A DNA stretch of 64,000 nt. Origin: a virus. Taxonomy: Duplodnaviria > Heunggongvirae > Uroviricota > Caudoviricetes. The DNA lies in IMG/VR virus record IMGVR_UViG_3300046096_000174, positions 8,024-72,023 of that record; one strand, given 5' to 3'. Shown here piece after piece: positions 1 to 64,000 of this stretch. How positions within the stretch are numbered: the first letter of the stretch is position 1; every line of letters begins with the position of its first letter. The translations under genes and the position numbers were made by a program. Below the pieces are notes generated by a model, which saw only the letters and a list, made by a program, of their open reading frames with translations, made no database searches and had not been told where the DNA came from.

Positions 1-3000
1 TTAATCCACGGTTAGAATTAGTTTGTGATGGTAATCCAGAGGCAACAGTAACTGCTGGCCCTTGGGCTGAATCTATTTCAACAGAGCATGTTGATTATGT
101 TACTGTAGCACTACACTTCCCACAAGGTTTACGTAAGATTAAATCTAAGGGTGATGGTGCTGGCAATAGTTATACAGCTCCAACTACCTTCGAGTTTGGT
201 GTTTATTACTCAGGTGATTGGCACAGTCTAGGTACAGTCGTGTTAGGTGCAGATGCAGCCAAGAAGGATGCCTTCACTTACACGCAATCCTTTTACGGGT
301 CTGTTGCTTTCCCAGTCACAAACGAAGGTTTAACAATTCGAGTTCGTAGAAACACTGGCGATAATACTGAAGATAATCCTGACTACAGATACTACCATCA
401 AGCTTACTTACAGACAGTAACTTTTACTCGTAATGCAAAACCTGCATTAGACCCTAACGGTTGCAAGATTGCAAAATCAGCTTTCAAGATTAAAGCAACT
501 GACCAGTTAAATGGTTCTATCGAAGGTATTAACGCAATTGTTCAAACATATACAAAAGATTGGAATGGTTCTGCTTGGGTTCTTAACTCAACAAATAACC
601 CTGCATCTTTATTCCGCTATGTATTAGAGCATCCAGCTAATGCTCAAAAGATTACTAACACCAACAAGTTTGACTTAGTTCAGTTACAGCACTGGCATGC
701 ATACTGTGCAGCTAAGGGTTTTACCTTCAATTCAGTATTAGGTACTCAGAAGAGCTTATTAGAGGTCTTACGAGATATTTGTGCTGCAGGTAGAGCTAGT
801 CCAGCCCTTGTGGATGGTAAGTGGACAGTAACTATTGACGAAGAGAAGGCTAACGTAATCCAGCATTTCACACCGCACAACAGTTGGGATTTTGAATCCT
901 CAAAAGCTTTACCTAGAATTCCAGACGGATTAAGAGTAACGTACTTTGACGAAGACCAGAATTACCAAGAGAGTGAAGTAATCGTATATGCTACTGGTAA
1001 GAATAGCAGTAATTCCTCTGTATTTGAATCCATTCAGTTACCGGGCGTTACTAAGAAAGCTAACGTAATTGACCACGCAAGATGGCATATTGCTCAAGCT
1101 AAACTCCGTCCTGAACTCTATACATTAAATACAGATATTGAATATCTTGTTTGTAATAGAGGTGACCGAGTAAAAGTAGCTCACGATATTCCTATGTGGG
1201 GTGTTGGTAGTGGTCGTATTAAGAATAAGCTTTCTAATGTTATTTTAGAACTTGATGAACCTCAAGAATATAGCTCAACTAAGAACTATGTTATTCGCGT
1301 AAGAGGTTCTGACGGTAGCAGCACAGTTCGTAATATCGTACCTTTCAGCACTATTATCAGTCACGATGTAACCGATGGAATTACCACTGTTGTTTTTGAT
1401 GCGATGCATCAATTCTCTGTAGGTCAAACTGTTATTCTCAATATGCAGAATGACGAAAACTTTGTGAATATTCCAGTAACTATTACAGCAATTACAGATA
1501 CAACTATTAGTTATGACTTAAATGAAGGTGAACACGAAAGTGCTGTTTCCTATGGTACAGTTAAATACGCAGACGGTTTTATTGACAAGGTAAAAGTTTC
1601 TGCATCAGTAACAGACGCTGAAGCTGACGATTTAGATTTATTCATCTTCGGTGAATTAGCCTCTGATTCTCAAGACTTAATCGTACTGAGTATTGAACCT
1701 ACAACAAACAAGTCAGCTCGATTAACCTTAATTGATTATGGTGTAACACCAACTTATAATATCTTCACTGATTATTTAAGTTTAACTGAAAGTGTAGTAT
1801 TTGAATCTCAAATTACATTGCCAGCTAAGTTACAAATTGAAAGTTTCAAGCCAGAGCAGATTCCATTTATTACTAAGTTTACTAGTGACGAATCTGTAAT
1901 GGAAAGAATTGCTGCAGGTGTATTTAAATACAACTTGAAATTATCTTATTCAAATGTCACAGGTCTACCTAAAACTGCCGATAAGGTACAAGTACAGTTC
2001 GACTTAGCTGGTGCTACAGATTCGCTAAACCAGCGCATAGTTACTACAGATTTTATGAAAGGCTCTGTAACTATTCCAGATGTAACTGAGGGTGAAAACT
2101 ACAAGTTACGCATTCGTTACATCTCAACTGAGAATAGAGTAGGTACTTGGTCTGAATGGGTGGATACTACGATTGTAGGTAAGACAACCCGACCTAGTAC
2201 TGTTACAAATTTCACAGCTTTGCCTGATATCACTACAGGAAAATTAGACCTAACTTGGGATAATAACACTGAGATTGATATTAAAGGCTATGAAGTACGT
2301 ATAGAAGATACTGGATGGGGTACAAACATTAATCGAGTATTCTACGGTTCTACTAATACGTGCATTGCCGCGCCAGAAGATTCAGGACAGACTAACACGT
2401 ATTTTATCAGAGCCTTCGATTATGGTAATAACTACGCAGATGTAAGTGCCAGTTTAGTATATACTGCACCTACTCCAACTAGTGCTACTAATTTACGTTA
2501 CGTATATGGTACGACCAGTAATACAAACTCTACCGTAACATTTAGTTGGGATGCGGCTGTAGGCTCTTTCTTTAATATTAAAAGTTATATTGTTAAAGTC
2601 AGCCGACCAGAAACACCTGATGAAATTGTTGCAACAGCTAGTACTTCGTTTACTACAAGAGCTGATTGGTTAGGTAACGCTATTCTTTCTGTAACATCTG
2701 TAGATGCTGCAGGTAGTGAAAGTATCCCTGCTGAATTAACTATTCCCAAGTATGCTCCAGACAGTTTAGTTTCATTAGCAACAGAGGTTGTAGACAACAA
2801 CGTATTACTCCGTTGGGTATTACCAGCCACTACAAGCTTACCTGTATCACATGTGACTATCCGTAGGGGTGCTACATGGGAAGCTGCAGACAAAGATATT
2901 GGTACAAAGAACGGTACGTTCACGACAGTTTTCGAACTTTCAGGTGGGCGTTATACTTATTGGATTGCAACTGTTGATACAGATAATAGAGAATCAGAAC

Positions 3001-3953
3001 CAATAGCTGTTTCAGTTACGGTTTCTCAACCTCCTGACTTCGTATTCAACGCTGAGTATGTAAGTGATTTCTCTGGTACAAAAGTTAATACAACTCCAGT
3101 AGTTAATACCAGTGGTTTATTAATGCTTGTCGATACAACTGAAACTTGGTCAGAGCATTTTACATCTAACTCATGGGATACACCTCAAGAACAAATTGAT
3201 GCGGGTTATGCATATTATGCACTCCCTGCAGGTTCTTTAGCAAGTTATCAAGAGGTATTTGATTATGGTCAGACACTTGCAAGCAGTAGTATTACAGTCA
3301 GCCGATTAGGTACAATCATTTCAGGTTTCCCTACAGTTTATTCTGAGATTGAAACCAGTTTAGATGGTTCCTCATGGACTACACCTCAAGCAGTAGATGC
3401 ACTTTTTGCTTTCAACTTTAGATATATCCGAATTACTGTTAAAGCTACAGCCAATAGTGACCAAGATTTATTCACCTTAACCCATTTGGTAGTTCGTTTA
3501 GATAATAAACAGATTACGGATTCAGGTAATGTTGAGGCCTTGAGTACAGATACAGTAGGTACAATTGTGAACTTTAACAAAGAGGTTATCGATGTTCAAA
3601 GTATCACCTTAACACCTGCAGGTACTACACCATTGTCAGCTGTGTATGATTTTAAAGACAGCGTTCAATCAGGAACTTACTCAACTACTTCAGAAGTTTG
3701 TACCGTAAACATTACAAGTCATGGTTTAGAAACTGGACAGAAGGTTAGATTAGCCTTCTTAACAGGTATCGGTGATAGTGGTGTTTACACTGTTACTAAG
3801 ATTACAGCCAACCAGTTTACCGTCAGCGTAACAACTGAAGATTCTTCAGGAACGCTTTCAGCTTATGCTCAGTCTATGAGAGTATATGCATTCAATTCAA
3901 CAAACGGCTCAAGGCAATCTGCTAAAGTTAGCTGGCAAATTAGAGGATATTAA
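1..3953 (+). CDS. Tail fibre / host-specificity protein (gpJ-like, FN3-like repeats), 5' partial. The frame is open from base 3; the track ORF 240..3953 is only the first in-window Met.
   Basis: Continuous open frame from the window start. The >1237 aa protein has repeated beta-rich FN3-like segments (TWDNNTEIDIKGYEVRIED, SWDAAVGSFFNIKSYIVKV). It lies directly upstream of a repeat-containing fibre gene and the lysis cassette. Confidence 0.55.
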   Translation, partial: NPRLELVCDGNPEATVTAGPWAESISTEHVDYVTVALHFPQGLRKIKSKGDGAGNSYTAPTTFEFGVYYSGDWHSLGTVVLGADAAKKDAFTYTQSFYGSVAFPVTNEGLTIRVRRNTGDNTEDNPDYRYYHQAYLQTVTFTRNAKPALDPNGCKIAKSAFKIKATDQLNGSIEGINAIVQTYTKDWNGSAWVLNSTNNPASLFRYVLEHPANAQKITNTNKFDLVQLQHWHAYCAAKGFTFNSVLGTQKSLLEVLRDICAAGRASPALVDGKWTVTIDEEKANVIQHFTPHNSWDFESSKALPRIPDGLRVTYFDEDQNYQESEVIVYATGKNSSNSSVFESIQLPGVTKKANVIDHARWHIAQAKLRPELYTLNTDIEYLVCNRGDRVKVAHDIPMWGVGSGRIKNKLSNVILELDEPQEYSSTKNYVIRVRGSDGSSTVRNIVPFSTIISHDVTDGITTVVFDAMHQFSVGQTVILNMQNDENFVNIPVTITAITDTTISYDLNEGEHESAVSYGTVKYADGFIDKVKVSASVTDAEADDLDLFIFGELASDSQDLIVLSIEPTTNKSARLTLIDYGVTPTYNIFTDYLSLTESVVFESQITLPAKLQIESFKPEQIPFITKFTSDESVMERIAAGVFKYNLKLSYSNVTGLPKTADKVQVQFDLAGATDSLNQRIVTTDFMKGSVTIPDVTEGENYKLRIRYISTENRVGTWSEWVDTTIVGKTTRPSTVTNFTALPDITTGKLDLTWDNNTEIDIKGYEVRIEDTGWGTNINRVFYGSTNTCIAAPEDSGQTNTYFIRAFDYGNNYADVSASLVYTAPTPTSATNLRYVYGTTSNTNSTVTFSWDAAVGSFFNIKSYIVKVSRPETPDEIVATASTSFTTRADWLGNAILSVTSVDAAGSESIPAELTIPKYAPDSLVSLATEVVDNNVLLRWVLPATTSLPVSHVTIRRGATWEAADKDIGTKNGTFTTVFELSGGRYTYWIATVDTDNRESEPIAVSVTVSQPPDFVFNAEYVSDFSGTKVNTTPVVNTSGLLMLVDTTETWSEHFTSNSWDTPQEQIDAGYAYYALPAGSLASYQEVFDYGQTLASSSITVSRLGTIISGFPTVYSEIETSLDGSSWTTPQAVDALFAFNFRYIRITVKATANSDQDLFTLTHLVVRLDNKQITDSGNVEALSTDTVGTIVNFNKEVIDVQSITLTPAGTTPLSAVYDFKDSVQSGTYSTTSEVCTVNITSHGLETGQKVRLAFLTGIGDSGVYTVTKITANQFTVSVTTEDSSGTLSAYAQSMRVYAFNSTNGSRQSAKVSWQIRGY

Positions 3954-3956
3954 AAT

Positions 3957-4721
3957 ATGGCAAATCATAATTTACCTACGCAAACTAGCGGGTACTTGGA
4001 TTTCGTTACTCAAATGGACGCACGATTTGACGATTTAGCAAGGGGGTTAGACCCCGCTAAGTCGCCAGTTGGTGACCCAACTATTAGTAACCTTCCAGTT
4101 GATTCTATCAGCTGGAGTAGCGAGAATAAGAAGTGGCGTAGATGGAACGGTTCTACTTGGGTATCATTAGTAACAGATGATATCTACAGTATTAGTATCT
4201 CAGGTAATGCTGCTACTGTTACTAACGGGGTATATACCAGCGGCGCACAGACAATCACAGGTATTAAGACATTTAGTAGCACTATCGTTGGTTCTATCAA
4301 TGGTAATGCTGCTACTGTTACTAACGGTGTATATACATCAGGTGACCAAACTATCGCAGGTATCAAAACCTTCAGTAGTACTATCGTTGGTTCTATCAAC
4401 GGTAATGCTGCTACTGTTACTGGAGGTGTTTACACTTCTGGTGACCAAACGATTGCTGGCACTAAAACATTCAGCTCTAAGATTACTGGCTCAATCAGTG
4501 GTAACTGTGACGGTAATGCAGCAACGGCTACTACAGCTGGTTCTGCTACTACTGCTACTACTGCCACATCAGCTGGAAGATTAGCAACTACAGGTTGGGT
4601 TGTTGAAGAAGTTGGTACAGTGCTGCAGTTTAAATACGGCGGTAATATCAAGATGACATTAGATGCAGATGGTAACATTAAAGCTCTCGGTGATATCGAA
4701 GCATTTAGCGAAACATTGTAA
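3957..4721 (+). CDS. Tail fibre protein with three tandem 33-aa repeats (GNAATVT-NGVYTSGDQTIAGIKTFSSTIVGSIN).
   Basis: RBS-like ggatattaaaatATG. The internal 99-bp tandem repeat creates spurious overlapping ORFs in other frames. A Thr/Ala/Gly-rich C-terminus is typical of distal fibre proteins. Confidence 0.6.
   Translation: MANHNLPTQTSGYLDFVTQMDARFDDLARGLDPAKSPVGDPTISNLPVDSISWSSENKKWRRWNGSTWVSLVTDDIYSISISGNAATVTNGVYTSGAQTITGIKTFSSTIVGSINGNAATVTNGVYTSGDQTIAGIKTFSSTIVGSINGNAATVTGGVYTSGDQTIAGTKTFSSKITGSISGNCDGNAATATTAGSATTATTATSAGRLATTGWVVEEVGTVLQFKYGGNIKMTLDADGNIKALGDIEAFSETL
4203..4499. repeat. 3 x 99-bp in-frame tandem repeat inside the tail fibre gene
   Basis: Copies start at 4203, 4302 and 4401, each ggtaatgctgctactgttactaacgg...gttggttctatcaay. 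Copy positions were derived from the protein repeat index. Confidence 0.85.
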
Positions 4722-4745
4722 TTTTAAGTAAAGGGAGTTAGTTAT

Positions 4746-4973
4746 ATGCACGAGCAGTTAGAGCATAGAGTTATTAAGCTAGAATTGAAAGTCGAAGACC
4801 ACACTACAGAACTGAAGAAACTTCAGGATATCTCTATTGACCTTCGAAGTTCATTATCTGGTATTGAGAAAACATTAAACCAAATTAAATATTTAGCAAT
4901 GGGGGCGGTACTTGTGATTCTTACACAATCAATGGGTATCACCAATGTTCTTAAAATGGCAGTTGGTCTATAA
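4746..4973 (+). CDS. Small membrane protein (holin/antiholin candidate)
   Basis: RBS taaagggag before the ATG. N-terminal coiled-coil and a C-terminal hydrophobic helix (YLAMGAVLVILTQSMGITNVL). Sits immediately upstream of the lysis genes. Confidence 0.35.
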   Translation: MHEQLEHRVIKLELKVEDHTTELKKLQDISIDLRSSLSGIEKTLNQIKYLAMGAVLVILTQSMGITNVLKMAVGL

Positions 4974-4986
4974 TAAAGGAGAATTT

Positions 4987-5481
4987 ATGTTACCTCTTAT
5001 TGCAGGTATCGTAAGTTCTCTTCTCGCTAATAATCTCCCTAAGGTAGCCCAAGCGGTTATTGATAAAGGTGTTGATTACGTAGAAGAGAAAACTGGTATC
5101 AAATTAGAACCAGATATGACAAACGAGAAAATCGCAGCTTTAAAACTTGAATTGCAAAAGCATGAAGAGTTTCAAACCGCTGAGGATAACAAAAATACAG
5201 CAAGTGCAAGAGACATGAACGCTAAAATCCAAGAGGCAGCTTCTGCTTCTAGTTTAGCTAAGAATGCCGCTTATATTCTGGATTTCGTTATTGTCGCTGC
5301 AGCTGTAATCGTATCTTGGTTAGCATTCTTCAAGGGTGTGCCTCCAGAGAATAAAGAGATTGTTTACATGGCCTTAGGTTCTTTATGGACTTTAACAGGG
5401 ACTATTATTAACTTTCACCGAGGCTCTAGCAGGAACTCACAGGTCAAGGATGAAACAATTAGCAAATTGACAAAACTATGA
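4987..5481 (+). CDS. Membrane protein, holin candidate (start moved to Met15 of track ORF 4945..5481)
   Basis: RBS taaaggagaatttATG. Two hydrophobic segments (LPLIAGIVSSLL; FVIVAAAVIVSWLAFF). Overlaps the endolysin start by ATGA. Confidence 0.4.
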   Translation: MLPLIAGIVSSLLANNLPKVAQAVIDKGVDYVEEKTGIKLEPDMTNEKIAALKLELQKHEEFQTAEDNKNTASARDMNAKIQEAASASSLAKNAAYILDFVIVAAAVIVSWLAFFKGVPPENKEIVYMALGSLWTLTGTIINFHRGSSRNSQVKDETISKLTKL

Positions 5482-5846
5482 AGTACGTTCTATCACAAAA
5501 GTCCCTTGATAAGCTTCAAGGGGTAGATGAGCGCCTTGTAAGGGTTGTAAAACGGGCTATAGCCATCACCAACGTGGATTTCACAGTAGGTGAAGGGGTA
5601 CGTAGCCTAGAGCGTCAAAAGGTCCTTGTAATCCAAGGCAAGAGTCAGACAATGAAATCAAAGCATTTAGTTGGTCTTGCTGTTGACTTGTGGGTTCTAA
5701 AGGATGGCGTTATCACTTGGGACAAACAAGCCTATATTGATTTTGCACCTATTATGAAGCAAGCTGCTAAAGAAGAAGGTGTAGAGATTAGATGGGGAGG
5801 CGATTTCAAAAGCTTCTTCGATGGTCCTCACTTTGAATTAGTATAA
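5478..5846 (+). CDS. Endolysin, peptidase M15 (VanY-like L-alanyl-D-glutamate peptidase)
   Basis: Motifs SKHLVGLAVDL (His-x6-Asp zinc ligands) and GGDF...GPHFEL at the C-terminus are typical of M15 phage endolysins, for example the T5 endolysin. Confidence 0.7.
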   Translation: MKYVLSQKSLDKLQGVDERLVRVVKRAIAITNVDFTVGEGVRSLERQKVLVIQGKSQTMKSKHLVGLAVDLWVLKDGVITWDKQAYIDFAPIMKQAAKEEGVEIRWGGDFKSFFDGPHFELV

Positions 5847-5892
5847 CAGGTTGAATAAGACCTAATAAGTCTTGTTATAGCTTATAACAGAC

Positions 5893-5945
5893 AAAATAAA
5901 ACCCCTTAGCGGATTCCTTTCGGTTTCTACTAAGGGGATTTTTTA
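5893..5945. terminator. Bidirectional rho-independent terminator between the convergent + and - blocks
   Basis: An 8-bp stem CCCCTTAG(5902-5909)/CTAAGGGG(5930-5937) is flanked by an A-run on the left and a T-run on the right. Confidence 0.6.
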
Positions 5946-5954
5946 CGTCTGTAC

Positions 5955-6224
5955 TTATTGTAAGTGCAAGACTGCGGAACTGCCTGATTTATCCTCAGGC
6001 GTATAATGCAAGCTGGCTAACGCATCACGATAGCCTTCTTTGTAAGCAGCTTCATAAGCACCTTTAATCCAGTCAGTTAAGAATCGATTTAAGGTGTCTG
6101 GTTTTTCAGCTGCTATTTGTGCCCATTGAAAACAGCGTTCAGCTTTAAACTGAAAGCCATCCTCACAGTCCCAAAACCATTCTTCGAATTTATCTTCAAT
6201 TCGTTTGTTCGTTTTCACGCACAA
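5955..6224 (-). CDS. Hypothetical protein (Trp/Phe-rich)
   Basis: ORF with tight packing and a 10-nt overlap with the upstream thioredoxin gene. Confidence 0.4.
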   Translation of the reverse strand: MCVKTNKRIEDKFEEWFWDCEDGFQFKAERCFQWAQIAAEKPDTLNRFLTDWIKGAYEAAYKEGYRDALASLHYTPEDKSGSSAVLHLQ

Positions 6225-6460
6225 AACTCCTGCAACTGAGAAGCTGTCATAGCGCCACTAGAACGCTTGATAACCTGATTATCTTCCATCAGTAATACCG
6301 TAGGGACACCTCGCACTGCAAACTCTCTAGCAGCCTCCATATCCTCATCAATATCGATGGTTTTAATCTGCGCTACAGGTAGAGGCAAATCCTGCATAGT
6401 CATTGCCAATGATTTACATGGACCGCACCATGACGCTTTAAATACAACTAGATGTTTCAT
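6215..6460 (-). CDS. Thioredoxin/glutaredoxin-like protein (NrdC/NrdH-type), start at Met18 of the track ORF
   Basis: WCGPCK active-site motif. RBS AAAGGAG (revcomp of 6461-6470). Lies immediately downstream of nrdA. Confidence 0.7.
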   Translation of the reverse strand: MKHLVVFKASWCGPCKSLAMTMQDLPLPVAQIKTIDIDEDMEAAREFAVRGVPTVLLMEDNQVIKRSSGAMTASQLQEFCA

Positions 6461-6470
6461 ACTAACTCCT

Positions 6471-8174
6471 TTATTGACATGCTTCACATTCACCTTTAGC
6501 TGCTTGAACACCAGCCTGAGTGTAAATGTAGTATAACGCTAAAATGCTTTCATCGTGAAAAGCTTCTTTATGAACTTCCGCAATCCAAGCAGGGTCTTCG
6601 TCAGCAGCAAAGAACAGGTTCAATGATTGCCATTGGTCGATGTACTTGCTACGTGCTGAAGCTAATCTTAACACAGCTTTCTGGTTAATTTCAAAAGCTG
6701 TTTTAAACACATTTTTCTCTTCGGCTGTCAACCATTCAACATGCTGTACAGAGCCTTGCTTATCGGTAATCTCTTGTACGTGTTTCTTAGTATATACACC
6801 CTTAGACTTCATTAGACCAAGTAGTACAGGATTCAAACGGTCAATCTCACCAGCTGCAGTCATTTGATTGTAGCTCATAGCAGGGTCAGGATTAATACCT
6901 TCAGAGATACCACCCATTAACAACGCTGTAGACTTTGTAGGAGCAATTGCAATACGGTGAGTATTACGTACACCATAACCTTTGCACCACTCTGGTTCAC
7001 CTAGAATTAAAGCTAAGTCTTGAGTTGCACGTAAGGATTCTTTATCAATATGCGCTTGAATTTCTTGACTTAACATATGAGCATCAAACGATTCGAATGG
7101 CAACATATTCTGCATAAACAGTGTATGGATACCGCACAAACCTAAACCTAATGCACGACTCTTTTCAGTAAAGCGTACCGCCTTCTCTAATCCCTTAATA
7201 TCCTTAGCTCGTTCAATAAATTCACTAGCAACACAATCTAAGAATACTGTAGCCCAATAAGCGGCTTCGGTAGACTTCCATTCATGCCATTTAGAGCCAT
7301 TCATTGAAGATAGAACACAAGTATAGGTATGCTCTAAATCGTTGAATAACATAATCTCAGAACAAAGCTGAGAGTTATTAATCATCAAGCCCAAGTCTTT
7401 ATACATTGCTGGACGTTTAGCATTGGCCTTATCGATAAAGAAAAAGTATCCTTTACCAGTGACCATCTTAACCTTCATGGCAGATTGGAAACGATTCAAA
7501 GCTTCTGCATCACCAGCATTTAGACGGTCAATAAACGATTGTCGAATAGTCCATCCAATATTTAAATCATCAGGCTCTGAAGAGATAAGGTCAACTACTT
7601 CTTGGAAATCACCATGTTCAATATCAAGATAGCAAGCCCATGCACCTCTACGTGCAGTACCTTGTGCAATATTACGCATAGCATTAACGTGTTCTTTAAT
7701 GACAGGAATAACGCCAGAAGCTTTGCCACCTACGCTAATCTTAGAACCACGAGGACGTACATGAGAGAAGTCACTAGCTGTACCAAAACCATGCTTAGTT
7801 AACGTAGCTACTTCATGTAAGTTACTGTAGAAACCATCGACTGAATCACCAACCACTGTACCAGAGCAAGATACTGGCATACCACGAGTAGTACCCATGT
7901 TAGCCAACACTGGTGTAGAGGGGCTTAACCAGCCTTTCCAAAATAAATTAAAGAACTCAGCTTCAGCTGTAGCTTGGAAATCAGCAGGTAAGTGTTTAAC
8001 TGCAGTCTTAGCAATGCGCTCAAACTGTCCACGAATGGAACGCCCGTTTGTTTCATACTCATATTTATCCTTAAACATTTGGTAGCCAGCTGTGGTGTAC
8101 CATTCAGGAACTAAGCCCTTCTCTTGTAACTCTTTACGCTCTTCACTTAACTTCTTGTAAATATTGTCTGTCAT
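6471..8174 (-). CDS. nrdA: Ribonucleotide reductase class I large subunit
   Basis: Motifs NSQLCSEI and GLGLCGIHTLF with a C-terminal Cys pair (ECEACQ). Start set to ATG at 8174 (Met32 of the track ORF), giving a TAAGATG junction with nrdB. Confidence 0.8.
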   Translation of the reverse strand: MTDNIYKKLSEERKELQEKGLVPEWYTTAGYQMFKDKYEYETNGRSIRGQFERIAKTAVKHLPADFQATAEAEFFNLFWKGWLSPSTPVLANMGTTRGMPVSCSGTVVGDSVDGFYSNLHEVATLTKHGFGTASDFSHVRPRGSKISVGGKASGVIPVIKEHVNAMRNIAQGTARRGAWACYLDIEHGDFQEVVDLISSEPDDLNIGWTIRQSFIDRLNAGDAEALNRFQSAMKVKMVTGKGYFFFIDKANAKRPAMYKDLGLMINNSQLCSEIMLFNDLEHTYTCVLSSMNGSKWHEWKSTEAAYWATVFLDCVASEFIERAKDIKGLEKAVRFTEKSRALGLGLCGIHTLFMQNMLPFESFDAHMLSQEIQAHIDKESLRATQDLALILGEPEWCKGYGVRNTHRIAIAPTKSTALLMGGISEGINPDPAMSYNQMTAAGEIDRLNPVLLGLMKSKGVYTKKHVQEITDKQGSVQHVEWLTAEEKNVFKTAFEINQKAVLRLASARSKYIDQWQSLNLFFAADEDPAWIAEVHKEAFHDESILALYYIYTQAGVQAAKGECEACQ

Positions 8175-8175
8175 C

Positions 8176-9159
8176 TTATTCCTTATTCCATACGAACGCT
8201 GAACTGTCCCAATTACGATGATATTGATTACCCATGCCGCTAAAGAAATCGTTGAAAGTATAATCATTAATACCCTTGTAGAACCACTCAGAAATCGGAT
8301 TATACTTTACATCATACTCTTTTCCAAAACCTAAAGTCTTCAAGCATTCGTTTACACGAGACTGCACAAAGTTCTCTAGTTGGTGAGCAGTGATACCTTT
8401 GATTTCACCCTTCTCAAATAGCATAGCAATAATCTGACACTCATGCTCATAAATCTTCTTAGCTACTTCACGAACTTGAGATTCAATAGCTAATTTATGC
8501 AATTCAAAAGCCTCAGGTGTTAGCTCTTGCTTTAATTGCTCAAGCTTATACTTGAAAGCCCATGCACCACCTTGTGAATGCATATTCTCATCACGCACTG
8601 AGAAGTTAATACCCCGTACAATATTCATTAACTTATTCTTGCCTTGGGATTGGTAATGCTTCAAGAAAGCAAATGAACTGTACAGGATAACACCCTCTAC
8701 CATTGAGAAGGCTGCTAATGAAATTAAGTCATCCTTATGGTCAATAATCTCACCGATGTGTGCAACACGGTCCTTCAATACAGGGTTATCCAAATAGGAC
8801 ATATAGAACTCTGGAGTATCAATATGCAACAGTTGGTTAATCTTATTGTAGAACGGAGCATGCACAGCTAATTCAAACATAGAGAAGACAGAAGCCATGC
8901 GGTGAAACTCGGCTCCGTCAAACATATCTTTAAAGCGCCCACCCCAATATTCAGAACCAGCATGTGTTTCATAAATACTAAACAATTTCAAGGTAGTGAT
9001 AACAGCATGCTTTTCAGCCTCTGTGAAGTTCACTAACACATCTTGTACATCTTTCTCTACCTTAATTTCGTCAGGTAACCAGAACACTTTTAACTGTTGG
9101 TCTGCAAACTCCACAGGCTCTGGTCTTTCATTAATCGGTAGCAGGTACTTTTCTAACAT
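8176..9159 (-). CDS. nrdB: Ribonucleotide reductase class I small subunit
   Basis: Ferritin-like di-iron motifs (EAEKHAV...; SVRDENMHS; VEGVILYSSFAFL). Confidence 0.8.
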   Translation of the reverse strand: MLEKYLLPINERPEPVEFADQQLKVFWLPDEIKVEKDVQDVLVNFTEAEKHAVITTLKLFSIYETHAGSEYWGGRFKDMFDGAEFHRMASVFSMFELAVHAPFYNKINQLLHIDTPEFYMSYLDNPVLKDRVAHIGEIIDHKDDLISLAAFSMVEGVILYSSFAFLKHYQSQGKNKLMNIVRGINFSVRDENMHSQGGAWAFKYKLEQLKQELTPEAFELHKLAIESQVREVAKKIYEHECQIIAMLFEKGEIKGITAHQLENFVQSRVNECLKTLGFGKEYDVKYNPISEWFYKGINDYTFNDFFSGMGNQYHRNWDSSAFVWNKE

Positions 9160-9161
9160 TA

Positions 9162-9584
9162 TTATTCCTCTTCGTCTTTTACTACATTGTAGCGGTCACG
9201 AGCCTCAAGTGAATCTTGAGCATCTTGTGTAAGATTCTTACTTCGATATAAATCTTCTAGAATCTTACTACCGCTGGCTTTATCAATTGCTTCCTTACTA
9301 GCGTAACCGCTATATAACCAAGCTTCATCTAATCTCTCTTCACCAACCCACCGACTGCAAATAACAACTTCATTTAAGCGGTTTCTATGCTGTAAACCAT
9401 CTTGTCGGAAGTAAGGTTTGGTAACGTCCATGCCGCAAGAATGTAAGAAGGATTTGAAGCCTACTTCATTATTTTCGTAGTCACTGGTATAGTTAGGCAT
9501 TACCTTAATAATTTCAGATTCTGAAATAATACACAAGGCTACGATTGAGCTAGGACGAGGTGCGAATTGCATTTTTTTATTCAT
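9162..9584 (-). CDS. Hypothetical protein
   Basis: ORF in operon context downstream of nrdB. No recognisable motif. Confidence 0.4.
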   Translation of the reverse strand: MNKKMQFAPRPSSIVALCIISESEIIKVMPNYTSDYENNEVGFKSFLHSCGMDVTKPYFRQDGLQHRNRLNEVVICSRWVGEERLDEAWLYSGYASKEAIDKASGSKILEDLYRSKNLTQDAQDSLEARDRYNVVKDEEE

Positions 9585-9619
9585 GGTTTACCCTTTATTT
9601 TAAGAGAATAGTGATTATA

Positions 9620-9763
9620 TCACAAGGTTGTTGGGAAATCAAGGTCATCTGTTGGTGTATTTAACACCTGTTTAAACTCCTTGTAAATCTTGATAGAAAC
9701 AATACCCATAAGGATATAGGGAGCTACTAAAATCAAGCAAGCCAAATAAATGAGTACTTCCAT
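9620..9763 (-). CDS. Small membrane protein (start at internal Met)
   Basis: Single TM helix LIYLACLILVAPYILMGIVSI. Trimmed to avoid overlap with the upstream gene. Confidence 0.3.
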   Translation of the reverse strand: MEVLIYLACLILVAPYILMGIVSIKIYKEFKQVLNTPTDDLDFPTTL

Positions 9764-9764
9764 A

Positions 9765-10334
9765 TTAATCCTTTTGTAGTTTAGGGTCAAGCATAAATTC
9801 CAACAAGAACATCGCATTAACGGCTACAGCAGCCATGTGAGGCATATCTGGTGCGCTGCTATCAGTGTCATATAATTCGCCCCTTCTAATGGCCTCAAAA
9901 TGCCTCATAAGGGCATCCATATAACGCTGCTCTGCGTTAGGTACTTTCTGCCAGTTATTACGCTCCTTGTACTTCTTTAACCCTTCGGTTAAATTACGTG
10001 CAACTTCCTGTAATGCATACGGAGGTACTAATGTGTATTGTACTTTACCGTCATCATACTTTGTACCTGCCATCTGAGTACCAGTAGTTTCTGGCATACC
10101 TGACGCTATCCAGTTTTCCATTTCACTTTTTACAGCTTTCAATGGGTCCTCCTTATATTCTTTCCAAATAATTTTATCCGCAGAGCAGTTAACTCTTTCA
10201 TTAAGGCTCCTACATAAGGTTACATCGGTATCTGTATTTCCGACACAACCTTCACATGGAGAACCTGAAGGTTCTTTTATAAAGTAGTAGGTCTTACCGT
10301 CAAGCTTCATTTTGAGGGTATCCTTCGAAACCAT
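9765..10334 (-). CDS. Putative dATP/dGTP diphosphohydrolase N-domain-like protein with an N-terminal Cys cluster
   Basis: The C-terminal segment YMDALMRHFEAIRRGELYDTDSSAPDMPHMAAVAVNAMFLLEF resembles the dGTP-diphosphohydrolase N-terminal domain of mycobacteriophage MazG-type proteins. The N-terminus has CEGCVGN...C...C. Confidence 0.45.
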   Translation of the reverse strand: MVSKDTLKMKLDGKTYYFIKEPSGSPCEGCVGNTDTDVTLCRSLNERVNCSADKIIWKEYKEDPLKAVKSEMENWIASGMPETTGTQMAGTKYDDGKVQYTLVPPYALQEVARNLTEGLKKYKERNNWQKVPNAEQRYMDALMRHFEAIRRGELYDTDSSAPDMPHMAAVAVNAMFLLEFMLDPKLQKD

Positions 10335-10818
10335 TGCTCAACACGAACATTGGTACGCAATCGTCTAAATCGTTAGACACAAAGTTGATAGGTTTACGAA
10401 CCTTATCTTGAGCATCTTTAATTACAAACAAGTCATATGCTGAGTTATATGTAACGGTAACATTTACATTATCAGCTTCAAACTTTTGAGCAGTAAGTAC
10501 CGCAATTGATTCCTGCATAGGATACTTGCTCAGGTTATTAACTGCAGTTTTATACAAAGCTTTTTGAGTATTGAAACCTAAAGCTTCCAGTTTCTGTAGT
10601 AAACCTAAACCTGTAACTAGCACATCTACTACACCGTCCAGTACTTCTACTGGATTATTAGTGCTAAGACCTTCAGCTGTTTCTTTAAGTTCTTCTGTGA
10701 TTAAGGCAAACTGTTTACACAAGTCTAAATGCGTAGCAGCTTTATCCTTATCGGCAATTTCATTGAACGCATATACGTCCACTTTAAAGTCATCAAATGT
10801 ATAATCGTTATGTGGCAT
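10300..10818 (-). CDS. MazG-like nucleoside triphosphate pyrophosphohydrolase
   Basis: EELKETAEGL...DGVVDVLVTGLGLL matches the EExxE...D helical pyrophosphatase signature. Confidence 0.5.
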   Translation of the reverse strand: MPHNDYTFDDFKVDVYAFNEIADKDKAATHLDLCKQFALITEELKETAEGLSTNNPVEVLDGVVDVLVTGLGLLQKLEALGFNTQKALYKTAVNNLSKYPMQESIAVLTAQKFEADNVNVTVTYNSAYDLFVIKDAQDKVRKPINFVSNDLDDCVPMFVLSNGFEGYPQNEA

Positions 10819-10819
10819 A

Positions 10820-10981
10820 TTAGTCTTTCTTTAAGTTATAGATATCTTTAAACTCATGCATAGCATCTGCAGCCGCATTCTCAGCGTAAGCTAATAGAAA
10901 CAGTGGCAGCACAAGCAGCCATGCCAAATAGACTACAAACTTCATTTTATGGTTGACACACCATTTAACCCAAGGGCGCAT
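10820..10981 (-). CDS. Small secreted/membrane protein (start at Met with RBS, not the TTG of track ORF 10820..11014)
   Basis: RBS AAAGGAG lies 5 nt upstream of the ATG at 10981. Hydrophobic core KFVVYLAWLLVLPLFLLAYA. Confidence 0.35.
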   Translation of the reverse strand: MRPWVKWCVNHKMKFVVYLAWLLVLPLFLLAYAENAAADAMHEFKDIYNLKKD

Positions 10982-10999
10982 ATAGACTCCTTTCAAGAG

Positions 11000-11030
11000 A
11001 CAAAAAAGCCCCAAGCCGAAACTTGGGGTG
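11000..11030 (-). terminator. Rho-independent terminator (minus strand)
   Basis: On the minus strand, stem CCCCAAG/CTTGGGG with loop UUUCGG is followed by UUUUUU. Confidence 0.55.
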
Positions 11031-11070
11031 TGATTTCAAATTGTTATGCCATTATAGCACAAAGCAAGGC

Positions 11071-12018
11071 TTAAGCCAACAATGATTTGCGTTTATTTGC
11101 ACTTGTGATTGTTTTACGGTCACGATGTACAGCACCACAACTATTACAACGAACTTCTTCAAACTTATTTAAAGAGGTTTCAGTTGTACGGCCTGTTGGA
11201 GATACATCATCACTACCACAAACACGGCAACGAACCTTATCATCTTCGTAGTACAAGGCAGCATTAAAGTCTGAACCTGCACGACCAAGTTGGCGAGTGC
11301 GTAAGTATACCTCATAAAGTAGGTCAACGTCCTGAGCGCAGTAAGTAACCATGTCTTCCATAGCTTTTACATTGCCTTCTTGGACCCTACGCCATAGAGA
11401 AATACCGCCAGTTGAAATCTTACGACCTAAGTTAAAGAATTCACCGATAGCATCTAAACGGTTGCTAGGCAGCTTCAAATATTTCTTAACGAGTAAGAGG
11501 GTATCTAAAACCTTGACCTGAGGTAAAGGAGGGAAACCGTTAACGACTGCACGAGTTTGTACAACCTTATGGTCAAAACCTTGTGAGTTATGAGCAATAA
11601 CAGCATCAGCCTCTTCGTATAACTCAAACAATTGAGCTACTAAGCGACTATCATCTTTCTCAGCTACTTCCTGAGGGGTTAACCAGATACGATGAACTTT
11701 TTGTTCACCTAACCAGCGCCAGCAAGCACATAGCAACCAACCACCGTTATCTAAGATATTGTCCTGAGATAGGTTAACCTTGAATCGACCAAAGGTTAGA
11801 GCCGTAGCTGCAGCTGTTTCAGTATCAAAGATTAGGACACGAGGACCACCTTTATTAAAGGCTACATCGCGTGGGTCATACTGCAGTTCATTGCTGCGCT
11901 GTAGTGCATAATTTACACCACTTTTGCTAATCTCTAAAAGGCCAGCAATATCTCTGGATGATAAACCATTTGCATTTAGGTCTAAGATTGCTTTAATTGT
12001 CTCTTGTGAATATTTCAT
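11071..12018 (-). CDS. HTH - DEDD-type 3'-5' exonuclease (RNase H-like) - C-terminal zinc ribbon protein
   Basis: N-terminal HTH (LSSRDIAGLLEISKSGV). Exo motifs VLIFDTETAA and AHNSQGFDHKV. C-terminal CRVCGSD...CNSCG. Start at Met37 (12018), abutting the upstream gene. Confidence 0.55.
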   Translation of the reverse strand: MKYSQETIKAILDLNANGLSSRDIAGLLEISKSGVNYALQRSNELQYDPRDVAFNKGGPRVLIFDTETAAATALTFGRFKVNLSQDNILDNGGWLLCACWRWLGEQKVHRIWLTPQEVAEKDDSRLVAQLFELYEEADAVIAHNSQGFDHKVVQTRAVVNGFPPLPQVKVLDTLLLVKKYLKLPSNRLDAIGEFFNLGRKISTGGISLWRRVQEGNVKAMEDMVTYCAQDVDLLYEVYLRTRQLGRAGSDFNAALYYEDDKVRCRVCGSDDVSPTGRTTETSLNKFEEVRCNSCGAVHRDRKTITSANKRKSLLA

Positions 12019-12019
12019 G

Positions 12020-12544
12020 TTACTCCTGTTGGTCTTTAAACCTGCGCTTAACTTCTTCAAAGTTAATAGGCTTATAATCTGTGTGTTCCACGCTAACACA
12101 AAGGTAACGTGGGTCAATCTTACCATTTCTCATTACTCGATTATTATGCAAGTGTCCATGAATGTTACCAGCATAGCGTCCCAATGATTCCTCATGGATA
12201 GGCATATGGGTTAGCATATATTTGTCAAGCATATGGTAAGCACGAATATCACGAAAGAAGGGTAAGTACTCTTCTAACCTGAAAATATCGTGGTTGCCTT
12301 TAATCAAAATTTGGTCACCATTCAAACGATGGAGAAGTTTTAAAGCTTTGCGATTAATAACAACATCACCTAAATGATAAACCTTATCTTTAGGGCTTAC
12401 GGTTGAATTCCAAAGCTCTACCATATCTTCATCCATCTGGTCAGGGTCAATCCAAGGTCTGCATTTAGTACCGTCAGCCATGACGAACTTGCAAACCCCA
12501 ACATGACCCCAATGAGTGTCACTTGTCAGAAACACTTCGCTCAT
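12020..12544 (-). CDS. Calcineurin-like metallophosphoesterase (Ser/Thr phosphatase-like)
   Basis: Motifs DTHWGH, HLGDVV, GNHD and H.H, as in lambda PPase-type enzymes. Confidence 0.65.
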   Translation of the reverse strand: MSEVFLTSDTHWGHVGVCKFVMADGTKCRPWIDPDQMDEDMVELWNSTVSPKDKVYHLGDVVINRKALKLLHRLNGDQILIKGNHDIFRLEEYLPFFRDIRAYHMLDKYMLTHMPIHEESLGRYAGNIHGHLHNNRVMRNGKIDPRYLCVSVEHTDYKPINFEEVKRRFKDQQE

Positions 12545-12710
12545 CTACTACCTCACAATCTAATTTACGAATCCAATTGAGACAGTTGTAGTAGCCACGT
12601 TCTCTAGTCCAGTAGACTGCTTCCTCTTCACGTAACACTTCGAATGTCTCACCAATATGTTTCTTATACCAGAGCATTGAATCACAGCAAGCAATTACTT
12701 TTACTTTCAT
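12519..12710 (-). CDS. Hypothetical small protein
   Basis: ORF with start/stop overlaps to its neighbours. Confidence 0.3.
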   Translation of the reverse strand: MKVKVIACCDSMLWYKKHIGETFEVLREEEAVYWTRERGYYNCLNWIRKLDCEVVDERSVSDK

Positions 12711-13204
12711 GATTTAGCTCCTTCGATAATGTCACGAATTGTATCATACTCGAACTGTCTTGTCAAGATAGCCTTCTGAAATAACTTCTTGCGTTCAACT
12801 CCGTTTTTACAAGAAGGTTGACCTAAAGCATTCAGAACTTTGTCTTTATCGGATTCTTTTAGTTTATTAAAAGAAGTGTTAGCCTTTTTAATCCATCCCG
12901 GGTGTCGCCACCGTCTGTCTGGTTTCCTCTCAATGTAGGCTGCACACTTACGTAAGAACTCAGGTAAACCATCTGGATACCAATACAGGTATCTTACCGC
13001 TAGGTTCTCAAGCTTACCCAAAGCAGCATTAGCTTGCTTATGAGCAGCACCTCGAACCAATTGTTCTTCATCATGTTTGTGGTCTAGTGCAAAGTTATTA
13101 CTAGCAGTTGGTATTCCTGTAATTGCACATAAACCATTTTGTTCTTGGATTAGCATTTCCCGAACCTTCTTTACATCAGCTGTATTGTATAAATCTACTG
13201 TCAT
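12707..13204 (-). CDS. Hypothetical protein with a degenerate Endo VII / HNH-like core (CAITG...LDHKHD...H)
   Basis: Weak resemblance to the Endonuclease_7 motif, but most Zn-ligand cysteines are lacking. Could be an inactive paralogue of 14178..14621. Confidence 0.3.
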   Translation of the reverse strand: MTVDLYNTADVKKVREMLIQEQNGLCAITGIPTASNNFALDHKHDEEQLVRGAAHKQANAALGKLENLAVRYLYWYPDGLPEFLRKCAAYIERKPDRRWRHPGWIKKANTSFNKLKESDKDKVLNALGQPSCKNGVERKKLFQKAILTRQFEYDTIRDIIEGAKS

Positions 13205-14181
13205 ACTTCAACTCCCAAGTTTTTAGCGAAAGCAATAAAATCACTATCATCATTCTTAGACCGCTTCATATAGGCACAGCGCCAATACATTTGTAGCATA
13301 TCAAACCAATCTGCATTCATATGCACAACACCATGACAATCTGTATAAGTGAATGGTTCAGGGTACAAGCGTTTAAATTCACTGATTAGTACCAAGAGTA
13401 CTTCTTGTTCGTTATTAGCTGTCAGAAGCGCATTCATAGCCTTTGTAGGGCCATACTTCAAAGTAGACAATTCATAACCACAGTATGTATCTGCAGTATC
13501 ACCAGCTAGGGTTTGATAAGCCAAGAAGCGTAAGCCTTCTCCTTTAATCGTAGTCTTCTCTTTGTAGAGAGTACCTAATTCAGGGATTAGCTTTAATTCC
13601 CAAGGGTCTTTCTGCCAATTCAATACATGCACTCGTTGAGTTTGTTGAGCATCTTTATCGTTACTACTAAGAATAGGGTCATTACCTTTTTCTAATTCCT
13701 CATAAGAACGAATCGTAACCCAATCATCAACCTCTAGGTCAATATCTTTTAAGATAACAGCACCGAATTTATTTACCATGTACTCTCTAGTATCATTCAA
13801 CAGTAAAGGTCGTAATGAATCTTCACGATTGTTTTTATATCCAGATGGCAGTGGTAAGGCATGTCGGAAAGTTTTACCTGAGCCTAAATAAATCTCTACT
13901 CTATCAGCCCATGTGAATTCAGTCATCTTCGTGATAAACTTATTAATGGTTGACATAGTAAAAGCTGCATCACCTACAGTTTGAATATCTTCGATTTCAT
14001 ATTCTTCTGGCACATACGTATAGTTCACTTCTGCAAGATATTCCTTGAAAGCTGTACGTGTTTTAAAGATACGTTCTTTCTTGGATTTGATATGCTTTGC
14101 ACAAATACTACGTTGCTCACCTGCGGCTGCAAATCGGTAAGCAATTAAATCACCATCCACGATTAAAACTTTTTCTGTCAT
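13201..14181 (-). CDS. 5'-3' exonuclease / flap endonuclease (T5 D15 / T7 gp6-like, PIN-FEN fold)
   Basis: N-terminal VLIVDGDLIAYRF with the acidic metal-binding residues typical of the FEN family. Confidence 0.65.
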   Translation of the reverse strand: MTEKVLIVDGDLIAYRFAAAGEQRSICAKHIKSKKERIFKTRTAFKEYLAEVNYTYVPEEYEIEDIQTVGDAAFTMSTINKFITKMTEFTWADRVEIYLGSGKTFRHALPLPSGYKNNREDSLRPLLLNDTREYMVNKFGAVILKDIDLEVDDWVTIRSYEELEKGNDPILSSNDKDAQQTQRVHVLNWQKDPWELKLIPELGTLYKEKTTIKGEGLRFLAYQTLAGDTADTYCGYELSTLKYGPTKAMNALLTANNEQEVLLVLISEFKRLYPEPFTYTDCHGVVHMNADWFDMLQMYWRCAYMKRSKNDDSDFIAFAKNLGVEV

Positions 14182-14621
14182 TTATTCCTTTCCAGATACT
14201 TAATAGCTTCTTGTAGAAACAATGTATTATCTTTAAAACTTCCTAAGCCTCTATTACAATTAGTACATAAAAGACCACGGATTTTACCTGTTGCGTGGCA
14301 GTGGTCGATATGTGTCAATTTACCTTCTTCAGATAAAGAAGTTAAACATATGGCACAAGAATATTGTTGACTCTGCAACATACTCCTTCTATCATCTAGT
14401 GATAAATCATATTTAGTTTTAAAATAAGAACCCCGTCTAGCTTCTTTATAGTAAGGTGAATCTTTATTCTCTGAATGCCATTTCCTAGATTTAGCTGTGG
14501 CACACACTTTGCAATAGTATGCATAGCCTCTGATGGCTGTAGAATCTTTGTGAAATTCTGAGAATATCTTATGGGAATCGCATGCCTTACAGTAGAGAGT
14601 ATCAACTCTTACTTCTATCAT
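14178..14621 (-). CDS. Recombination endonuclease VII-like (HNH-type Holliday junction resolvase)
   Basis: Canonical Endonuclease_7 motif CAICLTSL...HIDHCHATGKIRGLLCTNCNRGLG. Confidence 0.65.
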   Translation of the reverse strand: MIEVRVDTLYCKACDSHKIFSEFHKDSTAIRGYAYYCKVCATAKSRKWHSENKDSPYYKEARRGSYFKTKYDLSLDDRRSMLQSQQYSCAICLTSLSEEGKLTHIDHCHATGKIRGLLCTNCNRGLGSFKDNTLFLQEAIKYLERNK

Positions 14622-14970
14622 GGATTTCCTTCACTAAATAGATAAATACTTCTAGCCTATTTCGTCTAGCTTGCATAATCATGTTTGCAGTTCCTTTGCT
14701 AACACCATCCCATACTGCGATTAAAGCATCAGCATATTCAGCCATTTCTTTATTCCGCATAGGTCCAGCTGCACGACCATTTTTATTCCAATCAGCAGGA
14801 AACCCTACTACAGGAATATTCGCACCTAAGGCATAGATTTCACCTAAGGTATCGACACCTTTTGCTTTACCTGACACTACCTCTGTAATTTCAAATCCAG
14901 AAGCTTTAATAGCATCTTGCACTATATTGAAACTTGTGAAGTCTCTGCCACCAGCAATAATTACTTTCAT
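14602..14970 (-). CDS. SLOG/DprA-LOG-like Rossmann protein (DUF2493-like)
   Basis: MKVIIAGGRDF...GxD...PMRNKEM pattern, as in YspA/LOG-type nucleotide-binding domains. Confidence 0.4.
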   Translation of the reverse strand: MKVIIAGGRDFTSFNIVQDAIKASGFEITEVVSGKAKGVDTLGEIYALGANIPVVGFPADWNKNGRAAGPMRNKEMAEYADALIAVWDGVSKGTANMIMQARRNRLEVFIYLVKEIHDRSKS

Positions 14971-14984
14971 AATTTCTCCTTAAA

Positions 14985-15013
14985 GAAAAACCCGAAGGTT
15001 TTATTCCTTCGGG
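14985..15013 (-). terminator. Rho-independent terminator (minus strand)
   Basis: On the minus strand, stem CCCGAAGG/CCTTCGGG with loop AAUAAAA is followed by UUUUUC. Confidence 0.55.
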
Positions 15014-15022
15014 TTCTAGTGA

Positions 15023-15241
15023 TTAGCTGCGAGAGATATCGATAGCTTTTAGCACTTCATTTGACTTAGCGATTAAGTCATCTACTTTGTTCTTGACGAT
15101 AGCCTTAGCTACTGCACTTAAGATAGCAGGGTCTAAGCCTGATTCTTTAGCTTCATCTTTCACTGCCTTTACGTCTTCAGCTAGTGATTGTTCTTCGGTG
15201 TATAGACGAACGAGTTTTGCGATTGCTTCTTTACTTTGCAT
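15023..15241 (-). CDS. Hypothetical coiled-coil protein
   Basis: ORF located after the terminator. Confidence 0.35.
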   Translation of the reverse strand: MQSKEAIAKLVRLYTEEQSLAEDVKAVKDEAKESGLDPAILSAVAKAIVKNKVDDLIAKSNEVLKAIDISRS

Positions 15242-15242
15242 A

Positions 15243-15449
15243 TTAGTCCTTTGAGAAAGTAGGTTTGTACATCCATGTTAAGTTCATTACCACTACAGCT
15301 AACCAGCTATAGAAGGTGTAAGGAATACTTAAAATAGGGAATAGTGTATTCAAAGCCCAAACTGTTGCAAAAGGTCCGAAGATTACAATAGCAATAATTA
15401 ATAGGCAGAAAAACACTAGTTTGATAATATCTTTAGTTGTCTTAGTCAT
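15243..15449 (-). CDS. Small two-TM membrane protein
   Basis: Two hydrophobic helices. Confidence 0.35.
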   Translation of the reverse strand: MTKTTKDIIKLVFFCLLIIAIVIFGPFATVWALNTLFPILSIPYTFYSWLAVVVMNLTWMYKPTFSKD

Positions 15450-15470
15450 AAATAAATCCTTTCAAGAGAA

Positions 15471-15484
15471 GGGGCCGAAGCCCC
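15471..15484 (-). other. Intercistronic cUUCGg tetraloop hairpin (GGGGC-UUCG-GCCCC on the minus-strand RNA)
   Basis: Perfect 5-bp stem with a UUCG loop, 5 nt downstream of the SSB gene stop. The same element recurs at 29091 and 31560. Confidence 0.4.
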
Positions 15485-15489
15485 GTGAA

Positions 15490-16110
15490 TTAGAATGGTG
15501 AATCGTCTTCAGCCGCTTCGTCTTTAACTACAGGAGCCTTTGCAGGTTTTGCAGCTTTAGTTTTAGCAGGTTTTGCTGGAGCATCATCTTCATCGAATTC
15601 AGAACCCGGTACATAAGTGCCACCAGTTCCTTCTTTCTTCTCATATTCAATGAGTTCGGTAACTAAGATATTTTTCAAACGAGCTACATTACCCTTTGAC
15701 ATTTCCCATAGGTCGATACTCATAGAACCCTTGCTGCCATTGGCAACTAAGACTTCTGCGGTAACATCCTTGTAACCAGTCTCTTCATTCGCATCACGAA
15801 TTTGAACCTTAGGTTGGTAGATATCAGGTACATCTTCACCATTGCCGAGCTTAGTGTTCTTACGTAAGGTAATTACGTATTGCTTCTTAGCGTCAGGAAT
15901 GGGTGGAGCTACTTTGTATTTCGCTTCAAACTCTGAAGTCTTAACTACAGTTGCTGATTGCTTAGGATAGTCCTCGTTCCATGCATCTGCAGTATCTTCA
16001 TCTACAGCGATACTAGCTTTCCATTCTTTGCCCTTTGCTTTTTCAAAGCAATCTACAGGAGATTGAACTTGAACGAATAAGAGAGTACCAGTGAGTTTTT
16101 TAATAGGCAT
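15490..16110 (-). CDS. ssb: Single-stranded DNA-binding protein with an acidic C-terminal tail
   Basis: The C-terminus ...AAEDDSPF mimics the SSB/gp2.5 DDDIPF protein-interaction tail. A Pro/Ala/Lys-rich linker precedes it. Sits in the replication block. Confidence 0.6.
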   Translation of the reverse strand: MPIKKLTGTLLFVQVQSPVDCFEKAKGKEWKASIAVDEDTADAWNEDYPKQSATVVKTSEFEAKYKVAPPIPDAKKQYVITLRKNTKLGNGEDVPDIYQPKVQIRDANEETGYKDVTAEVLVANGSKGSMSIDLWEMSKGNVARLKNILVTELIEYEKKEGTGGTYVPGSEFDEDDAPAKPAKTKAAKPAKAPVVKDEAAEDDSPF

Positions 16111-16233
16111 AATTTTCCTTCCAAATGTTTTACCAAAGTGTGTTAGGTACTGAGACTGCAGTACCGACAGGTTTAAAGCTTTACAGCTTAAAATCTAATT
16201 ATAGCAAGACTTGTGCCAATTGTCAAGCGTTTC

Positions 16234-16677
16234 TTAAACTTTCTCAAATACTGTGACTTGTTTTACTGTAGACTTTACAATAAAGAAGCTTCGCATTTCC
16301 GAACCATCATATGAAGAGTAGTAACCGTCAAACTTAACGAAGCAGTCTTCTACACCATCACTGAAAGAATAAACCTTCCAGTAAACATTACCGTCTTCCT
16401 CTTCATCACCGCCTAGTGATTCAGCAAGATGACAGGCAATATTATGAGGTGCAAAACGTGCCTTAATTTTATTGACAGCTGCAGTATTGCAGTAACCACG
16501 GAACATACATTCCTCTACATCAGAACGAGGTGTATCTTCTAAGAAGTAGATAACCTTATCCGCTAATGAAGCTTTCTTGAGTAATTCTGCTTCTTTCTCA
16601 GCTACCAAGGCAGCAATCTGGTCTTTCAAGGTCTTTGTTTCTTCCTTCAACTGAGCGCGTAATGTCTTCTTAGTCAT
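16234..16677 (-). CDS. Hypothetical protein, paralogue of 16670..17002, with an N-terminal coiled-coil
   Basis: Shares YWKVYSFSDGVEDCFVKFDGYYSSYDGSEM with the neighbouring FYTVYKFTKGDETVFVKFQGWYQSYNGSEM. Confidence 0.4.
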   Translation of the reverse strand: MTKKTLRAQLKEETKTLKDQIAALVAEKEAELLKKASLADKVIYFLEDTPRSDVEECMFRGYCNTAAVNKIKARFAPHNIACHLAESLGGDEEEDGNVYWKVYSFSDGVEDCFVKFDGYYSSYDGSEMRSFFIVKSTVKQVTVFEKV

Positions 16678-17002
16678 AGATAACTACCTCTACTGTTTTA
16701 GGTGTCACGAAAGCCCAACCAGTCATTTCTGAACCGTTGTAGGACTGATACCATCCCTGAAACTTAACGAACACTGTTTCATCGCCTTTAGTGAATTTGT
16801 AGACAGTATAGAAGTCTTCGCCTTCGCCTTCACCACCATGTTGCTCTACGCATTCAAATGCAACGCTTTTATTACGTAATTCATCTCCCAATTCATCGTC
16901 ATCGCTGTAACCACAGTCGATTTCCTCGTGAAAGAAAGCTGATTGTAAATCGCTATCACTTGTAGAATCAAGAAACTCTTTGATTGTATCTTTCAAACTC
17001 AT
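16670..17002 (-). CDS. Hypothetical protein, paralogue of 16234..16677
   Basis: Tandem duplicated domain (see the partner gene). Confidence 0.4.
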   Translation of the reverse strand: MSLKDTIKEFLDSTSDSDLQSAFFHEEIDCGYSDDDELGDELRNKSVAFECVEQHGGEGEGEDFYTVYKFTKGDETVFVKFQGWYQSYNGSEMTGWAFVTPKTVEVVIYD

Positions 17003-17004
17003 AC

Positions 17005-17808
17005 TTACTCCTTTTCTAAGATTGCTTTTACAGCGTTAATTTTGTCTGCATCAAACAGACTGTGAATACTAGGGTAGTTATCGATAGCAAAATCTCTAAA
17101 CCAACCTGAGCATAATGTTGTACATACTTTGTCTAGTGACTTAGTATACGCTAATCGATACGGGTAATCCCATTCTTTAGGTACAAGAAATCTTTCAATA
17201 CTAATTACATACGTTTCTTCAGCTACGCATTGTAACTGTTCAGTATAAGATAACTTATCCCACAATACCTTCTCGCACCAAGCTAACTCTGGATTGTGCT
17301 GCAGTCTAGTATACATCGGTTTTGATTGGTAAGCCACTAGCTCATGCAAATAATCATGATTGTATTTCTTAGTCACAGCATCATCAAAGAAGCCTTCAAC
17401 CGATTGATATAAGTTTGGATTACCTTGTGGATATTCCTTACGAGTAGCCGCAGTACGTTTCTCTAAAAGACTTTCATCTGCTGCATTAAAGTATCTACGG
17501 AAATCGGCTAAACCATTTTTATGATAATGTGTAATGTGCTTTTGAAATGATAAATCACGCCATAAATGGCTGCGTTTAATGATAGCTAATCCCCTTGGAT
17601 TCACTACATAAATAGCTTTACCATTGAACGAAAACTTATAATCTGTAGCATACTGCTCAATCTCATGATTCAACAGAAAATCAGGTTTATGCCACTCAGT
17701 ACCTTCAACAGGCTCTAAGCTAATTACATCATAATCAGTTGTATCTTTAATTTTAACGGTATTACTGAACATAGCTAACGCTCGTGAACCAATCAAAAGA
17801 TTTTTCAT
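17005..17808 (-). CDS. Nucleotidyltransferase-fold protein (minimal NTase head plus helical domain)
   Basis: N-terminal hGS...DhD signature LLIGSRALAMFSNTVKIKDTTDYDVISLE. Confidence 0.4.
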   Translation of the reverse strand: MKNLLIGSRALAMFSNTVKIKDTTDYDVISLEPVEGTEWHKPDFLLNHEIEQYATDYKFSFNGKAIYVVNPRGLAIIKRSHLWRDLSFQKHITHYHKNGLADFRRYFNAADESLLEKRTAATRKEYPQGNPNLYQSVEGFFDDAVTKKYNHDYLHELVAYQSKPMYTRLQHNPELAWCEKVLWDKLSYTEQLQCVAEETYVISIERFLVPKEWDYPYRLAYTKSLDKVCTTLCSGWFRDFAIDNYPSIHSLFDADKINAVKAILEKE

Positions 17809-18135
17809 ATTACTCCTTCAAAGTATACTGAAATACCTAGTGTTACCAAATTACACTACTACCACACCGTAGGTCAGAATCGAACTGACATTAGATACTT
17901 CAGTATACCCTCAGTCCCTAAACTGAAAATATACTGTCTTTCATATTCGGTACAACGTCAGGGGTTGTATTATTCCGTATCTGTTTGACGACTGTCATCA
18001 AGTCTAGAAGGCCCGTACTGTTACTCGACTAATTGTAACATGTATTTTACCTATACGTGCCCTGTCGGGTCGCATAGCGCCGAAGTGTGCTGCTAACTCT
18101 AGGGATACGAGCAACAAGCATGGCGGGACTTATTT

Positions 18136-18237
18136 TGGTGCAACTGGATGGGCTCGAACCATCGGCTTGGTTTTCCCTCTGGCATTAGGTCCTTCACCAT
18201 GAAGAGGTTCCTGCTCTACCAACTGAGCTACAGTCGC
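18136..18237 (-). tRNA. tRNA-like element with an abnormal central region, about 102 nt
   Basis: Minus-strand reading GCGACTG-TA-GCTCAGTTGGTAGAGC ... GATGGTTCGAGCCCATC-CAGTTGC-A-CCA. The acceptor stem, D-arm and T-arm are canonical. The 49-nt segment between the D and T arms has no standard 5-7-5 anticodon arm. Its best pairing is CCTCT/AGAGG enclosing 22 nt. Confidence 0.4.
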
Positions 18238-18587
18238 AAATCGTAATGTCTTTTTCTATGGCAATTCGCACAAAGAAGTAGACACTTATCTAATTCATCT
18301 TCAATTTTCTTACTCCATGATGTTGCCCTTACCTTTGAAATATTAAAATCTTTTTCTTCTGGATTCATATGATGAAAATCATAGATTGCTTGATGGTCAA
18401 TTATACCACAATCTTCACAGCTACCACCCTTATACTCAACCGCCAATTTTTTAAAACTTCTCTGTCTTTCAAGTGTAGTTTCATGGATACAAACCTTGCA
18501 CCAAGAATGGAACTGATTTTTTCTTCTACCATAAAATTCTTTTAAATTTTTCTCTTGCTTACATCTACTACATGTTTTAGTTTCCAT
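18228..18587 (-). CDS. HNH homing endonuclease
   Basis: Cys clusters with CANCHRKRH. The stop codon lies inside the 5' acceptor stem of the downstream tRNA-like element. Confidence 0.7.
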   Translation of the reverse strand: METKTCSRCKQEKNLKEFYGRRKNQFHSWCKVCIHETTLERQRSFKKLAVEYKGGSCEDCGIIDHQAIYDFHHMNPEEKDFNISKVRATSWSKKIEDELDKCLLLCANCHRKRHYDLRL

Positions 18588-18600
18588 ATCACCCTTAAAT

Positions 18601-18679
18601 TGGCGCGTCTGGAGGGATTCGAACCCCCATTGACTCCATTACGATACTACGGTGTAGAAGACCGTTTCGGTACAGACGC
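18601..18679 (-). tRNA. tRNA-like element lacking a normal D-arm (possible Arg-UCU anticodon arm)
   Basis: Acceptor GCGTCTG/CAGACGC-G-CCA. T-arm GGGGG-TTCGAAT-CCCTC. Hairpin ACGGT-CTTCTAC-ACCGT. Only 5 nt separate the acceptor and the anticodon stem. Confidence 0.35.
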
Positions 18680-18747
18680 ATGTTTGTACGGGCCTTGCAC
18701 CCGATGGTAGCTCAATCTCAGCTATGAGTTAACAGGGTGCGACCCTA

Positions 18748-19218
18748 TCATTGCTCCATTGTACCAAGAAATTTGAAGTTCTCAACAACTACTTGCAATT
18801 TAAACAAATAATTTCTACTGTAAGAACCTACATCACCTCCTACTACAATACGATGATACATTTTATCAGCAATCATATCCTTCAACAAATAAGTCTTAAT
18901 GATATAAGCACCGATTGTACCATCTGGTTTATGAATCTTGTACAGGTAGTAGTCAGCTTTTGAAATTGCTATTCCAGAAGCACGACCCCAACTTTCATAT
19001 TCTACACCAATATTGCCAGTTCTTGCACAACTAAAATCTTCTTTGATTTCAATCGTTACCTCACGCCCTTTAGGAAAACGCATACGTAAATCATAGTCTG
19101 AGTTATTACACTCATCTACAAAAGCGAGTCCATGCTTTTCAGCTAGGAAGCTTGCTATTTGCTTTTCAGTTTTACGTGCTATCTTAAAGTCGGTAGCAAA
19201 GTCGTAATTAGGCTGCAT
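18748..19218 (-). CDS. Hypothetical protein (possible PD-(D/E)xK-like D...EIK motif)
   Basis: DYDLRM...VTIEIKED pattern only; weak. Confidence 0.3.
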   Translation of the reverse strand: MQPNYDFATDFKIARKTEKQIASFLAEKHGLAFVDECNNSDYDLRMRFPKGREVTIEIKEDFSCARTGNIGVEYESWGRASGIAISKADYYLYKIHKPDGTIGAYIIKTYLLKDMIADKMYHRIVVGGDVGSYSRNYLFKLQVVVENFKFLGTMEQ

Positions 19219-20938
19219 TCAATTGTGAGTTAAGCAAACTACGAATTTCATCTACACTAGTTTCTTTCACAAGTTTACCATCTTTAAAGACAGTTTGCAA
19301 GCAACCTTGAGCTTCTTGCTCTTTAGTTTGTTGGTCATACAACACAAACTTACCGTCTTCAAACTCAACTCGCAATAAACCCTTAGCAGACTTCTTAGTA
19401 CCGCTGTCAGTGATAGGGTCTTTGTATAACTCAGAACCTTCACCATTAACTTCGGCATAAGTAGCTTTCATAGCAAAACCAAATGAATCACGAGTGACGT
19501 ATTGGTAAGTATAAGAGCCGATACCGAAGACTACGTTACTAGAAGCAAAACCCTTGGCTTTCAAACGCTTGAGAATTTGGTCAGCACGTTCTAAGGTAAT
19601 TGAATCACCGTAGATTAAGCCAACGTGTTCATCAAGCATCTTAAAGCCTTCGGCATTTACTGTGCCACCGAAAGTATCCCATAAGCATTGTACTGCACCT
19701 TTTTGTGCTGGTGACAATTCAACTGGTTCGAAACTAACAAGTCGGCTACCATCAATATAGTAGTATTGTTTGTCGTAACGATTCCACTCAAGTTCAACAG
19801 TTGCCAAATATACTTGACCTTCAAACAAGAAGTAATCACTTGGCGCATCATCACCTATTTCACCGTGGTCGGTTTCTGCACGTACACGAGATTCAATTAC
19901 ATCCTCTGCCCAACGTTTAGCCTCTTCTAGCGTAGTTGAGTTAAGTTTTTGAATCTCAATACCACAAAGAATCTCAACAGGGTCACCACTATCAGGACGG
20001 AATACAACTTTGTTCAAACCGATAGCGTTAGGAGTACGAGCCATAATCTCAGGCTTTAACTCTTTAGCCATGTCGGTAATAACATGCCAGAAATCCCATG
20101 TATCGCTAACAATACTGACAACACCAGAAGGACATACTTCAGTAATCAAACGGCGAAATGTTTCAATCTCTGATTCTTTACCACCAGCGCACATAACGCT
20201 ATGTTCAGTAGCAGGTACAGAACCACCGATAAACGTATTTAAACCACCGTAGAAGGCTTCCAAATAGTCAATGGCAGGGATAGTATCAGTACCCAAGAAA
20301 GACGTTAAGTGACCGCTGGCGCTGGCTGCATCATTCAGACCGCTTAAACCACGGTAGCTGAAGTCGTGACCTTGCCACAATACGAAGTCCAATGGCGCAC
20401 CAGTTTCCTTAGCATATTTGGTAAGAATCTTGCGATACTCAAACGCAGTAGTCGCAGTAGTGATTGGCTTCCACAATTCAGTACTAACTGCAGTCTCAAG
20501 ATAGTTAGTCAACCAGAAAAATTCTGGCAATGTATTCTTGATAGTGAGTACTGGAACTTTGATATCTACCAATGAACCTTCTGGCAAAGCTTTGATTTCG
20601 ATAGGCAAGTAGCCTAAGTCCCACAATGCTGCAATATGGTCAGTACCAACTACACCTTCACCAAGTGCCATATCTACACGGCGCTTGTATTCAGATACTA
20701 CGACAGCTTTTGGTTTGGCGAAGAAACCGTAGTGAAAAGCTTCCATCAAGAAAGACTTGATAAAACCTTGCAAACCAAACATCACAATTTGGTCAGGCTT
20801 CTTAGCGCCAGCACTAGGTGCAAGACGGTTAGAGCGTGGTGTGAAGTTACTGTAAATCATGGTAGTACCTTTAGGGTACATATCTTTGTGACCTACTTTA
20901 TAAAAATCACATGCTGTCATCGGGTTAATATAACTCAT
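19208..20938 (-). CDS. Nicotinamide phosphoribosyltransferase family protein (NadV/NAMPT-like; candidate Namat of a NARP1-type pathway)
   Basis: N-terminal TACDFYKVGHKDMYPKG (NAMPT D-S/F-YK-H motif). About 575 aa. Confidence 0.75.
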   Translation of the reverse strand: MSYINPMTACDFYKVGHKDMYPKGTTMIYSNFTPRSNRLAPSAGAKKPDQIVMFGLQGFIKSFLMEAFHYGFFAKPKAVVVSEYKRRVDMALGEGVVGTDHIAALWDLGYLPIEIKALPEGSLVDIKVPVLTIKNTLPEFFWLTNYLETAVSTELWKPITTATTAFEYRKILTKYAKETGAPLDFVLWQGHDFSYRGLSGLNDAASASGHLTSFLGTDTIPAIDYLEAFYGGLNTFIGGSVPATEHSVMCAGGKESEIETFRRLITEVCPSGVVSIVSDTWDFWHVITDMAKELKPEIMARTPNAIGLNKVVFRPDSGDPVEILCGIEIQKLNSTTLEEAKRWAEDVIESRVRAETDHGEIGDDAPSDYFLFEGQVYLATVELEWNRYDKQYYYIDGSRLVSFEPVELSPAQKGAVQCLWDTFGGTVNAEGFKMLDEHVGLIYGDSITLERADQILKRLKAKGFASSNVVFGIGSYTYQYVTRDSFGFAMKATYAEVNGEGSELYKDPITDSGTKKSAKGLLRVEFEDGKFVLYDQQTKEQEAQGCLQTVFKDGKLVKETSVDEIRSLLNSQLNAA

Positions 20939-20948
20939 TTAAACTCCT

Positions 20949-21749
20949 TTAAATTACTGTCACAGAATCTGCAACAGATTGGTTCATGTTGTTGTGTACG
21001 TAGATTGTAGCATAGAGTTTCAACAATTCATCCGTACCTTTAGAAAAAATTCCGTGGGTTACGTAAAGATTGAGAGATGTAATATTTGGCTGTGTTCGCT
21101 TTAGCATTTCAGCCAAGGACAAGAACGTGGCTCCACCATCACAGATATCATCAACTACGCATACGTTTCCACAGATTGTATCATAAGATTCGTCAACATA
21201 GACTACTTGACCATCTTTACGAACCTTTAGCAGTGTGTGGCAAGGCGTACCTAAGCTAACCTGATAGTGTGTCAGAACCTTATCAGCTGCGCCCTTATCT
21301 GGTGCAATCAATACATCAAATTTAGGTAAGTACTTTGCACAAGATGCTTGTGTCATGTGCTTCAACTGCATACCATAAGAGGCTAAAACATGTGCAGTAA
21401 CCTCACTGTGAACATCCTTCACATAGATGTTGTTGTAGTGCGGGAATGCTTTAAGCATGTGACCGAAGACCCGCAAGGCAAAACTCTCACCTTCATGGCA
21501 TACACGGTCTTGACGACCATAAGGTACGTAGGGAATATGCAAGTCGATTTTCTCACGGGGTACACCTTGCTGATAGAGGGCATCCAGCATGTTAAACGTC
21601 ATGAAAATTTCATCAGAAGAAGGCATGGTCATAATGATATCAACCTTCTCGTGAAGTTCAACCAGTGGTAATTTAATACCAACTTCACCAGCTGGAAATT
21701 TCCATTGCTGAAAACTAGTTGGTTTTCCGTTCAAGCGTAATTCTAACAT
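20949..21749 (-). CDS. Ribose-phosphate pyrophosphokinase (Prs)-family protein (candidate Adps of a NARP1-type pathway)
   Basis: PRPP-binding loop VVDDICDGGATF and a Prs-like N-terminal domain. Lies immediately upstream of the NAMPT-like gene. Confidence 0.65.
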   Translation of the reverse strand: MLELRLNGKPTSFQQWKFPAGEVGIKLPLVELHEKVDIIMTMPSSDEIFMTFNMLDALYQQGVPREKIDLHIPYVPYGRQDRVCHEGESFALRVFGHMLKAFPHYNNIYVKDVHSEVTAHVLASYGMQLKHMTQASCAKYLPKFDVLIAPDKGAADKVLTHYQVSLGTPCHTLLKVRKDGQVVYVDESYDTICGNVCVVDDICDGGATFLSLAEMLKRTQPNITSLNLYVTHGIFSKGTDELLKLYATIYVHNNMNQSVADSVTVI

Positions 21750-21927
21750 CTTCGGTTCCTTTCAATAGTTGAGCAACCTTAAGTAGGTCACTCTCTGGCA
21801 TTTGCATGGCATCAAGTATAACACCATTTTTATCTAGTTTCTGCAAACAGAAAAAATCTTTGCTGTAAGCGTAAGTGAAGTCGTTTTGCATTAGTGGCAC
21901 TGACCCCAAGACATACCGGGAATCCAC
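21715..21927 (-). CDS. Hypothetical small protein
   Basis: ORF between the polymerase and the Prs-like gene, overlapping both. Confidence 0.3.
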   Translation of the reverse strand: MDSRYVLGSVPLMQNDFTYAYSKDFFCLQKLDKNGVILDAMQMPESDLLKVAQLLKGTEDVRITLERKTN

Positions 21928-24182
21928 TCAAAGCCTAACTCTACCTTCAACTTAAGCTCTTCCACGGCCTTCTTAATACCAATATCAATGCACTCAACTG
22001 GAGCCGTTTTAAAGCCTACGTAAGGCCCCTTAGAACCATGTCCAATAGCACTAGAGCCTTCGCACAATGCAGCCTTCGCATCCTCTTCTGTCGCAAAGCC
22101 CTTAACCTGCATCAACTGAGGGTGACAAGCCATTTGTTGCTCGTCATGCATGTGAATCAACCACCAGACTTTTACATCTTCCTTTGAGTGCTTGAATGGG
22201 TCACCTAAGATATTACGCTCTTCCATAGCTTCAGCTAAACGAATAGCAGACCACTTAGCAGAGATAGCACCTCCAGATTGGAATAGGACGTTAATAAGGC
22301 TGTGTTTACTGCGAGTTGATAGCAACCTACCATCCAAGCCTTGAATGTACTTCTTACCGCTGTATTCCCATGACTTCTCAACCCTTTCTTTTAACTCCTT
22401 CAGTGCAGGTACAGCTTCCCAATATTCATTGAATAAGCGTTTACCTTCATCTTCGGAGATACCTAACATCTTAGCAAGCTTCTTAGGTTGAGCGCCATAA
22501 ATCGCAGCATAAGAAAATGACTTAGCTGAGTTACGGTCAATACCTAATTTACGAGCGTTAATACTGTGAATATCGTTAGGCTTTTCTGCCACCAAAGCTT
22601 CAGCTAATGCAGGACCATCCGTATATTTCATAACGTAGTGTCCCATAACTCGTGCCTCAAGTGAAGCGAAGTCATAGCCTAGTTGCCACAAGCCTTTACC
22701 TGCACCAAATAGGTTACGCATTTGTTCACCATACAGCGAAGTAACACGAGGCACATTACAAACAATCTTATGGCGATAACGTCCAGTATTAGCTCCTAAA
22801 GTATCTGCAGGAGTAGGAATGCGACCATCTTCACGGACGTTACTCAAGAAGCCAGTTACAGGGTCACCATCATCGTCCAGCACACCACCAGCAATTGAAT
22901 TACGGCGGTGACGATACGTGTAGTAATGCACTACGTCTTTAACGAAGCCAGCCTTCTCCCCTAAGCTAATCAGGTTAGGGCAGATTTCTTTTTCAACACC
23001 TACAGTAAGCTTTGGAGTTGTTGGCAAGTAAATAGGTTTTGAGCCATTGATTTTACCTTGCAGGAAACGCTCTAGGTTTTCCATCTTGCAGCCAAGCATC
23101 TCTAGGCGCAAGTCTTTGAATACTGAGGTTTCAGTTTGAGCTACGTAGCGTTCAATAGCTACTAAGATTTCGTCATAAGTACGAACAGATTTATCCGTCT
23201 TCTTAACAATATCTCGTTCCTTGACTTCTGAAGGTTCCCAACCTAAGGAAATCAGATAGCCTTTAACCACATCAATATCTTCAATATCTGCAACTACGTG
23301 CGTCTTCAATGGTTCTTGAGTAGTGATAGGAAATGTTTTCCCTTCGAGAACAATCGTTCCCTTATCCTCTGATAATACAGCACCAGTTTTCTCACAGAAC
23401 TTAATCAAGTTAGAAGAGATATCACCATTTTTCTTAAAGCGAATCTTTGGCAGTTCAAAAAAGCTTGCAGCTATCTTAGACATGCGTTTCTGAGGCAGCA
23501 TAGGGTCAACTACTACAGCGATATCCTGCATCATCTTATTGAGTTCTACAAGGTTTTGCTCTGCTAGTTTGACATTGAAATCAAAGCCGAACAGTTCTTG
23601 ACGTAAGGTTAAGTCCGTGAGTTTAATCTCAACAGAGTATGAACGGCTCCAATCATGGTCTTCTTGCTCTTCGATAAGCTTGTAGTGAACAGTTTCGTTG
23701 ACACTAGTATCTTGGATACAGTAGTCCAGCATCTCTTGAGAGAAGCGGTCCCACTCTTCAAAATGGGTTTTATGGTTGCCAAGGCGCTTACCCCATGCAT
23801 CAAGGCTGTGTCCACCAAAGCGGTCAGGACTGAGAAGCTTTGACCACAAGAGTGTATCTGTAACCTTGCAAGGCTTACCAAAGACTAGCGAAGGCTTATC
23901 TGGATAACCAATCTGATAGTCAAGCACACCGTACAGCATGAGTACTGGCAAGTCGAAGGCTACGATGTTGTGACCAATTAGCTCAGTGCAATCACGCAGA
24001 ATGTGCTGAAGCTTTTGCTTAGTAATTTCCTCTTTAACCAAAGAAATTACAGCCTTAGTGTCTAAGTTGCGGATAACCACACACCAGACCTTGTAATCAG
24101 GCTTCAGACAGTAAGGCATAGTCGAGTAGTCCAAACCATTCTGTAGTAGGTTGGTACTCTCAATGTCGATAATGAAACGCAT
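21891..24182 (-). CDS. DNA polymerase, family A (T7 gp5-like) with an N-terminal 3'-5' exonuclease
   Basis: Exo I IDIEST and Exo II GHNIVAFDLPVL. Pol motif A YDFASLEARVMGHY, motif B RNSAKSFSYAAIYG and motif C HMHDEQQ. Confidence 0.85.
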   Translation of the reverse strand: MRFIIDIESTNLLQNGLDYSTMPYCLKPDYKVWCVVIRNLDTKAVISLVKEEITKQKLQHILRDCTELIGHNIVAFDLPVLMLYGVLDYQIGYPDKPSLVFGKPCKVTDTLLWSKLLSPDRFGGHSLDAWGKRLGNHKTHFEEWDRFSQEMLDYCIQDTSVNETVHYKLIEEQEDHDWSRSYSVEIKLTDLTLRQELFGFDFNVKLAEQNLVELNKMMQDIAVVVDPMLPQKRMSKIAASFFELPKIRFKKNGDISSNLIKFCEKTGAVLSEDKGTIVLEGKTFPITTQEPLKTHVVADIEDIDVVKGYLISLGWEPSEVKERDIVKKTDKSVRTYDEILVAIERYVAQTETSVFKDLRLEMLGCKMENLERFLQGKINGSKPIYLPTTPKLTVGVEKEICPNLISLGEKAGFVKDVVHYYTYRHRRNSIAGGVLDDDGDPVTGFLSNVREDGRIPTPADTLGANTGRYRHKIVCNVPRVTSLYGEQMRNLFGAGKGLWQLGYDFASLEARVMGHYVMKYTDGPALAEALVAEKPNDIHSINARKLGIDRNSAKSFSYAAIYGAQPKKLAKMLGISEDEGKRLFNEYWEAVPALKELKERVEKSWEYSGKKYIQGLDGRLLSTRSKHSLINVLFQSGGAISAKWSAIRLAEAMEERNILGDPFKHSKEDVKVWWLIHMHDEQQMACHPQLMQVKGFATEEDAKAALCEGSSAIGHGSKGPYVGFKTAPVECIDIGIKKAVEELKLKVELGFEWIPGMSWGQCH

Positions 24183-24243
24183 AACTTCCTTTCAAAATGC
24201 AATAAGCCCCAAGTATATCACAACTTGGGGCCTAGAGCAACAA

Positions 24244-25986
24244 TTAAATGCTAACTGGATTAGCTTTCTTCCACTCAGTCAGGTTATGAAGAGTGTGTGT
24301 AGCGTTATCGTAGTAGATGAAACCAGCAGGGCCAGTTAAACCACATACACGATTCTTGGTGACGCTAATCTCGGTACTATTTCGAGTAACTTCATCCTCT
24401 GCCATCTTATCACGCTTTAGCAAAATATTTGCAGAAGCTGATTTAATAATGGTACTAGAACCCATGATGTTCTGCTCATTATCTGCTCCGCTTTGACCTG
24501 CAGGGGTCTTACGCATGTGATTAATAAACACGAATGTAACACCGTGGCTCTTAATGAAGCTCTTAGCCCACTTCATGAAAGTAGCTTGTTCGTCATTACT
24601 TAGACCATCTAAGATATCTTGCAAGGGGTCTAGCACGATTACCTTAGCACCACAACCTACTACCAATTCAGCAATAGTCTCTTGAATATCTTCTACTGAA
24701 CCATCACGGTTATCTAGCAGATAGAAACGAGAGTTACCTGATTCATTCAGCATTAGATTTTCAGCTTGTTGTTTAACTCGGTCAGAGCGTAAGAATGCAA
24801 GTTTCTCTTCCTGAGTTGGAATCAAAGATAGCTTCTTTTCGATATGACGAGATAACAGCACTTCACCATATTGTCCTGCATCTAATTCCATAGACACAAT
24901 ACCAATCATATGCGGTGAATTGAAAATCCAGTAGTAAATCATTTCGTTAACTAGTGTAGTTTTACCTACGCCAGTATCTGCAGCAATGTTCACAATATGA
25001 CCTAATGGCATACCACCTACGAATAAATCATTCAGCTCACCCATGAAGGATGGAAACGGAATCTTAGCCATAGCTGATTGATTCAGGATACGGTCATACA
25101 AACCACTTGAGGGTAATACACCTACAGGCACGAAAGTCTTTGCATTGTAGAAGTCACTAATGAACGCTTTAAACTCACCCTTCTCAAGGTACTCATTAGC
25201 ATCCTTATGCTTCATCTGCATAATCTTTACTTTACCCTTAGGCAGTACTTTAACTACTTGCTCAATAGCAGCTTGACCAGCCTTATCGTTATCGTAGGAG
25301 ATAATAATATTGTCGAATGAATCAAAGAACTTATATTGTGCAGCAATTTGCTTATGAGAGTTAGCACCAGTTGTGGGACTAACTACGGCAGTTTCAACAT
25401 CAAGGCCACGGCTCTTATTGTATTCGCTCATCATCTGGTAAGCAGATAACGCATCTACTTCACCTTCAGTAATGACTACATACTTGCCACCACGATTAAA
25501 CTTGAACTGCATAAACAATTCGCAATCAGCACCAGTACGACCCTTAGAGTAAAAGTTCTTTGGTACTTCACGGATTTTATAACCTACCAATTGACCTTCT
25601 TGAGTACAAGGGTAGAATTGTTCCATCACTTCACCAGTTTCTAGAGAATAGGTATAACGCACACCAAATTTACTAGTGGTAGCGTCATCTAAGCCACGAA
25701 AGCCTTTACCCTTAGTGGAGGTTTCAGCCTTCACAATATCCTTCTCTTCAGCCGACAGTGCAGGTTTAGTGCTAGGCTTAATTTCCATATCCATATCTTC
25801 CTTTCCAACTTTACTTTTTACCCTGCTTTTGGGTCTACGTTTTAACTCGTCAAGCTGTTCCTTGAAATCGTCACTAAGCTTTGCGTCTTTGCAGACCCAA
25901 CAGTAATGGCTACCATCATTATAGATAGCCTTACCGTCAGAGCTTCCGCATTTTTCACAATCAGTGTGCTTAATAAATGCTGCCAT
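24244..25986 (-). CDS. Bifunctional primase-helicase (T7 gp4-like)
   Basis: N-terminal Zn ribbon CEKCGSS...HYCWVC, a TOPRIM region, and a DnaB-family helicase with Walker A AADTGVGKTT. Confidence 0.8.
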   Translation of the reverse strand: MAAFIKHTDCEKCGSSDGKAIYNDGSHYCWVCKDAKLSDDFKEQLDELKRRPKSRVKSKVGKEDMDMEIKPSTKPALSAEEKDIVKAETSTKGKGFRGLDDATTSKFGVRYTYSLETGEVMEQFYPCTQEGQLVGYKIREVPKNFYSKGRTGADCELFMQFKFNRGGKYVVITEGEVDALSAYQMMSEYNKSRGLDVETAVVSPTTGANSHKQIAAQYKFFDSFDNIIISYDNDKAGQAAIEQVVKVLPKGKVKIMQMKHKDANEYLEKGEFKAFISDFYNAKTFVPVGVLPSSGLYDRILNQSAMAKIPFPSFMGELNDLFVGGMPLGHIVNIAADTGVGKTTLVNEMIYYWIFNSPHMIGIVSMELDAGQYGEVLLSRHIEKKLSLIPTQEEKLAFLRSDRVKQQAENLMLNESGNSRFYLLDNRDGSVEDIQETIAELVVGCGAKVIVLDPLQDILDGLSNDEQATFMKWAKSFIKSHGVTFVFINHMRKTPAGQSGADNEQNIMGSSTIIKSASANILLKRDKMAEDEVTRNSTEISVTKNRVCGLTGPAGFIYYDNATHTLHNLTEWKKANPVSI

Positions 25987-27011
25987 TATTCTCCATTCTT
26001 AATTAACCATTTGTTACTAATAGCTTTGAAACTGGAGTCATGCACAGTATTGGATTTAAAGACTACACCCTCTCGTTCTGAACCATTGAGTTGAGACTTA
26101 CCTTCTGCAAAGTCGATAATACTTTGAATGGTTTGCTCTTTGATATCGGTGGCAGAAACTAAGATAGGTACGTGCTTTAAGCCTAGACGCTTACATGCAG
26201 CTTCAAGCTGAATTGGCAAGATGTACTCGCCAGTGCTTGTATTGTACATGTCGTACACGTAAAAGTCAAGCTTTGTTTTGTACTGATTGCCTTGAATACC
26301 TTCACCAATCATTTCACCCTGAATTGCCATACCTGAGAGGCTATGGCGGCGCATAACACCTTCGATATCTAATTGCAAGGCTAACTGCCAGAAGGCATTA
26401 CCTTCGGTTTGCTTTAGGTCTAGGTTGCGACTGCATACGTGGAATTCGCCAAATAGGTCAAGATAAAACGTGCATGATGAACCGTCAAGCTTTTCAGTGA
26501 TTGACCATGTATCTTCTTGCAACTTTGGAAAGTTACGAGTAAGGTTTTGAATACGTGCTTGGTCAGTCTTTGGTACTAATGCAGGGAAATTGCCTCGTGC
26601 CATACCAGCAAGTTGAGCATTCATAGGACGCTCCCACTTTAGGATACCGAGTAGTTCTGTTACATCATTTGTGTCATCGGAAAGAGTAGCGACAAATTCA
26701 CCTAGATTCAAAGCATCCATGGACAGCAATAAACCCTGTGATAGTTGACCACGCAGTTTTACAGTACGTAGACGCTCACCTTTTACACCTTCAAATTCAC
26801 GAGGTTCTTTACCTTTGGATAGAAATGGTGCTAATTCTGTTGGAATCCATGCATCAATTTCTACGTAACAAGCGAGTGAATCAACTTGAAATTCACCCTT
26901 CTTAACTACCACTTTCCAACCATCGACTACAGCGACTTCGATTGCATCTGCACCTTCAATAGGCTCTAGTGCAGCAATTTTACGGATGGTTGCTAATTGA
27001 CGTTCTGACAT
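25986..27011 (-). CDS. ATP-dependent RNA ligase-family nucleotidyltransferase
   Basis: Motif I TEKLDGSS, motif IV EREGVVFK and motif V FKAISNKW. Confidence 0.5.
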   Translation of the reverse strand: MSERQLATIRKIAALEPIEGADAIEVAVVDGWKVVVKKGEFQVDSLACYVEIDAWIPTELAPFLSKGKEPREFEGVKGERLRTVKLRGQLSQGLLLSMDALNLGEFVATLSDDTNDVTELLGILKWERPMNAQLAGMARGNFPALVPKTDQARIQNLTRNFPKLQEDTWSITEKLDGSSCTFYLDLFGEFHVCSRNLDLKQTEGNAFWQLALQLDIEGVMRRHSLSGMAIQGEMIGEGIQGNQYKTKLDFYVYDMYNTSTGEYILPIQLEAACKRLGLKHVPILVSATDIKEQTIQSIIDFAEGKSQLNGSEREGVVFKSNTVHDSSFKAISNKWLIKNGE

Positions 27012-27020
27012 GTTTACTCC

Positions 27021-27926
27021 TTACATATCGTCTTTATGACGAATACCTTGAAACACTGGAAAGCGGGGTACGCTATAACCAGTACCTACATCGAAATACT
27101 TGACCTTTGCAAGCTGACCAGCTAGTGTATCACGGATTTCCCACAACTCTGCACGTAGCGCATCAGTAAAGCCACTACCACAACCGAATTCTAAGCCTTC
27201 AGAGGTACGTAGAAGGAGCGTTCCCATAGTATCTAGGGCTACCATACCCTCCTTACTTGTAGAGCGTTCTGTGCGGCCTAATTCGTTAGTCTTTGCTTCA
27301 TTGGTATTGTGGTACTTCGGTTCCCAACCAATGATGTCAAACTCCTTGTCTACGAAACGCTTAACCTTCTGCAGTTCTGGTGTCTTTGTACCAGAGCGAC
27401 CGCACTTATATTTAGCATGTGCATCACGAAGCATAACACCTTCAGCACCTAAATCTAGAAAATAGGCTTCAGCTGCAGCAATATCTTCATCGTCAAGCAT
27501 ATACGTATGCTTAAGTAATTGTGCTCGTTGTGGAAAACGCCCACGGTCAAACATATCGCTCAACTGGTTATAGCGTTCTAACCATGTCTTGTCTGGATGA
27601 TAATAATCGAATACCCACAAACTAAAATCAGGTTCTCCCTCGATACGCATAACACCAGAGGTTGATTGTGTAAATACGTCTGGTGCGTTCTTGTCACCAA
27701 CAATAATTTCACAATCCATGCCTTCTAGTACTGTAGCGTGATGCGCTACATAAGCTTGAATAGAGAGATTAGGAATCTTTTTAAGACTGCGGCTATAAGC
27801 TACACCACCAAAGATGATGCAGCGAATACCATCAAGCTTTTCACTCAGGTAACGTAAGGCTGGCTGTGTTTTTACTTTAGCTTGTTCGATAGCTAAGGAT
27901 GGTTTAAAACCTTCTGGAATTGTCAT
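27021..27926 (-). CDS. ATP-dependent DNA ligase (T7-like)
   Basis: Motif I SEKLDGIRC, motif IV GAEGVMLRD and motif V KYKCGRS. Confidence 0.7.
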   Translation of the reverse strand: MTIPEGFKPSLAIEQAKVKTQPALRYLSEKLDGIRCIIFGGVAYSRSLKKIPNLSIQAYVAHHATVLEGMDCEIIVGDKNAPDVFTQSTSGVMRIEGEPDFSLWVFDYYHPDKTWLERYNQLSDMFDRGRFPQRAQLLKHTYMLDDEDIAAAEAYFLDLGAEGVMLRDAHAKYKCGRSGTKTPELQKVKRFVDKEFDIIGWEPKYHNTNEAKTNELGRTERSTSKEGMVALDTMGTLLLRTSEGLEFGCGSGFTDALRAELWEIRDTLAGQLAKVKYFDVGTGYSVPRFPVFQGIRHKDDM

Positions 27927-28031
27927 TATCTGTCTCCAACTTTAATGATGCGGTAACGCTTGTTACCAATTTTAAGATATAAACCTGCGTAGTAGAAAAG
28001 CTTTGGCGAATGCCAAATTAACTTAGGACAG

Positions 28032-28169
28032 TTCATTGATATAGCACCGCTAAAATCAAATTGATACCCATAACAACTTGTTGTTGCTCTTGGGGACTAA
28101 GTTGGTTCCATCTACGATGTTTACCAAACTTGGAGGATACTGCATCCCAAAACTTTTCTACGTCAGACA
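28032..28169 (-). CDS. Possible 45-aa small protein (below the track threshold)
   Basis: ATG at 28169 just downstream of the 28173 gene end. Open 46 codons. Confidence 0.2.
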
Positions 28170-28172
28170 TAT

Positions 28173-28760
28173 TTACTCCTTAGATTGTTGACCTGCTTCA
28201 AAAGCAACCTGCATCATATCACAAACTTGCTTGAATTTTTCTTCATCATTAGCACAAACTTTGTAAAGAATTTCTGTAAGCAATGGAAGTGCTACACTGT
28301 TAGGGCCGATTGTAGATGATTTAGCTACAAGCATCCACTCAGAGAATGCATCAAGTTGGTGGTCTTCGGTGCCCTCTACTGAACGCCATTCTAACTCATC
28401 TGCAAACAACTGCTCAAGATAAGTACCATGAATGTGATACTGAGTATCAAGTATAGCACGAATATGGTCAGAGGTCATGTCGGCTAAGGCCATAATTTTG
28501 CCCTCAGGAAACTCACCATCTTTACCATAAGATTTCCAAGTTACAACTTGGCGCTTAACCTCGTGAGGGGCATCCATAGTGAGTGACAACTCGGTAGCTG
28601 GAACTGTATTTACGCTACGGCGTTGATAGTCCTTACCACCATCATTGATGTATAACTCACCAGATACGGCGTCCAAGTGTTCTACGTAATCATGACGATG
28701 ACGACTATGCAGGACTGTACCATCAGGAGTACGAATAGCGTTATAAATAAGTTGTGACAT
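28173..28760 (-). CDS. Hypothetical protein
   Basis: ORF. No motif recognised. Confidence 0.4.
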   Translation of the reverse strand: MSQLIYNAIRTPDGTVLHSRHRHDYVEHLDAVSGELYINDGGKDYQRRSVNTVPATELSLTMDAPHEVKRQVVTWKSYGKDGEFPEGKIMALADMTSDHIRAILDTQYHIHGTYLEQLFADELEWRSVEGTEDHQLDAFSEWMLVAKSSTIGPNSVALPLLTEILYKVCANDEEKFKQVCDMMQVAFEAGQQSKE

Positions 28761-28761
28761 A

Positions 28762-29067
28762 TTACTTCTTTACGCAGAGTTCGTTGTAGTGCTTAACATC
28801 GGCAACTAGTAAGTCATAGTGCTGATTGTAGTTGTGAATTAGAGCTGCAAGCAATGCTTCACGGTTTGGAAATAGCGTGGTTTCTTGACCCGGGATTCTC
28901 TTGCCAGCCTTGTAGCCTTCTAATTCTTTCTGTGTCTCAACCAAACTTGCATTGGTAGCAACTAGAGTTTCACGAGTACCTTCATTACAAGTCATGGATT
29001 TATCCAAAGAGGCACAACCAGTAAGCAAGGCAACCAAGGCTGCAACAAATAGTGTTTTCATTTTCAT
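28762..29067 (-). CDS. Lipoprotein
   Basis: Signal peptide MKMKTLFVAALVALLTGCAS with lipobox L-T-G-C. Confidence 0.5.
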   Translation of the reverse strand: MKMKTLFVAALVALLTGCASLDKSMTCNEGTRETLVATNASLVETQKELEGYKAGKRIPGQETTLFPNREALLAALIHNYNQHYDLLVADVKHYNELCVKK

Positions 29068-29090
29068 ATTAATTCCTTTATGTAGAAATA

Positions 29091-29104
29091 GGGGCCGAAG
29101 CCCC
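29091..29104 (-). other. Intercistronic cUUCGg tetraloop hairpin
   Basis: Same GGGGCCGAAGCCCC element as at 15471. Confidence 0.4.
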
Positions 29105-29109
29105 TAGGT

Positions 29110-29511
29110 TTAAACCTCAAGTTCTGCGATTTTCTTCTGCAGCTCTTCAGCAGACAAACTCAACAAATCTTGGTCTTTCTTCTGGTCTAAGATTTCAACC
29201 AAACGATTTTTCTCAGCCTTACGAGCAGAAGCTTTAGCAGCGTCAGCAACTTCAGTCAACTTAACCTGAATGATATGCTTCAAGATATCTAATGATAACT
29301 CAAAACGGTCTTTCAGAGGGTTAACTCGAACAGTAACGAAGCTGTCTTCTGTAGCTGCCTTGAGACTTTGGTTAATCTCACGAGCAACAGTATCCAAGTC
29401 GAAACCACCACGAGAGGTCAAAGGTAGGTCCCACAGCTGTTCAACAGACAGGTCACCACGGTTAGATGGAAAACGTAATTTTGTACGCACGGCTTTTTCA
29501 AACATATTCAA
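29110..29511 (-). CDS. Hypothetical protein with a C-terminal coiled-coil
   Basis: ORF. Confidence 0.4.
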   Translation of the reverse strand: MNMFEKAVRTKLRFPSNRGDLSVEQLWDLPLTSRGGFDLDTVAREINQSLKAATEDSFVTVRVNPLKDRFELSLDILKHIIQVKLTEVADAAKASARKAEKNRLVEILDQKKDQDLLSLSAEELQKKIAELEV

Positions 29512-29517
29512 ACTCCT

Positions 29518-31509
29518 TTAAATAGCTACGCTATAAACTTTGTTAATCTTAGGACCAGTAACCCGAACAGTCACTTTATCCCCACGGGTAGATGATACAC
29601 CAATTCCGCTGAGTTGGTCATCTGTTGGCTGACATTTTGTTTTATCACCAAGAATTTCGAACACCTTGCGGTGCTTCTCTAAACCTGAGTTCAAAAACTC
29701 GTTGTAAATGCCGCGAGTTGGGTCATCATTCTGGCAGGATTCTAGCACAAAGAACCAATGTTTGTTACCTACTTGATTGTCATCCCAATGATTAGGGCTT
29801 AACATCAATGTATTTACCTTCGCAAACTTCTCAGTAGCGATACCCCACTTCTCTTGGCTAATGCTGCCACCAGTTAAACCACTACCAACCTTGATATCAG
29901 CAATGATACCATCTTTCATAGTAATGCTCAACGCAGGGATACAACCCTTAGCTGCCTTAGTGTAAGAGAACTGGTCAATGCGCCCTTGGTTCTCAACTTC
30001 CACAGTAAAGCCTACATCAGTAGTCTCACGCTGGCTGTACTGGTTAATTTCTACTCGGTAAACGCCATCAGGTACTGAAGTGTAACTCACGTTCTCTACA
30101 GGCTCTCGTGTACGACCACCACCAGCATTCATATCTACGTCAAGCTTATTAGCTTTATTACCGAAGTAGATGCGATTACCGTTAGGCTCGTATACATGGA
30201 TATCCAAATCATCGAAGTTGTGCCAAGCTAGGCTAATGCGAAGTTTAGCGGTGGTGACGTTACCGCCAGCCTTCTTAACCTTCTCTTTGATTGAATCGGT
30301 AATGTTACCATCATAGGACCAACCAAAATCATTATTCCACTTGAATAGTTTGCCTGAGTTCTCATGCACTGGTGCAGTCAAGCTCATGAAGTTGGCTTGC
30401 AGTGGATTAGCTACAAACAATTCCATACCAGTAGCCTTAGGCACAACATTCTGCATGAATTCTTCGATAGTGATTTCCTCGGCCTTATCAGTCTTGGTAG
30501 TCTTTACAGCAACAGAACCCAACAACAGACCTTCAATACCGTCTTTCATTTGGTTTTGAACTGCACCATCTACCCACAGTACATTATTCACGCTTACGTC
30601 TGAAATCTTGGCAAAGCGGCGCTGTAAAGCAGCCTCAAGGTCTAATTCCTTGATAGTAGCCATAGCATCAGCAATCATACGAGGTGTAATCAATGCAGTA
30701 GGACGCTTGTAGTTTGTAGGTGCTACCTTGCTCTCGAAAGAACGAACAGCAGCCTCTAAATCTACTCCAGAAGAGAGGTCTTGAATCAACGTACCAATAA
30801 CCGTATTACGGAAACGAGCAGCAGGAGTGTTCAAGTTAGACCATACAAAGATTTCACGCTCGGTAGCGGTCTTCAACTTAGCATATTGCTTCTGCAGGGT
30901 TTGGAATGCTTTGATAGAGGCTTTGAATTCCTCGCCACGATACAGTGACTTGCTATCAATCAGGTCCAGCACATCAGCAAAAGCACCAGCTGTGAGTTCT
31001 TCCAAGCCGCGCTTAAGCACTTGACCAGTTGTATTGAGGTTACCCAACACAGTACCAACATCTTTGGTGAAGTGCATGTCAGCTACTTTACCGTGAAAGT
31101 GATTCCAACGCTTAGTAGAACCGTCAGCAAGCATTTGAACAGTTGAGGCTGCACCGTAAGAGCGTTCACTTGTACGGAACACGCCAACAATGCTACGGGC
31201 CTTAACAAAGGCATCCATGCTTGCAGCTACTACATCGTAAGGGTACTCCAAACCTTTGGCTTCCCAAACTGTTTTAACCTTACCACCTTCGATAGATACG
31301 GTCTTACCTAGGTTACGGATAAAGTTCTTGCAGCATGAACAATCATGCTCTGTGCGTTCTTTGTATGTAGGGTTAGAACCCTCTGGAAAAGAAGCAAGAT
31401 AGTTTGACCAAATTGCATCATCTTCGTCATTTACAACAAAGAGTTCACCCTTGGACATTTTTTCGAAGTTAGCTTGAACAGCTGTGCCGAATGGTTTGAA
31501 GTCTGACAT
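29518..31509 (-). CDS. Large hypothetical protein (663 aa), orphan
   Basis: Long ORF in operon context. Features HDCSCCKNF and a Gly/Asn-rich beta region. No family recognised. Confidence 0.5.
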   Translation of the reverse strand: MSDFKPFGTAVQANFEKMSKGELFVVNDEDDAIWSNYLASFPEGSNPTYKERTEHDCSCCKNFIRNLGKTVSIEGGKVKTVWEAKGLEYPYDVVAASMDAFVKARSIVGVFRTSERSYGAASTVQMLADGSTKRWNHFHGKVADMHFTKDVGTVLGNLNTTGQVLKRGLEELTAGAFADVLDLIDSKSLYRGEEFKASIKAFQTLQKQYAKLKTATEREIFVWSNLNTPAARFRNTVIGTLIQDLSSGVDLEAAVRSFESKVAPTNYKRPTALITPRMIADAMATIKELDLEAALQRRFAKISDVSVNNVLWVDGAVQNQMKDGIEGLLLGSVAVKTTKTDKAEEITIEEFMQNVVPKATGMELFVANPLQANFMSLTAPVHENSGKLFKWNNDFGWSYDGNITDSIKEKVKKAGGNVTTAKLRISLAWHNFDDLDIHVYEPNGNRIYFGNKANKLDVDMNAGGGRTREPVENVSYTSVPDGVYRVEINQYSQRETTDVGFTVEVENQGRIDQFSYTKAAKGCIPALSITMKDGIIADIKVGSGLTGGSISQEKWGIATEKFAKVNTLMLSPNHWDDNQVGNKHWFFVLESCQNDDPTRGIYNEFLNSGLEKHRKVFEILGDKTKCQPTDDQLSGIGVSSTRGDKVTVRVTGPKINKVYSVAI

Positions 31510-31559
31510 TTAAATTCCTTTAATCAGTTGTTACGATGCGTGAAGTATATCACAAAGTT

Positions 31560-31575
31560 AAGGGCCGAAGCCCTT
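31560..31575 (-). other. Intercistronic UUCG hairpin (AAGGGC-UUCG-GCCCUU)
   Basis: Third copy of the hairpin family. Confidence 0.4.
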
Positions 31576-31583
31576 ATTTGAAA

Positions 31584-32381
31584 TTATTTTGTGTTCACGA
31601 TACCTTTGAAGTCCATAGGTACAACGATGGTGTTAACTTTACCTTCGCGGATACCTTCGGCAATCTTCATTTGAGCTTGAGCATTCATGTAAGCAATAGA
31701 TTGACCAGAGTTAGAGGACAAAGCAGCCATACGCTCTGATTCTTTCTTAGCGATTTCCACTTCAGTTTGCTTAATCTTAAGTTCATTTTGAGCGCGAACA
31801 TATTCAGTTGCAGACTTTAAGATATCAGCATTGGGTAGAATACTACGAATTTGCACAACAGTAACACTCATAGATGTATCCAACTTTTCAGCCTTCAATG
31901 TTTCAGAGACTACTGCTAAGATTTCATCTTCCATCTTTTTACGGTTATCTGCAGCTTCTAGCGACTTATAGTTACGAACAACCTTATATGCTGCGTTATT
32001 AACGATTGTAGTCATGTAGTTTTGCATCAAATACGTATCACCTTTATACTCAATATGAAAGCTCTTAGACTTAGTTGAATACAATTCAGCAACAGCTGTA
32101 GGGTTAACAGCATAGACCACTGTGATATCAAAATCCTGCAAAGGACTATTATCAGAAGTCATTGGTGTTTTATTATCAATAGCTACGACAATATCTTTGA
32201 CAGGGAAAGTCAAGATAGAACCAATGACTGTTTGATATAAACCACCAGCAGGTAGTTCATTACCCTCAATTTGTTTAGATGCGTTTATACGCACACCAAC
32301 TTCTCCAGTTTCAATACGAGTGCAGCCAGCACCCATAACTGTAATGAAGAACGCCAAGATAAAGCCAATAATATAGTTCAT
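31584..32381 (-). CDS. SPFH/band-7 (stomatin-prohibitin-HflK/C) family membrane protein
   Basis: N-terminal TM helix followed by the SPFH core (TGEVGVRIN...), then a coiled-coil and a C-terminal tail. Confidence 0.6.
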   Translation of the reverse strand: MNYIIGFILAFFITVMGAGCTRIETGEVGVRINASKQIEGNELPAGGLYQTVIGSILTFPVKDIVVAIDNKTPMTSDNSPLQDFDITVVYAVNPTAVAELYSTKSKSFHIEYKGDTYLMQNYMTTIVNNAAYKVVRNYKSLEAADNRKKMEDEILAVVSETLKAEKLDTSMSVTVVQIRSILPNADILKSATEYVRAQNELKIKQTEVEIAKKESERMAALSSNSGQSIAYMNAQAQMKIAEGIREGKVNTIVVPMDFKGIVNTK

Positions 32382-32395
32382 GTAAACTCCTTTAG

Positions 32396-32548
32396 TTAGA
32401 ACAAAATAACGATGCTAGTCAGGATGACTGCAGCAATGATACCACAACCTACGACACTAATAAAAATTTTCATAAATTTAATTTTGTCGTTGATACTTGA
32501 AGTAGCTGCCCAACGAATGAACATACCTACAGCAAGCATTGTAATCAT
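32396..32548 (-). CDS. Possible 50-aa hydrophobic peptide (or 25-aa from the internal ATG at 32473)
   Basis: Open frame MITMLAVGMF...KIFISVVGCGIIAAVILTSIVILF. Not in the track (<60 aa). Confidence 0.25.
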   Translation of the reverse strand: MITMLAVGMFIRWAATSSINDKIKFMKIFISVVGCGIIAAVILTSIVILF

Positions 32549-32564
32549 GAAGGCTAGAAGTATC

Positions 32565-32870
32565 TTAATCAAGGCTATCTACTCCAAAAGTAGGTTGGAA
32601 CATCCCCATAATCTCTACGGTTGCTTGCTTGTAGATAGTGTTACGGGTTTCAAAACCACCTTCGAACTTATGAAGTACAGTGCTAGTACGTACATTGTGA
32701 CATGTGCCAAGACGAGGGTGGTTAAAGATAAAATTGAGACTAGCAACTTCATCAATACCATTGTGCCAAATCCAAAAGTGAGGTTCACCTAGATAGTAAA
32801 CCTCTGGTTTATTTTGGCTACCATCTGTAACACCTGACGCTACAGAAAGCTGATTGTATGGGTCATTCAT
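32565..32870 (-). CDS. Hypothetical protein (start at the Met with RBS AAAGGAG), first gene of the minus-strand early operon
   Basis: RBS and ATG at 32870. Confidence 0.4.
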   Translation of the reverse strand: MNDPYNQLSVASGVTDGSQNKPEVYYLGEPHFWIWHNGIDEVASLNFIFNHPRLGTCHNVRTSTVLHKFEGGFETRNTIYKQATVEIMGMFQPTFGVDSLD

Positions 32871-32898
32871 AGATTTCTCCTTTAACATTGAAAACCGC

Positions 32899-32915
32899 AG
32901 TGTAACATAGATTTT
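32899..32915 (-). promoter_or_regulatory. Conserved early promoter motif AAAATCTATG-T-TACACT (extended -10), minus strand
   Basis: Member of a four-copy motif family (see findings). Lies about 25 nt upstream of the 32870 start. Confidence 0.35.
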
Positions 32916-32947
32916 GTTAGGTGCATGAAAAATGTTATAAATATTTG

Positions 32948-32976
32948 TTGCAAAGATGAAAAAGCTGTGCTATAGT
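32948..32976 (+). promoter_or_regulatory. Sigma70-type promoter: -35 TTGCAA, 17-bp spacer, extended -10 TGcTATAGT
   Basis: Divergent region between the minus and plus blocks. About 30 nt upstream of the 33006 ATG. Confidence 0.5.
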
Positions 32977-33005
32977 CGAGGCTTCAACAACTTAAAGGAG
33001 CTTAA

Positions 33006-33440
33006 ATGCAACCAGAATTCGAAATCTTGGCTAACCGTATGGGTCTTGGCGAAGAAGAGCGCAGCCTAGCTGAAATCGTTTGGAAACAGTGCGAGAAGAC
33101 TATGACAGGTAAAGGTGGACTTAAGGCCGCATTGTTCGGTGGTGAAGTAGTCAACTTCGAACCTCGCAGCACTGTTATCTTACACAACATTGAAACACTT
33201 ACTCGTGAAGAGATTGATTTCATGGTGTGGTTGAACCGCAACACATTAAACGGTATCGAGGAAATGAAGATGTTTCTCAAACGTAATATTGATTTGGAGT
33301 GGACCCGCGCTAATCCAGATGACCCAATGACGCAAGGTAACTTCGAAATGATGAACAACATGAAAGACATGTCACGTAAACTTAAACGTCAAACAAAGAT
33401 GCTATCATCTATCCAACGTAAACTCAAGAAGGCTCATTAA
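33006..33440 (+). CDS. Hypothetical protein
   Basis: RBS AAAGGAG. ORF. Confidence 0.45.
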   Translation: MQPEFEILANRMGLGEEERSLAEIVWKQCEKTMTGKGGLKAALFGGEVVNFEPRSTVILHNIETLTREEIDFMVWLNRNTLNGIEEMKMFLKRNIDLEWTRANPDDPMTQGNFEMMNNMKDMSRKLKRQTKMLSSIQRKLKKAH

Positions 33441-33787
33441 TGTCTGTTAGGAAACGCTACACTATTGTTGCTACGTGCTTTGACCGTAAAGGTAAGGTAC
33501 TTGGCACTGGTGCAAATAACTACAACAAGTCACATCCTTTGATGCAGCACTTTGCAGTTAAAGCTGGAGAGTCCGATGAAAAGATTTATCAACATGCAGA
33601 GCTAAACGCTGTGCTACAATCTGGACGTAAAGATATCCATAGCATCCTAGTGCAGCGTTTCCACGACAACGGTGATATGGCTATCGCTAAACCGTGCCCA
33701 ACTTGTCAAGCTATGCTGAAAGGTTTTGGTGTTAAGCTTGTGCGTTATACAACTGAAGAAGGAGTTAAAGAATATGAAATTTTATAA
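33440..33787 (+). CDS. Hypothetical protein (CPTCQ Cys pair)
   Basis: ORF coupled by ATGA overlap. Confidence 0.4.
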   Translation: MSVRKRYTIVATCFDRKGKVLGTGANNYNKSHPLMQHFAVKAGESDEKIYQHAELNAVLQSGRKDIHSILVQRFHDNGDMAIAKPCPTCQAMLKGFGVKLVRYTTEEGVKEYEIL

Positions 33788-34028
33788 TCCGTTTAAGCCA
33801 CACATTGTGGAACACGCTAATGGTAAGTTTGCTGTACGCAAACGCTGCTTTTGGGGTTGGGAGTACAAGGACAAAAAGTGCTTCGTAAGCACTTACAGTA
33901 ATGATATTGCATGGTGGAACCTTGATAGTATCAAGTATTGTTATGTTGATAGCTATGATGCTGCTGTAAAGGTAATGGATAGCCGCTATACTAACGAGCA
34001 TGAAGTTATTCGTATCTATCATGTTTAA
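33774..34028 (+). CDS. Hypothetical protein, tandem paralogue A (YNPFKPHIVEHANGKFAVRKR...)
   Basis: RBS GAAGGAG before the ATG at 33774. Paralogous to the next gene. Confidence 0.4.
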   Translation: MKFYNPFKPHIVEHANGKFAVRKRCFWGWEYKDKKCFVSTYSNDIAWWNLDSIKYCYVDSYDAAVKVMDSRYTNEHEVIRIYHV

Positions 34029-34290
34029 GTACAATATTTTCAAACCTCACATCGTAAAGTTTGCCGATGGTAATTATGCTGTGCGTAAGCGTGGTTGGTG
34101 CGGTTTACTGTGGGTCTACAAGGATAGAAGCGCATGGCTTGGAGGCTTCTTTGAAAGTATTATGTGGTGGGATATCGGTCACATTGACCACTGCAAGGTA
34201 AGCACTTTTGACAAAGCCTTAGAGGTTAAACAAATGGAAGCACCTAATAATAAAAAACCTAATGAGATTGTGGAAGTTTACTATGGCTAA
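34021..34290 (+). CDS. Hypothetical protein, tandem paralogue B (YNIFKPHIVKFADGNYAVRKR...)
   Basis: ATGTTTAA overlap with the previous gene. Confidence 0.4.
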   Translation: MFKYNIFKPHIVKFADGNYAVRKRGWCGLLWVYKDRSAWLGGFFESIMWWDIGHIDHCKVSTFDKALEVKQMEAPNNKKPNEIVEVYYG

Positions 34291-34735
34291 TCAAAAAGAA
34301 CTTGACAGTGTGTACATGCAGACTGCATTAACTCATGCAATGCTATCTAAAGCGAAGAGAGCACAGGTAGGGGCCGTTTTAGTCACTGGTCATGGGGTAA
34401 CCCTCACTGGTTATAATGGCACTGCTAGAGGTCGTGATAATCGCTGTGAGGCATTAGAACCACAACCGTTTCCACATGAGTCAATACTAGTCACAAAACC
34501 AGAAGTAATTCACGCTGAATTAAACTGCATCTTAAAAGCTGCTCGTGAAGGTGTAAGCTGCATTGATTCAACAGTGTACGTTACCCTTGCACCGTGTATT
34601 CAGTGCAGTGCTATGATGGTTCAAGCTGGCGTAAGGCGACTAGTCTATAAGACACCTTATCGTGATGCATCTGGACTAGCGCTGCTTGAAGGCTCTGGTG
34701 TACGCATTCAACAGTACAGCGAGACACAATTATGA
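34283..34735 (+). CDS. dCMP deaminase (cytidine/deoxycytidylate deaminase family)
   Basis: Zinc-binding motifs HAELNCI (H-A-E) and PCIQCSAMM (PCxxC). Confidence 0.7.
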   Translation: MANQKELDSVYMQTALTHAMLSKAKRAQVGAVLVTGHGVTLTGYNGTARGRDNRCEALEPQPFPHESILVTKPEVIHAELNCILKAAREGVSCIDSTVYVTLAPCIQCSAMMVQAGVRRLVYKTPYRDASGLALLEGSGVRIQQYSETQL

Positions 34736-34941
34736 TTAAATGGCTAGGCACAATAACCTACCTAATTGGTATGGTATTAACTGCGTTCAACATTTTTCCG
34801 TTAAACTTGGTCTTCAGTGCAATCGGTGGTACACTTTGGTGCATCGCTGGCTTTATTGCTAAAGACAAACCTCTAATCATCGTAGAGATGGCTTCGGCTA
34901 TGATATACTTGATTGGACTAATCCATTGGAGTGTAAAATGA
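34732..34941 (+). CDS. Small two-TM membrane protein
   Basis: Hydrophobic helices. Confidence 0.35.
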   Translation: MIKWLGTITYLIGMVLTAFNIFPLNLVFSAIGGTLWCIAGFIAKDKPLIIVEMASAMIYLIGLIHWSVK

Positions 34942-35092
34942 GTAATCTATGGTTTAATATTCGCTTTGGCACAAGGCATTTTCAATTAAGTAGAGATTGG
35001 GAAATTACGTTCCGTGTTAATCCATACTTCATTGAAAATCCTCCTAAGCGGTACTTTGATATTTATTGCCTATTTGGAAGGCAGGTAGGGTT

Positions 35093-35353
35093 ATGAACAA
35101 AAAATTACAAGCTTTAGCGAAGGAAGCTGGCATCAGTGTCTTATATGAGTATGATGGCTACGATGGTCATGCGGCTGTATGTAATCTAACTGACATTGAG
35201 AAATTTGCCAGTTTAATTATTCGTCAGTGTATGACACAAATCTCTAAACAAAGCGACAAAGATGGTAGTTGGGATGATTGGGACATGGGTTATAACTCTG
35301 GAATTAGAACTGCAAGTGAAACTATCAGTAAATATTTCGGAGTAGATAAATGA
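35093..35353 (+). CDS. Hypothetical protein
   Basis: Start at the Met with an upstream GGG. ORF. Confidence 0.35.
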   Translation: MNKKLQALAKEAGISVLYEYDGYDGHAAVCNLTDIEKFASLIIRQCMTQISKQSDKDGSWDDWDMGYNSGIRTASETISKYFGVDK

Positions 35354-35574
35354 CTAAAAAGAAACCAACTAAAAAGTTTAATTACGCTGTAGGGTTCTAT
35401 TGGGAGGGTGATAGCGGCTCAGTAGGTTGCTACGCTTACGGCAGTGAACACTTTTACGGTACAATGGAAGACGCACAAGGGTTTCTAAAGTACGTACAAC
35501 GCCAGCAAGAAGATAAAAAGAAAAGCGAACGTAAGGAGTACAAGATTTTTCAACTTGTGGAGGTTCCAGTATGA
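35350..35574 (+). CDS. Hypothetical protein
   Basis: ATGA overlap chain. Confidence 0.35.
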   Translation: MTKKKPTKKFNYAVGFYWEGDSGSVGCYAYGSEHFYGTMEDAQGFLKYVQRQQEDKKKSERKEYKIFQLVEVPV

Positions 35575-35777
35575 GCTGGAATAACGTGTTACCCTACTGC
35601 TACTATAACCTAATACACGAGCACGACTTAGCCTCTATGTCTTGTGCATTTGAAGAGGAATGGTTCTCTGGTACATCTAAGGTACTGTCAAAAGCTGCTA
35701 TTTCACATGCAAAGGCTACGTTCAAAACATGGGATGAAGGTGGATGGAACTATGAAATGCAAAAGGAGTTTGGATGA
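35571..35777 (+). CDS. Hypothetical protein
   Basis: ATGA overlap chain. Confidence 0.35.
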   Translation: MSWNNVLPYCYYNLIHEHDLASMSCAFEEEWFSGTSKVLSKAAISHAKATFKTWDEGGWNYEMQKEFG

Positions 35778-35941
35778 AACCTAAACATTGTAAAGATTGT
35801 CTATCATTCGTAAGCCATAAGAATAAAAAGAACTTGACGGAAGCTCAAAAGCGTTATGATAACTGGTGTTGTGCTAAAGGTAAACCTGCTATCAAAAGTA
35901 TTGCACTATGTATTACACATAACATGAAGAGGGTTAAATGA
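35774..35941 (+). CDS. 55-aa Cys-rich mini-protein (CKDC...WCC...C), not in track
   Basis: ATGA overlap with both neighbours. Open 56 codons. Confidence 0.3.
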   Translation: MKPKHCKDCLSFVSHKNKKNLTEAQKRYDNWCCAKGKPAIKSIALCITHNMKRVK

Positions 35942-36117
35942 GCCAAGGTCATAACTTTAATCGTACACTAAATGCTAAGGGTATGTTCATTTACTGCGGA
36001 AAGTGTGGTTTAATACGTCTAGGTAATCGTGTAACCGAAAAGGCTATCAACAAACCTTGTGGTGGTGTACGCGATTTAGATGACGATGAATACTTAAAAC
36101 TGAAAGGTAAGAAATGA
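35938..36117 (+). CDS. 59-aa zinc-ribbon mini-protein (CGKCG...CGG), not in track
   Basis: ATGA overlaps. Open 60 codons. Confidence 0.3.
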   Translation: MSQGHNFNRTLNAKGMFIYCGKCGLIRLGNRVTEKAINKPCGGVRDLDDDEYLKLKGKK

Positions 36118-36512
36118 AACCAATACTATATCTAATCCGTGGCGTAAGTGGCGCTGGTAAAAGTACGTTTGCTCAACGCCTATGGGAAGCTGGTGTTGTA
36201 GAGCGAGTATTTGAAGCTGACGATTGGTTTTATACTGATGGTGAGTATAAGTTCGAGCCTTCAGGTTTGAGGGCTGCACATAACGCATGCCAAGAGAACA
36301 CAAGATTTTGCTTACAGCAAGGCAAGTCTGTGGCTGTAGCTAATACGTCTACAACAGAGTTTGAAGTTCTGGTGTATCGTCACATTGCCGAAGAATGCAA
36401 TGCACATCTTATCAGTGTGATTGTTGAAAATCGCCATGATGGTGTTAACATCCACGGTGTACCAGAAGAGAAACTTAAACAGATGAAGGAGCGTTTTAGT
36501 GTTAAGCTTTGA
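36114..36512 (+). CDS. P-loop kinase (polynucleotide kinase / nucleotide kinase-like)
   Basis: Walker A GVSGAGKST at the N-terminus. 132 aa, minimal kinase domain. Confidence 0.55.
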   Translation: MKPILYLIRGVSGAGKSTFAQRLWEAGVVERVFEADDWFYTDGEYKFEPSGLRAAHNACQENTRFCLQQGKSVAVANTSTTEFEVLVYRHIAEECNAHLISVIVENRHDGVNIHGVPEEKLKQMKERFSVKL

Positions 36513-37365
36513 CCAACAAATGAACTTAGTGAACCGTGGGTTAGCTATCATGAAGAATGACGGTAAATTCACTACGTTTAAATACCACCGCCGAGCTATG
36601 TACGAATATCTGTGGTTCAATGAATATGACCTTCACGAATGTCGTGGGCATGTCTATGATTCAGCAACTAAAGAGTTAGTACAAGCAGCACCACGCAAGT
36701 CTTTCAATTATAAAGAGAATGACCTATGGTGGGCCGCTACAGATTTAGATACACGAGTAGAAGTGTATAAGAAAGTCAATGGCTACATGGCATGTGCTAC
36801 GTTGCACAATGGTGAATTAGTGGTATCAACTACTGGCTCAACTACTTCTGAATATGCTCAGTGGGCTAAGGAGTTAATTGTCAAAGATTATGCACTATAT
36901 GACATGATTATTGACAAGGACGCTACTGTGCTATTTGAAGTCGTAGTACCGCAAGACCCTCATATTGTTGAAGAACGTATGGGTTTACACTTGTTAGGTA
37001 TCCGTGAAAAAGCTAGTGGTAAGTTCCATCCATCAGGTCGTGCTGGTCTTATGACTTTAGCAGAAGCTATTGCATTGGCTGAAACAGACCGAGGTGAAGG
37101 CTTTATGGTTTATCGTGCAGATTGTGCAGAGAAAACCGCACCATGCAAGTTAAAGACACCTTACTATGTTGGTAAGAAGAAACTAATGCGTATGTCAGCT
37201 AAGAATGTAAGTGCTATGTATGATAATGGCTTTCAGATTGCAAATACATTACCAGATATGTGGTACGATGTACCTAGAGTTATTGTACAAACCTATACCA
37301 AAGAAGATTGGTTAAGTTTCAATGACCAACAACGCCGAGTATTTTTAGAAGCTTTGAAAGGTTAA
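36499..37365 (+). CDS. ATP-dependent RNA ligase-like nucleotidyltransferase
   Basis: Motif I KVNGYMA, motif IV GEGFMVYR and motif V KLKTPYY. Adjacent to the P-loop kinase. Confidence 0.5.
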   Translation: MLSFDQQMNLVNRGLAIMKNDGKFTTFKYHRRAMYEYLWFNEYDLHECRGHVYDSATKELVQAAPRKSFNYKENDLWWAATDLDTRVEVYKKVNGYMACATLHNGELVVSTTGSTTSEYAQWAKELIVKDYALYDMIIDKDATVLFEVVVPQDPHIVEERMGLHLLGIREKASGKFHPSGRAGLMTLAEAIALAETDRGEGFMVYRADCAEKTAPCKLKTPYYVGKKKLMRMSAKNVSAMYDNGFQIANTLPDMWYDVPRVIVQTYTKEDWLSFNDQQRRVFLEALKG

Positions 37366-37366
37366 T

Positions 37367-37744
37367 ATGTACCTATGCATTTTCCCGCAGAACCTGTATC
37401 TTGAACATGTTGTAATCAAGGACAATAAGCTGGTAGCTGGTTGGGTAGTCAATGGTGCATGGTGGTGGGTATTAAATGACCAACGAGAAGAAGCTTATTA
37501 TTCTAAAGATAATCCTGTATTGGTTAACTCATGGAATCATCGAGAGTTTGAAAAGATTGTACATGTGCCTTGGGATAAGGCTACATTCGACTACAATGCT
37601 GTACTTCAGTGGGCTGAAGAGCAGGAAGGTTTTGTAATTGAAGAAAATTCTTTAGCTGATTTATTAGACCTAGATGCGCTAGATGAAATAAATCTAAAGA
37701 AACTATACCATGATGAAGACTATGATGACAGATTTGTATTTTAA
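37367..37744 (+). CDS. Hypothetical acidic protein
   Basis: ORF. Confidence 0.35.
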   Translation: MYLCIFPQNLYLEHVVIKDNKLVAGWVVNGAWWWVLNDQREEAYYSKDNPVLVNSWNHREFEKIVHVPWDKATFDYNAVLQWAEEQEGFVIEENSLADLLDLDALDEINLKKLYHDEDYDDRFVF

Positions 37745-37753
37745 GGAGAATAT

Positions 37754-38248
37754 ATGAAACATTTAGAAGGTGATTTGATTGAATTAGCTCGTGCAGGGCA
37801 TTTCAACTATATCGTTCAAGGTTGCAATTGTTTTTGCACTATGGGTAAAGGTATCGCTAAACAAATTAAGAAAGAATTTCCTGCAGCTTATGCAGCCGAT
37901 TGCTTGACTTTCTATGGTGACCGTGCTAAACTCGGTACATACAGTATTATGTATGGCCCTATCACCGTTATCAATGCATACACTCAGTATGATTTTGCTA
38001 AAGGCTACGATGGTACTGGTGATTACTTCGAGTACGAAGCATTCCAAAAAGTCCTAGACCGTTTGGTTAAAGACCACGGTCACCGTGACTTCGGTTTTCC
38101 CTACATTGGTATGGGACTAGCTGGAGGTGATAGTAAACGCATTCTAGGTATGCTACAAGGCTTTGCAGATGCTGTTAAGCTTAAGGGAGGGTCAGTAACA
38201 TTAGTGAAGTACCCTATGAATAGAATTTTACGAAAGGAAACAGCTTGA
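37754..38248 (+). CDS. Macro domain protein (ADP-ribose / ADPR-1''-phosphate processing family)
   Basis: Macro signatures IVQGCNCFCTMGKGIA and GFPYIGMGLAGGD. Confidence 0.6.
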   Translation: MKHLEGDLIELARAGHFNYIVQGCNCFCTMGKGIAKQIKKEFPAAYAADCLTFYGDRAKLGTYSIMYGPITVINAYTQYDFAKGYDGTGDYFEYEAFQKVLDRLVKDHGHRDFGFPYIGMGLAGGDSKRILGMLQGFADAVKLKGGSVTLVKYPMNRILRKETA

Positions 38249-39144
38249 TTTCAGCTAAAATTATTGCCGACAGTTTTAACCCAACTTTCGATGCACGTAT
38301 TACAACTTTCGAATTGGTATACCCACGATTTATTCACGGTGAGTTAATGACCCACCGAGTATTCAGCCGCAATGCTGCAAGTTCTCGTGCTATTCCAATC
38401 GATAAGGTTATTGAGCTAGTCGAAGCAACTCCAGCTATGCCTGTGCATTGGGGTGCTAACCAAGCAGGTATGCAAGCCAAAGAAGAAGTCGTAGGTAAAG
38501 AACTAGCTAAGTTATTATGGCTTAATGCTCGTGATAGTGCCGTAGCTAACGCACGACTATTACAGAAGGCAGGACTGCATAAGCAGATTGTCAACCGTGT
38601 ATTGGAACCATTCCAACTCATTAAAACAATCGTCACTGCTACTCAATGGAATAACTGGTTTTGGTTGCGTGACCATGTGGATGCACAACCAGAGATTGCA
38701 GAATTAGCTGCAGTTATGGCTATTGCTTATGATGCAAGCGCACCAGAATTACTAGTTAATAACGAATGGCATGTACCTTACGTTAAAACATTGGTAAGTC
38801 CCTATCAAGGTCGTATCTATTTAGATGAACTTGATAACTACATTACTGTAGAAGAAGCGCGAATGATTAGTGCCAGCTGTTGCGCTCAGGTTAGCTATCG
38901 TAAGAATGATGGTAGCCTAGAGAAAGCTTCTATGGTATTTGACCGATTAATTAACTCAGTGCCAGTGCATGCTTCACCAGTTGAGCATATCGCTACACCG
39001 ATTCCTTATGAGAGTTTCGCAGGTGATTATTTAGATATTGAAGGTGTAACCCATATCGACAAGAATAATGTCCCACACAGCGGTAATTTTCATGGTTGGA
39101 TTCAATTCCGTCAGTTAATTCCTAACAACGTCAAAGCACTATGA
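38245..39144 (+). CDS. thyX: Flavin-dependent thymidylate synthase
   Basis: ThyX signature RHR-x7-S (MTHRVFSRNAASSRA). Confidence 0.75.
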   Translation: MISAKIIADSFNPTFDARITTFELVYPRFIHGELMTHRVFSRNAASSRAIPIDKVIELVEATPAMPVHWGANQAGMQAKEEVVGKELAKLLWLNARDSAVANARLLQKAGLHKQIVNRVLEPFQLIKTIVTATQWNNWFWLRDHVDAQPEIAELAAVMAIAYDASAPELLVNNEWHVPYVKTLVSPYQGRIYLDELDNYITVEEARMISASCCAQVSYRKNDGSLEKASMVFDRLINSVPVHASPVEHIATPIPYESFAGDYLDIEGVTHIDKNNVPHSGNFHGWIQFRQLIPNNVKAL

Positions 39145-39458
39145 AAAAAGAAAAACCATTAAGTACTAAGGAATTAATACGTATGGTTGCATCCTCTTCC
39201 AAATACCATGTGTACGAGGTGGAGGATGTTCTATCACATGCTATTGCTCACATCCAAGAAGCTGTTTCTAAGGGTAAAAGCGTAAAGCTGAGTGGTATTG
39301 GTACGTTAAGCCGAAAACTTTTTAAGCCAAGGTTTGTAACTTTAGATGGTAGACCTCCAGTTATGGTGTACAATATTGTCGGAATGTCTGTTAAACTAGA
39401 CGACACAATGAAACAACTCCTAAAGGAAAACTATGACAAAACCAGAGCAGACCAATAA
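39141..39458 (+). CDS. HU/IHF-like DNA-binding protein
   Basis: HU-family pattern ...VKLSGIGTLS...R.GR.P.... Confidence 0.5.
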   Translation: MKKEKPLSTKELIRMVASSSKYHVYEVEDVLSHAIAHIQEAVSKGKSVKLSGIGTLSRKLFKPRFVTLDGRPPVMVYNIVGMSVKLDDTMKQLLKENYDKTRADQ

Positions 39459-39581
39459 AGCTGTGTGGCCCTTCCCTACTAACAATGGTGTACGTACTCC
39501 AGAGAGCCAAGCCTTGTTAGACCAGAAGCGCCACTACACCACTAAGCCTGATTTATCAGATGTACCTGAGGCATTGTTCTA

Positions 39582-40073
39582 ATGGGTTTCGATTTCTCAA
39601 ATATTAAGCCAGAGGGTTACTATCTGCACTTAGATAAAATTGTAGCTGCTACAGACTTACCTGAGTTTATTATCCGAGCTGGTAAAGAGTTACAAGAAAG
39701 TGGTTACTTGACTGCAGGAGACTTCTTCGAGAAGCTTGATGATGTAGAGGTTCTACTCTTAGGTGTAATGATGGATTCAGTTAAAACTGATGACTTTCAA
39801 AACTACCGAGTAGATACCGCTGACGCAGAACGTAATCTGTATCACCTATCGCTGATATGCTTTGTGCTGGCGCTAGGGGAGGGCATTGTTGAGCTTGATA
39901 CTGACTTCATTCATGGAGCTATGCAAGCCTTATGGGTGCTGATTGCAGTCGAGAACATGTACAGGCGTGGAGCAGTCCAAGTCTTCAGGGAGAATTTCTC
40001 AGTAGTTGAGAGCTTTTATCCTGTAGCTAAAGTTATTACAGGAGGTAAGGATGAAAACACTAAGGGAGCTTGA
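39582..40073 (+). CDS. Hypothetical protein
   Basis: ORF. Confidence 0.35.
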   Translation: MGFDFSNIKPEGYYLHLDKIVAATDLPEFIIRAGKELQESGYLTAGDFFEKLDDVEVLLLGVMMDSVKTDDFQNYRVDTADAERNLYHLSLICFVLALGEGIVELDTDFIHGAMQALWVLIAVENMYRRGAVQVFRENFSVVESFYPVAKVITGGKDENTKGA

Positions 40074-40314
40074 GGTTGAAGCCTATCTAGCTGGAGCTTT
40101 AGTTGCTGCAGAGTTATACGCTCGTACAGAAGAGGCTGAAGCTAATAACAGTACTGCATTCACATCACAGTTGTGGGAAACTGAAAAGTACCAAAACCTT
40201 TTACGTTCTTGTGAAGAAGACCTAGAAGATGCTGAATATACAATCTTTAAGCTTAAAGGCAGACTAGAGGAATTAGAATTTGTGGCGTGGAGATTAGAAC
40301 AGCTTGAAAAATAA
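40051..40314 (+). CDS. Hypothetical coiled-coil protein
   Basis: ORF. Confidence 0.3.
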   Translation: MKTLRELEVEAYLAGALVAAELYARTEEAEANNSTAFTSQLWETEKYQNLLRSCEEDLEDAEYTIFKLKGRLEELEFVAWRLEQLEK

Positions 40315-40486
40315 AACTAAGAAAACCAAAAAATCTACAAAACTTGATGTATACTCAAACTTCTCTGAAGATGACTTGGGTTTTGTAACCGCACAAGATG
40401 AACGAGAAGCTATTGCACATGTGCTATACTCTCAGGAAAGAGAATTTTTTAACCATGAAAGGGAATACTATGACCAAAATCACTGA
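40304..40486 (+). CDS. Hypothetical small basic/acidic protein
   Basis: ORF overlapping both neighbours. Confidence 0.25.
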   Translation: MKNKTKKTKKSTKLDVYSNFSEDDLGFVTAQDEREAIAHVLYSQEREFFNHEREYYDQNH

Positions 40487-40688
40487 AGCAGAGTTCAAGA
40501 AAGCACTTGACGAAATCGTTACTGCTGGCTTAAACTCTTTGGATGTATCTGTTGTATTTGGACAACTAAGCATCACAAAACAATTTGTTGAAGTTGTTTA
40601 CGACACAAACGTGGTAAACTATCTCGAACGCATGAAACAAGAGCAAGCTGCAAAGCAAGCTCAGGCTCCAGATACTCCTGCAGCCTAA
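40470..40688 (+). CDS. Hypothetical protein (start at Met25 of the track ORF)
   Basis: ORF. Confidence 0.3.
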   Translation: MTKITEAEFKKALDEIVTAGLNSLDVSVVFGQLSITKQFVEVVYDTNVVNYLERMKQEQAAKQAQAPDTPAA

Positions 40689-41144
40689 TGGATGCTCAAG
40701 CGTTTGAGTGGAAACTGCAGCAACTAGTTCACGAGGCTAATGCTGCAGGTGTGCAAATTGATGATGTGTATAAGGCACTGAATGGTCAGGCTTTAATTGC
40801 TGAAACAATTTTAAAGTTAGAAATCGAACAAGCTTATAAAGAAAGGTTCAAATAATGCGTTATACTGTAAAATGGACAAACGGATATTGGAAGTCATTCG
40901 ATACCGTACAATACACAGATGTTGCTCTGCACTATCTGAAAACCGAAGCCGAAGCTAACGTAGCTCGTCTTAACAACCGTTAATTAAAGGACTCCTAAAA
41001 TGCAAACCTCTTACCTTCAAAACAACAAGGGCAAGAAGAAACGCTTTGATGATGCTGGATACGAAGAGTATCAAGGCAACCAGAAGAAACGCAAGAAGAA
41101 AGATTTTTCTCAACAACGTCAAACTAAACGTGGAGAAATGCTCT

Positions 41145-41699
41145 ATGCATGAATCCACCAAAAGTGATTCTCTGTACTTTGCAGCGTGTGTTTGCATTTT
41201 AGGTGCTGTATTAGTTTTCTTAGCTTTACAGCTTAACGGTGTTATGGTAAAGCAGAACGAACAAGAGGTAGTCATGCAAGAGTTTAAAAACTCAGAGCGT
41301 GATTGCTTGATTGCTGCTTTATACCATGAAGCTCGTAGCGAAGGTAAGTTAGGTCTTGAGGCTGTAGCTTCGGTTATCTATAATCGTAAGAATCATCCTT
41401 ACTTTCCTACTACTTACTGTGGTATTACCAACCAGTACAAACAGTTCAGCTATACATTATTGGATAAACCCTTTGGTGAACAGCTAGAAGCCCTTGTACC
41501 GCCTTACGAAGGTAAAGTCTATGGCGAGATATTGGTTCTTGCTGAAAGCATGGTTAATGACCGTTTTAAAGCTACCTTGCCATCCTCTGTGATGTGGTAT
41601 ACTACCAAAAAGGTCAGTAACAAGTGGACTAAGAAAAAGCAAGTAGTAGCTGAGATTGGTAAACATCGTTTTTATGCAGACAAGAAAGGTAAAATCTAA
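41145..41699 (+). CDS. Membrane-anchored SleB-like cell-wall hydrolase (Hydrolase_2 family)
   Basis: N-terminal TM helix, then the SleB signature CLIAALYHEARSEGKLGLEAVASVIYNR. Confidence 0.55.
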   Translation: MHESTKSDSLYFAACVCILGAVLVFLALQLNGVMVKQNEQEVVMQEFKNSERDCLIAALYHEARSEGKLGLEAVASVIYNRKNHPYFPTTYCGITNQYKQFSYTLLDKPFGEQLEALVPPYEGKVYGEILVLAESMVNDRFKATLPSSVMWYTTKKVSNKWTKKKQVVAEIGKHRFYADKKGKI

Positions 41700-42013
41700 T
41701 GATTAAACGTAAGGTCCGAGTGACTATTGAAAAAGATATTGAAATTCGGTTGCATCCTGCCTATGATGACCCTGAGTTTGTTGCAAATGAAATCAAAGAA
41801 TTTAGTGAGACTTTTCATAAGGTCGATTCATTAGATGATATCATTCTTTATCTTGCAGAAAATGTAGCCAGATTTGGTACAGAGTACTTTATCGAAGGTA
41901 TCGGTCGTGCGGTAGAGTTCTATGATGCGAATAAACTGGATGATAAACACGACTATTCAAATACTGCAGCTGTTCGTATGGAAGATACTGACATTCAATC
42001 GGAGTTTATCTAA
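41699..42013 (+). CDS. Hypothetical protein
   Basis: ATGA-coupled ORF. Confidence 0.35.
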   Translation: MIKRKVRVTIEKDIEIRLHPAYDDPEFVANEIKEFSETFHKVDSLDDIILYLAENVARFGTEYFIEGIGRAVEFYDANKLDDKHDYSNTAAVRMEDTDIQSEFI

Positions 42014-42312
42014 TGCTTAATTCTCGCATTATCTGTGCAGCTAATCGCGTAACTTTAACCAATGCAACAACTATTCTATTAGTTGGTCCAAGGCATTGGG
42101 ATAAAACCATGCATAATAGCTTTGATAATATGAATCCTTATGATTATGCTATTGAATACGAAGTACAAGGTTTCATTGACCAGTTTGGCAATTTCTATGA
42201 TAGAGAAGATGCATGGGTTATCGCTGAAACCAATGGTCAAATCTATCGCCGAGTAGGTGGTGATACAACCTTGGATGGTAAAGGACGTTTGTTCTCAGAG
42301 AATCTTTACTAA
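42013..42312 (+). CDS. Hypothetical protein
   Basis: ATGA-coupled ORF. Confidence 0.35.
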   Translation: MLNSRIICAANRVTLTNATTILLVGPRHWDKTMHNSFDNMNPYDYAIEYEVQGFIDQFGNFYDREDAWVIAETNGQIYRRVGGDTTLDGKGRLFSENLY

Positions 42313-42380
42313 GTTGTAGGGTTATTAGCATAGGTCTAAAAATCTATGCTATACTCTCTTCATCTTAACAAGGAGTTGAT

Positions 42381-42833
42381 ATGAAAACAGTTCTTTCCGT
42401 TGACCGTGGTGTTACCTCTACCGCTGAATCAAGTGACTGCACAGTACGTGCTTTGGCTAATGCAGCTGATGTACCGTATGATGTAGCTCACCGTGTTCTC
42501 AAGAAGCATGGTCGTAAAGACCGCTGTGGTGCTACATTCAAAACACTGCATGCAGCCTATGAAGAGTGTGGTTTTCGTTTGGTTAGTTTACACGGTGATG
42601 GTAAACGCGCTCGTTTTGCTGCTCGTCACACTGGTACTGAACATGCTCGTAAGTGGCAGGACGGTATCACCTTTGGTAAGCTGGTAGAATCACTGCCGCC
42701 ATATGGTGAGTACATCATCAACGTAACAGGTCATGCTGTTGCAGTCGTTAACGGTAAGGTTATCGATACCTTTAATAACAACGCTCGTAAGCGTGTTGTT
42801 GCTGTCTATAAACGTATTAACTTTGGAGAATAA
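42381..42833 (+). CDS. Hypothetical protein
   Basis: Preceded by the conserved promoter-RBS block (42336..42380). Confidence 0.4.
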   Translation: MKTVLSVDRGVTSTAESSDCTVRALANAADVPYDVAHRVLKKHGRKDRCGATFKTLHAAYEECGFRLVSLHGDGKRARFAARHTGTEHARKWQDGITFGKLVESLPPYGEYIINVTGHAVAVVNGKVIDTFNNNARKRVVAVYKRINFGE

Positions 42834-42834
42834 T

Positions 42835-43182
42835 ATGCCATTAAAACCTAGTCAAGCTTTGTTGCGTGTGAAGTCTATGTTGCCTACTACCGTTGAGGAT
42901 TACGATATTGATAGTGATGAGTCACCATACATTTGTGATAATATTCAAGAGTTATATCGTAAGGGTAAGATTGATGTAGAAACAAAAGATTTACTACATA
43001 ATCATATCAAGACTTTACTTGACGATAGATTTTCACTAAGTAGCTGGTTAACTGGTAATGGTTATATCACACCAGAACAATTAGCGGAAGATTTGAAGAA
43101 TAATAATGGTGAAATGTTGCAGTATACTCGCCAAAATTGGTTGAATGATATGCACTTCTACTTTAAATCGAAAGGTATGTAA
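42835..43182 (+). CDS. Hypothetical protein (start at Met35 of track ORF 42733..43182)
   Basis: RBS GGAG before the ATG at 42835. Confidence 0.4.
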   Translation: MPLKPSQALLRVKSMLPTTVEDYDIDSDESPYICDNIQELYRKGKIDVETKDLLHNHIKTLLDDRFSLSSWLTGNGYITPEQLAEDLKNNNGEMLQYTRQNWLNDMHFYFKSKGM

Positions 43183-43376
43183 TGACTAAATGCCGCATCT
43201 TAAAGAAACAGATTTCAGGTTATGCTCCTACGTATGAGTTTCAAGTTCGTGGTTTTCTATACCTCTGGTTTATGCAGGTATGGAGTACTGACTTAGGTTG
43301 CATTGAACGCTATCGAGATAACTACATTAAAAATTTAGTGCCTGATGAACCATTAGGCGTAATTTGGGAGAATTAA
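43182..43376 (+). CDS. Hypothetical protein
   Basis: ORF. Confidence 0.3.
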   Translation: MTKCRILKKQISGYAPTYEFQVRGFLYLWFMQVWSTDLGCIERYRDNYIKNLVPDEPLGVIWEN

Positions 43377-43613
43377 ATGGCACATGACGCAGGTAAAGGG
43401 GCAAAGCCCCGTCCATTCGGTGTTAGTCAAGAAGACTATACCAACAACTTAGCTACCATCCTAGGTAACTCTCGTCCAGATTCACTAGATGATGAAGATG
43501 AAGATGCTGACTGCAAGGTATGTGGCGGTCCAATGTACACGCAGATTCATTGGCGTTATAGCTATTGTGACGACTGTGGTGCAAGTATTAAGAAGGAGCC
43601 AATGGAACCATGA
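43377..43613 (+). CDS. Zinc-ribbon protein (CKVCGG...CDDCG)
   Basis: Two CxxC pairs. Confidence 0.35.
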   Translation: MAHDAGKGAKPRPFGVSQEDYTNNLATILGNSRPDSLDDEDEDADCKVCGGPMYTQIHWRYSYCDDCGASIKKEPMEP

Positions 43614-43846
43614 CACAAGATGAAGAAACAGGTGGACCTGCCTTTCCAATTGACCGCCTAGCAGTCAACAAAGAGTTTGGTTCTAGCGGTATGACGCTAC
43701 GAGACTACATTGCTATCGAAGCTATGACTGCTTTGCTAAATATCCACGGTGATGTTTCACGCATCACTGATTCTGATGGTTGGGTTCGTTTGCATATTCG
43801 TGCTTATGAACATGCTGATATGATGCTTAGTGCCAGAACTAAATAA
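43610..43846 (+). CDS. Hypothetical protein
   Basis: ORF. Confidence 0.35.
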   Translation: MTQDEETGGPAFPIDRLAVNKEFGSSGMTLRDYIAIEAMTALLNIHGDVSRITDSDGWVRLHIRAYEHADMMLSARTK

Positions 43847-43856
43847 TACTTGACTT

Positions 43857-43888
43857 CCCTGTATGGTTAACGCCATGCAGGGATTTTT
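43857..43888 (+). terminator. Rho-independent terminator, followed by the extended -10 promoter TGTTATACT (43893..43898)
   Basis: 10-bp stem CCCTGTATGG/CCATGCAGGG with a ttaacg loop, then ATTTTT. Confidence 0.6.
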
Positions 43889-43929
43889 CTGTTATACTTC
43901 TTGCATCGACAAACACACAGGAGTTTAAA

Positions 43930-44217
43930 ATGTCAAAGGTTTACAAGTTCTACGCAGATGCAGGTCACGGTTGGTTGGCAGTTAAGACTGCAGAGTTGCA
44001 CGACTTAGGTATCTTTAACGATATTACTTTGTACAGCTACGTCAAAGGTCAGACTACGTATCTCGAAGAAGACTATGATATGTATTTGTTCTCAAAAGCC
44101 TACGAAGCCAAGTACAATAAGAAGCCTGACTACCTCTACAAGAATGTAGGCGATGTTAGTCCCATCCGTAGCTATCAACGCTTCCCTTCTCAGGTTCGCA
44201 ACTATAGGGGTCTATAA
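43930..44217 (+). CDS. Hypothetical protein
   Basis: RBS AGGAG. ORF. Confidence 0.4.
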   Translation: MSKVYKFYADAGHGWLAVKTAELHDLGIFNDITLYSYVKGQTTYLEEDYDMYLFSKAYEAKYNKKPDYLYKNVGDVSPIRSYQRFPSQVRNYRGL

Positions 44218-44477
44218 TGCAACAAAATGAAGGTATCCCACCAATTCTAAAAGTAGCTTCTATGCTAGGAATTACCTTGCTGAATGAAGATGCTGCTAAG
44301 TTGTTGCATATACTTGAGGTAATCAAATCCTCGCATTACAATGCTGGTATTATGGCTGAACGCCAACGCTGCCTTAAAATCTGCGAGGATAATGCAAATT
44401 CAGGAGAAATTTGGTGGGATTCTGCTATGGGTTTCTTGACTGAAAAAATCAAAGGAGTTGATAATGAAACTAGCTGA
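44217..44477 (+). CDS. Hypothetical protein
   Basis: ORF. Confidence 0.35.
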   Translation: MQQNEGIPPILKVASMLGITLLNEDAAKLLHILEVIKSSHYNAGIMAERQRCLKICEDNANSGEIWWDSAMGFLTEKIKGVDNETS

Positions 44478-44646
44478 TAAATACTTTGCTCATCTTCTTG
44501 CAGGTAATTCAGATGCTGCATTTATTCTAGAGTGCAAGTTCGGTTTGGCTGGATATCCACCTGAGTTAGTATCTGTCGCTTTAAAAGCAATTGATGCTGG
44601 TGAAGACCCATTAGAAGCTATCATTAAGCACACAGGACTAGATTAA
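44458..44646 (+). CDS. Hypothetical protein
   Basis: ORF. Confidence 0.3.
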   Translation: MIMKLADKYFAHLLAGNSDAAFILECKFGLAGYPPELVSVALKAIDAGEDPLEAIIKHTGLD

Positions 44647-44861
44647 TGCCAGACAAGAGAGTTCACCTAAGTAGTTCTTGTACTCTAGAGTTCTATCAGT
44701 GGAATGAAAACCATAAGGATGTTTGCCTTGAGTACGTAGAGCATTCAAGCGACCATTGGCATTCTGATAGTCAAACCTCGATTGATATTGATATTAACTT
44801 AGCACAAGAGATTGTCAAGTTATTACTAACAGCTTTCCCTGAATTAAAGGAGATTAAATGA
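44646..44861 (+). CDS. Hypothetical protein
   Basis: ORF. Confidence 0.3.
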   Translation: MPDKRVHLSSSCTLEFYQWNENHKDVCLEYVEHSSDHWHSDSQTSIDIDINLAQEIVKLLLTAFPELKEIK

Positions 44862-45082
44862 GCCATGAACTAGCAGAAACCGAATGGAAAGGTATGCCTG
44901 AGTTCGTACAAGACAAGCAAGAACCCTATGCTAAGATTATCATTCGCTTTCGCAATCAAGAAGACTTAGACGAGTTTGCTAACCTAGTCGGTCAAAAGCT
45001 TACAGCTAAAACCAAAAGCATGTGGCATCCGTTCTTAGAGCGAGGTATCAACGCGAATAAAAGGTACGTAGATGAATCCTAA
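44858..45082 (+). CDS. Hypothetical protein
   Basis: ORF. Confidence 0.3.
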   Translation: MSHELAETEWKGMPEFVQDKQEPYAKIIIRFRNQEDLDEFANLVGQKLTAKTKSMWHPFLERGINANKRYVDES

Positions 45083-45941
45083 ATATCCTATTTACATTGT
45101 ATCTAAGGGAAGGGCACATACTCGGTTGACTAGCAAGGCGCTAGAACGCATGCAAGTGCCCTACAGCATCGTTGTTGAAGAGCAGGAATACCTAGAGTAC
45201 TCCAAGGTAATTGACCCCTCTAAAATCCTCGTATTACCGCAGAGCTGGTTGGACGAATACGATACGTGTGATGACTTGGGTAATACGCTGAGTAAGGGAC
45301 CGGGAGCAGCGCGGAACTTCTGCTGGTGGCATGCAAAGCACCTAGGGGCTAAACGTCATTGGGTTATGGACGATAACCTAGATGCTTTCCATCGCCTAAA
45401 CCATAACATGAAAGTTGTGGTAGAAACTGGCTCATGTTTTAAAGCAGCCGAGGATTTTGTTGACCGTTATACCAATGTTCCGTTAGCTGGTTTTAACTAC
45501 TACTCGTTTGCGAAAGCTACAGATAAAGTACCACCTTTTATTGCAAATACCCGTATCTACTCTTGTCTCTTGATTGAAAATTCTGCACCGTATTACTGGC
45601 GTGGACGCTACAATGAAGATACGGACTTATCCCTACGGATATTGAAGGATGGATGGTGTACAATTCAATTCAATGCATTCTTGCAGGGTAAGGTAACTAC
45701 GCAGCGCATGCGTGGAGGAAATACCGAAGAGTTCTATCGTCACGAAGGCACTAAGAACAAATCACAGATGCTGGTGGACTTACATCCAGATGTAACCGAG
45801 CTGGTATGGAAGTTCAACCGTTGGCATCATCATGTTGATTACAGGCCATTCAAAAATAATCTGTTGATTAAACGCGAAAGTCTAGAAATCTCTGATACAA
45901 TCGACAACTACGGAATGAAACTAATTGAAAGGACAAGATAA
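45072..45941 (+). CDS. Hypothetical protein with a DxD-like motif (possible nucleotide-sugar/glycosyltransferase-like fold)
   Basis: IYIVSKGRA...HWVMDDNLDAF (DxD). Weak; no family assignment possible by eye. Confidence 0.35.
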   Translation: MNPKYPIYIVSKGRAHTRLTSKALERMQVPYSIVVEEQEYLEYSKVIDPSKILVLPQSWLDEYDTCDDLGNTLSKGPGAARNFCWWHAKHLGAKRHWVMDDNLDAFHRLNHNMKVVVETGSCFKAAEDFVDRYTNVPLAGFNYYSFAKATDKVPPFIANTRIYSCLLIENSAPYYWRGRYNEDTDLSLRILKDGWCTIQFNAFLQGKVTTQRMRGGNTEEFYRHEGTKNKSQMLVDLHPDVTELVWKFNRWHHHVDYRPFKNNLLIKRESLEISDTIDNYGMKLIERTR

Positions 45942-46162
45942 TGCAAACTATGAAAATTATTGCCACTGGCTTACCTGCTAGTGTAGAAGACTATCAACTG
46001 GCCCTCAATGCCGCTTTCGCTGGTGGTGCTGCTTACGGTACAGCTAAAGAACGAGAAGAATGTGCAAAGTTAGCACAGCAAACAATTTGTGATACCCATA
46101 CCCCAACAGGTGTAAATATCTATGGCACACGAGTAGCTAAATTAATTCGAGCAAGAGGTTAA
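45941..46162 (+). CDS. Hypothetical protein
   Basis: ORF. Confidence 0.3.
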   Translation: MQTMKIIATGLPASVEDYQLALNAAFAGGAAYGTAKEREECAKLAQQTICDTHTPTGVNIYGTRVAKLIRARG

Positions 46163-46164
46163 AC

Positions 46165-46386
46165 ATGTCTAAACAAACTACATTCAAAGTCACGATGGAA
46201 GTACGTAATTTCGATTCTATCGGTATCTTCGAGAAGAAACCTTTGCTAATCTGTGCAGAGAATAGCCAAGAGGCTACACAGAAAGCTGTAGCATATGCTA
46301 ATATCTTAGGTATGGAAACCCGATTTGTTTTGTCGGTTATTGAACATCCAGAAGAAGTGTGCTATACTCACCACTACAACAACTGA
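46165..46386 (+). CDS. Hypothetical protein
   Basis: ORF. Confidence 0.3.
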   Translation: MSKQTTFKVTMEVRNFDSIGIFEKKPLLICAENSQEATQKAVAYANILGMETRFVLSVIEHPEEVCYTHHYNN

Positions 46387-46399
46387 TTGAAAGACTAAT

Positions 46400-46693
46400 A
46401 TGCTCGTAGAGGCTCCTAAGTGCAAGTTTAATGAAGGTTCTAACTTTGACCGTACTGGTCAGTGGATTATCGCCAAATATCTCGACTGTGCTTGGGTAAC
46501 TGGCATTGTGCAGGATAGCCGTGTAAAATACGGTGGTAAGGTTCAGCATAGTATCATTACAGATTCTCCTACGTTTATCGGTGGAGCTGATGTAATTGAT
46601 GGTGTAGCTACACGCAGAGAAGAGCTTCGTAATATTGGGAGTACTTTCTTAATTGAAGAACAGCATGTAATGATTGCTCAGGAGGGTTTTTAA
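46400..46693 (+). CDS. Hypothetical protein
   Basis: ORF. Confidence 0.3.
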   Translation: MLVEAPKCKFNEGSNFDRTGQWIIAKYLDCAWVTGIVQDSRVKYGGKVQHSIITDSPTFIGGADVIDGVATRREELRNIGSTFLIEEQHVMIAQEGF

Positions 46694-46876
46694 ATGAAAC
46701 ATGATACACTTATATTTAGTATGTGCCTAGTCTCTGCACTCGTTGCAATGGCTATTCAATCTGCGTGTGAACCTAAATGGATTGACCATGCACGTAAATC
46801 TAAGGCAGAATGCGAAGAAAACATTCCACGTAAAGAGGCATGTGTAGCAGTGTTCTTTCCACGTTCAAAGGATTGA
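46694..46876 (+). CDS. Small secreted Cys-containing protein (signal peptide)
   Basis: Signal peptide LVSALVAMAIQSAC and 4 Cys. Confidence 0.3.
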   Translation: MKHDTLIFSMCLVSALVAMAIQSACEPKWIDHARKSKAECEENIPRKEACVAVFFPRSKD

Positions 46877-46877
46877 T

Positions 46878-47372
46878 ATGAATGAATTACTTATTACACC
46901 TTTAATGGAACAGCAGATGTTCGATGATTGGTGCCCTTACACTGGTAATCCAGACCCTCGTACAGTCTGGTCAGCTGCGATTGAAGCAGTAAACGGTCTT
47001 CATCTAACAGCATCACAACCAAAAGAGCCAGAGCAGGAGCCGCAGAAAGGTGGATGCACATGGTGCGGCGGTGATTGCCCACAATTTGAGTGCGACACAC
47101 ACAGCACTTGGATGAACGAGCCTGTGGCGTTTCTCCACGAGTGCAGAAAAAAGCCAGAGCTAAAAGTGCTTTCCTTTAAAAAGAATGCGCCAGAGCTTTC
47201 TACCAAGGGGTATAAAGCAACCCCTCTTGGCTACCTCACCTCACCACAGCGCAAGCCGCTGACAAGAGCAGTTGTGTGGAAGCTATGGTGCGATGCCAAG
47301 TTTGAAAGTGCTGGTTTCTTTTGGCTTGTATTTGCCCGAGCTATCGAAGCCGCCCACGGCATTAAGGAGTAA
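46878..47372 (+). CDS. Hypothetical Cys-rich protein
   Basis: GGCTWCGGDCPQFECD cluster. Confidence 0.35.
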   Translation: MNELLITPLMEQQMFDDWCPYTGNPDPRTVWSAAIEAVNGLHLTASQPKEPEQEPQKGGCTWCGGDCPQFECDTHSTWMNEPVAFLHECRKKPELKVLSFKKNAPELSTKGYKATPLGYLTSPQRKPLTRAVVWKLWCDAKFESAGFFWLVFARAIEAAHGIKE

Positions 47373-47375
47373 GAC

Positions 47376-47573
47376 ATGACTGCTAACCCTAATTGGTGTA
47401 ATGGCTGTAATCCACACAATTGTCAAGGCTGTGGACCAGCTGCAAAGGTGAATAAGTGTGTTCAATGCAAGAAGGAATATAAATACGGTTCAAACACTGT
47501 AGGTTGTCCTAAATGTGCGCCGAACGTAGTTATTCCAGAATCAGAATTTGAATTACCTGTAACCAAGGATTGA
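47376..47573 (+). CDS. Cys-rich mini-protein (9 Cys in 65 aa)
   Basis: CNGCNPHNCQGCG...CVQCKK...CPKC. Confidence 0.35.
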   Translation: MTANPNWCNGCNPHNCQGCGPAAKVNKCVQCKKEYKYGSNTVGCPKCAPNVVIPESEFELPVTKD

Positions 47574-47738
47574 TATGAAGATGAAAATCGATGGACTATA
47601 CAAATGGAAGCATGAAGTACAGCAACTAGTTTATCTAGGTAGATTCGGTAGCTGGCATCAGTTTGCACTGGCAGAAGCACCAGAGCATATCTGGTGTGAG
47701 GTTCTTACTCAAGATTTACATATGTTGGAGGCTATCTA

Positions 47739-48026
47739 ATGAGTTCGGGACACTATTGCGATGGATGCGCTCAAGCATACTATAAATGCGTTTGCGGAAA
47801 AACAAACGGACGAATTAAAGAACTTGCTGAACAGGCTGGTGGATATGTATCACTATCCCATGAGCACGATGGCAAATTGATATTGTCAGGTGAAGACATT
47901 GTGCAAAAGTTCGCCGAGTTGATTGTTAGGGAATGTGCGTCTATTGCTGGTAAGGCAGAGTATAGTGACACTTGGTTTGTGCCAGTTGAGGAAACGATTA
48001 AACAACATTTTGGAGTAAAAGCATGA
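47739..48026 (+). CDS. Hypothetical protein (CDGC...CVCG)
   Basis: ORF. Confidence 0.3.
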   Translation: MSSGHYCDGCAQAYYKCVCGKTNGRIKELAEQAGGYVSLSHEHDGKLILSGEDIVQKFAELIVRECASIAGKAEYSDTWFVPVEETIKQHFGVKA

Positions 48027-48233
48027 ACGATACATTTTGGACAGGCGTTATTATCTTTTCAATTGCTTTTGGCTCCGCAGCTGGCGCTGCAGTAGGTTGG
48101 GGATTCTTTGGCTTGATGCTAATGTTCGGTGGTATTGTTCGGTACGTGAATGATAATAACCATAGGAAGTAGTCAAGTATTTACAGCTCCAAAAATCTGT
48201 GATATACTTGCATCAACTTAACAAGGAGTTGAT

Positions 48234-48413
48234 ATGCAAGTTTTTATCGTGAAGATTGAATCGATTTATGATGGTGCTTCTCACTGGCAAATTGACCGTA
48301 CATTCTCTACCATGCAATCCGCTAAGGATTACATTGCAGCGCGTAAGGCAGAGTACCGTGGTATCTACGACATTCCAGAATTTGACATTGAAGTTGAAGA
48401 AGTTCTCGTATAA
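48234..48413 (+). CDS. 59-aa protein (not in track) downstream of the duplicated promoter-RBS block
   Basis: RBS AAGGAG followed by ATG 48234. Open 60 codons. Confidence 0.35.
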   Translation: MQVFIVKIESIYDGASHWQIDRTFSTMQSAKDYIAARKAEYRGIYDIPEFDIEVEEVLV

Positions 48414-48463
48414 CCGAAAATCTGTGATATACTTACTGCACTGAAACACACTAGGAGTTACAA

Positions 48464-48886
48464 ATGGCTTGGGTTCAAAAAGAGACAGTTACTAAGGTTC
48501 GTGAAGCTTTGAAAGTACTGAACAAAGAGTACGGCATGAAGACCAGCGTATCAGGTACTAATTCTTCTAGCTTGAATGTCCGTATTAGCTCTGGTAAGAT
48601 TGACCTTATCGGTAACTACATTGAGACTGTAGGCGCTGCTAACGTCATGCGTGATTACGAAGAAGTAGCTAAGTATGTTAAGCGCACAGGCTATATCCAA
48701 GTCAATCACTACTGGCTTGATACAGCTTACACGGGTCGTGCGTTGGAGTATCTGGAGAAAGTCAAGGCTATCATGGCTGTTGACCATTGGGATAAGTCAG
48801 ACATTCAATCTGATTACTTTCATTGTGCTTACTATATGAATATCAATATTGGTGCATGGGATAAATCTTTTGAGGTGACTAACTGA
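48464..48886 (+). CDS. Hypothetical protein
   Basis: Preceded by the promoter motif at 48420..48440 and RBS AGGAG. Confidence 0.4.
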   Translation: MAWVQKETVTKVREALKVLNKEYGMKTSVSGTNSSSLNVRISSGKIDLIGNYIETVGAANVMRDYEEVAKYVKRTGYIQVNHYWLDTAYTGRALEYLEKVKAIMAVDHWDKSDIQSDYFHCAYYMNINIGAWDKSFEVTN

Positions 48887-49311
48887 TGCAAAATACACCC
48901 GAGTTTTGGATGTATATCCTACCAATTAGCATGGTTACTATAACCTACGCTGTTCTAATCTGTGTTAAACTTGTGAAAGATATCCTAAAGGAGTTATTAT
49001 GTATCTAATCAATTTATTCTGTTGCCTCGTAGCTGTGCATTTCATGGTAGAATTGCAAGATAATCGTCTGTTATTCTGGTTGAATGCATTGTCGCTAGTT
49101 TTGAACTTTCTGGCCTTTGCTATGGCTGTACTTCCATAATGGAAAAGAATTGTCAAAGCTGTAAGTTTCATACACAAGGTATCGGTGCAGTTACTGCCAA
49201 TGGTACTAAGTGGATGTGGCAAGAGTGTAGTAAGAATTGGGGTAAACCAACACCCATTGGAGTTCTCAAAAACCTATGTGGGTTATATCAACCGAAAGAA
49301 GGTAGCAAATC

Positions 49312-49548
49312 ATGAGTGAAAATCTGGTAGAATATACTGAACAAGAATTAATAACTCGCTATATTATCCGTATAGAGCAACAGCGTATTCTTGAAGCTAA
49401 TAAGGTAATTGCAGAATGGCGTGAGGACTGTGAGCATAGGCACGTTAATATCGAACATAAGCGCATCGATTCACATCCTCCAGAGTTCTATAGCAATATG
49501 CGTTGCTTAGTGTGTGGTAAACGCTGGACAGAAGAGGGTAGTAAATAA
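49312..49548 (+). CDS. Hypothetical protein (C-terminal CxxC)
   Basis: ORF. The last gene before the GC-rich island. Confidence 0.35.
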   Translation: MSENLVEYTEQELITRYIIRIEQQRILEANKVIAEWREDCEHRHVNIEHKRIDSHPPEFYSNMRCLVCGKRWTEEGSK

Positions 49549-49552
49549 AATC

Positions 49553-50265
49553 CAAAAACCTACTTGGGTTCTACTGGACTGAAAAGCCGCGAAGGGTTTA
49601 AAAATCCGCGATAGGTTTGAAATCTAAAAAGTACCCAAAAACCTACGCCCCCTTTGGTGAACAAAAACAACTGGCATTTTCCCTCGCGGGGCGATGCTTC
49701 GCAAAATGCGAAGATTTATCAGAATCATAAGCTTCTCGATTTGATATGGCACGGACTTTGCTAATAGCAAGAAGCATGCCAACCAGAAAACCAAGCAAGA
49801 ATTGTGCCAGCTGGATGCAAGCAAATATCATGCCAATAATACCCGACCAGCATCAGGGGTTATTACGTGGCGCGGTTTTTGCTAATAGCAGGAAGCATGC
49901 CAGCAGGGGCAAGGGCAAGAAACGTGCCAGCCAACTTTACACAGGACCGATTTAAACGCCCCACAAGGCCCCGAAGCCATGCCAAGCCACTACCACACCA
50001 GCCGAAGTTATCCACAGCACTAGTGGTACTTATCCACAATTTGAACTCTTATATAAGACTAATAAACTGTGGATAACTTTTTGACGTATTGGAAACAAAG
50101 GTATTCAGGGGCAACCATTCAGGAAACAAAAGTTAACATTCTGGCCATCATAGGTTTTGACTATAGACCCGATTAAAAATATTAATCACATCCCCGCCGA
50201 TAGCGGGGTTTTTCGCATATACTGGAGGCACTGGAATAAACCAGCAACAGCAACAGGGGCAGAGA
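49553..50265. repeat. Ori-like noncoding region: direct repeats, an inverted repeat, iteron-like ~120-bp duplicated units and a DnaA-box cluster
   Basis: Direct repeats CCAAAAACCTAC (49553, 49634) and GCGAWAGGTTT (x2). Palindrome CTTCGCAAAATGCGAAG (~49698). Duplicated unit TTTGCTAATAGCARGAAGCATGCCARC...GCAAGAANNGTGCCAGC at 49757..49815 and 49878..49932. No credible CDS; the track ORFs here run on both strands as GC-driven artefacts. Confidence 0.5.
50008..50076. promoter_or_regulatory. Three perfect DnaA boxes (TTATCCACA at 50008 and 50030; TGTGGATAA at 50068) flanking an AT-rich 30-bp core
   Basis: Exact matches to the 9-mer DnaA box consensus in both orientations within 70 bp. AT-rich segment aatttgaactcttatataagactaataaac between them. 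Confidence 0.6.
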
Positions 50266-50451
50266 ATGACACAGGACCAAATCAAGAACAGCGCATACAT
50301 GCAAGCGGTACAACAGGCAGGACGCGAAGCCGCCAACAGCGATAAAATGACGCACTACGCAGTGCAAGAAGCCGCCGACAAATACGGCGTACAATACAAT
50401 CAAGTTCGTTTTGCCATGTTCGACATTATCAACAACAAGAAGACAAAATAA
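50266..50451 (+). CDS. Hypothetical protein (GC-rich island gene 1)
   Basis: RBS-like AGGGGCAGAGA before the ATG. GC3-rich codon usage distinct from the rest of the phage. Confidence 0.4.
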   Translation: MTQDQIKNSAYMQAVQQAGREAANSDKMTHYAVQEAADKYGVQYNQVRFAMFDIINNKKTK

Positions 50452-50524
50452 ATTTTACAGGGTAGCCGATAACGTCAAATTATCGGTTACACTATCAACA
50501 ACAGCAACAAAACAGGGTTTCCAA

Positions 50525-50611
50525 ATGTCCGAATTTTCCGCATATCTCGCCAGCCTCGCAATTGTCCTACTTTTTGTGGGGTTTATTCTGGACCTCGCAA
50601 ACCGCCCATAA
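50525..50611 (+). CDS. 28-aa hydrophobic peptide (island)
   Basis: MSEFSAYLASLAIVLLFVGFILDLANRP. Upstream CAGGGTTTCC. Sub-threshold size. Confidence 0.25.
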   Translation: MSEFSAYLASLAIVLLFVGFILDLANRP

Positions 50612-50770
50612 TTTCGGGTATAATTTCAGCACCAACAACCGAAAGCCTGAACCATGAAAACCAAGCAAACCGCCGCCGATTATCTCGCCGCCTTATGTAT
50701 AGCCGCCGCCTTATGCGTGGGCGCGTTGGCATACTTTGATTGTCTCACCAAGTAAACAAGGGCCAACACC

Positions 50771-50956
50771 ATGACCAAATCAGAAGCCAAAGAACTGACT
50801 AAAATCAAACTATTTCACCAAATGGGCCACCACGACACCGCCGCCCGAAGCCTAAGCGCCTTGATTAGAGCCACCAGAACCACCGCCAACAAGGCCGACA
50901 TGATAAAGACAGCCGAAGCCCTCAAACTTACCGCAAACCCTGATTTTATCGTATAG
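50771..50956 (+). CDS. Hypothetical protein (island)
   Basis: ORF. Confidence 0.35.
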   Translation: MTKSEAKELTKIKLFHQMGHHDTAARSLSALIRATRTTANKADMIKTAEALKLTANPDFIV

Positions 50957-51038
50957 AATACCAGCTTATGCCCTACAGGTTAGCCCCTGAGAGCATAGGC
51001 GGGAATTTTCCCGATAACGTCAAACAGGATAGACCACC

Positions 51039-51320
51039 ATGACAAACGCAAACCAAGCCACCACCGTGACCACCGAAGCACCACGCGCCAACGCTGGACA
51101 CTTTACCAAAACGCGTATTTTCTCGCAGTTCGACCAGCTGGACCACCTGAAGGCGGGGCAATGGGTGCAGACCGATACAGGGGCGCGGGGCCAGTACTTA
51201 GGCAAGACAGAGCAAGGGGCGCAGGTTATCAACTGGGTTAAAAATGGAAAGTTCGACACCAAAATGGCATTGTCTAATTCTCCCCTCCGCAAGTTCGCCA
51301 AGATTAACGGCAGCAAATAA
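51039..51320 (+). CDS. Hypothetical protein (island)
   Basis: ORF. Confidence 0.35.
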   Translation: MTNANQATTVTTEAPRANAGHFTKTRIFSQFDQLDHLKAGQWVQTDTGARGQYLGKTEQGAQVINWVKNGKFDTKMALSNSPLRKFAKINGSK

Positions 51321-51330
51321 GGGGCACGAC

Positions 51331-51519
51331 ATGGACCGCATCACCTTGACCATCCACGAAAACGGCAGCGCAACAGCGCGGGGCATTTTCACCGACAGCC
51401 GCGACAACCGCGCCAGCATGAACCGCACGTATGCAACAGAGCAACAGGCGCGGCAAGAATTCCACGACATGCGAGAGCGCGGGGCCGAATTCTCTTACAC
51501 TATCAACCGCAAGGCATAA
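51331..51519 (+). CDS. Hypothetical protein (island; start at Met30 of the track ORF)
   Basis: AAGGGG RBS before the ATG at 51331. Confidence 0.35.
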   Translation: MDRITLTIHENGSATARGIFTDSRDNRASMNRTYATEQQARQEFHDMRERGAEFSYTINRKA

Positions 51520-51600
51520 AACGCCAAGCAAGGCCCCGAAGCTTTACCGCCTAGGGGTTAGCCTACCAACCGACAAACAACAGCCACAAAGGGGCCTAAA

Positions 51601-51969
51601 ATGTCAGCTTTTATCGTGTCAGACCTTCACACCTTCACAATCGCCAGCTTCGCAGCTGGACGCCTTCGCCTAGGCTCGCATTTTGACCGCGACCAGTTAG
51701 CCCAAAGCCTCGCCAACAGCTTAAAGCGTGTTAACGTGGAAAGCGTCAATTTTCGCTATGCAGAGAAGACACCGCGCACCAAGTGCAAGGCCCAAGCCGT
51801 GACCATCACCGACCCCGCGCAGGTTTACCGCCTCGCCCGATGCTGGATATATCAGGCATGCGAGAACCAGCAAAACGCCGATTTTCACGCCCTGAGCGCC
51901 TTATTAGAGGCAGCATTCACACAGGACGAAAAACGCCAGAGCGACAACGTGGAAATCTGGACAATTTAA
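51601..51969 (+). CDS. Hypothetical protein (island)
   Basis: RBS AAAGGGG. ORF. Confidence 0.4.
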   Translation: MSAFIVSDLHTFTIASFAAGRLRLGSHFDRDQLAQSLANSLKRVNVESVNFRYAEKTPRTKCKAQAVTITDPAQVYRLARCWIYQACENQQNADFHALSALLEAAFTQDEKRQSDNVEIWTI

Positions 51970-51981
51970 ACAGGGGCTAAC

Positions 51982-52881
51982 ATGCACAACACACCAGAAC
52001 AAAACGCAGCATTTAGGGCAGCTTGGGACGCTACCAACGCCCGATATAAAGCCGCCGTAAAAGCCGACCAATTAGCAGCCCAACAAACCAAACCAGAAGC
52101 CGACAGCATGACCACCAGCACCACCCCAAAACGCACCAAGAAGCCACAGAGCGCCATTATTTACAGCGGCCCGAGCTTGATTGATGGAAGCCCGATAGTA
52201 TGCGTGGCAATTGTCACAAGCGGCAATGTGAAGACCGGGAACATGATACAGACCCACATTATCCGCGCCGATATCTCACCACTAGAGGCCAGCAAGACAG
52301 GCGCAGATTTTGCCATATGCGGTAATTGTAAGCACAGGGGCCAAGCCACCACCGACAGCACACGCAAACAGGCACAGGGGCGCACCTGCTACGTGAATCT
52401 TGGACAAGGGCCAAGCCAAGTATTTAAACGCCTTACAGGTACAGGTTACCCCACGGCAACAGCCGAACAGGTTCAAGCCATAGGCCGCGCCCGTATGGTC
52501 AGGCTCGGGACATATGGCGACCCCGCCGCCGTACCTTCGCACATATGGGACCACCTACTAAAAGAAGCCGCAGGGCATACAGGCTACACACACCAGCACG
52601 ACAAAGCGCCCGATTATGCGCGACTGATGCACTCAGCCGACACCAAGGCCGAAGCACTACAGGCACACCGCGCCAACCGCAGGACTTTTCGGGTTATCCC
52701 CGTGGCAGAGTACAACGCACAGGGACCAGCCGCCCTACTTAAGACCGAAATTTTATGCCCCGCAAGTAAAGAAGCAGGGCAGCGGGTAACGTGTGACAAG
52801 TGCAAATTATGCAGCGGCAGCAGCGTACAGGCTAAAAGCGTAGCGATTGTGGCCCACGGAACCAGCAAGGCAGGGGTTTAA
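51982..52881 (+). CDS. Hypothetical Cys-cluster protein, 299 aa (island)
   Basis: RBS CAGGGG. Two Cys clusters (CGNCKHRGQ...C and CDKCKLCSG). No recognisable family. Confidence 0.45.
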   Translation: MHNTPEQNAAFRAAWDATNARYKAAVKADQLAAQQTKPEADSMTTSTTPKRTKKPQSAIIYSGPSLIDGSPIVCVAIVTSGNVKTGNMIQTHIIRADISPLEASKTGADFAICGNCKHRGQATTDSTRKQAQGRTCYVNLGQGPSQVFKRLTGTGYPTATAEQVQAIGRARMVRLGTYGDPAAVPSHIWDHLLKEAAGHTGYTHQHDKAPDYARLMHSADTKAEALQAHRANRRTFRVIPVAEYNAQGPAALLKTEILCPASKEAGQRVTCDKCKLCSGSSVQAKSVAIVAHGTSKAGV

Positions 52882-52883
52882 TT

Positions 52884-53006
52884 ATGCGCGACATTCTTGC
52901 CTTCTTTCTAGCCGCCTACCTTACATTGTGGCTACTATGCGCGGGGCTATATCTCGCAGCATATACCCGCCACTGCATGCACCGCCGAAAGCACCCCACG
53001 GCATAA
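52884..53006 (+). CDS. 40-aa membrane peptide (island)
   Basis: MRDILAFFLAAYLTLWLLCAGLYLAAY.... Sub-threshold size. Confidence 0.25.
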   Translation: MRDILAFFLAAYLTLWLLCAGLYLAAYTRHCMHRRKHPTA

Positions 53007-53018
53007 CCCAAGCACAAA

Positions 53019-53046
53019 CCCCGCCCTAATAAGCGGGGATTTTTTA
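53019..53046 (+). terminator. Rho-independent terminator closing the island operon
   Basis: Stem CCCCGC/GCGGGG with loop cctaataa, followed by ATTTTTT. Confidence 0.65.
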
Positions 53047-53488
53047 CGCCTGAAAGAACCTACAGGGGACCAGCTGCAGGGTATAACCTGAGCAAAAGCA
53101 AAGGCAAAACGCGGGATTGTAGAGGGGAGGATTAGCCAAGCTGCCTAATGAATCAAGCGGGACGCTATACAAGAGGCCTATATTGTCCGATTGTGCATAA
53201 AATCCACGGGTTAAAACCGCCAAGCCTAAACCCTACCGCCTAAAATAAAAATCGACTCGCTACGCTCGTTTAATTACCCTTCGGATATATACTAGAGGGT
53301 TATCTAACCATTGATATCATTGATATTTTAGAATCGTAAGTTATAACCGAGACATAAAGGCGGGGTCCATCAAGCACCTAGGTCATACTGCAGATTTAAA
53401 ACTTTTAAGCATCTAATCCACGAAAATAACCAGCAATTCTATGCATAAAAGTACAAGGTAAAGAACAGCGCATAAACAGTATCAAGCT

Positions 53489-53497
53489 TGTGGATAA
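53489..53497. promoter_or_regulatory. Fourth perfect DnaA box (TGTGGATAA) in the 630-bp noncoding spacer
   Basis: Exact 9-mer, with a weaker TATCCAGA 4 nt downstream. Confidence 0.4.
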
Positions 53498-53679
53498 CAC
53501 TATCCAGATGCCTCTGTAAGGCTCCAAAACGGTCTGTAAGAGCTTGTATTAGCTGCCGAGTACCAATGTAGCCTAAACCTTAATAATGGCTCCTAGAGGC
53601 TTCTATGCAACTAGATATATTAGACGTAAAAAATCCCCAAAGGCTGTTAACCGATGGGGATAAATTTTCTAGATAAATT

Positions 53680-54450
53680 TTATTTTTTATTTTTAGCTTT
53701 TGGAGCTTTAGGCTCTTCTGCTTTTTCTAACTCTTCAACCAAAGCTTCAACCTCTGCACTTGAAAGCTCATCTAACTTCTTCATTAGTGCCTTCTCAGCT
53801 TTCTTCAGCTCGGTTAATTCCTTCTTGTGTCTAGCCTGAATGAGTTCTTCTCTGCGTTGTAGTCTTTCTACAATCTCTTCAGAACTGAACCACATTTCCT
53901 TACCCATGATTACATCGGAAAGTTCTTTCTCGGTTAGGAAGTCCTTGTAAACATCGTGCATTAAACCCTTCACTTGCTTATCTACGAAAGAAGCGTGAGA
54001 GATAACATCGGATTGCTTACCGTAGGCTCCAAACGTAGCAGCATGAATCATCATACTGGCGTAAGGGCTTACACTTACAGAAGGACTTGCCAAAGCAATT
54101 AGACTACCAGCACTAGCGGCAATACCATCGATATGGCAATGCACATTAGCATCTGTATTCTGGATAGAATTGATAAGAGCGATGGCTCCATCTAAGTGTC
54201 CACCATAGGTATTAATACTAAGGTACACAGCGTCACCTTCACCAAGGCTATCAATCGTATGGATTAAATTCCTGTAGTACTTCGCTTCTCGAACACCTTC
54301 ATCAATATATGCTTTGATGCATCGCAGTGTTTGAGTGCTTTGGAAATAAGGCAAATGCTGATTAGCAAGCATAGGGTTAGTAAAATCGTCATCATCGTCA
54401 TCCAGTTTAATATAGATAGGGTTTAAGTCTTCAGTTTTGTTTCTTGGCAT
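53680..54450 (-). CDS. ClpP-family serine protease with a C-terminal coiled-coil/basic extension
   Basis: ClpP motifs GIAASAGSLIALAS (catalytic Ser) and MMIHAATFG (His). RBS AAGGAG. Hairpin terminator on the minus strand at 53625..53660. Confidence 0.65.
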   Translation of the reverse strand: MPRNKTEDLNPIYIKLDDDDDDFTNPMLANQHLPYFQSTQTLRCIKAYIDEGVREAKYYRNLIHTIDSLGEGDAVYLSINTYGGHLDGAIALINSIQNTDANVHCHIDGIAASAGSLIALASPSVSVSPYASMMIHAATFGAYGKQSDVISHASFVDKQVKGLMHDVYKDFLTEKELSDVIMGKEMWFSSEEIVERLQRREELIQARHKKELTELKKAEKALMKKLDELSSAEVEALVEELEKAEEPKAPKAKNKK

Positions 54451-55210
54451 TTGGCTTCTCCTTAGGTTTATCTTGGGTTACAGCAGTACCATTGCCTTCA
54501 GCTACTAACTCGTCTTCAAAAGCAATTACGAACTCTTTGGTTAGACCGCTACGAACTACGTCTTCTCTTCCAAAGGTTGTAAAGCTACAATCATCAATGT
54601 TATATTTATAACAAATCTTCTCTAAGTAGGTAAGACCGTCCATACCTTTCTTTACGTCAGTTTGAGGACCTGTGTTGTCTCCACAGAATACAATCTGAGA
54701 GTTTAAGCCTACACGGGTAGTCAAGGCTTGAATCTCTGGAACATAAAGGTTCTGGCTTTCATCTACGATGATAATGCTATCATTCCAGCTACGACCACGG
54801 ATGGTTTCTAAGCTGCAGATTTCGATAGTTTTATTCTTGAGGTGAATCTCGGTGGTTGCTTTGCCTAGGTAGTCTTCGAAGTAGTCAATCATTTGTTGGT
54901 AGAAGGGGAGTAGCTTCTCTTCCGCTGTGCCGGGGAGAAACCCAATGGACCGACCTGCCAATGGCTGATAAGCTCGGATTAATACTACCTTCTTAATATC
55001 TGCAAAATGCAACTTCTTCGCAGCATGCCATACTGCCAGTAAGGTCTTACCTGTACCTGCACTACCTCTAGCTACAACCAGTGTGTTGTACTTGAGGGCT
55101 TCCAGCAATTCTGACTGCTTTGTATTCATAGGCAATAGAGCAGGGAACTGAGCGCGTTGGAACTTTTCTTTTTGAACCCGTTGGGATGCAACTTTTTGAT
55201 TTCTTTTCAT
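54431..55210 (-). CDS. phoH: PhoH-family ATPase
   Basis: Walker A VARGSAGTGKTLLAV and the PhoH-like C-terminal region. RBS AGGAGG before the ATG at 55210. Confidence 0.7.
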   Translation of the reverse strand: MKRNQKVASQRVQKEKFQRAQFPALLPMNTKQSELLEALKYNTLVVARGSAGTGKTLLAVWHAAKKLHFADIKKVVLIRAYQPLAGRSIGFLPGTAEEKLLPFYQQMIDYFEDYLGKATTEIHLKNKTIEICSLETIRGRSWNDSIIIVDESQNLYVPEIQALTTRVGLNSQIVFCGDNTGPQTDVKKGMDGLTYLEKICYKYNIDDCSFTTFGREDVVRSGLTKEFVIAFEDELVAEGNGTAVTQDKPKEKPNAKKQN

Positions 55211-55285
55211 AGACCTCCTGAAATAAATAAGCCCCATGAAAGCGCAGCTTGAATGCTACGCCCTATTAAGGGGCTGCTACACTAA

Positions 55286-55618
55286 TTACTTAGCTTTGGA
55301 CTTAGGACCGCGCTTTGCAGGAGCAGCTTCAGCGACCTCTTGTGCTTCGGTAGCTACTTCCTCTACTTCAGTAGCGGTTTGTTCAACATCCTGTACAATC
55401 TCAGCGATTTGTTCAGTTTGAGTAACAGTTTCTTCTTCTGTCTCTGTCTCTGCATCTTGGTCAAGCTTAACAAGACCGCAAGTAAGCATAGTGCCGTAAG
55501 CCGTAGGAAAGTTTTCGTTAGTCTCAAAGTCGAAGGTATAGCCTTCGTAGAAAGCAGCTTCGATATCTTTGCAGAAGTCGAAGAGGCCATAAGATTCAAT
55601 GCGTTTAACATCTGTCAT
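55286..55618 (-). CDS. Highly acidic protein with a basic C-terminal tail (DNA-mimic candidate)
   Basis: About 40% Asp/Glu/Thr run (DQDAETETEEETVTQTEQIAEIVQDVEQTATEVEEVATEAQEVAEAA), then KRGPKSKAK. RBS AAAGGAG. Confidence 0.4.
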   Translation of the reverse strand: MTDVKRIESYGLFDFCKDIEAAFYEGYTFDFETNENFPTAYGTMLTCGLVKLDQDAETETEEETVTQTEQIAEIVQDVEQTATEVEEVATEAQEVAEAAPAKRGPKSKAK

Positions 55619-55704
55619 AGTACTCCTTTTAGGGTTAATAAAGGTTTATTATAGCACAAGCCAAGCCAATATGCAAGGATTCTTAAATATATTTACCCTA
55701 GTTG

Positions 55705-55733
55705 TTGACAAACGCCAAAACGTGTGATAGCAT
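55705..55733 (+). promoter_or_regulatory. Sigma70-type promoter: -35 TTGACA, 17-bp spacer, extended -10 TGaTAGCAT
   Basis: Consensus -35. Shares the AAAACGTGTGATA core with the promoters at 56931 and 57155. Confidence 0.5.
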
Positions 55734-55757
55734 AATAGGCTTGATAAAGGAGTTTTT

Positions 55758-56153
55758 GTGCAACCAACTAACATTTCGAGGCTTGAGCAGAAGAAAGGTC
55801 CACGTAATACATGGATTAGGTCTTCGCACGAGCTTTTACGTAGAAAAGACCTAACAGCTAGTGCTAAGTTAGTGTATACACACATGCTGGATAAGTACAC
55901 ATTCTTTAGCCGACAGGAAAAAGAGTACTATGAGAATCTAGTAGACATAGGTGAAGCACTTGGTGGTATGGCTAAACAGACAGTGAGCGATTGTGTAAGA
56001 AAACTGAAGGAATTGGGTTTGATTGAGGTGTATGTCAAAAAGGTATATGCAACAGACAAATCGATAACTTCCAATAGTTACGTAGTGAAAGATATCTACG
56101 GCATTTATGCACCTGCTGTTGTTGCACCTATCATAGACGATTCACCTTTCTAA
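55758..56153 (+). CDS. Winged-helix DNA-binding protein (GTG start)
   Basis: wHTH pattern LTASAKLVYTHMLDKY...IGEALGGMAKQTVSDCVRKLKELGLIEV. RBS AAAGGAG. Confidence 0.45.
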   Translation: MQPTNISRLEQKKGPRNTWIRSSHELLRRKDLTASAKLVYTHMLDKYTFFSRQEKEYYENLVDIGEALGGMAKQTVSDCVRKLKELGLIEVYVKKVYATDKSITSNSYVVKDIYGIYAPAVVAPIIDDSPF

Positions 56154-56172
56154 TAGGGCGAAATTTGCACCT

Positions 56173-56232
56173 ACTAGTCCGAGAATGTTACCTATGATAG
56201 TCCGAAATTTAGTCTTAACTAGTCCGAAAATT
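56173..56232. repeat. Three direct repeats aTAGTCCGARAAT at 56175, 56198 and 56220 (period 22-23 bp)
   Basis: Immediately downstream of the wHTH gene. Related CTAGTCC copies also occur at 57664 and 57681. Confidence 0.45.
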
Positions 56233-56396
56233 AGCCCCTAATAAGACTGACGAACAATACTGAAAGAATAATACTGAAGGTTATAACCTACAGGTTAGAA
56301 GCCTGTTACGTGAACCTGTCTTGTTTGCTGGTTTGTTGTATAAAAACAACAGTTCAACCCTAAACCTACTGACCAACATATAGCACAAACCTAAGA

Positions 56397-56924
56397 TTGT
56401 TGTGCCTTGAACCCTTTACCCCATATTTAAACTACAAGGTTACCATGTATAAAGATTTATTAAGTTATAGTGCCTTAGATGGTGCTTTTTATATTCTGAA
56501 AGAAGGTAAGCCCTTTCGTAGAATATTTCCAGATGATGATGGCTACCTGATTTTCTATAAGAAAGGCAGGAAGTATAAACTGAAAGCTAATAGGGTAGCA
56601 GTTGAACTAGGGAATGCCTTGGTTATGCCTAGAGATAAAGTTGTCTTGCACAAGAATCTAAATCCTGAGGACTACAGGCTACAGAATCTTAAGCTTGTCA
56701 CTCGCAAGGCGCACAATTCCATCAAAGAGGCTCAACGTAACCTTGCTGGTGCTTTAAAGATTGTGCCTCACTACCAAGATATGTTTGCTTATACCTTGTG
56801 CTGGAGGGAAGAAGGCAAGGATAGAGCATTAGTAGTTCAAGATATCGTAGTAGTCCGAAGGTTATACACTAGGCTTCAACTAAAGTATGCTAAGATTCTA
56901 AGCAAATACTGTATATTTGATTGA
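56397..56924 (+). CDS. Hypothetical protein
   Basis: ORF. Confidence 0.4.
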   Translation: MLCLEPFTPYLNYKVTMYKDLLSYSALDGAFYILKEGKPFRRIFPDDDGYLIFYKKGRKYKLKANRVAVELGNALVMPRDKVVLHKNLNPEDYRLQNLKLVTRKAHNSIKEAQRNLAGALKIVPHYQDMFAYTLCWREEGKDRALVVQDIVVVRRLYTRLQLKYAKILSKYCIFD

Positions 56925-56930
56925 TTGCTC

Positions 56931-56959
56931 TTGATATTTACAGAAAGTTGTGATATAAT
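56931..56959 (+). promoter_or_regulatory. Sigma70-type promoter: -35 TTGATA, 17-bp spacer, extended -10 TGaTATAAT
   Basis: Near-consensus promoter. Confidence 0.5.
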
Positions 56960-57154
56960 TAGTTCTGTTGTAGTAAATTTCAGTTTAAGCTTCTAGCAAA
57001 TACTAACATTAAGAGTTAGTACCCTACTAGAATTAATTCCCACTGCAAGACTACTACGACATAACCTTTTCAGGTTTGTAGTTGCTTTCAAACTCCTTTC
57101 ACAGCTGCTTTCCTGAAAGCTGGATAAGTAACCAGCACTAATTTACAAAAGGTA

Positions 57155-57182
57155 TTGACAACCTGAAAAGTTGTGATACAAT
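57155..57182 (+). promoter_or_regulatory. Sigma70-type promoter: -35 TTGACA, 16-bp spacer, extended -10 TGaTACAAT
   Basis: Near-consensus promoter 30 nt upstream of the ATG at 57212. Confidence 0.55.
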
Positions 57183-57211
57183 CTAAGAATAACAACAAGA
57201 AAAGAGACAAC

Positions 57212-57406
57212 ATGAAATGTATCGTCTGTAACCAGTACTTTAAGCAATCGGTTTTTAACCAAGGCTATGAATGCGAAGATTGCTCAAGCGCAGTACTGGA
57301 CGAAGTGGACCAAGAGACAGAAGTTGATTTAGGCTTATTGCTAAACCCTAATGGGAAAACAAAAGCACAAATTAATTACGATTGGGACGATTCACACGGT
57401 TTCTAA
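57212..57406 (+). CDS. Small zinc-finger protein (CIVCNQ...CEDC)
   Basis: Start at the ATG after the promoter. The track ORF begins at GTG 57173 within the -10 element. Confidence 0.4.
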   Translation: MKCIVCNQYFKQSVFNQGYECEDCSSAVLDEVDQETEVDLGLLLNPNGKTKAQINYDWDDSHGF

Positions 57407-57451
57407 TGCCAAAGGCATTGAGACTCGGTTTTTGATGTATAATACACATAT

Positions 57452-57529
57452 AGCAGAGTAGAGAAGTGGTCTATCTCGCTACCCTCATAAGGTAGAAATC
57501 GGCGGTTCGAATCCGTCCTCATGCTTCCA
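57452..57529 (+). tRNA. tRNA-like, anticodon CAU (Met/Ile2) with a poorly paired acceptor stem
   Basis: D-arm GAGA-AGTGGTCTA-TCTC. Anticodon arm CTACC-CTCATAA-GGTAG. T-arm GGCGG-TTCGAAT-CCGTC. Acceptor AGCAGAG vs CTCATGC pairs only 3/7, so it is a possible pseudo-tRNA or the boundaries are off. Confidence 0.4.
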
Positions 57530-57715
57530 GAATTTATTTGCTATTTCCGAATAGCGAATAGCCAGAGCATAAGCCGAAGGCTCGTAGCTTAATCTAACGC
57601 TACTGAGGTTGAATCTGAATCCAAAGGATGAAGAGGATGTAGACACCGAAAGTCAGAAGTCTACTAGTCCTGCATGGAACCTAGTCCTCTGCAGGTACGA
57701 ATATACTCTAGGCTT

Positions 57716-57789
57716 GCCCTGTTAGTTAAGTGGTATAACACCTGTTTTGTAATCAGGTATTGGCAGTTCGATTCTGTCACGGGGCACCA
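57716..57789 (+). tRNA. tRNA-Thr (UGU)
   Basis: Acceptor GCCCTGT/ACGGGGC. D-arm GTTA-AGTGGTA-TAAC. Anticodon loop TTTGTAA. T-arm GGCAG-TTCGATT-CTGTC. Ends with CCA. Confidence 0.7.
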
Positions 57790-57795
57790 AATTTC

Positions 57796-57871
57796 GCGGA
57801 GATAGCTCAGTTGGTAGAGCGTTGTCTTGATAAGGCAAATGTCACTGGTTCAAGCCCAGTTCTCCGTACCA
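57796..57871 (+). tRNA. tRNA-Ile (GAU)
   Basis: GCGGAGA-TA-GCTCAGTTGGTAGAGC-G-TTGTC-TTGATAA-GGCAA...ACTGG-TTCAAGC-CCAGT-TCTCCGT-A-CCA. Confidence 0.75.
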
Positions 57872-57949
57872 ATTTCGAGAAGATTACAAGTATTTGTTCA
57901 TAGCCTGTGTAACCTTTTGGTTTTGTGCTATAATCTTCTCAATTAATTT

Positions 57950-58024
57950 ACTGCATTCGTCTATCGGTTAGGACACTCGGTTTTCATCCGAGCAAGGGGA
58001 GTTCGATTCTCCCATGCAGTACCA
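57950..58024 (+). tRNA. tRNA-Glu (UUC)
   Basis: Acceptor ACTGCAT/ATGCAGT is perfect. Anticodon arm CTCGG-TTTTCAT-CCGAG. T-arm GGGAG-TTCGATT-CTCCC. Ends with CCA. An extended -10 TGcTATAAT lies at 57925..57934 upstream. Confidence 0.75.
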
Positions 58025-58029
58025 AATAT

Positions 58030-58116
58030 GGATTGTTGGCTGAACGGTTAAGGCAGCGGATTGTAAATCCGTCATCCCAAGGGATATTAGTGGTTCGAAT
58101 CCATTGCAATCCACCA
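58030..58116 (+). tRNA. tRNA-Tyr (GUA) with a long variable arm
   Basis: Acceptor GGATTGT/GCAATCC. Anticodon arm GCGGA-TTGTAAA-TCCGT. Variable arm ATCCC-AA-GGGAT. T-arm AGTGG-TTCGAAT-CCATT. Ends with CCA. Confidence 0.7.
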
Positions 58117-58351
58117 AATTTTGTAGTCTTAGTCTGGAACTAGGGTAAAGGGTGTTGCGGAAGCTTAAATGCCGTTAAATATCGAAGCGCAACTTTAATG
58201 AATGTGTGCAGCCTACTATAATTAATAAGTCGGAGTAATTAGCCGAATAGTAAACACCCGCCAGCGAGGTAGCATGGTGGCAATCGCAGGGAATCCAGCG
58301 TGAGTAAAAGGGTGGGGTCAGAGTCCTCAAAAATAATGCTACTCGAAATTT
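58117..58351 (+). other. 235-nt noncoding gap inside the tRNA cluster (possible structured RNA)
   Basis: No plausible CDS; the 72-aa minus-strand track ORF lacks an RBS and context. Several local stems. By analogy, T4/T5 tRNA regions carry small stable RNAs. Confidence 0.25.
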
Positions 58352-58427
58352 TGGCATATAGCTCAGTTGGTAGAGCGTTTGACTGTTAATCAAAATGTCC
58401 GTGGTTCGACCCCACGTATGCCAGCCA
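58352..58427 (+). tRNA. tRNA-Asn (GUU)
   Basis: TGGCATA-TA-GCTCAGTTGGTAGAGC-G-TTTGA-CTGTTAA-TCAAA...CGTGG-TTCGACC-CCACG-TATGCCA-G-CCA. Confidence 0.75.
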
Positions 58428-58432
58428 GTTAA

Positions 58433-58500
58433 GGGTATGATGATTCAGCCTTCCTATTGCAGGAGGTAGCAGGTAGGTTTAATTCCTACGATATCCACCA
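58433..58500 (+). tRNA. Short (68-nt) tRNA-like element with a reduced D-region (possible UUG/Gln-type anticodon hairpin)
   Basis: Acceptor GGGTATG/GATATCC (6/7). T-arm GTAGG-TTTAATT-CCTAC. Ends with CCA. The candidate anticodon hairpin CTTCC-TATTGCA-GGAGG has a non-canonical loop. Confidence 0.3.
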
Positions 58501-58504
58501 CTTC

Positions 58505-58580
58505 GTTCCGATAGCTCAACTAGGCAGAGCAGTGGATTCCAAATCCGAAGGTTGGAGGTTCGATTCCTTCTCGGTTCGCA
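58505..58580 (+). tRNA. tRNA-Trp (CCA)-like with two U-U mismatches in the acceptor stem and a 3' GCA instead of CCA
   Basis: D-arm GCTC-AACTAGGCA-GAGC. Anticodon arm GTGGA-TTCCAAA-TCCGA. T-arm GGAGG-TTCGATT-CCTTC. Acceptor GTTCCGA vs TCGGTTC. Confidence 0.45.
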
Positions 58581-58602
58581 AATATAATATACAGGAGCAT
58601 TT

Positions 58603-58674
58603 ATGAATAATGAAGGTTGGGATGGTATCTCAAATGAAGGCTCAGGATACGCAGAGAAAATTCCTCGTATCTAA
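58603..58674 (+). CDS. 23-codon micro-ORF (MNNEGWDGISNEGSGYAEKIPRI) with a strong RBS, inside the tRNA cluster
   Basis: ACAGGAGCATTT-ATG spacing is ideal. Lies between the tRNA-Trp-like and tRNA-Ser genes. Far below the track threshold. Confidence 0.25.
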   Translation: MNNEGWDGISNEGSGYAEKIPRI

Positions 58675-58682
58675 ATAATCAA

Positions 58683-58772
58683 GGGTGGTTGGCAGAGAGG
58701 CCGATTGCAGAGGGTTGCTAACCCTTAAGCCGCTAACGTGGCTCATAGGTTCAAATCCTATACTACCCGCCA
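58683..58772 (+). tRNA. tRNA-Ser (GCU), long variable arm
   Basis: Acceptor GGGTGGT/ACTACCC. 3-bp D-stem. Anticodon arm GAGGG-TTGCTAA-CCCTT. Variable arm GCCGC-TAAC-GTGGC. T-arm ATAGG-TTCAAAT-CCTAT. Ends with G-CCA. Confidence 0.7.
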
Positions 58773-58777
58773 AATTG

Positions 58778-58865
58778 GGATGGGTGGCAGAGTGGTCGAT
58801 TGCGACAGGCTTGAACCCTGTTGGTCCGAAAGGGTCCGTGAGTTCGAATCTCACCTCATCCTCCA
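58778..58865 (+). tRNA. tRNA-Ser (UGA), long variable arm
   Basis: Acceptor GGATGGG/CTCATCC. Anticodon arm ACAGG-CTTGAAC-CCTGT. Variable arm TGGTCCGAAAGGGTCCGT. T-arm GTGAG-TTCGAAT-CTCAC. Ends with CCA. Confidence 0.7.
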
Positions 58866-58875
58866 AATACAATAT

Positions 58876-58953
58876 CCGTTTTTAGGCTAGTCTGGTTAAG
58901 TCACTTGGTTTGGGGCCAAGATATCGTAGGTTCGAATCCTACAGAACGGACCA
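58876..58953 (+). tRNA. tRNA-Pro (UGG)
   Basis: Acceptor CCGTTTT/AGAACGG. D-arm GGCT-AGTCTGGTTA-AGTC. Anticodon arm CTTGG-TTTGGGG-CCAAG. T-arm GTAGG-TTCGAAT-CCTAC. Ends with A-CCA. Confidence 0.7.
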
Positions 58954-58974
58954 ATTTTTAACATAAGGTGAATT

Positions 58975-59976
58975 ATGGCATTACCATCAACAGGTTCGAT
59001 TTCAATGCTTCAAGTTCGTACAGAGCTTGGAGCTTCTGGCGCTATTAGCTTAGGTCAAGCTAGTGTACGTTCATTAGCTGGTGTAGCTAGTGGTGCTATC
59101 AGTTTAAATAATTTACGTGGTAAGGCTAATGCGTTTAATGCCGCTATTACCTCTAACCAAACTAACTTAAACCTACGTACATGGGCTTTAGCTAACGGTT
59201 GGAATGGTACAACAGCTGCAACTATTACCATTAATAGTGGTGTATACATTTACGCTACAAGCACGGCAAATGCAGGTTTAACTATTAATGGTTCTTGGCC
59301 AGCGGGTATTACCTTAATTAATAATGGTTTTATTATGGGTATGGGCGGCAAAGGTACTGACTCTAGTACCTCACTTGCTGGAGCTGCTGCAGGTCCTGCT
59401 ATTAGTTTAGGTGTCAGTTGTAATATTACTAATAACTCTTACATCGCAGGTGGAGGTGGCGGCGGCGGCGCTGGAGCAGGTGGTGGCGGTGGTGGCGCAG
59501 GTGGTGGTGCAGGTGGAAAAGCTTACTATTCGTTTGGAAACATTGCAGGTGGTGCAGGTGGTGGACCGGGCGCAAGTGGTGCAAATGGTTCAGGTAGTGC
59601 CAACTTGAGCGATGCAGGTGGTGGCGGCGGCAGAATTCTACCGGGTGCTGGCGGTGCTGGCGGTTTCGCAGGTGCGGGACCTTATCATCAGGTTGGTAAT
59701 GTCGGTAAAGGTGGAGGCTCTGGCGGCGGCGGCGGTGGACTAAAACCCGGAATACCAGTTCCCGGAAACTCCACTGGCGGTGCTGGCGGTTCAGGTTCTG
59801 CGGTAGGCGGTGCAGGTACTGGAAGCTTTAAGGGTGGAGGTGGCGGTGGCGGTTGGGGTGCAGCTGGTGGTTCATCTTATACCTACGCTGGCGGCGCAGC
59901 TGGAAAAGCTGTTGCCTTAAATGGTTTCGCTATTACTTGGAACGCTGTAGGTACTCGATACGGTGCAATTAGTTAA
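58975..59976 (+). CDS. Glycine-rich protein (about 45% Gly in the C-terminal two-thirds; poly-Gly/Ala tracts)
   Basis: RBS AAGGTG. The N-terminal ~150 aa is Ser/Thr/Asn-rich and beta-like. Tracts GGGGGGGAGAGGGGGGAGGGAGG recur. The embedded track ORF 59411..59608 is a frame artefact of the GGN repeats. Confidence 0.5.
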   Translation: MALPSTGSISMLQVRTELGASGAISLGQASVRSLAGVASGAISLNNLRGKANAFNAAITSNQTNLNLRTWALANGWNGTTAATITINSGVYIYATSTANAGLTINGSWPAGITLINNGFIMGMGGKGTDSSTSLAGAAAGPAISLGVSCNITNNSYIAGGGGGGGAGAGGGGGGAGGGAGGKAYYSFGNIAGGAGGGPGASGANGSGSANLSDAGGGGGRILPGAGGAGGFAGAGPYHQVGNVGKGGGSGGGGGGLKPGIPVPGNSTGGAGGSGSAVGGAGTGSFKGGGGGGGWGAAGGSSYTYAGGAAGKAVALNGFAITWNAVGTRYGAIS

Positions 59977-59987
59977 AGGATATATAC

Positions 59988-60263
59988 ATGAAAATTAAAT
60001 ATGCAGTTTATGATGCAATTACTGGTGAGAATACATTGTACGATTCAAAAGAGCAAGCTTTGGAAGCTTTCTGGGCTTATGTAGTGGCCTTAGCAAAAAG
60101 CCATTTTAATAATTCAGCTTATACTGTAGTAGAACAATATGAAGATGGAACAGAAAAATGGTTTAATGACAATAACCAAGAAATTGAAGTAGAGATTTTT
60201 GATAAAACGGACTATATTTTAGCAGGTGGTCCACTAAGAACAACTGTGGAGGTATTACCATGA
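59988..60263 (+). CDS. Hypothetical protein
   Basis: ORF. Confidence 0.4.
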   Translation: MKIKYAVYDAITGENTLYDSKEQALEAFWAYVVALAKSHFNNSAYTVVEQYEDGTEKWFNDNNQEIEVEIFDKTDYILAGGPLRTTVEVLP

Positions 60264-60655
60264 ATAAAATAGGTGATTTAGGGTATTTTGGAAATATTTG
60301 GGTACGTCAAAACCTTCTTGAAAAAGTGGGAGATGATAATTATGGAGGTCACACGCATAAGTTTGACCACGTATCCTTATTAACTAAGGGTAAGGTGCTA
60401 GTTGAGATTGAAGGGCATCCTGCTAAAGAATTTACTGCACCTACTTTTATTGTAGTACGTAAAGAACATAAACACAAGTTTACTGCTTTGGAAGAGAATA
60501 CGGTTTGGTACTGTATTTTTGCACTTAGGGATTTAGATGGTGAACCTATTGACGAGCTTTTTGACCCAAATATTCACGACCCAATGAGTGCAGGGGCAAC
60601 AGACCCTAATTACTGGCAAAAAGCAGCAGATTTAGATGCTAAAACTTCTCATTAA
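60260..60655 (+). CDS. Hypothetical protein (His-rich HTHKFDH...HKHKF)
   Basis: ATGA overlap. Confidence 0.4.
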   Translation: MNKIGDLGYFGNIWVRQNLLEKVGDDNYGGHTHKFDHVSLLTKGKVLVEIEGHPAKEFTAPTFIVVRKEHKHKFTALEENTVWYCIFALRDLDGEPIDELFDPNIHDPMSAGATDPNYWQKAADLDAKTSH

Positions 60656-60859
60656 TAAGAACCTACCTTAGGGTCCGTTGTCGCTAACGGTTATCTACTA
60701 TGTAGAAGGCGTCCCTCGGTTCTTGATACGAGGTAACAAGAGATAGGATAATCTCTAGGCTTATTTGCCAAAGTAAGTTTTAAAAGCAAGCGTATTAATC
60801 GGCGGTGCTACGAAAAGCGCACTCTGGAATCGTAACCAGAACTAATTCAAGGAGATAGT

Positions 60860-61213
60860 ATGGCTTTTGAAAAAGGCAAATCGGGTAATCCTAATGGTCG
60901 CCCAAAGAAGACGAGCGTGTTAGATAAACCGACTAACCGTGACCTAAAAGAGCGTGAGTTAATCATGCTATTACGCAAAATCAAACCTCACGTTGCCAAA
61001 GCTATCTCTCAAGCTGCAGAAATTATGCAGAATGAAGAAGCTAGTCACCAGAACCAACTTAAGGCTGCAACCATATTACTAGATAATTACCGCAGACTTA
61101 CACTTGACGTTTATGACGGTGAAGATGCTGACGATAAAGAAGGTACTGAGATTCAACAACAAAATGCTCCGCTTTTCTCACTTACGGTGATTGACAACGA
61201 GAAAGCAGCTTAA
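60860..61213 (+). CDS. Putative terminase small subunit
   Basis: N-terminal KSGNPNGRPKK motif, common in phage TerS/DUF5681 proteins. Lies immediately upstream of TerL. RBS AAGGAG. Confidence 0.45.
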   Translation: MAFEKGKSGNPNGRPKKTSVLDKPTNRDLKERELIMLLRKIKPHVAKAISQAAEIMQNEEASHQNQLKAATILLDNYRRLTLDVYDGEDADDKEGTEIQQQNAPLFSLTVIDNEKAA

Positions 61214-61222
61214 AGGATACAA

Positions 61223-62695
61223 ATGAGTGAACAAGTAGTTATTGGACCTGCAAGTAAAAAACAAGAATTATTCCTTAACAGTGATGCAACAATTACGTTA
61301 GCTGGTGGGGCTGCAGGTTCAGGTAAAACCTATACTTCTTTACTCATCGCTTTAAGGTTCATGCAGCATCCTAGAGCTACAGGGGTTATCTTTCGTAGAA
61401 CGTCCAAGATGTTAACCGCACCCGGCAGTATCTGGCAAGAAGCCTGTAGCCTCTACAGCGCGTTATTTCCAAATCTACGTATCCGCAGTAGGGAACTTGA
61501 AATTGTCTTCCCTAACGGGGCTTTGCTCAAGTTTAGCCACATGCAGCATGCTATGAACATGTACGACCACAAAGGTGGTCAATACTCTTTGGTTATTTTC
61601 GATGAAGCAACCGACTTCGAAGAAGAAATGATTGTCTATCTGTTATCTCGTATGCGTAACGCCTACGTTAACTACAGACCTCAAATGTTCTTGATGACCA
61701 ACCCTGATTATAATAGCTTCTTACGCACATGGCTTGAAGACTATTACCTAGACCCTCAAACGGGTATCCCATTGGCTGAAAAGACAGGCCATAAACGCTT
61801 CTTCTTCCGTCAAGGTAACTCAATGCTTTGGTATAACTCCTTAGGAGAAGCTGAAGCAGTTCATGGAGCAGGTGATGAATCAGGTATTAGCTCATTTACA
61901 TTCATTGGTGCGACCTGTAGAGATAACCCTCCACTTCTAAAAGCACAACCAGATTATATCAGCCGATTAATGTCCTTACCTCGTGTAGAAAAGGAACGAT
62001 TGCTTGATGGCTCATGGTTTGCTCGACAAGAATCAGCAGGGCTATTTAAACGCGAATGGTGCGGTTTAGTTGACTACCCTAATGGTAGGGCCAAGCAACG
62101 CATTAGAGCGTGGGATTTCGCCTTTAGCAAGCCTTCTGAGCAGTATCCTAATCCCGATTGGACGCGAGGTGTTCTAGTCTCGAAAGATGATGCAAAAGTT
62201 TATACAGTAGAAGATGTTGTGTCCTTACGTGATAGGGTTCACGAAGTAGAGAAACTAATCTTTGAAACAGCCAGAGCTGACGGTCAAGGTGTGATTATTT
62301 CTATTCCTTTAGACCCTGCAGCTGCAGCTGGTGCTTATGCCAAGGACTTGCAGCGTAAGTTAGCTGAAATGGGTTTCGTTTGTAGATTAACTAAACCAGT
62401 TAAATCTAAGATTACTCGTTTTGCTCCATTCTCAAGTCTAGCGCAAGCTGGCTTCGTTAATATTGTAAAAGCTAACTGGAACAAAGATTTCTTTGACGAG
62501 CTTGAAGTCTTCGATGGTGACCCTAAGAAAAAGGATGACCAAGTTGACTGCTGTAGCGATTGTATCTTGCTTTTAAACAAGGATACACAGCTCCCAATAT
62601 TTTCATTACCTGATTTAACAGGTTCTAATCCATTCGATAGCATGCCTTCGCAGAGCTTATCAATGCCTCAATTCACAACTATCGGACTTAATTAA
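61223..62695 (+). CDS. terL: Terminase large subunit
   Basis: Walker A TLAGGAAGSGKTY and Walker B LVIFDEATDF. C-terminal RNase H-like nuclease region with acidic residues. Confidence 0.85.
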   Translation: MSEQVVIGPASKKQELFLNSDATITLAGGAAGSGKTYTSLLIALRFMQHPRATGVIFRRTSKMLTAPGSIWQEACSLYSALFPNLRIRSRELEIVFPNGALLKFSHMQHAMNMYDHKGGQYSLVIFDEATDFEEEMIVYLLSRMRNAYVNYRPQMFLMTNPDYNSFLRTWLEDYYLDPQTGIPLAEKTGHKRFFFRQGNSMLWYNSLGEAEAVHGAGDESGISSFTFIGATCRDNPPLLKAQPDYISRLMSLPRVEKERLLDGSWFARQESAGLFKREWCGLVDYPNGRAKQRIRAWDFAFSKPSEQYPNPDWTRGVLVSKDDAKVYTVEDVVSLRDRVHEVEKLIFETARADGQGVIISIPLDPAAAAGAYAKDLQRKLAEMGFVCRLTKPVKSKITRFAPFSSLAQAGFVNIVKANWNKDFFDELEVFDGDPKKKDDQVDCCSDCILLLNKDTQLPIFSLPDLTGSNPFDSMPSQSLSMPQFTTIGLN

Positions 62696-62706
62696 GGAGC
62701 CTATAA

Positions 62707-64000
62707 ATGGCACGACCAAAGAAACAAGAAACTGTTGCTAAAGCTACTATGAATGATACACCTGACAGATTTAAATTAGCTGAAGCTGGTTATCTAGGTT
62801 TAAATATTTATGCTGGTTTAAGTGAAGATGAGATTAAGAAGGAATTAAACTTTCCAGCTAGTATCACAACATACAAGCAAATGTCTTACCATTCAACCGT
62901 AAACTCTGCTTTAACTTTATTTGATAACCTAGTCGGTAAAGCCGATTGGAAATTCAAAGCCCCAAAAGATGCCACCGAAATTGAACTAAACCAAGCCAAG
63001 CTCATTAATGAAATGATGCAAGACATGGAAGGCCAGACTTGGGCTGACTTCGTTAGTGAAGCACTAAGCTGCAACGTATTCGGTTTCGCAGTACATGAGA
63101 AGGTCTACCGCAGACGCTTAAAAGCTAACGGTTCTAAATACAATGACGGTATTATCGGTTGGAAAAAGCTTCCAATTCGTAACCAAGAGACTATCTCTCG
63201 CTTTGTCTTCTCAGACGATGGTAATGATATCTTAGGTGTACGCCAAGACCTTAGCCGAGTTAATGACCCTTACAATCGCTACTCTAAGCGTACTGAAAAC
63301 GTAGTTGTGCTACCTCGTAGCAAGATTATGCTATTCCGCGCAGGTAAGCATAAGGGTGACCCATACGGTAAATCACCCTTACGTGATGCTTACTTAGCAT
63401 GGCGCTTCTTATCTGTAATCGAAGAGATTGAAGCCAACGGTGTTGCTAAAGACTTAGCTGGTTTACCAGTTCTCAAGCTACCACCACAATATCTAGCTGC
63501 TGATGCTTCTCCAGACCAGAAGGCTATCCGCGCTTATTACGAAAACGTAATGCGTAACTTGCAAATGAATCAGCAATCAGCTTTGATTCTACCACAAGCT
63601 TATGACCAAGACACCCGCCAACCTCTATTTAGCTTAGAACTCCTAAGTTTAAATGGTAGCAAGGCAATGGATACAAGCAAGATTAAAGAATACTACAAGA
63701 ATTTAATCCTTACTTCCTTATTTGCTGACTTACTCGTAATGGGTCAAACTGGCGGTGGCTCTTTTGCCTTAGGTCAGATTAAAAGCTCATTATCAGGTAA
63801 TGCTGCAGAGGCTATGCTCAAGAAGATTACTCAAGTAATCAACGAGGATTTAGTTCGTCAAACCTATGAACTCAATGGTTGGGATACCGCCAGAATGGGT
63901 ACTATGGATTACGACAATATCCAAACTGAAGACTTAGAATCATTCAGCAAGGCAATCCAACGCTATGCAAGTACAGGTATGCTTGAAATTGACCGTCCAG
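62707..64000 (+). CDS. Putative portal protein, 3' partial (runs off the window)
   Basis: RBS TAAGGAG before the ATG at 62707. The frame is open to the window end (431 codons). Position directly after terL. Confidence 0.45.
   Translation, partial: MARPKKQETVAKATMNDTPDRFKLAEAGYLGLNIYAGLSEDEIKKELNFPASITTYKQMSYHSTVNSALTLFDNLVGKADWKFKAPKDATEIELNQAKLINEMMQDMEGQTWADFVSEALSCNVFGFAVHEKVYRRRLKANGSKYNDGIIGWKKLPIRNQETISRFVFSDDGNDILGVRQDLSRVNDPYNRYSKRTENVVVLPRSKIMLFRAGKHKGDPYGKSPLRDAYLAWRFLSVIEEIEANGVAKDLAGLPVLKLPPQYLAADASPDQKAIRAYYENVMRNLQMNQQSALILPQAYDQDTRQPLFSLELLSLNGSKAMDTSKIKEYYKNLILTSLFADLLVMGQTGGGSFALGQIKSSLSGNAAEAMLKKITQVINEDLVRQTYELNGWDTARMGTMDYDNIQTEDLESFSKAIQRYASTGMLEIDRP

What the first reader, a model, noticed from the sequence alone, without database searches (positions are those of the whole stretch)
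18136..18679. HNH endonuclease gene sandwiched between two non-canonical tRNA-like elements on the minus strand
Both flanking elements have textbook acceptor stems, T-arms (GGTTCGAGCCC and GGGTTCGAATCCC) and encoded CCA, but their interiors are wrong. Element A (102 nt) has a perfect D-arm but a 49-nt insert with no 5-7-5 anticodon arm. Its best pairing is CCTCT/AGAGG enclosing 22 nt, so the anticodon loop reads as though interrupted. Element B (79 nt) has an Arg-UCU-like anticodon hairpin but essentially no D-arm. The HNH stop codon lies inside the acceptor stem of A. Possibilities are tRNAs disrupted by mobile-endonuclease activity, intron-containing or structurally minimal tRNAs, or tRNA-like decoys or processing signals.
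Basis: seen in the sequence. Interest (0 to 1): 0.55.

Follow-up and report, generated by a model that had tools for sequence, protein, structure and literature searches.

The report
Non-cloverleaf phage tRNA-Arg beside HNH
A selfish endonuclease gene has landed between two conserved, unannotated phage RNA genes: an arginine tRNA rebuilt so that it is no longer a cloverleaf, and a tRNA-shaped RNA with a foreign module in place of its anticodon arm. The first looks like a natural non-cloverleaf tRNA used by viruses of bacteria.

Summary
ARAGORN calls neither element. Rfam's tRNA model hits both above threshold, but with the D arm (B) or the anticodon arm (A) deleted or replaced.

The "wrong interiors" are not damage. 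Both elements belong to discrete, conserved RNA families whose helices covary.

**Element B (18601-18679, minus strand).** It occupies the slot where close relatives carry a canonical tRNA-Arg(UCU). It keeps the acceptor stem, T arm and the CUUCUAC anticodon loop. The anticodon arm is nested inside a covarying 3-bp D-stem-like helix, and D-loop-like nucleotides (UAAUGGA) lie in the linker to the T arm. I found about 28 distinct members in phages of Pseudomonas, Limnohabitans, Sinorhizobium and in metagenomes. All carry Arg anticodons, and none is annotated as an RNA gene. None shares a locus with a canonical tRNA-Arg(UCU).

**Element A (18136-18237).** It belongs to a family (17 distinct members) of tRNA-scaffold RNAs that sit inside phage tRNA arrays. 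A 43-nt structured module replaces the anticodon arm. It is not a decoder.

**The HNH gene.** It is a free-standing homing-endonuclease insertion placed right after B's CCA. HNH-free relatives have B and A 4-9 nt apart. HNH genes are enriched next to B-type alleles but are not exclusive to them.

That B is charged and decodes is inferred, not shown.

The parts
18601..18679 (-). Element B: 'B-type' tRNA-Arg(UCU), 79 nt. RNA position n corresponds to coordinate 18680-n. Acceptor 1-7/69-75; U8 A9 C10; helix P2 11-13/36-38 (CGA/UCG); anticodon stem 15-19/27-31; loop CUUCUAC with anticodon UCU at 18656-18658; 4-nt bulge AGUA; linker UAAUGGAGUCAAU (39-51; D-loop-like plus variable-loop-like); T arm 52-68; G73; CCA.
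   Evidence: Rfam tRNA 39.5 bits. Family alignment A3: 99.3% of cells paired, 17/20 pairs with changes on both sides, 0/500 shuffles reach this. Model R1 scores the window copy 103.3 bits against <=37.7 for ordinary tRNAs. A canonical tRNA-Arg(UCU) sits at the same slot in relatives.
18228..18587 (-). Free-standing HNH homing-endonuclease gene (119 aa). The ATG lies 13 nt after B's CCA, preceded by AAGGGUGAU. The last 10 nt, including the stop, overlap element A.
   Evidence: ORF list. PHROG 2255 HNH endonuclease, E 2e-35. 58% identical to the HNH that directly follows the B-type gene of Pseudomonas phage PAK_P2. Absent from L025, L021 and L116, where the two RNA genes are 4-6 nt apart.
18136..18237 (-). 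Element A: tRNA-scaffold RNA, 102 nt. It has a canonical acceptor stem, D arm, 5-nt variable loop, T arm, A73 and CCA. The anticodon arm is replaced by a 43-nt module (18169-18211): outer 2-bp helix, A-rich internal loop, 5-bp stem CCUCU/AGAGG, internal loop UCAU/UAAUGCC, and a 3-bp hairpin with pentaloop GAAGG.
   Evidence: Rfam tRNA 45.2 bits with a 41-nt insertion. Family of 17 distinct sequences: 98.4% paired, 13/26 pairs with double changes, 0/500 shuffles. Model R2 scores members >=91 bits and ordinary tRNAs <=53.5. Members are embedded in tRNA arrays on the same strand.
18758..18785 (-). Promoter-like site (TTGAGA-16 nt-TACAAT with an upstream TG) that could drive the RNA-gene array.
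   Evidence: Consensus scan, 10 of 12 matches. This is a consensus match only; function is not shown.
18680..18747 (-). Conserved 68-nt leader with two hairpins (GGGUCGCACCC; CGGGUGCAAGGCCCG) directly upstream of the tRNA-Arg slot.
   Evidence: Read directly from the sequence. Nearly the same sequence precedes the canonical tRNA-Arg in L024, L025 and L026.

Best explanation
The locus is a polycistronic phage RNA-gene array: leader, tRNA-Arg slot, tRNA-like RNA, then a longer structured RNA. A free-standing HNH homing-endonuclease gene has inserted into it immediately after the CCA of the tRNA-Arg gene.

**Element B** is most likely the phage's working tRNA-Arg(UCU), built on a non-cloverleaf plan.
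- The anticodon arm emerges from inside a 3-bp D-stem-like helix (P2) and stacks on it. This gives about the same helix length as D stem plus anticodon stem in a normal tRNA.
- The nucleotides that normally form the D loop (A..GG-A, including the A20 equivalent used by ArgRS) and the 5-nt variable loop are supplied as a single-stranded linker running to the T arm.
- The acceptor/T-arm half (7/5), the T loop, U33, A37, C35/U36 and R73 are canonical. RNase P, CCA maintenance, ArgRS, EF-Tu and the ribosome could therefore all use it.

**Element A** is not a decoder. It is a tRNA-scaffold RNA, matured with the tRNAs, that displays a conserved 43-nt module of unknown ligand.

**The HNH gene** did not damage either RNA gene. 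Homing-endonuclease-driven gene conversion is the likely vehicle that replaced a canonical tRNA-Arg allele by the B-type allele in this lineage. Because the HNH ORF ends inside element A, RNase P cleavage at A's 5' end would leave a non-stop HNH mRNA. RNA maturation and endonuclease expression should therefore compete.

*Shown:* the anatomy, family membership, covariation, allelic replacement and insertion point. *Inferred:* expression, charging, decoding, 3D shape, homing, and the processing conflict.
For: **B occupies a tRNA-Arg slot.**
- L024, L025, L026, L028, L030 and others (42 of the 80 relatives fetched on the neighbouring DUF7275 gene) have an ARAGORN-called tRNA-Arg(UCU) there.
- L026's allele differs from B at only 4 of 54 positions outside the D and variable regions (read by eye).

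**The structure is supported by covariation.**
- 22 distinct B-types: 99.3% paired, P2 100% paired. Pair 12:37 is GC or AU; pair 13:36 is GC, CG, UG or AU. Slid controls give 35-48% paired.
- BLAST-found divergent members (Phosso, LPML1, Bitten, ventosus) fit the same model at 58-70 bits with P2 CGG/CCG, CUC/GAG and CGU/GCG.

**The anticodon points to arginine.**
- A search pattern that did not include the anticodon returned only Arg anticodons among true hits: UCU in all but L128, which has CCU. The loop is always 7 nt, YU-NNN-A-M.

**The tRNA sets are complementary.**
- No B-type locus holds a canonical Arg(UCU).
- The complete genomes of DC31 (6 tRNAs) and PAK_P2 (14 tRNAs) have no other Arg tRNA.
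- Arrays holding a B-type do have canonical Arg(ACG), Arg(UCG) or Arg(CCG).

**The phages need this tRNA.**
- AGA makes up 32% of Arg codons in DC31, 18% in PAK_P2 and 13% in the window.

**The D-loop signature is kept.**
- GGA is retained in every member. The heptamer UAAUGGA is shared with canonical D arms of relatives, for example L024 GUAUAAUGGAUAAUAC.

**There is experimental precedent.**
- E. coli HisRS, EF-Tu and the ribosome accept an engineered D-armless tRNA (PMC11551756).

**HNH is an insertion.**
- Window: CCA|AUUUAAGGGUGAU-AUG...CAUUAC|GAUUUGCGACUG. L025: CCA-GAUU-GCGACUG.
- The B-plus-HNH order is conserved in PAK_P2.
- HNH genes of three PHROG families abut or lie within 500 nt of B-type genes. 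In the syntenic clade and its likely metagenomic relatives the counts are 5/8 B-type loci versus 2/25 canonical alleles (Fisher p about 0.005; computed with 24 canonical alleles).
- T4 SegB spreads itself together with the surrounding tRNA genes (PMC2330249).

**A is a family of its own.**
Against: - There are no expression, processing or aminoacylation data for any member.
- ArgRS normally contacts the D arm. Whether the relocated GGA sits where A20 should is unknown.
- The L-shape is argued only from helix lengths. No 3D model was built.
- The engineered D-armless tRNA in E. coli was limited by PNPase-dependent decay (PMC11551756), so stability is a real concern.
- The invariance of UAAUGGAGUCAAUG in A3 is partly by construction, because it was my search pattern. 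TCA and GAAGG in family A have the same bias.
- The HNH association is not exclusive. Canonical loci L037 (EndoVII-like ORF) and L083 (HNH, phrog_14913) also carry nucleases, and most B-type loci outside the clade have no HNH. Loci are phylogenetically non-independent, three of the eight B-type loci were assigned to the clade by allele similarity only, and not every small ORF at canonical loci was screened, so the p-value is only indicative.
- A few point changes would be enough for endonuclease immunity, so homing does not explain why the architecture arose.
- Element A's function is unknown.
Confidence: 0.6

Rival explanations
1. B is a tRNA-Arg mimic that is not used in translation. It would be a decoy or bait that presents the tRNA-Arg(UCU) anticodon stem-loop and acceptor end to a host factor (an anticodon nuclease, a modification enzyme or ArgRS), for instance to soak up a tRNA-targeting defence.
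For: The anticodon loop, acceptor stem and T arm are conserved while the body is unorthodox. Phage tRNA loci can act as anti-defence loci, and HEGs accompany them (PMC13096335). Standard tRNA finders reject B.
Against: B replaces the canonical tRNA-Arg(UCU) rather than accompanying it. Phages that use AGA heavily would then lose their only supplementary decoder. The ArgRS-type features (GGA, C35, U36, R73), the EF-Tu-type 7/5 branch and the canonical T loop are all kept, which a simple anticodon-loop bait would not need.
Confidence: 0.22
2. The two elements serve mainly as tRNA-like processing signals ('punctuation'). RNase P and 3' processing would release and regulate the HNH mRNA and the neighbouring transcripts.
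For: The HNH ORF starts 13 nt after B's CCA and ends 10 nt inside A. The same overlap with a downstream tRNA is seen in PAK_P2. Cleavage at A's 5' end would remove the stop codon (inference).
Against: Both RNA families exist, with covarying internal helices and invariant loops, in many loci that have no HNH or other ORF between them. The internal modules are therefore under selection of their own. Processing is a consequence of their shape, not a sufficient explanation. This rival is compatible with the best explanation rather than exclusive of it.
Confidence: 0.1
3. A (and perhaps B) are intron-containing or otherwise interrupted tRNA genes that are spliced or edited to canonical tRNAs.
For: A has 26 extra nucleotides exactly in the anticodon arm. 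ARAGORN calls the L021 and L052 copies of A 'tRNA-Arg(acg)' with the anticodon at position 38.
Against: The pairing ARAGORN needs (CCUCU/GAAGG) is not maintained in L066, L055 or L146. The 31-35/58-62 and 40-42/48-50 helices covary instead. No sub-sequence gives a 5-bp stem plus a 7-nt loop with U33. Position 39 takes all four bases. The insert is far too short for a group I intron (general knowledge), and nothing resembling a bulge-helix-bulge splice motif is apparent. B already has a perfect anticodon arm.
Confidence: 0.04
4. They are decaying tRNA pseudogenes damaged by endonuclease activity or sloppy repair.
For: They lie adjacent to an HNH gene, and tRNA finders fail on them.
Against: Both families are deeply diverged yet 98-99% base-paired, with many compensatory changes. 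Both are present without HNH. Models R1 and R2 separate them cleanly from ordinary tRNAs. The B-type gene is 78/78 identical across Pakpunavirus and P. putida phages.
Confidence: 0.03

Closest known systems
Canonical phage tRNA-Arg(UCU) (T4 tRNA-Arg; the alleles in relatives L024-L055)
   Same: Same genomic slot, same anticodon loop (CUUCUAA/C), same 7-bp acceptor stem, 5-bp T stem and UUCGAAU loop, R73 and CCA. The GGA of the D loop is kept.
   Different: B has no D hairpin. The D-stem-like helix encloses the anticodon arm, and the D-loop-like bases lie 3' of it. The result is a three-way junction, not a cloverleaf. ARAGORN and genome annotators miss it.
D-armless mitochondrial tRNA-Ser(AGY) of animals, and the engineered 'mini HisT' used by E. 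coli (PMC11551756, PMC9427863)
   Same: These are tRNAs that work without a D hairpin. The E. coli work shows that a bacterial aaRS, EF-Tu and ribosome tolerate this.
   Different: Those tRNAs simply lack the arm and have a short replacement loop. B keeps a covarying D-stem analogue and a D-loop-like GG-A element in a new order. B is also natural, lives in the bacterial cytoplasm, is phage-encoded, and is specific for Arg.
(8/4) and (9/3) allo-tRNAs of bacteria and phages (PMC5389517)
   Same: Non-standard tRNA architectures found in phage tRNA clusters and missed by standard expectations.
   Different: Those are still four-armed cloverleaves with a redistributed acceptor/T branch. B has the standard 7/5 branch and a rearranged core.
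T4 segB - tRNA-Arg - rnaD - rnaC segment (T4 record; PMC2330249; PMC13096335)
   Same: A homing-endonuclease gene abuts tRNA-Arg(UCU), followed by stable RNAs of unknown function; rnaC carries a T-arm-like hairpin. SegB spreads itself plus the neighbouring tRNA genes. HEG-tRNA co-localisation is general.
   Different: SegB is GIY-YIG, not HNH. T4's tRNA-Arg is canonical. rnaC and rnaD are not hit by model R2 and show no evident similarity to element A.
Bacterial Y-RNA-like YrlA (Rfam RF02553) and laboratory 'tRNA scaffolds' for recombinant RNA
   Same: tRNA-like modules used as a chassis for another RNA function. A YrlA-like fold lies 220 nt downstream of A. The laboratory scaffold likewise replaces the anticodon arm with a payload (my own knowledge; PMC3753655 was listed but not read).
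   Different: A has true 5'/3' acceptor pairing, a D arm and a T arm in the normal order. It does not match YrlA. Its payload and ligand are unknown.

Membership tests
tRNA (Rfam RF00005), element B | Score at or above the curated gathering threshold of the family model | tested here: met
   39.5 bits against a gathering score of 29, but the alignment deletes the D arm.
tRNA (canonical cloverleaf), element B | D hairpin (3-4 bp stem closing an 8-11 nt loop) between position 9 and the anticodon arm | tested here: not met
   Only 5 nt lie there. The covarying helix 11-13/36-38 encloses the anticodon arm instead. ARAGORN makes no call.
tRNA (functional features), element B | 7-bp acceptor stem, 5-bp T stem with UUCRANY loop, 5-bp anticodon stem with a 7-nt loop, U33 and purine 37, discriminator and CCA | tested here: met
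   All are present in the window copy. The 22 aligned members (A3) plus the four divergent members keep these features, with isolated stem mismatches, though CCA is not encoded in four.
tRNA-Arg isoacceptor, element B | Arg anticodon with C35 and U36, an A20-type adenine after GG, A/G73; charging by ArgRS | tested here: inconclusive
   The sequence features are present in all members: UCU or CCU, GGA, and mostly A/G73. Whether the relocated A acts as A20, and whether ArgRS charges the RNA, cannot be tested with these tools.
tRNA, element A | Anticodon arm of 5 bp with a 7-nt loop | tested here: not met
   It is replaced by a 43-nt module whose helices covary. The acceptor stem, D arm, T arm and variable loop are canonical, and Rfam scores it 45.2 bits.
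Free-standing HNH homing endonuclease | HNH/beta-beta-alpha-Me nuclease motif with zinc-binding cysteines | tested here: met
   PHROG 2255, E 2e-35. CEDCG...HH...N...CANCH is visible in the translation. Pfam PF01844 scores only 18.2 bits, below its cut-off of 21.4.
Free-standing HNH homing endonuclease | Presence/absence polymorphism at a precise site between otherwise collinear relatives | tested here: met
   The gene is inserted between CCA and GAUU. L025, L021 and L116 have the two RNA genes 4-6 nt apart.
Free-standing HNH homing endonuclease | Site-specific cleavage of the HEG-less allele and preferential inheritance in mixed infection | not testable with these tools
   This needs enzyme assays and phage crosses.
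Intron-containing tRNA (group I or bulge-helix-bulge) | Removal of the insert restores a canonical anticodon arm; intron-type structure present | tested here: not met
   No such excision exists in A. The insert is 26 nt, and the covarying helices are incompatible with it.
YrlA / Y RNA-like (RF02553) | Gathering score of 69 bits | tested here: not met
   Neither A nor B matches. A neighbouring element at 17816-17912 scores 31.4 bits, E 1.7e-4.
T4 species 1 / species 2 RNAs (rnaC, rnaD) | Sequence or structure similarity to those RNAs | tested here: not met
   Model R2 hits only the tRNAs in the T4 locus L155, not positions 1409-1672. The resemblance is positional only.

The most novel reading that the evidence does not exclude
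B-type RNAs are genuinely charged with arginine and read AGA/AGG on bacterial ribosomes. That would make them the first natural non-cloverleaf tRNA family known to work in a bacterial cytoplasm. The anticodon arm is nested in the D stem and the D-loop bases are relocated. The family would be spread between unrelated phages by homing endonucleases, possibly because the rebuilt core escapes a DNA- or RNA-level nuclease that recognises the canonical tRNA-Arg.
Probability: 0.5. Interest if true: 0.85.

Novelty: new variant of a known kind. Interest (0 to 1): 0.72.

Why it matters
[quoted passage not shown] I found no description of this architecture in six full-text searches. A conserved, Arg-specific, non-cloverleaf tRNA carried by cultured phages (PAK_P2, JG003, five P. 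putida phages, phiPsa397, DC31, Phosso) would overturn that statement. It would also be testable at once in tractable hosts.
- **Annotation.** Standard annotation misses real RNA genes in phage tRNA arrays. No record annotates a B-type gene as an RNA gene, and two records lay a 'hypothetical protein' CDS over it. Phage tRNA complements and codon-supply analyses are therefore biased.
- **Engineering.** The design gives a natural template for orthogonal or nuclease-resistant tRNA scaffolds.
- **Evolution.** The link to HNH genes gives a concrete case of homing endonucleases swapping tRNA alleles.
- **A wider class.** Element A, and the other scaffold RNAs that occupy its slot in relatives, point to an unexplored class of tRNA-chassis RNAs. 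They resemble the long-unexplained T4 species 1 and 2 RNAs in position.

Tried and rejected
1. **A mini D hairpin CCG-AAA-CGG in B.** Rejected: it destroys the anticodon stem, which covaries (ACGGU/ACCGU, ACGCU/AGCGU, AUGAU/AUCAU, CGGAG/CUCCG). It is also impossible in DC31.
2. **ViennaRNA's pairing of CCG(10-12) with UGG(42-44).** Rejected for positions 11-12, because position 12 covaries with 37, not with the invariant U42.
3. **ARAGORN's 'tRNA-Arg(acg)' reading of A homologues.** Rejected by covariation.
4. **My first regex screen for HNH next to canonical alleles ('0 of 42').** It under-counted. PHROG scans found an EndoVII-like ORF in L037 and an HNH in L083, so the claim was weakened to 'enriched, not exclusive'.
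5. **MAFFT alignments of Phosso, LPML1 (A2) and L147, L082 (A4).** These were out of register. I used model-based alignment instead.
6. **BLAST of the 341-nt region downstream of A against isolated phages.** No match.
7. **PDB sequence searches for the DUF7275 protein and the 156-aa ORF.** No hits.
8. **Ideas for A's loop.** I considered a Shine-Dalgarno mimic, pairing with the CUUC of the tRNA-Arg loop, and resemblance to the sarcin-ricin loop. These rest on 4-6 nt only and were not pursued.
9. **B and A as two halves of one split tRNA.** Rejected: each has its own complete acceptor stem, and A occurs with canonical tRNA-Arg (L025).
10. **Literature searches for a prior description of D-arm-lacking phage tRNAs.** Nothing found.
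Full report
**Observation.** On the minus strand the window reads as follows.
- A 156-aa ORF (19218-18748).
- A 68-nt leader.
- Element B (18679-18601).
- 13 nt carrying a ribosome-binding site.
- A 119-aa HNH ORF (18587-18228).
- Element A (18237-18136), which overlaps the ORF by 10 nt.
- About 327 nt of non-coding sequence.
- A DUF7275 gene (17808-17005).

The stop codon is U8-A9-G10 of A, not part of its acceptor stem. ARAGORN finds ten ordinary tRNAs at 57.4-59.0 kb but nothing here. Rfam's tRNA model reports both elements above its gathering score, as the two lowest-scoring of twelve tRNA hits in the window. It skips 41 nt in A's anticodon arm and deletes B's D arm.

**What the window is.** It is a Pakpunavirus-like phage. 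The nearest isolate is Limnohabitans phage DC31, at about 75% nucleotide identity over patches. I fetched 80 IMG/VR relatives anchored on the DUF7275 gene. I then gathered further loci by pattern scans and BLAST.

**Element B is an alternative allele of tRNA-Arg(UCU).**
- In 42 of the 80 relatives the same slot holds an ARAGORN-called canonical tRNA-Arg(UCU). The slot is recognisable by the leader upstream in the closest relatives (L024-L026) and by the structured RNA and DUF7275 gene downstream.
- The L026 allele (GUGUCUG-UA-GUUCAGUUGGAUAGAAC-A-GCGGU-CUUCUAC-ACCGC-AUGUC-GGGGGUUCGAAUCCCUC-CAGACAC-G-CCA) matches B almost base for base.
- There are two differences. The 17-nt D arm is replaced by CCGAA, and the 5-nt variable loop is replaced by AGUAUCGUAAUGGAGUCAAUG.

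**B-type genes form a discrete family.**
- I assembled 22 distinct sequences for alignment A3. Four BLAST-found divergent members (Phosso, LPML1, Bitten, ventosus), L092 and a truncated copy in L126 bring the total to about 28.
- The structure is: acceptor 1-7/69-75, helix P2 11-13/36-38, anticodon stem 15-19/27-31, T stem 52-56/64-68.
- On A3, 99.3% of cells are paired and 17 of 20 pairs change on both sides. None of 500 shuffles reaches this, and slid controls give 35-48%.
- P2 is 100% paired, with GC/AU at pair 12:37 and GC/CG/UG/AU at pair 13:36.
- A covariance model (R1) scores members at 57.7 bits or more and ordinary tRNAs at 37.7 or less.
- The divergent members found by BLAST rather than by my pattern fit the same architecture.
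- L092, read by eye, has a 5-bp P2 (CCUCU/AGAGG), but model R1 scores it only 17.6 bits.

**Caveat on ascertainment.** UAAUGGAGUCAAUG was the search pattern, so its invariance in A3 is by construction. Across the BLAST-found members only (U)A(A)U(U)GGA and the trailing AUG persist.

**Reading the architecture (inference).**
- The order of parts is: acceptor, U8 A9 N10, 5' strand of a D-stem-like helix, one nucleotide, the complete anticodon arm, a bulge of 3-12 nt, the 3' strand of the helix, then a linker.
- The linker looks like a D loop (A-A-U-G-G-A) joined directly to a 5-nt variable loop. The T arm follows.
- Canonical phage tRNA-Arg D arms in the relatives contain the same heptamer UAAUGGA (L024 GUAUAAUGGAUAAUAC).
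- P2 (3-5 bp) plus the single spacer nucleotide plus the 5-bp anticodon stem gives a 9-11-layer stack. The canonical D stem, 26:44 pair and anticodon stem give 10 layers.
- The GG could reach the canonical T loop (UUCGAAU), as G18/G19 do in a normal tRNA.
- The adenine after GG sits where ArgRS's A20 determinant would be (ArgRS identity is from established knowledge).

**Evidence that B decodes rather than merely mimics.**
1. It replaces the canonical allele instead of joining it. No B-type locus contains a canonical Arg(UCU). The complete genomes of DC31 and PAK_P2 have no other tRNA-Arg.
2. B-type genes sit in arrays that do contain Arg(ACG), Arg(UCG) or Arg(CCG). The one CCU-bearing B-type (L128) complements canonical UCG and CCG.
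3. An anticodon-blind pattern recovered only Arg anticodons, in a standard 7-nt loop.
4. The phages use AGA heavily: 32% of Arg codons in DC31 and 18% in PAK_P2 (plus 12% AGG).
5. E. coli's synthetase, EF-Tu and ribosome accepted an engineered D-armless tRNA. PNPase-dependent decay was the limiting factor (PMC11551756).

None of this shows charging. I put the functional-tRNA reading at about 0.5-0.6 and a non-decoding mimic at about 0.2.

**Element A.**
- HNH-free relatives carry the same 102-nt element 4-9 nt after the tRNA-Arg gene, whether that gene is canonical (L025, L052, L066, L049, L055) or B-type (L021, L116).
- A pattern scan added members from unrelated phage tRNA arrays. These lie on the same strand, 5-10 nt from their neighbours, and often lack an encoded CCA.
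- Seventeen distinct sequences support the following parts: a canonical acceptor stem, D arm, T arm and variable loop; a 2-bp outer helix; an A-rich internal loop; a covarying 5-bp stem (CCUCU/AGAGG, CCGCU/AGCGG, CCGAC/GUCGG, CCUCC/GGAGG, CCACC/GGUGG, CCCAC/GUGGG); an internal loop UCAN/NAAUGCC; and a 3-bp hairpin (GGU/ACC or GGC/GCC) with a GAAGG loop.
- The alignment is 98.4% paired, with 13 of 26 pairs changed on both sides and 0 of 500 shuffles reaching this. The alignment was fitted to the model, and TCA and GAAGG were part of the search pattern.
- Model R2 scores full-length members at 91 bits or more (a 5'-truncated copy in L027 scores 76) and ordinary tRNAs at 53.5 or less.
- There is no 7-nt anticodon loop and no U33, so A is not a decoder.
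- In other relatives the same slot holds different tRNA-scaffold RNAs (L030, L044, L068). This suggests a class of tRNA-chassis RNAs with exchangeable payloads. Their ligands are unknown.

**The HNH gene.**
- It is a typical small phage HNH endonuclease (PHROG 2255).
- Comparison with L025 places the insertion exactly between CCA and the GAUU spacer.
- PAK_P2 has a 58%-identical HNH in the same position after its B-type gene. That ORF likewise ends inside the next tRNA.
- DC31 has a 44%-identical HNH that ends at B's first base.
- L007, L123 and L092 have a PHROG 1271 HNH downstream; L130 has one upstream on the opposite strand.
- phiPsa397 and Bitten have a PHROG 23251 HNH upstream.
- In the syntenic clade and its likely metagenomic relatives, 5 of 8 distinct B-type loci have an adjacent HNH, against 2 of 25 canonical alleles (L037, L083). 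Fisher p is about 0.005 (computed with 24 canonical alleles). This is indicative only. The loci are related, three B-type loci were assigned to the clade by allele similarity, not every small ORF at canonical loci was screened, and my first screen missed the two canonical cases.
- The B-type gene is 78/78 identical in P. aeruginosa and P. putida phages of different groups. That fits horizontal movement.

T4 offers the precedent. There, segB abuts tRNA-Arg, which is followed by the stable RNAs rnaD and rnaC. SegB recognises a tRNA T-arm motif and spreads itself with the surrounding tRNA genes (PMC2330249). HEG-tRNA co-localisation is general (PMC13096335). I therefore read the HNH as an ordinary homing element. 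It probably carried the B-type allele into this lineage, replacing a canonical one. Four close relatives (window, L024, L025/L026, DC31) carry three or four different alleles in this one slot.

**Consequence of the overlap (inference).** RNase P cleavage 5' of A's G1 (between 18238 and 18237) would cut inside codon 117 and remove the stop codon. Maturation of A and synthesis of full-length HNH would then be mutually exclusive on any one transcript. That is a plausible brake on the endonuclease.

**Novelty.**
- An HNH gene between phage tRNA genes is ordinary.
- The two RNA families are not described in Rfam. Only the generic tRNA model hits them.
- No GenBank record I inspected annotates them as RNA genes. 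Two records lay a 'hypothetical protein' CDS over the B-type gene.
- Six full-text searches found no description of them.
- B is a new structural variant of a known kind (a tRNA). A is a new tRNA-like family of unknown role.

Noticed in passing
window 17809-18135 (-), especially 17816-17912: A ~327-nt conserved structured non-coding stretch lies between element A and the DUF7275 gene. Its 3' part is a long terminal stem enclosing a T-arm-like hairpin (GUCAGUUCGAUUCUGAC) and a D-arm-like hairpin. It resembles bacterial Y-RNA-like YrlA (Rfam 31.4 bits, E 1.7e-4, below the gathering score of 69). Relatives keep shared motifs and a covarying long stem. MFE z-score is -2.3.
   Followed up: partly
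window 18680-18747 (-) and 18758-18785 (-): A 68-nt leader with two hairpins is conserved upstream of whichever tRNA-Arg allele the relatives carry. It is preceded by a promoter-like TTGAGA-16-TACAAT site inside the end of the upstream ORF.
   Followed up: partly
window 18748-19218 (-): A 156-aa ORF (PHROG 13596, unknown function; no Pfam or PDB match) is present in the window and L026. It is absent in L024, L025 and L021, where the NAMPT gene runs straight into the leader. This is another presence/absence polymorphism at this hot spot.
   Followed up: partly
L030 3428-3531; L044 3300-3414; L068 3558-3671; L140 11136-11248; L021 688-775: Other tRNA-scaffold RNAs have canonical acceptor, D and T arms but two unrelated hairpins in place of the anticodon arm. 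They occupy element A's slot, or sit in tRNA arrays, in related phages.
   Followed up: partly
L003 (PAK_P2) 3530-3615, 3688-3771, 3866-3945: The PAK_P2 tRNA cluster holds several more odd tRNA-like elements. One starts with a T arm, and one has a long variable arm and a CUAGAAA loop. ARAGORN does not call any of them.
   Followed up: no
L155 (phage T4) 1409-2419: T4 has the order segB, tRNA-Arg, rnaD, rnaC: a homing endonuclease, tRNA-Arg(UCU), then two stable RNAs of unknown function. This is the same logic as the window's locus.
   Followed up: partly
L037 2964-3395; L083 3332-3799: Canonical tRNA-Arg loci can also carry nucleases: an EndoVII-like ORF in L037 and a PHROG 14913 HNH in L083. 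The tRNA-Arg slot is therefore a general landing site for homing endonucleases.
   Followed up: yes
window 11021-15454: This stretch is 77% identical to a 5-kb river-water record (OM954018, 'Flumine sipho-like phage 1') whose feature is annotated 'RNA-dependent RNA polymerase'. That is probably a mis-annotated fragment of a DNA phage.
   Followed up: no
window 19208-20938 (-): A 576-aa nicotinamide phosphoribosyltransferase (NAMPT/NAPRTase domains) lies just upstream of the RNA island. PAK_P2 also encodes one.
   Followed up: no

What the first reader, a model, noticed from the sequence alone, without database searches (positions are those of the whole stretch)
19208..21749. Adjacent Prs-like and NAMPT-like genes: candidate NARP1-type NAD+ reconstitution (anti-defence) pair in the replication operon
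A PRPP-synthetase-family protein (VVDDICDGGATF loop) lies immediately upstream of a full-length NAMPT-family protein (CDFYKVGHKDMYPKG). This exact pairing was recently described as NARP1: Adps, an ADPR pyrophosphokinase, and Namat, which rebuild NAD+ from ADPR and nicotinamide. The pathway lets phages escape NAD-depleting defences such as Thoeris, DSR, SIR2/SEFIR and TIR systems. Alternatively it is a classical NadV/Prs salvage pair. No NMN adenylyltransferase is visible nearby, which favours the NARP1 reading.
Basis: partly seen in the sequence, partly recalled or inferred. Interest (0 to 1): 0.7.

Follow-up and report, generated by a model that had tools for sequence, protein, structure and literature searches.

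The report
Phage NAD+ rebuilding gene pair (NARP1)
Two adjacent phage genes carry the sequence hallmarks of the known NARP1 pair (Adps and Namat), which rebuilds NAD+ from the fragments left by NAD-destroying bacterial defences; this is a well-supported but ordinary new example of a pathway found in about 4% of sequenced phages.

Summary
On the minus strand, a 266-aa Prs-like gene (20949-21749) lies 10 nt upstream of a 576-aa NAMPT-like gene (19208-20938), directly after DNA polymerase A.

Both proteins pass the published sequence tests for NARP1. The Prs-like protein groups with the three experimentally verified Adps enzymes (ICP1, SPbetaL1, FADO) at 100% bootstrap, apart from eight cellular Prs. 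It keeps the catalytic lysine and acceptor residues and has the remodelled PP loop DDICDGGATF (ICP1: DDICDGAASF). It scores below NCBI's Prs cut-off.

The NAMPT-like protein carries the Namat adenine-clamp motif GSYTYQYVTRD, identical to ICP1 Namat. Its closest solved structure is Namat itself. It separates from KVP40-type Nampt in 100 of 100 bootstraps.

No NMN adenylyltransferase, Nudix, NadR or PnuC gene is present anywhere in the 64-kb window.

Activity and anti-defence effect remain inferred. This is a new member of a known kind, so interest is low.

The main extra is a Macro-domain protein 16 kb away (37754-38248), 36% identical to the verified ADPR-1''-phosphate phosphatase Adpp. It hints at an unlinked NARP1-AP arrangement.

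The parts
20949..21749 (-). adps-like gene (266 aa): predicted ADP-ribose pyrophosphokinase, the first NARP1 enzyme
   Evidence: The ORF is listed.

Similarity: 36% identity and 101 bits to the structurally and biochemically characterised ICP1 Adps. Against E. coli Prs it gives 26% and 50 bits.

Phylogeny: an NJ tree places it with ICP1, SPbetaL1 and FADO Adps at 100% bootstrap, apart from 8 cellular Prs.

Residues equivalent to ICP1 F18/R87/H121/D161/K185/D212/D213/D216 are F18/R79/H114/D151/K175/D200/D201/D204.

TIGR01251 scores 99.8 bits, below the cut-off of 113. SPbetaL1 Adps behaves the same way at 106 bits, and E. coli Prs scores 423.
21123..21152 (-). Adps-type PP loop, residues 200-209 (DDICDGGATF)
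   Evidence: The ICP1 Adps PP loop is DDICDGAASF. PMC13586617 describes the remodelled PP loop (C215-S220) with the F221 lid as the ATP-donor site.

In my alignment:
- Position 221 is F in 20 of 20 Adps-clade sequences and L/I/M in 8 of 8 cellular Prs.
- Position 217 is T or S in Prs and G here.
- Position 215 is C here, as in most of the clade.
19208..20938 (-). namat-like gene (576 aa): predicted nicotinamide ADP-ribose transferase, the second NARP1 enzyme
   Evidence: The ORF is listed.

Sequence matches to solved structures:
- 9w5x/9w5w, 527 bits. This is SPbetaL1 Namat, confirmed at 100% identity.
- Haemophilus ducreyi NadV (HdNadV), 467 bits.
- Human NAMPT, about 261 bits.

Identity is 53-54% to SPbetaL1, FADO and ICP1 Namat, and 30-33% to KVP40 and RB43 Nampt. 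The split between the two groups appears in 100 of 100 bootstraps.

The AF2 model has pLDDT 91. Its top Foldseek hits are 'Namat' entries with TM 0.94-0.95.

The catalytic core is intact: D11, Y13, F193, R196, D218, H246, R314, D316.
19487..19519 (-). Namat selectivity-clamp helix motif, residues 474-484 (GSYTYQYVTRD)
   Evidence: It matches the published Namat signature GS-X-phi-X-phi-X-phi-TRD with aromatic X (PMC12774641, read).

- Identical to ICP1 Namat.
- SPbetaL1 has GSFTYQYNTRD.
- KVP40 Nampt has GGGLLQQLDRD.
- Xanthomonas campestris (Xcc) Nampt has GGALLQKVDRD.

 The clamp-loop stacking arginine, SPbetaL1 R40, is present as R38.
19709..19957 (-). 83-aa insertion in Namat (residues about 328-410) after the RPDSGDP...CG strand
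   Evidence: - Absent from SPbetaL1, FADO and ICP1 Namat, and from the 92%-identical metagenomic relative L011.
- Present and alignable in Bacillus phage Tsamsa.
- Shorter in several other phage Namats.
- Most close metagenomic homologues are 570-583 aa.
- The AF2 model folds it confidently as one helix (337-355) plus three strands.

It is a variable accessory subdomain and not a disruption of the enzyme.
21715..21891 (-). 58-aa ORF linking polA to adps
   Evidence: Its ATG overlaps the polA stop codon (TAATG), and its end overlaps the adps start by 35 nt. It is conserved at 63% in relative L011. It has no family hit.

It supports co-transcription of the pair with the replication genes. It is probably not part of the pathway.
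37754..38248 (+). Macro-domain protein (164 aa): candidate unlinked Adpp-like ADPR-1''-phosphate phosphatase (possible accessory, not shown)
   Evidence: - Pfam Macro scores 25 bits against a cut-off of 22.
- PHROG 335 'phosphatase' scores 144 bits.
- 36% identity, 83 bits, E 1e-25 to Vibrio phage Gary Adpp KNV71_gp137. That protein was shown to convert ADPR-1''P to ADPR for NARP1 (bioRxiv 10.64898/2026.01.28.702374).
- 45% identity to the Macro gene directly downstream of Namat in Acinetobacter phage CP14.

The family is broad, with 2,400-2,700 phage records, many of them phages without NARP1.

Best explanation
The two genes are a NARP1 module. They are expressed with the replication genes of a roughly 82-kb tailed phage of unknown (freshwater or wastewater metagenome) host.

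Proposed mechanism:
1. A host defence (SIR2, TIR or SEFIR type: Thoeris I, DSR1/2, SIR2-HerA/Nezha and others) cleaves NAD+ into ADP-ribose and nicotinamide.
2. The 266-aa Adps-like enzyme transfers the beta,gamma-pyrophosphate of ATP to the 1'' hydroxyl of the distal ribose of ADP-ribose, making ADPR-PP.
3. The 576-aa Namat-like enzyme displaces that pyrophosphate with nicotinamide and regenerates NAD+ directly. No NMN adenylyltransferase is needed.

Shown here: homology, clade membership, conservation of the catalytic and specificity residues, gene order and coupling, and absence of NMNAT, NadR and PnuC in the window.

Inferred from characterised homologues (SPbetaL1, Bas63, FADO, ICP1): the two reactions and the anti-defence effect.
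For: Adps side:
- Closest characterised relative is ICP1 Adps (36% identity, 101 bits). E. coli Prs gives 50 bits and M. jannaschii Prs 47 bits.
- NJ tree with 200 bootstraps: the window protein, 16 phage or metagenome homologues and the 3 verified Adps form a clade at 100%, excluding 8 cellular Prs.
- Catalytic K175 corresponds to ICP1 K185 and SPbetaL1 K162. Acceptor residues F18, R79, H114, D151, D200, D201 and D204 are conserved.
- The PP loop DDICDGGATF is Adps-type. It has the Phe lid found in 20 of 20 clade members and 0 of 8 Prs.
- It has 17 residues before F18, against 34 or more in the seven full-length cellular Prs. It has 30 residues after the THGIFS motif, against 55-64 in six of them and 41 in the Sphingobium Prs-like protein. 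This fits the reported loss of alpha11-alpha12 (PMC13586617).
- It scores below the TIGR01251 cut-off, as SPbetaL1 Adps does.

Namat side:
- 527 bits to the SPbetaL1 Namat crystal sequence, against 261 bits to human NAMPT.
- Clamp motif GSYTYQYVTRD and clamp-loop R38 are present.
- All NAM, ribose and phosphate ligands and the catalytic His246 are conserved.
- 100 of 100 bootstraps separate it from KVP40/RB43 Nampt.
- The AF2 model's best fold match is Namat, with TM 0.94-0.95.

Context:
- 10-nt gap with a strong RBS.
- Same gene order in all 12 related loci fetched.
- No NMNAT, Nudix, NadR or PnuC in the window.
Against: - Nothing here is biochemical. Substrate choice is inferred from motifs defined on a handful of characterised enzymes.
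- The Adps-like protein is divergent: 20-29% identity to the three verified Adps in the multiple alignment, or 36% to ICP1 Adps over the 195-residue local match.
- PHROG 619, which holds the phage Adps homologues, scores it no better than E. coli Prs (193.7 against 193.3 bits). That family model therefore does not discriminate.
- Two ICP1 contact residues differ: F92 is C84 and F223 is S211. Both positions also vary within the clade.
- My outgroup sampling is small, with 8 Prs of which one is partial, and the tree is a distance tree.
- HdNadV, annotated as an NMN-forming NadV, is almost as similar to the window protein (467 bits) as Namat is. Overall similarity alone cannot decide the substrate. 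Only the clamp residues do.
- SPbetaL1 Namat itself can make NMN from PRPP in vitro, so some classical activity is likely retained.
- About 18 kb of the estimated genome lies outside the window and was not checked for NMNAT.
Confidence: 0.85

Rival explanations
1. Classical salvage. The first enzyme is a true PRPP synthetase and the second a true NadV/Nampt. Together they make NMN, which host enzymes (NadR or NadD, or PncC followed by NadD/NadE) convert to NAD+. This would boost NAD+ in general during infection.
For: - Both proteins belong to the Prs and Nampt superfamilies.
- The catalytic machinery shared with Prs and Nampt is intact.
- SPbetaL1 Namat can make NMN from PRPP in vitro (PMC12774641).
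- HdNadV is a close relative of the window protein, at 467 bits.
Against: - The Prs-like protein lacks the Thr of the DT(G/A)GT ribose-5-phosphate loop, having G205 instead. It carries the Adps Phe lid and lacks the Prs N- and C-terminal elements.
- It fails the curated Prs threshold, 99.8 against 113 bits.
- It falls in the Adps clade at 100% bootstrap.
- SPbetaL1 Adps gave no product in the Prs-type assay. Bas63 still overcame SIR2-HerA in a host lacking pncC and nadR (bioRxiv 10.1101/2024.02.11.579819).
- The NAMPT-like protein has every adenine-clamp residue that HdNadV, KVP40, Xcc and mammalian Nampt lack.
Confidence: 0.07
2. NARP2-like pathway. The NAMPT-like enzyme makes NMN, and a phage Nmnat encoded outside the window completes NAD+ synthesis. 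The Prs-like enzyme supplies PRPP.
For: About 18 kb of the estimated 82-kb genome is not in the window, so absence of Nmnat is not proven for the whole genome.
Against: - The window protein is only 30-33% identical to KVP40 and RB43 Nampt, and the two groups split in 100 of 100 bootstraps.
- There is no Nmnat, Nudix, NadR or PnuC in 64 kb. That stretch covers the replication, nucleotide-metabolism and early gene regions where such genes usually sit. What remains unseen is most likely structural genes.
- No phage was found to carry both NARP1 and NARP2 (bioRxiv 10.1101/2024.02.11.579819).
Confidence: 0.03
3. A diverged pair with a different substrate. An Adps/Namat-like pair that pyrophosphorylates and re-ligates a different ADPR-related or ribosyl compound, such as a modified ADPR or another nucleoside-diphosphate ribose. 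The 83-aa Namat insertion and the diverged Adps contacts (C84, S211) would alter specificity.
For: - The Adps-like protein is only 20-29% identical to verified enzymes in the multiple alignment.
- Two adenine- or ATP-contact residues differ from ICP1.
- The Namat insertion is a confidently folded, conserved subdomain of unknown role.
Against: - The differing positions also vary among clade members whose operons otherwise look canonical.
- The Namat adenine clamp is identical to that of ICP1.
- Insertions at the same site occur in homologues from many phage groups, including Felix O1-like phages. The length there is inferred from match coordinates.
- A 92%-identical relative lacks the insertion entirely, so it is dispensable for the core reaction.
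Confidence: 0.05

Closest known systems
NARP1 of Vibrio phage ICP1 (NrsA/Adps ORF228 and NrsB/Namat ORF229; structures in PMC13586617)
   Same: - Same two-gene order.
- The Adps PP loop is nearly identical (DDICDGGATF against DDICDGAASF), and the LYVTHGIFSKG segment is identical.
- Same catalytic Lys and acceptor residues.
- The Namat clamp motif GSYTYQYVTRD is identical.
- Identity in the multiple alignments is 29% for Adps (36% over the 195-residue local match) and 53% for Namat.

   Different: - ICP1 F92 and F223 are C84 and S211 here.
- The window Namat has an 83-aa insertion that ICP1 lacks.
- The pair sits after polA inside the replication cluster, whereas in ICP1 it is at the genome end.
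NARP1 of Bacillus phages SPbetaL1 and FADO, and of coliphage Bas63 (Osterman et al., bioRxiv 10.1101/2024.02.11.579819; Namat crystal structures 9w5w/9w5x, PMC12774641)
   Same: - Namat is 54% identical to SPbetaL1 Namat, which is the best PDB match by both sequence and fold.
- All NAD+-contact residues are conserved, including R38 (SPbetaL1 R40), Y476 (F392) and Y480 (Y396).
- Adps falls in the same clade, and the catalytic Lys is conserved (SPbetaL1 K162).
   Different: - The Adps is only 20-24% identical.
- The Bacillus-phage Adps have RMDR and DDLSS(F/Y)GGTF where the window has RQDR and DDICDGGATF.
- The Namat clamp loop is 6 residues longer here.
- Bas63 itself was not retrieved, so no direct comparison was made.
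NARP1-AP of Vibrio phage Gary (Adps-Adpp-Namat; bioRxiv 10.64898/2026.01.28.702374)
   Same: The window encodes a Macro-domain protein 36% identical to Gary Adpp. The motifs CNCFC.MG.GIA, GD..KLG and IG.GLAGGD are shared.
   Different: - In Gary the phosphatase lies between Adps and Namat.
- Here no Macro gene lies within the operon. The homologue is about 16 kb away on the other strand, next to a small kinase-like gene and an RNA-ligase-like gene.
- The published operational definition, within two genes of NARP1, is not met.
NARP2 of Vibrio phage KVP40 (NadV/Nampt plus NatV/Nmnat)
   Same: Same Nampt superfamily fold and catalytic core. Same overall purpose of restoring NAD+.
   Different: - 33% identity to KVP40 Nampt and 30% to RB43.
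- No aromatic clamp motif in those enzymes (GGGLLQQLDRD).
- No Nmnat in the window.
- KVP40-type phages lack an Adps.
Cellular PRPP synthetase (Prs; TIGR01251) and Haemophilus ducreyi NadV (9ke8/9keo)
   Same: Same folds and shared catalytic residues. HdNadV is a close relative of the window Namat, at 467 bits.
   Different: - The Prs cut-off is not reached.
- The DT(G/A)GT loop, the N-terminal strand-helix and the C-terminal helices are missing.
- HdNadV has GAQTYQRNTRD, so the clamp aromatics at positions 3 and 7 are Q and R.

Membership tests
Adps (ADPR-PP synthetase, NARP1 enzyme 1) | Falls in the phage Adps clade, separate from cellular Prs (Osterman et al. Fig. 3C) | tested here: met
   NJ/BLOSUM62 tree with 200 bootstraps. 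The clade holds the window protein, ICP1, SPbetaL1 and FADO Adps, and 16 phage or metagenome homologues. It has 100% support and excludes 8 cellular Prs. Limits: it is a distance tree with a small outgroup.
Adps (ADPR-PP synthetase, NARP1 enzyme 1) | Catalytic beta-hairpin lysine (ICP1 K185, SPbetaL1 K162) and acceptor residues R87, H121, D161, D212, D213, D216 and F18 | tested here: met
   K175, R79, H114, D151, D200, D201, D204 and F18 are all conserved. These residues are also conserved in Prs, so they show an active enzyme but not its specificity.
Adps (ADPR-PP synthetase, NARP1 enzyme 1) | Remodelled PP loop and donor site (ICP1 C215-S220, Phe221 lid) conserved among Adps and different from Prs DT(G/A)GT(L/I/M) | tested here: met
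   The window has DDICDGGATF and ICP1 has DDICDGAASF. F at position 221 occurs in 20 of 20 clade members and 0 of 8 Prs. T or S at position 217 occurs in 8 of 8 Prs, and the window has G. The second lid residue F223 is S here and varies within the clade.
Adps (ADPR-PP synthetase, NARP1 enzyme 1) | Loss of the C-terminal alpha11-alpha12 module of PRPS | tested here: met
   The window has 30 residues after the THGIFS motif. Six of the seven full-length cellular Prs have 55-64, and the Sphingobium Prs-like protein has 41. The alignment ends before the E. coli C-terminal helices. The window also lacks about 17 N-terminal residues that Prs has.
Adps (ADPR-PP synthetase, NARP1 enzyme 1) | Namat homologue in the immediate vicinity (97% of the clade) | tested here: met
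   The Namat-like gene starts 10 nt downstream on the same strand.
Adps (ADPR-PP synthetase, NARP1 enzyme 1) | Converts ADPR plus ATP to ADPR-PP and does not make PRPP | not testable with these tools
   This needs purified protein and LC-MS.
Namat (nicotinamide ADPR transferase, NARP1 enzyme 2) | Nampt-like catalytic core (SPbetaL1 D13, Y15, F189, R192, D215, catalytic His, R306, D308) | tested here: met
   D11, Y13, F193, R196, D218, H246, R314 and D316 are conserved.
Namat (nicotinamide ADPR transferase, NARP1 enzyme 2) | Selectivity-clamp helix motif GS-X-phi1-X-phi2-X-phi3-TRD with aromatic X at positions 3 and 7 | tested here: met
   Residues 474-484 are GSYTYQYVTRD. The motif is absent from KVP40, RB43, Xcc and HdNadV.
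Namat (nicotinamide ADPR transferase, NARP1 enzyme 2) | Selectivity-clamp loop contributes a stacking Arg, Lys or Tyr (SPbetaL1 R40) | tested here: met
   R38 aligns with R40. The loop is 6 residues longer than in SPbetaL1. The paper describes this loop as variable in length.
Namat (nicotinamide ADPR transferase, NARP1 enzyme 2) | Clade distinct from Nampt of phages that carry Nmnat (NARP2) | tested here: met
   The bipartition {KVP40, RB43} against 11 Adps-associated homologues appears in 100 of 100 bootstraps. Identity is 30-33% across the split and 44-62% within the Adps-associated group, excluding the near-identical relative L011 at 92%. Only two NARP2-type sequences were sampled.
Namat (nicotinamide ADPR transferase, NARP1 enzyme 2) | Prefers ADPR-PP over PRPP and forms NAD+ directly | not testable with these tools
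   This needs an enzyme assay.
NARP1 as an anti-defence system | Lets the phage escape NAD+-depleting defences (Thoeris I, DSR1/2, SIR2-HerA, SEFIR) | not testable with these tools
   This needs a deletion or knock-in and plaque assays. The host of this phage is unknown.
NARP1-AP (NARP1 with associated phosphatase) | Macro-domain Adpp gene within two genes of Adps/Namat | tested here: not met
   The neighbours are polA, orf58, a PD-(D/E)xK-fold ORF, an HNH endonuclease and a DUF7275 protein. None has a Macro domain.
NARP1-AP (NARP1 with associated phosphatase) | Genome encodes an Adpp homologue | tested here: met
   The protein at 37754..38248 is 36% identical to Gary Adpp, E 1e-25. Pfam Macro scores above its cut-off. 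The family is broad, so shared function is not established.
NARP2 (Nampt plus Nmnat) | Phage-encoded Nmnat (KVP40 NatV type) | tested here: not met
   No CTP_transf_like or Nudix hit was found in any window ORF, and no HxGH motif. About 18 kb of the genome is unseen.
NARP3 (PnuC-like plus NadR-like) | PnuC-like transporter and NadR-like bifunctional enzyme | tested here: not met
   No such Pfam hits were found in the window.
Canonical PRPP synthetase (Prs) | Reaches the curated family threshold and has the ribose-5-phosphate loop DT(G/A)GT | tested here: not met
   TIGR01251 scores 99.8 bits against a cut-off of 113, and all equivalog models score far below their cut-offs. E. coli Prs scores 423. 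The loop here reads DGGAT.

The most novel reading that the evidence does not exclude
The phage may run a 'split' NARP1-AP. The Macro-domain protein at 37754..38248 is encoded 16 kb from the Adps-Namat pair, in a different transcription unit beside a small kinase-like gene and an RNA-ligase-like gene. It would dephosphorylate ADPR-1''-phosphate made by RES-type (aRES) defences and feed ADPR to the NARP1 enzymes.

If so, operon-based surveys undercount NARP1-AP. They report 15% of NARP1 phages, using a two-gene neighbourhood. The very widespread phage Macro 'phosphatase' family would then be a general supplier of ADPR for NAD+ reconstitution.

Homologues of the same kinase-like and RNA-ligase-like genes lie directly upstream of Adps in Pseudomonas phage VCM, and a homologue of the kinase-like gene alone lies near Adps in Vibrio phage Hades. 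This hints at a larger, loosely linked module.
Probability: 0.3. Interest if true: 0.35.

Novelty: new member of a known kind. Interest (0 to 1): 0.2.

Why it matters
It adds a divergent, uncultured-phage example to NARP1. Its Adps is only 20-29% identical to the verified enzymes in the multiple alignment (36% to ICP1 Adps over the local match).

It shows that the published structure-derived markers transfer to distant members and separate them from Prs and Nampt. Those markers are the Adps PP loop with its Phe lid and the Namat GSxxxxxxTRD clamp. Generic family models (Pfam, PHROG 619, NCBIfam names) do not make that separation.

In practice, such genes should be annotated as Adps and Namat rather than 'ribose-phosphate pyrophosphokinase' and 'nicotinate phosphoribosyltransferase'.

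It also predicts that the phage's unknown host population carries NAD+-depleting defences. It does not open a new question.

Tried and rejected
1. Megablast of the 2.5-kb region against phage records found nothing. The phage has no close sequenced relative. Its polA is 90% identical only to a 2.5-kb river-water fragment, and otherwise 44% or less to complete records.

2. I guessed MZ501111 to be Bas63. It is Bas51. Bas63 was never retrieved, so ICP1, SPbetaL1, FADO and Gary served as verified references instead.

3. I suspected that PDB 9ke8 might be KVP40 NadV and searched the phage records with it, without a useful match. Foldseek later named it Haemophilus ducreyi NadV.

4. PHROG 619 as a discriminator was rejected. 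E. coli Prs scores the same as the window protein, 193.3 against 193.7 bits.

5. The downstream 156-aa ORF overlaps the Namat stop by 11 nt, so I tested it as a third pathway component and rejected that.
   - It has invariant D43, E57 and K59 and a confident PD-(D/E)xK nuclease fold. Best matches are Eco15I, I-Ssp6803I, EcoRV, PvuII and Hjc.
   - Its homologues in other phage contigs are not next to NARP1 genes.

6. The Namat insertion as an intein or a gene disruption was rejected.
   - It is too short.
   - It is conserved, with motifs such as WNRYDKQYYYIDG, in most close homologues.
   - It is homologous to the insertion in Bacillus phage Tsamsa.
   - It folds as part of a pLDDT-91 model.

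7. The gene between Adps and Namat in Pseudomonas phage VCM was checked as a possible Macro/Adpp gene. It has no Macro hit.

8. Sigma-70 promoter and terminator scans around the pair gave no more sites than shuffled sequence. They are uninformative apart from the lack of a terminator inside the cluster.

Full report
OBSERVATION

The coordinates 19208-21749 are the outer limits of two minus-strand ORFs. One is a 266-aa Prs-like ORF at 20949..21749. The other is a 576-aa NAMPT-like ORF at 19208..20938.

The genes are 10 nt apart, with AGGAG 7 nt before the second ATG. Upstream lies DNA polymerase A (21891..24182). A 58-aa ORF bridges the two: its ATG overlaps the polA stop, and its end overlaps the Prs-like start. 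Further upstream are primase-helicase, RNA ligase and DNA ligase. 'In the replication operon' is therefore a fair description.

The window is a tailed phage. It has a terminase, tail fibre, lysis genes and ten tRNAs, at about 40% G+C. It has no close sequenced relative. Related metagenomic contigs are 80-87 kb, so the window probably covers about three quarters of the genome.

WHAT THE FIRST PROTEIN IS

Generic models only say 'Prs-like'.
- Pfam Pribosyltran_N scores 24 bits, just under its cut-off.
- NCBIfam TIGR01251 scores 99.8 bits against a cut-off of 113. The biochemically verified SPbetaL1 Adps behaves the same way (106 bits), while E. coli Prs scores 423.
- PHROG 619 does not help. E. 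coli Prs and the window protein score the same.

The decisive comparison uses the 2026 structural study of Vibrio phage ICP1 Adps (PMC13586617). I fetched the verified Adps genes: ICP1, SPbetaL1 and FADO. I added five further phage homologues, eleven metagenomic homologues and eight cellular Prs.

The window protein is 36% identical to ICP1 Adps (101 bits) and 26% identical to E. coli Prs (50 bits). In a bootstrapped NJ tree, all phage sequences, including the window and the three verified Adps, form one clade at 100% support that excludes every cellular Prs.

Column by column:
- The catalytic lysine (K175) and the acceptor residues (F18, R79, H114, D151, D200, D201, D204) are kept.
- The PP loop reads DDICDGGATF, against DDICDGAASF in ICP1.
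- The Phe that caps the donor ATP is present in all 20 clade members and in none of the 8 Prs.
- The Thr or Ser of the Prs ribose-5-phosphate loop is replaced by Gly.
- The N-terminal strand-helix and the C-terminal helices of Prs are missing.
- Two ICP1 contact residues differ (F92 to C84, F223 to S211), but those positions vary across the clade.

WHAT THE SECOND PROTEIN IS

Its best match among all solved structures is 9w5x/9w5w at 527 bits. I confirmed that entry to be SPbetaL1 Namat. Human NAMPT scores 261 bits.

The Namat paper (PMC12774641) defines a selectivity clamp. One part is a helix motif, GS-X-phi-X-phi-X-phi-TRD, with aromatic residues that stack on the adenine of ADPR-PP. The other part is a loop that contributes an Arg, Lys or Tyr.
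- The window has GSYTYQYVTRD, identical to ICP1 Namat, and R38 aligned with SPbetaL1 R40.
- KVP40 and RB43 Nampt, Xcc Nampt and Haemophilus ducreyi NadV (HdNadV) lack the aromatics.
- All catalytic-core residues, including His246, are conserved.
- Identity is 53-54% to the three verified Namats and 30-33% to NARP2-type Nampt. The two groups separate in 100 of 100 bootstraps.
- An AlphaFold2 model (pLDDT 91, pTM 0.89) matches the Namat crystal structures best, with TM 0.94-0.95. HdNadV comes next and human NAMPT after that.

The 83-residue insertion after the RPDSGDP...CG strand is not a defect.
- Most close homologues have it.
- Bacillus phage Tsamsa has a homologous one.
- A 92%-identical relative lacks it cleanly.
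- The model folds it as a helix plus a three-stranded sheet.

ALTERNATIVES

NARP2 needs a phage Nmnat, and NARP3 needs PnuC and NadR. A Pfam scan of essentially every ORF in the window found none of these and no Nudix domain. No ORF contains an HxGH motif.

Classical Prs/NadV salvage cannot be excluded biochemically. It is disfavoured by the clade placement and by the specificity residues of both enzymes.

MECHANISM

The mechanism is inferred from the characterised homologues.
1. [quoted passage not shown]
2. Namat replaces that pyrophosphate with nicotinamide.
3. NAD+ is rebuilt from exactly the two products of SIR2, TIR and SEFIR NADases.

Expression together with the replication genes would supply this activity during the replication phase of infection.

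SURROUNDINGS

The 156-aa ORF that overlaps the Namat stop is a PD-(D/E)xK-fold nuclease-like protein. It is unrelated to NARP1.

A Macro-domain protein lies 16 kb away on the other strand. It is 36% identical to the verified ADPR-1''-phosphate phosphatase Adpp of Vibrio phage Gary. It is 45% identical to a Macro gene directly downstream of Namat in an Acinetobacter phage. This raises the possibility of an unlinked NARP1-AP.

Two points weaken that idea. The Macro family is very broad. Its neighbours here, a kinase-like gene and an RNA-ligase-like gene, also fit an RNA-repair role.

VERDICT

This is a genuine but ordinary NARP1 pair. It is a new member of a known kind, and interest is low.

Noticed in passing
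window 37754-38248 (+): A Macro-domain protein. Pfam Macro scores 25 bits and PHROG 335 'phosphatase' 144 bits. It is 36% identical to the verified ADPR-1''P phosphatase Adpp of Vibrio phage Gary and 45% identical to the Macro gene next to Namat in Acinetobacter phage CP14. It is not linked to the NARP1 pair here.
   Followed up: partly
window 36114-37365 (+); L022:668-2377; L027:1-240: A small AAA_33 kinase-like gene (36114-36512) and an RNA-ligase-like gene (36499-37365) sit just upstream of the Macro gene. Homologues of both lie immediately upstream of Adps in Pseudomonas phage VCM (41% and 34% identity). A homologue of the kinase-like gene alone lies near Adps in Vibrio phage Hades. This may be a loosely linked RNA-repair/ADPR module.
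   Followed up: partly
window 18139-18237 (-) and 18604-18679 (-): Two Rfam tRNA matches above the gathering score (45.2 and 39.5 bits against 29) that ARAGORN did not report. They flank the HNH endonuclease ORF at 18228-18587. The first has a 41-nt stretch where the model has 15 in the anticodon arm, which looks intron-like. The second has almost no D-arm, a 17-nt variable region and an anticodon loop CUUCUAC.
   Followed up: no
window 17816-17912 (-): A sub-threshold match to YrlA (Y RNA-like, which has a tRNA-like domain): 31.4 bits against a gathering score of 69, E 1.7e-4.
   Followed up: no
window 18748-19218 (-): A 156-aa ORF overlapping the Namat stop by 11 nt. It has invariant D43, E57 and K59. 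The AF2 model (pLDDT 93) has a PD-(D/E)xK nuclease fold, with best hits Eco15I N-domain, the homing endonuclease I-Ssp6803I, EcoRV and PvuII. Together with the adjacent HNH gene, this makes the stretch downstream of Namat a cluster of endonuclease-like genes.
   Followed up: yes
window 19709-19957 (-), inside Namat: An 83-aa accessory subdomain (one helix plus three strands) inserted in Namat. It is conserved in most close homologues and in Bacillus phage Tsamsa, and cleanly absent in a 92%-identical relative. Its function is unknown.
   Followed up: partly
window 50000-54000: A composition anomaly. G+C rises to 0.48-0.50 from about 0.40, and AT skew reaches 0.27. The ORFs there, including a 299-aa ORF at 51982-52881, have no Pfam hit.
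   Followed up: no
window 45072-45941 (+), 9765-10334 (-), 38245-39144 (+), 33440-34735 (+): Nucleotide and DNA-modification genes:
- a TET-associated glycosyltransferase (TAGT, 168 bits);
- an ORF with the dATP/dGTP diphosphohydrolase N-terminal domain;
- ThyX;
- two dCMP-deaminase-like ORFs.
These hint that the phage DNA may carry modified bases.
   Followed up: no
window 14602-14970 (-): A YAcAr/SLOG-family protein (Pfam 40 bits) inside the replication and recombination cluster. The same Pfam family is recorded for genes in relatives (L005 and L011).
   Followed up: no
window 58975-59976 (+): A 333-aa protein with very long glycine-rich low-complexity runs, directly after the cluster of ten tRNA genes (57452-58953). 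It has no family hit.
   Followed up: no
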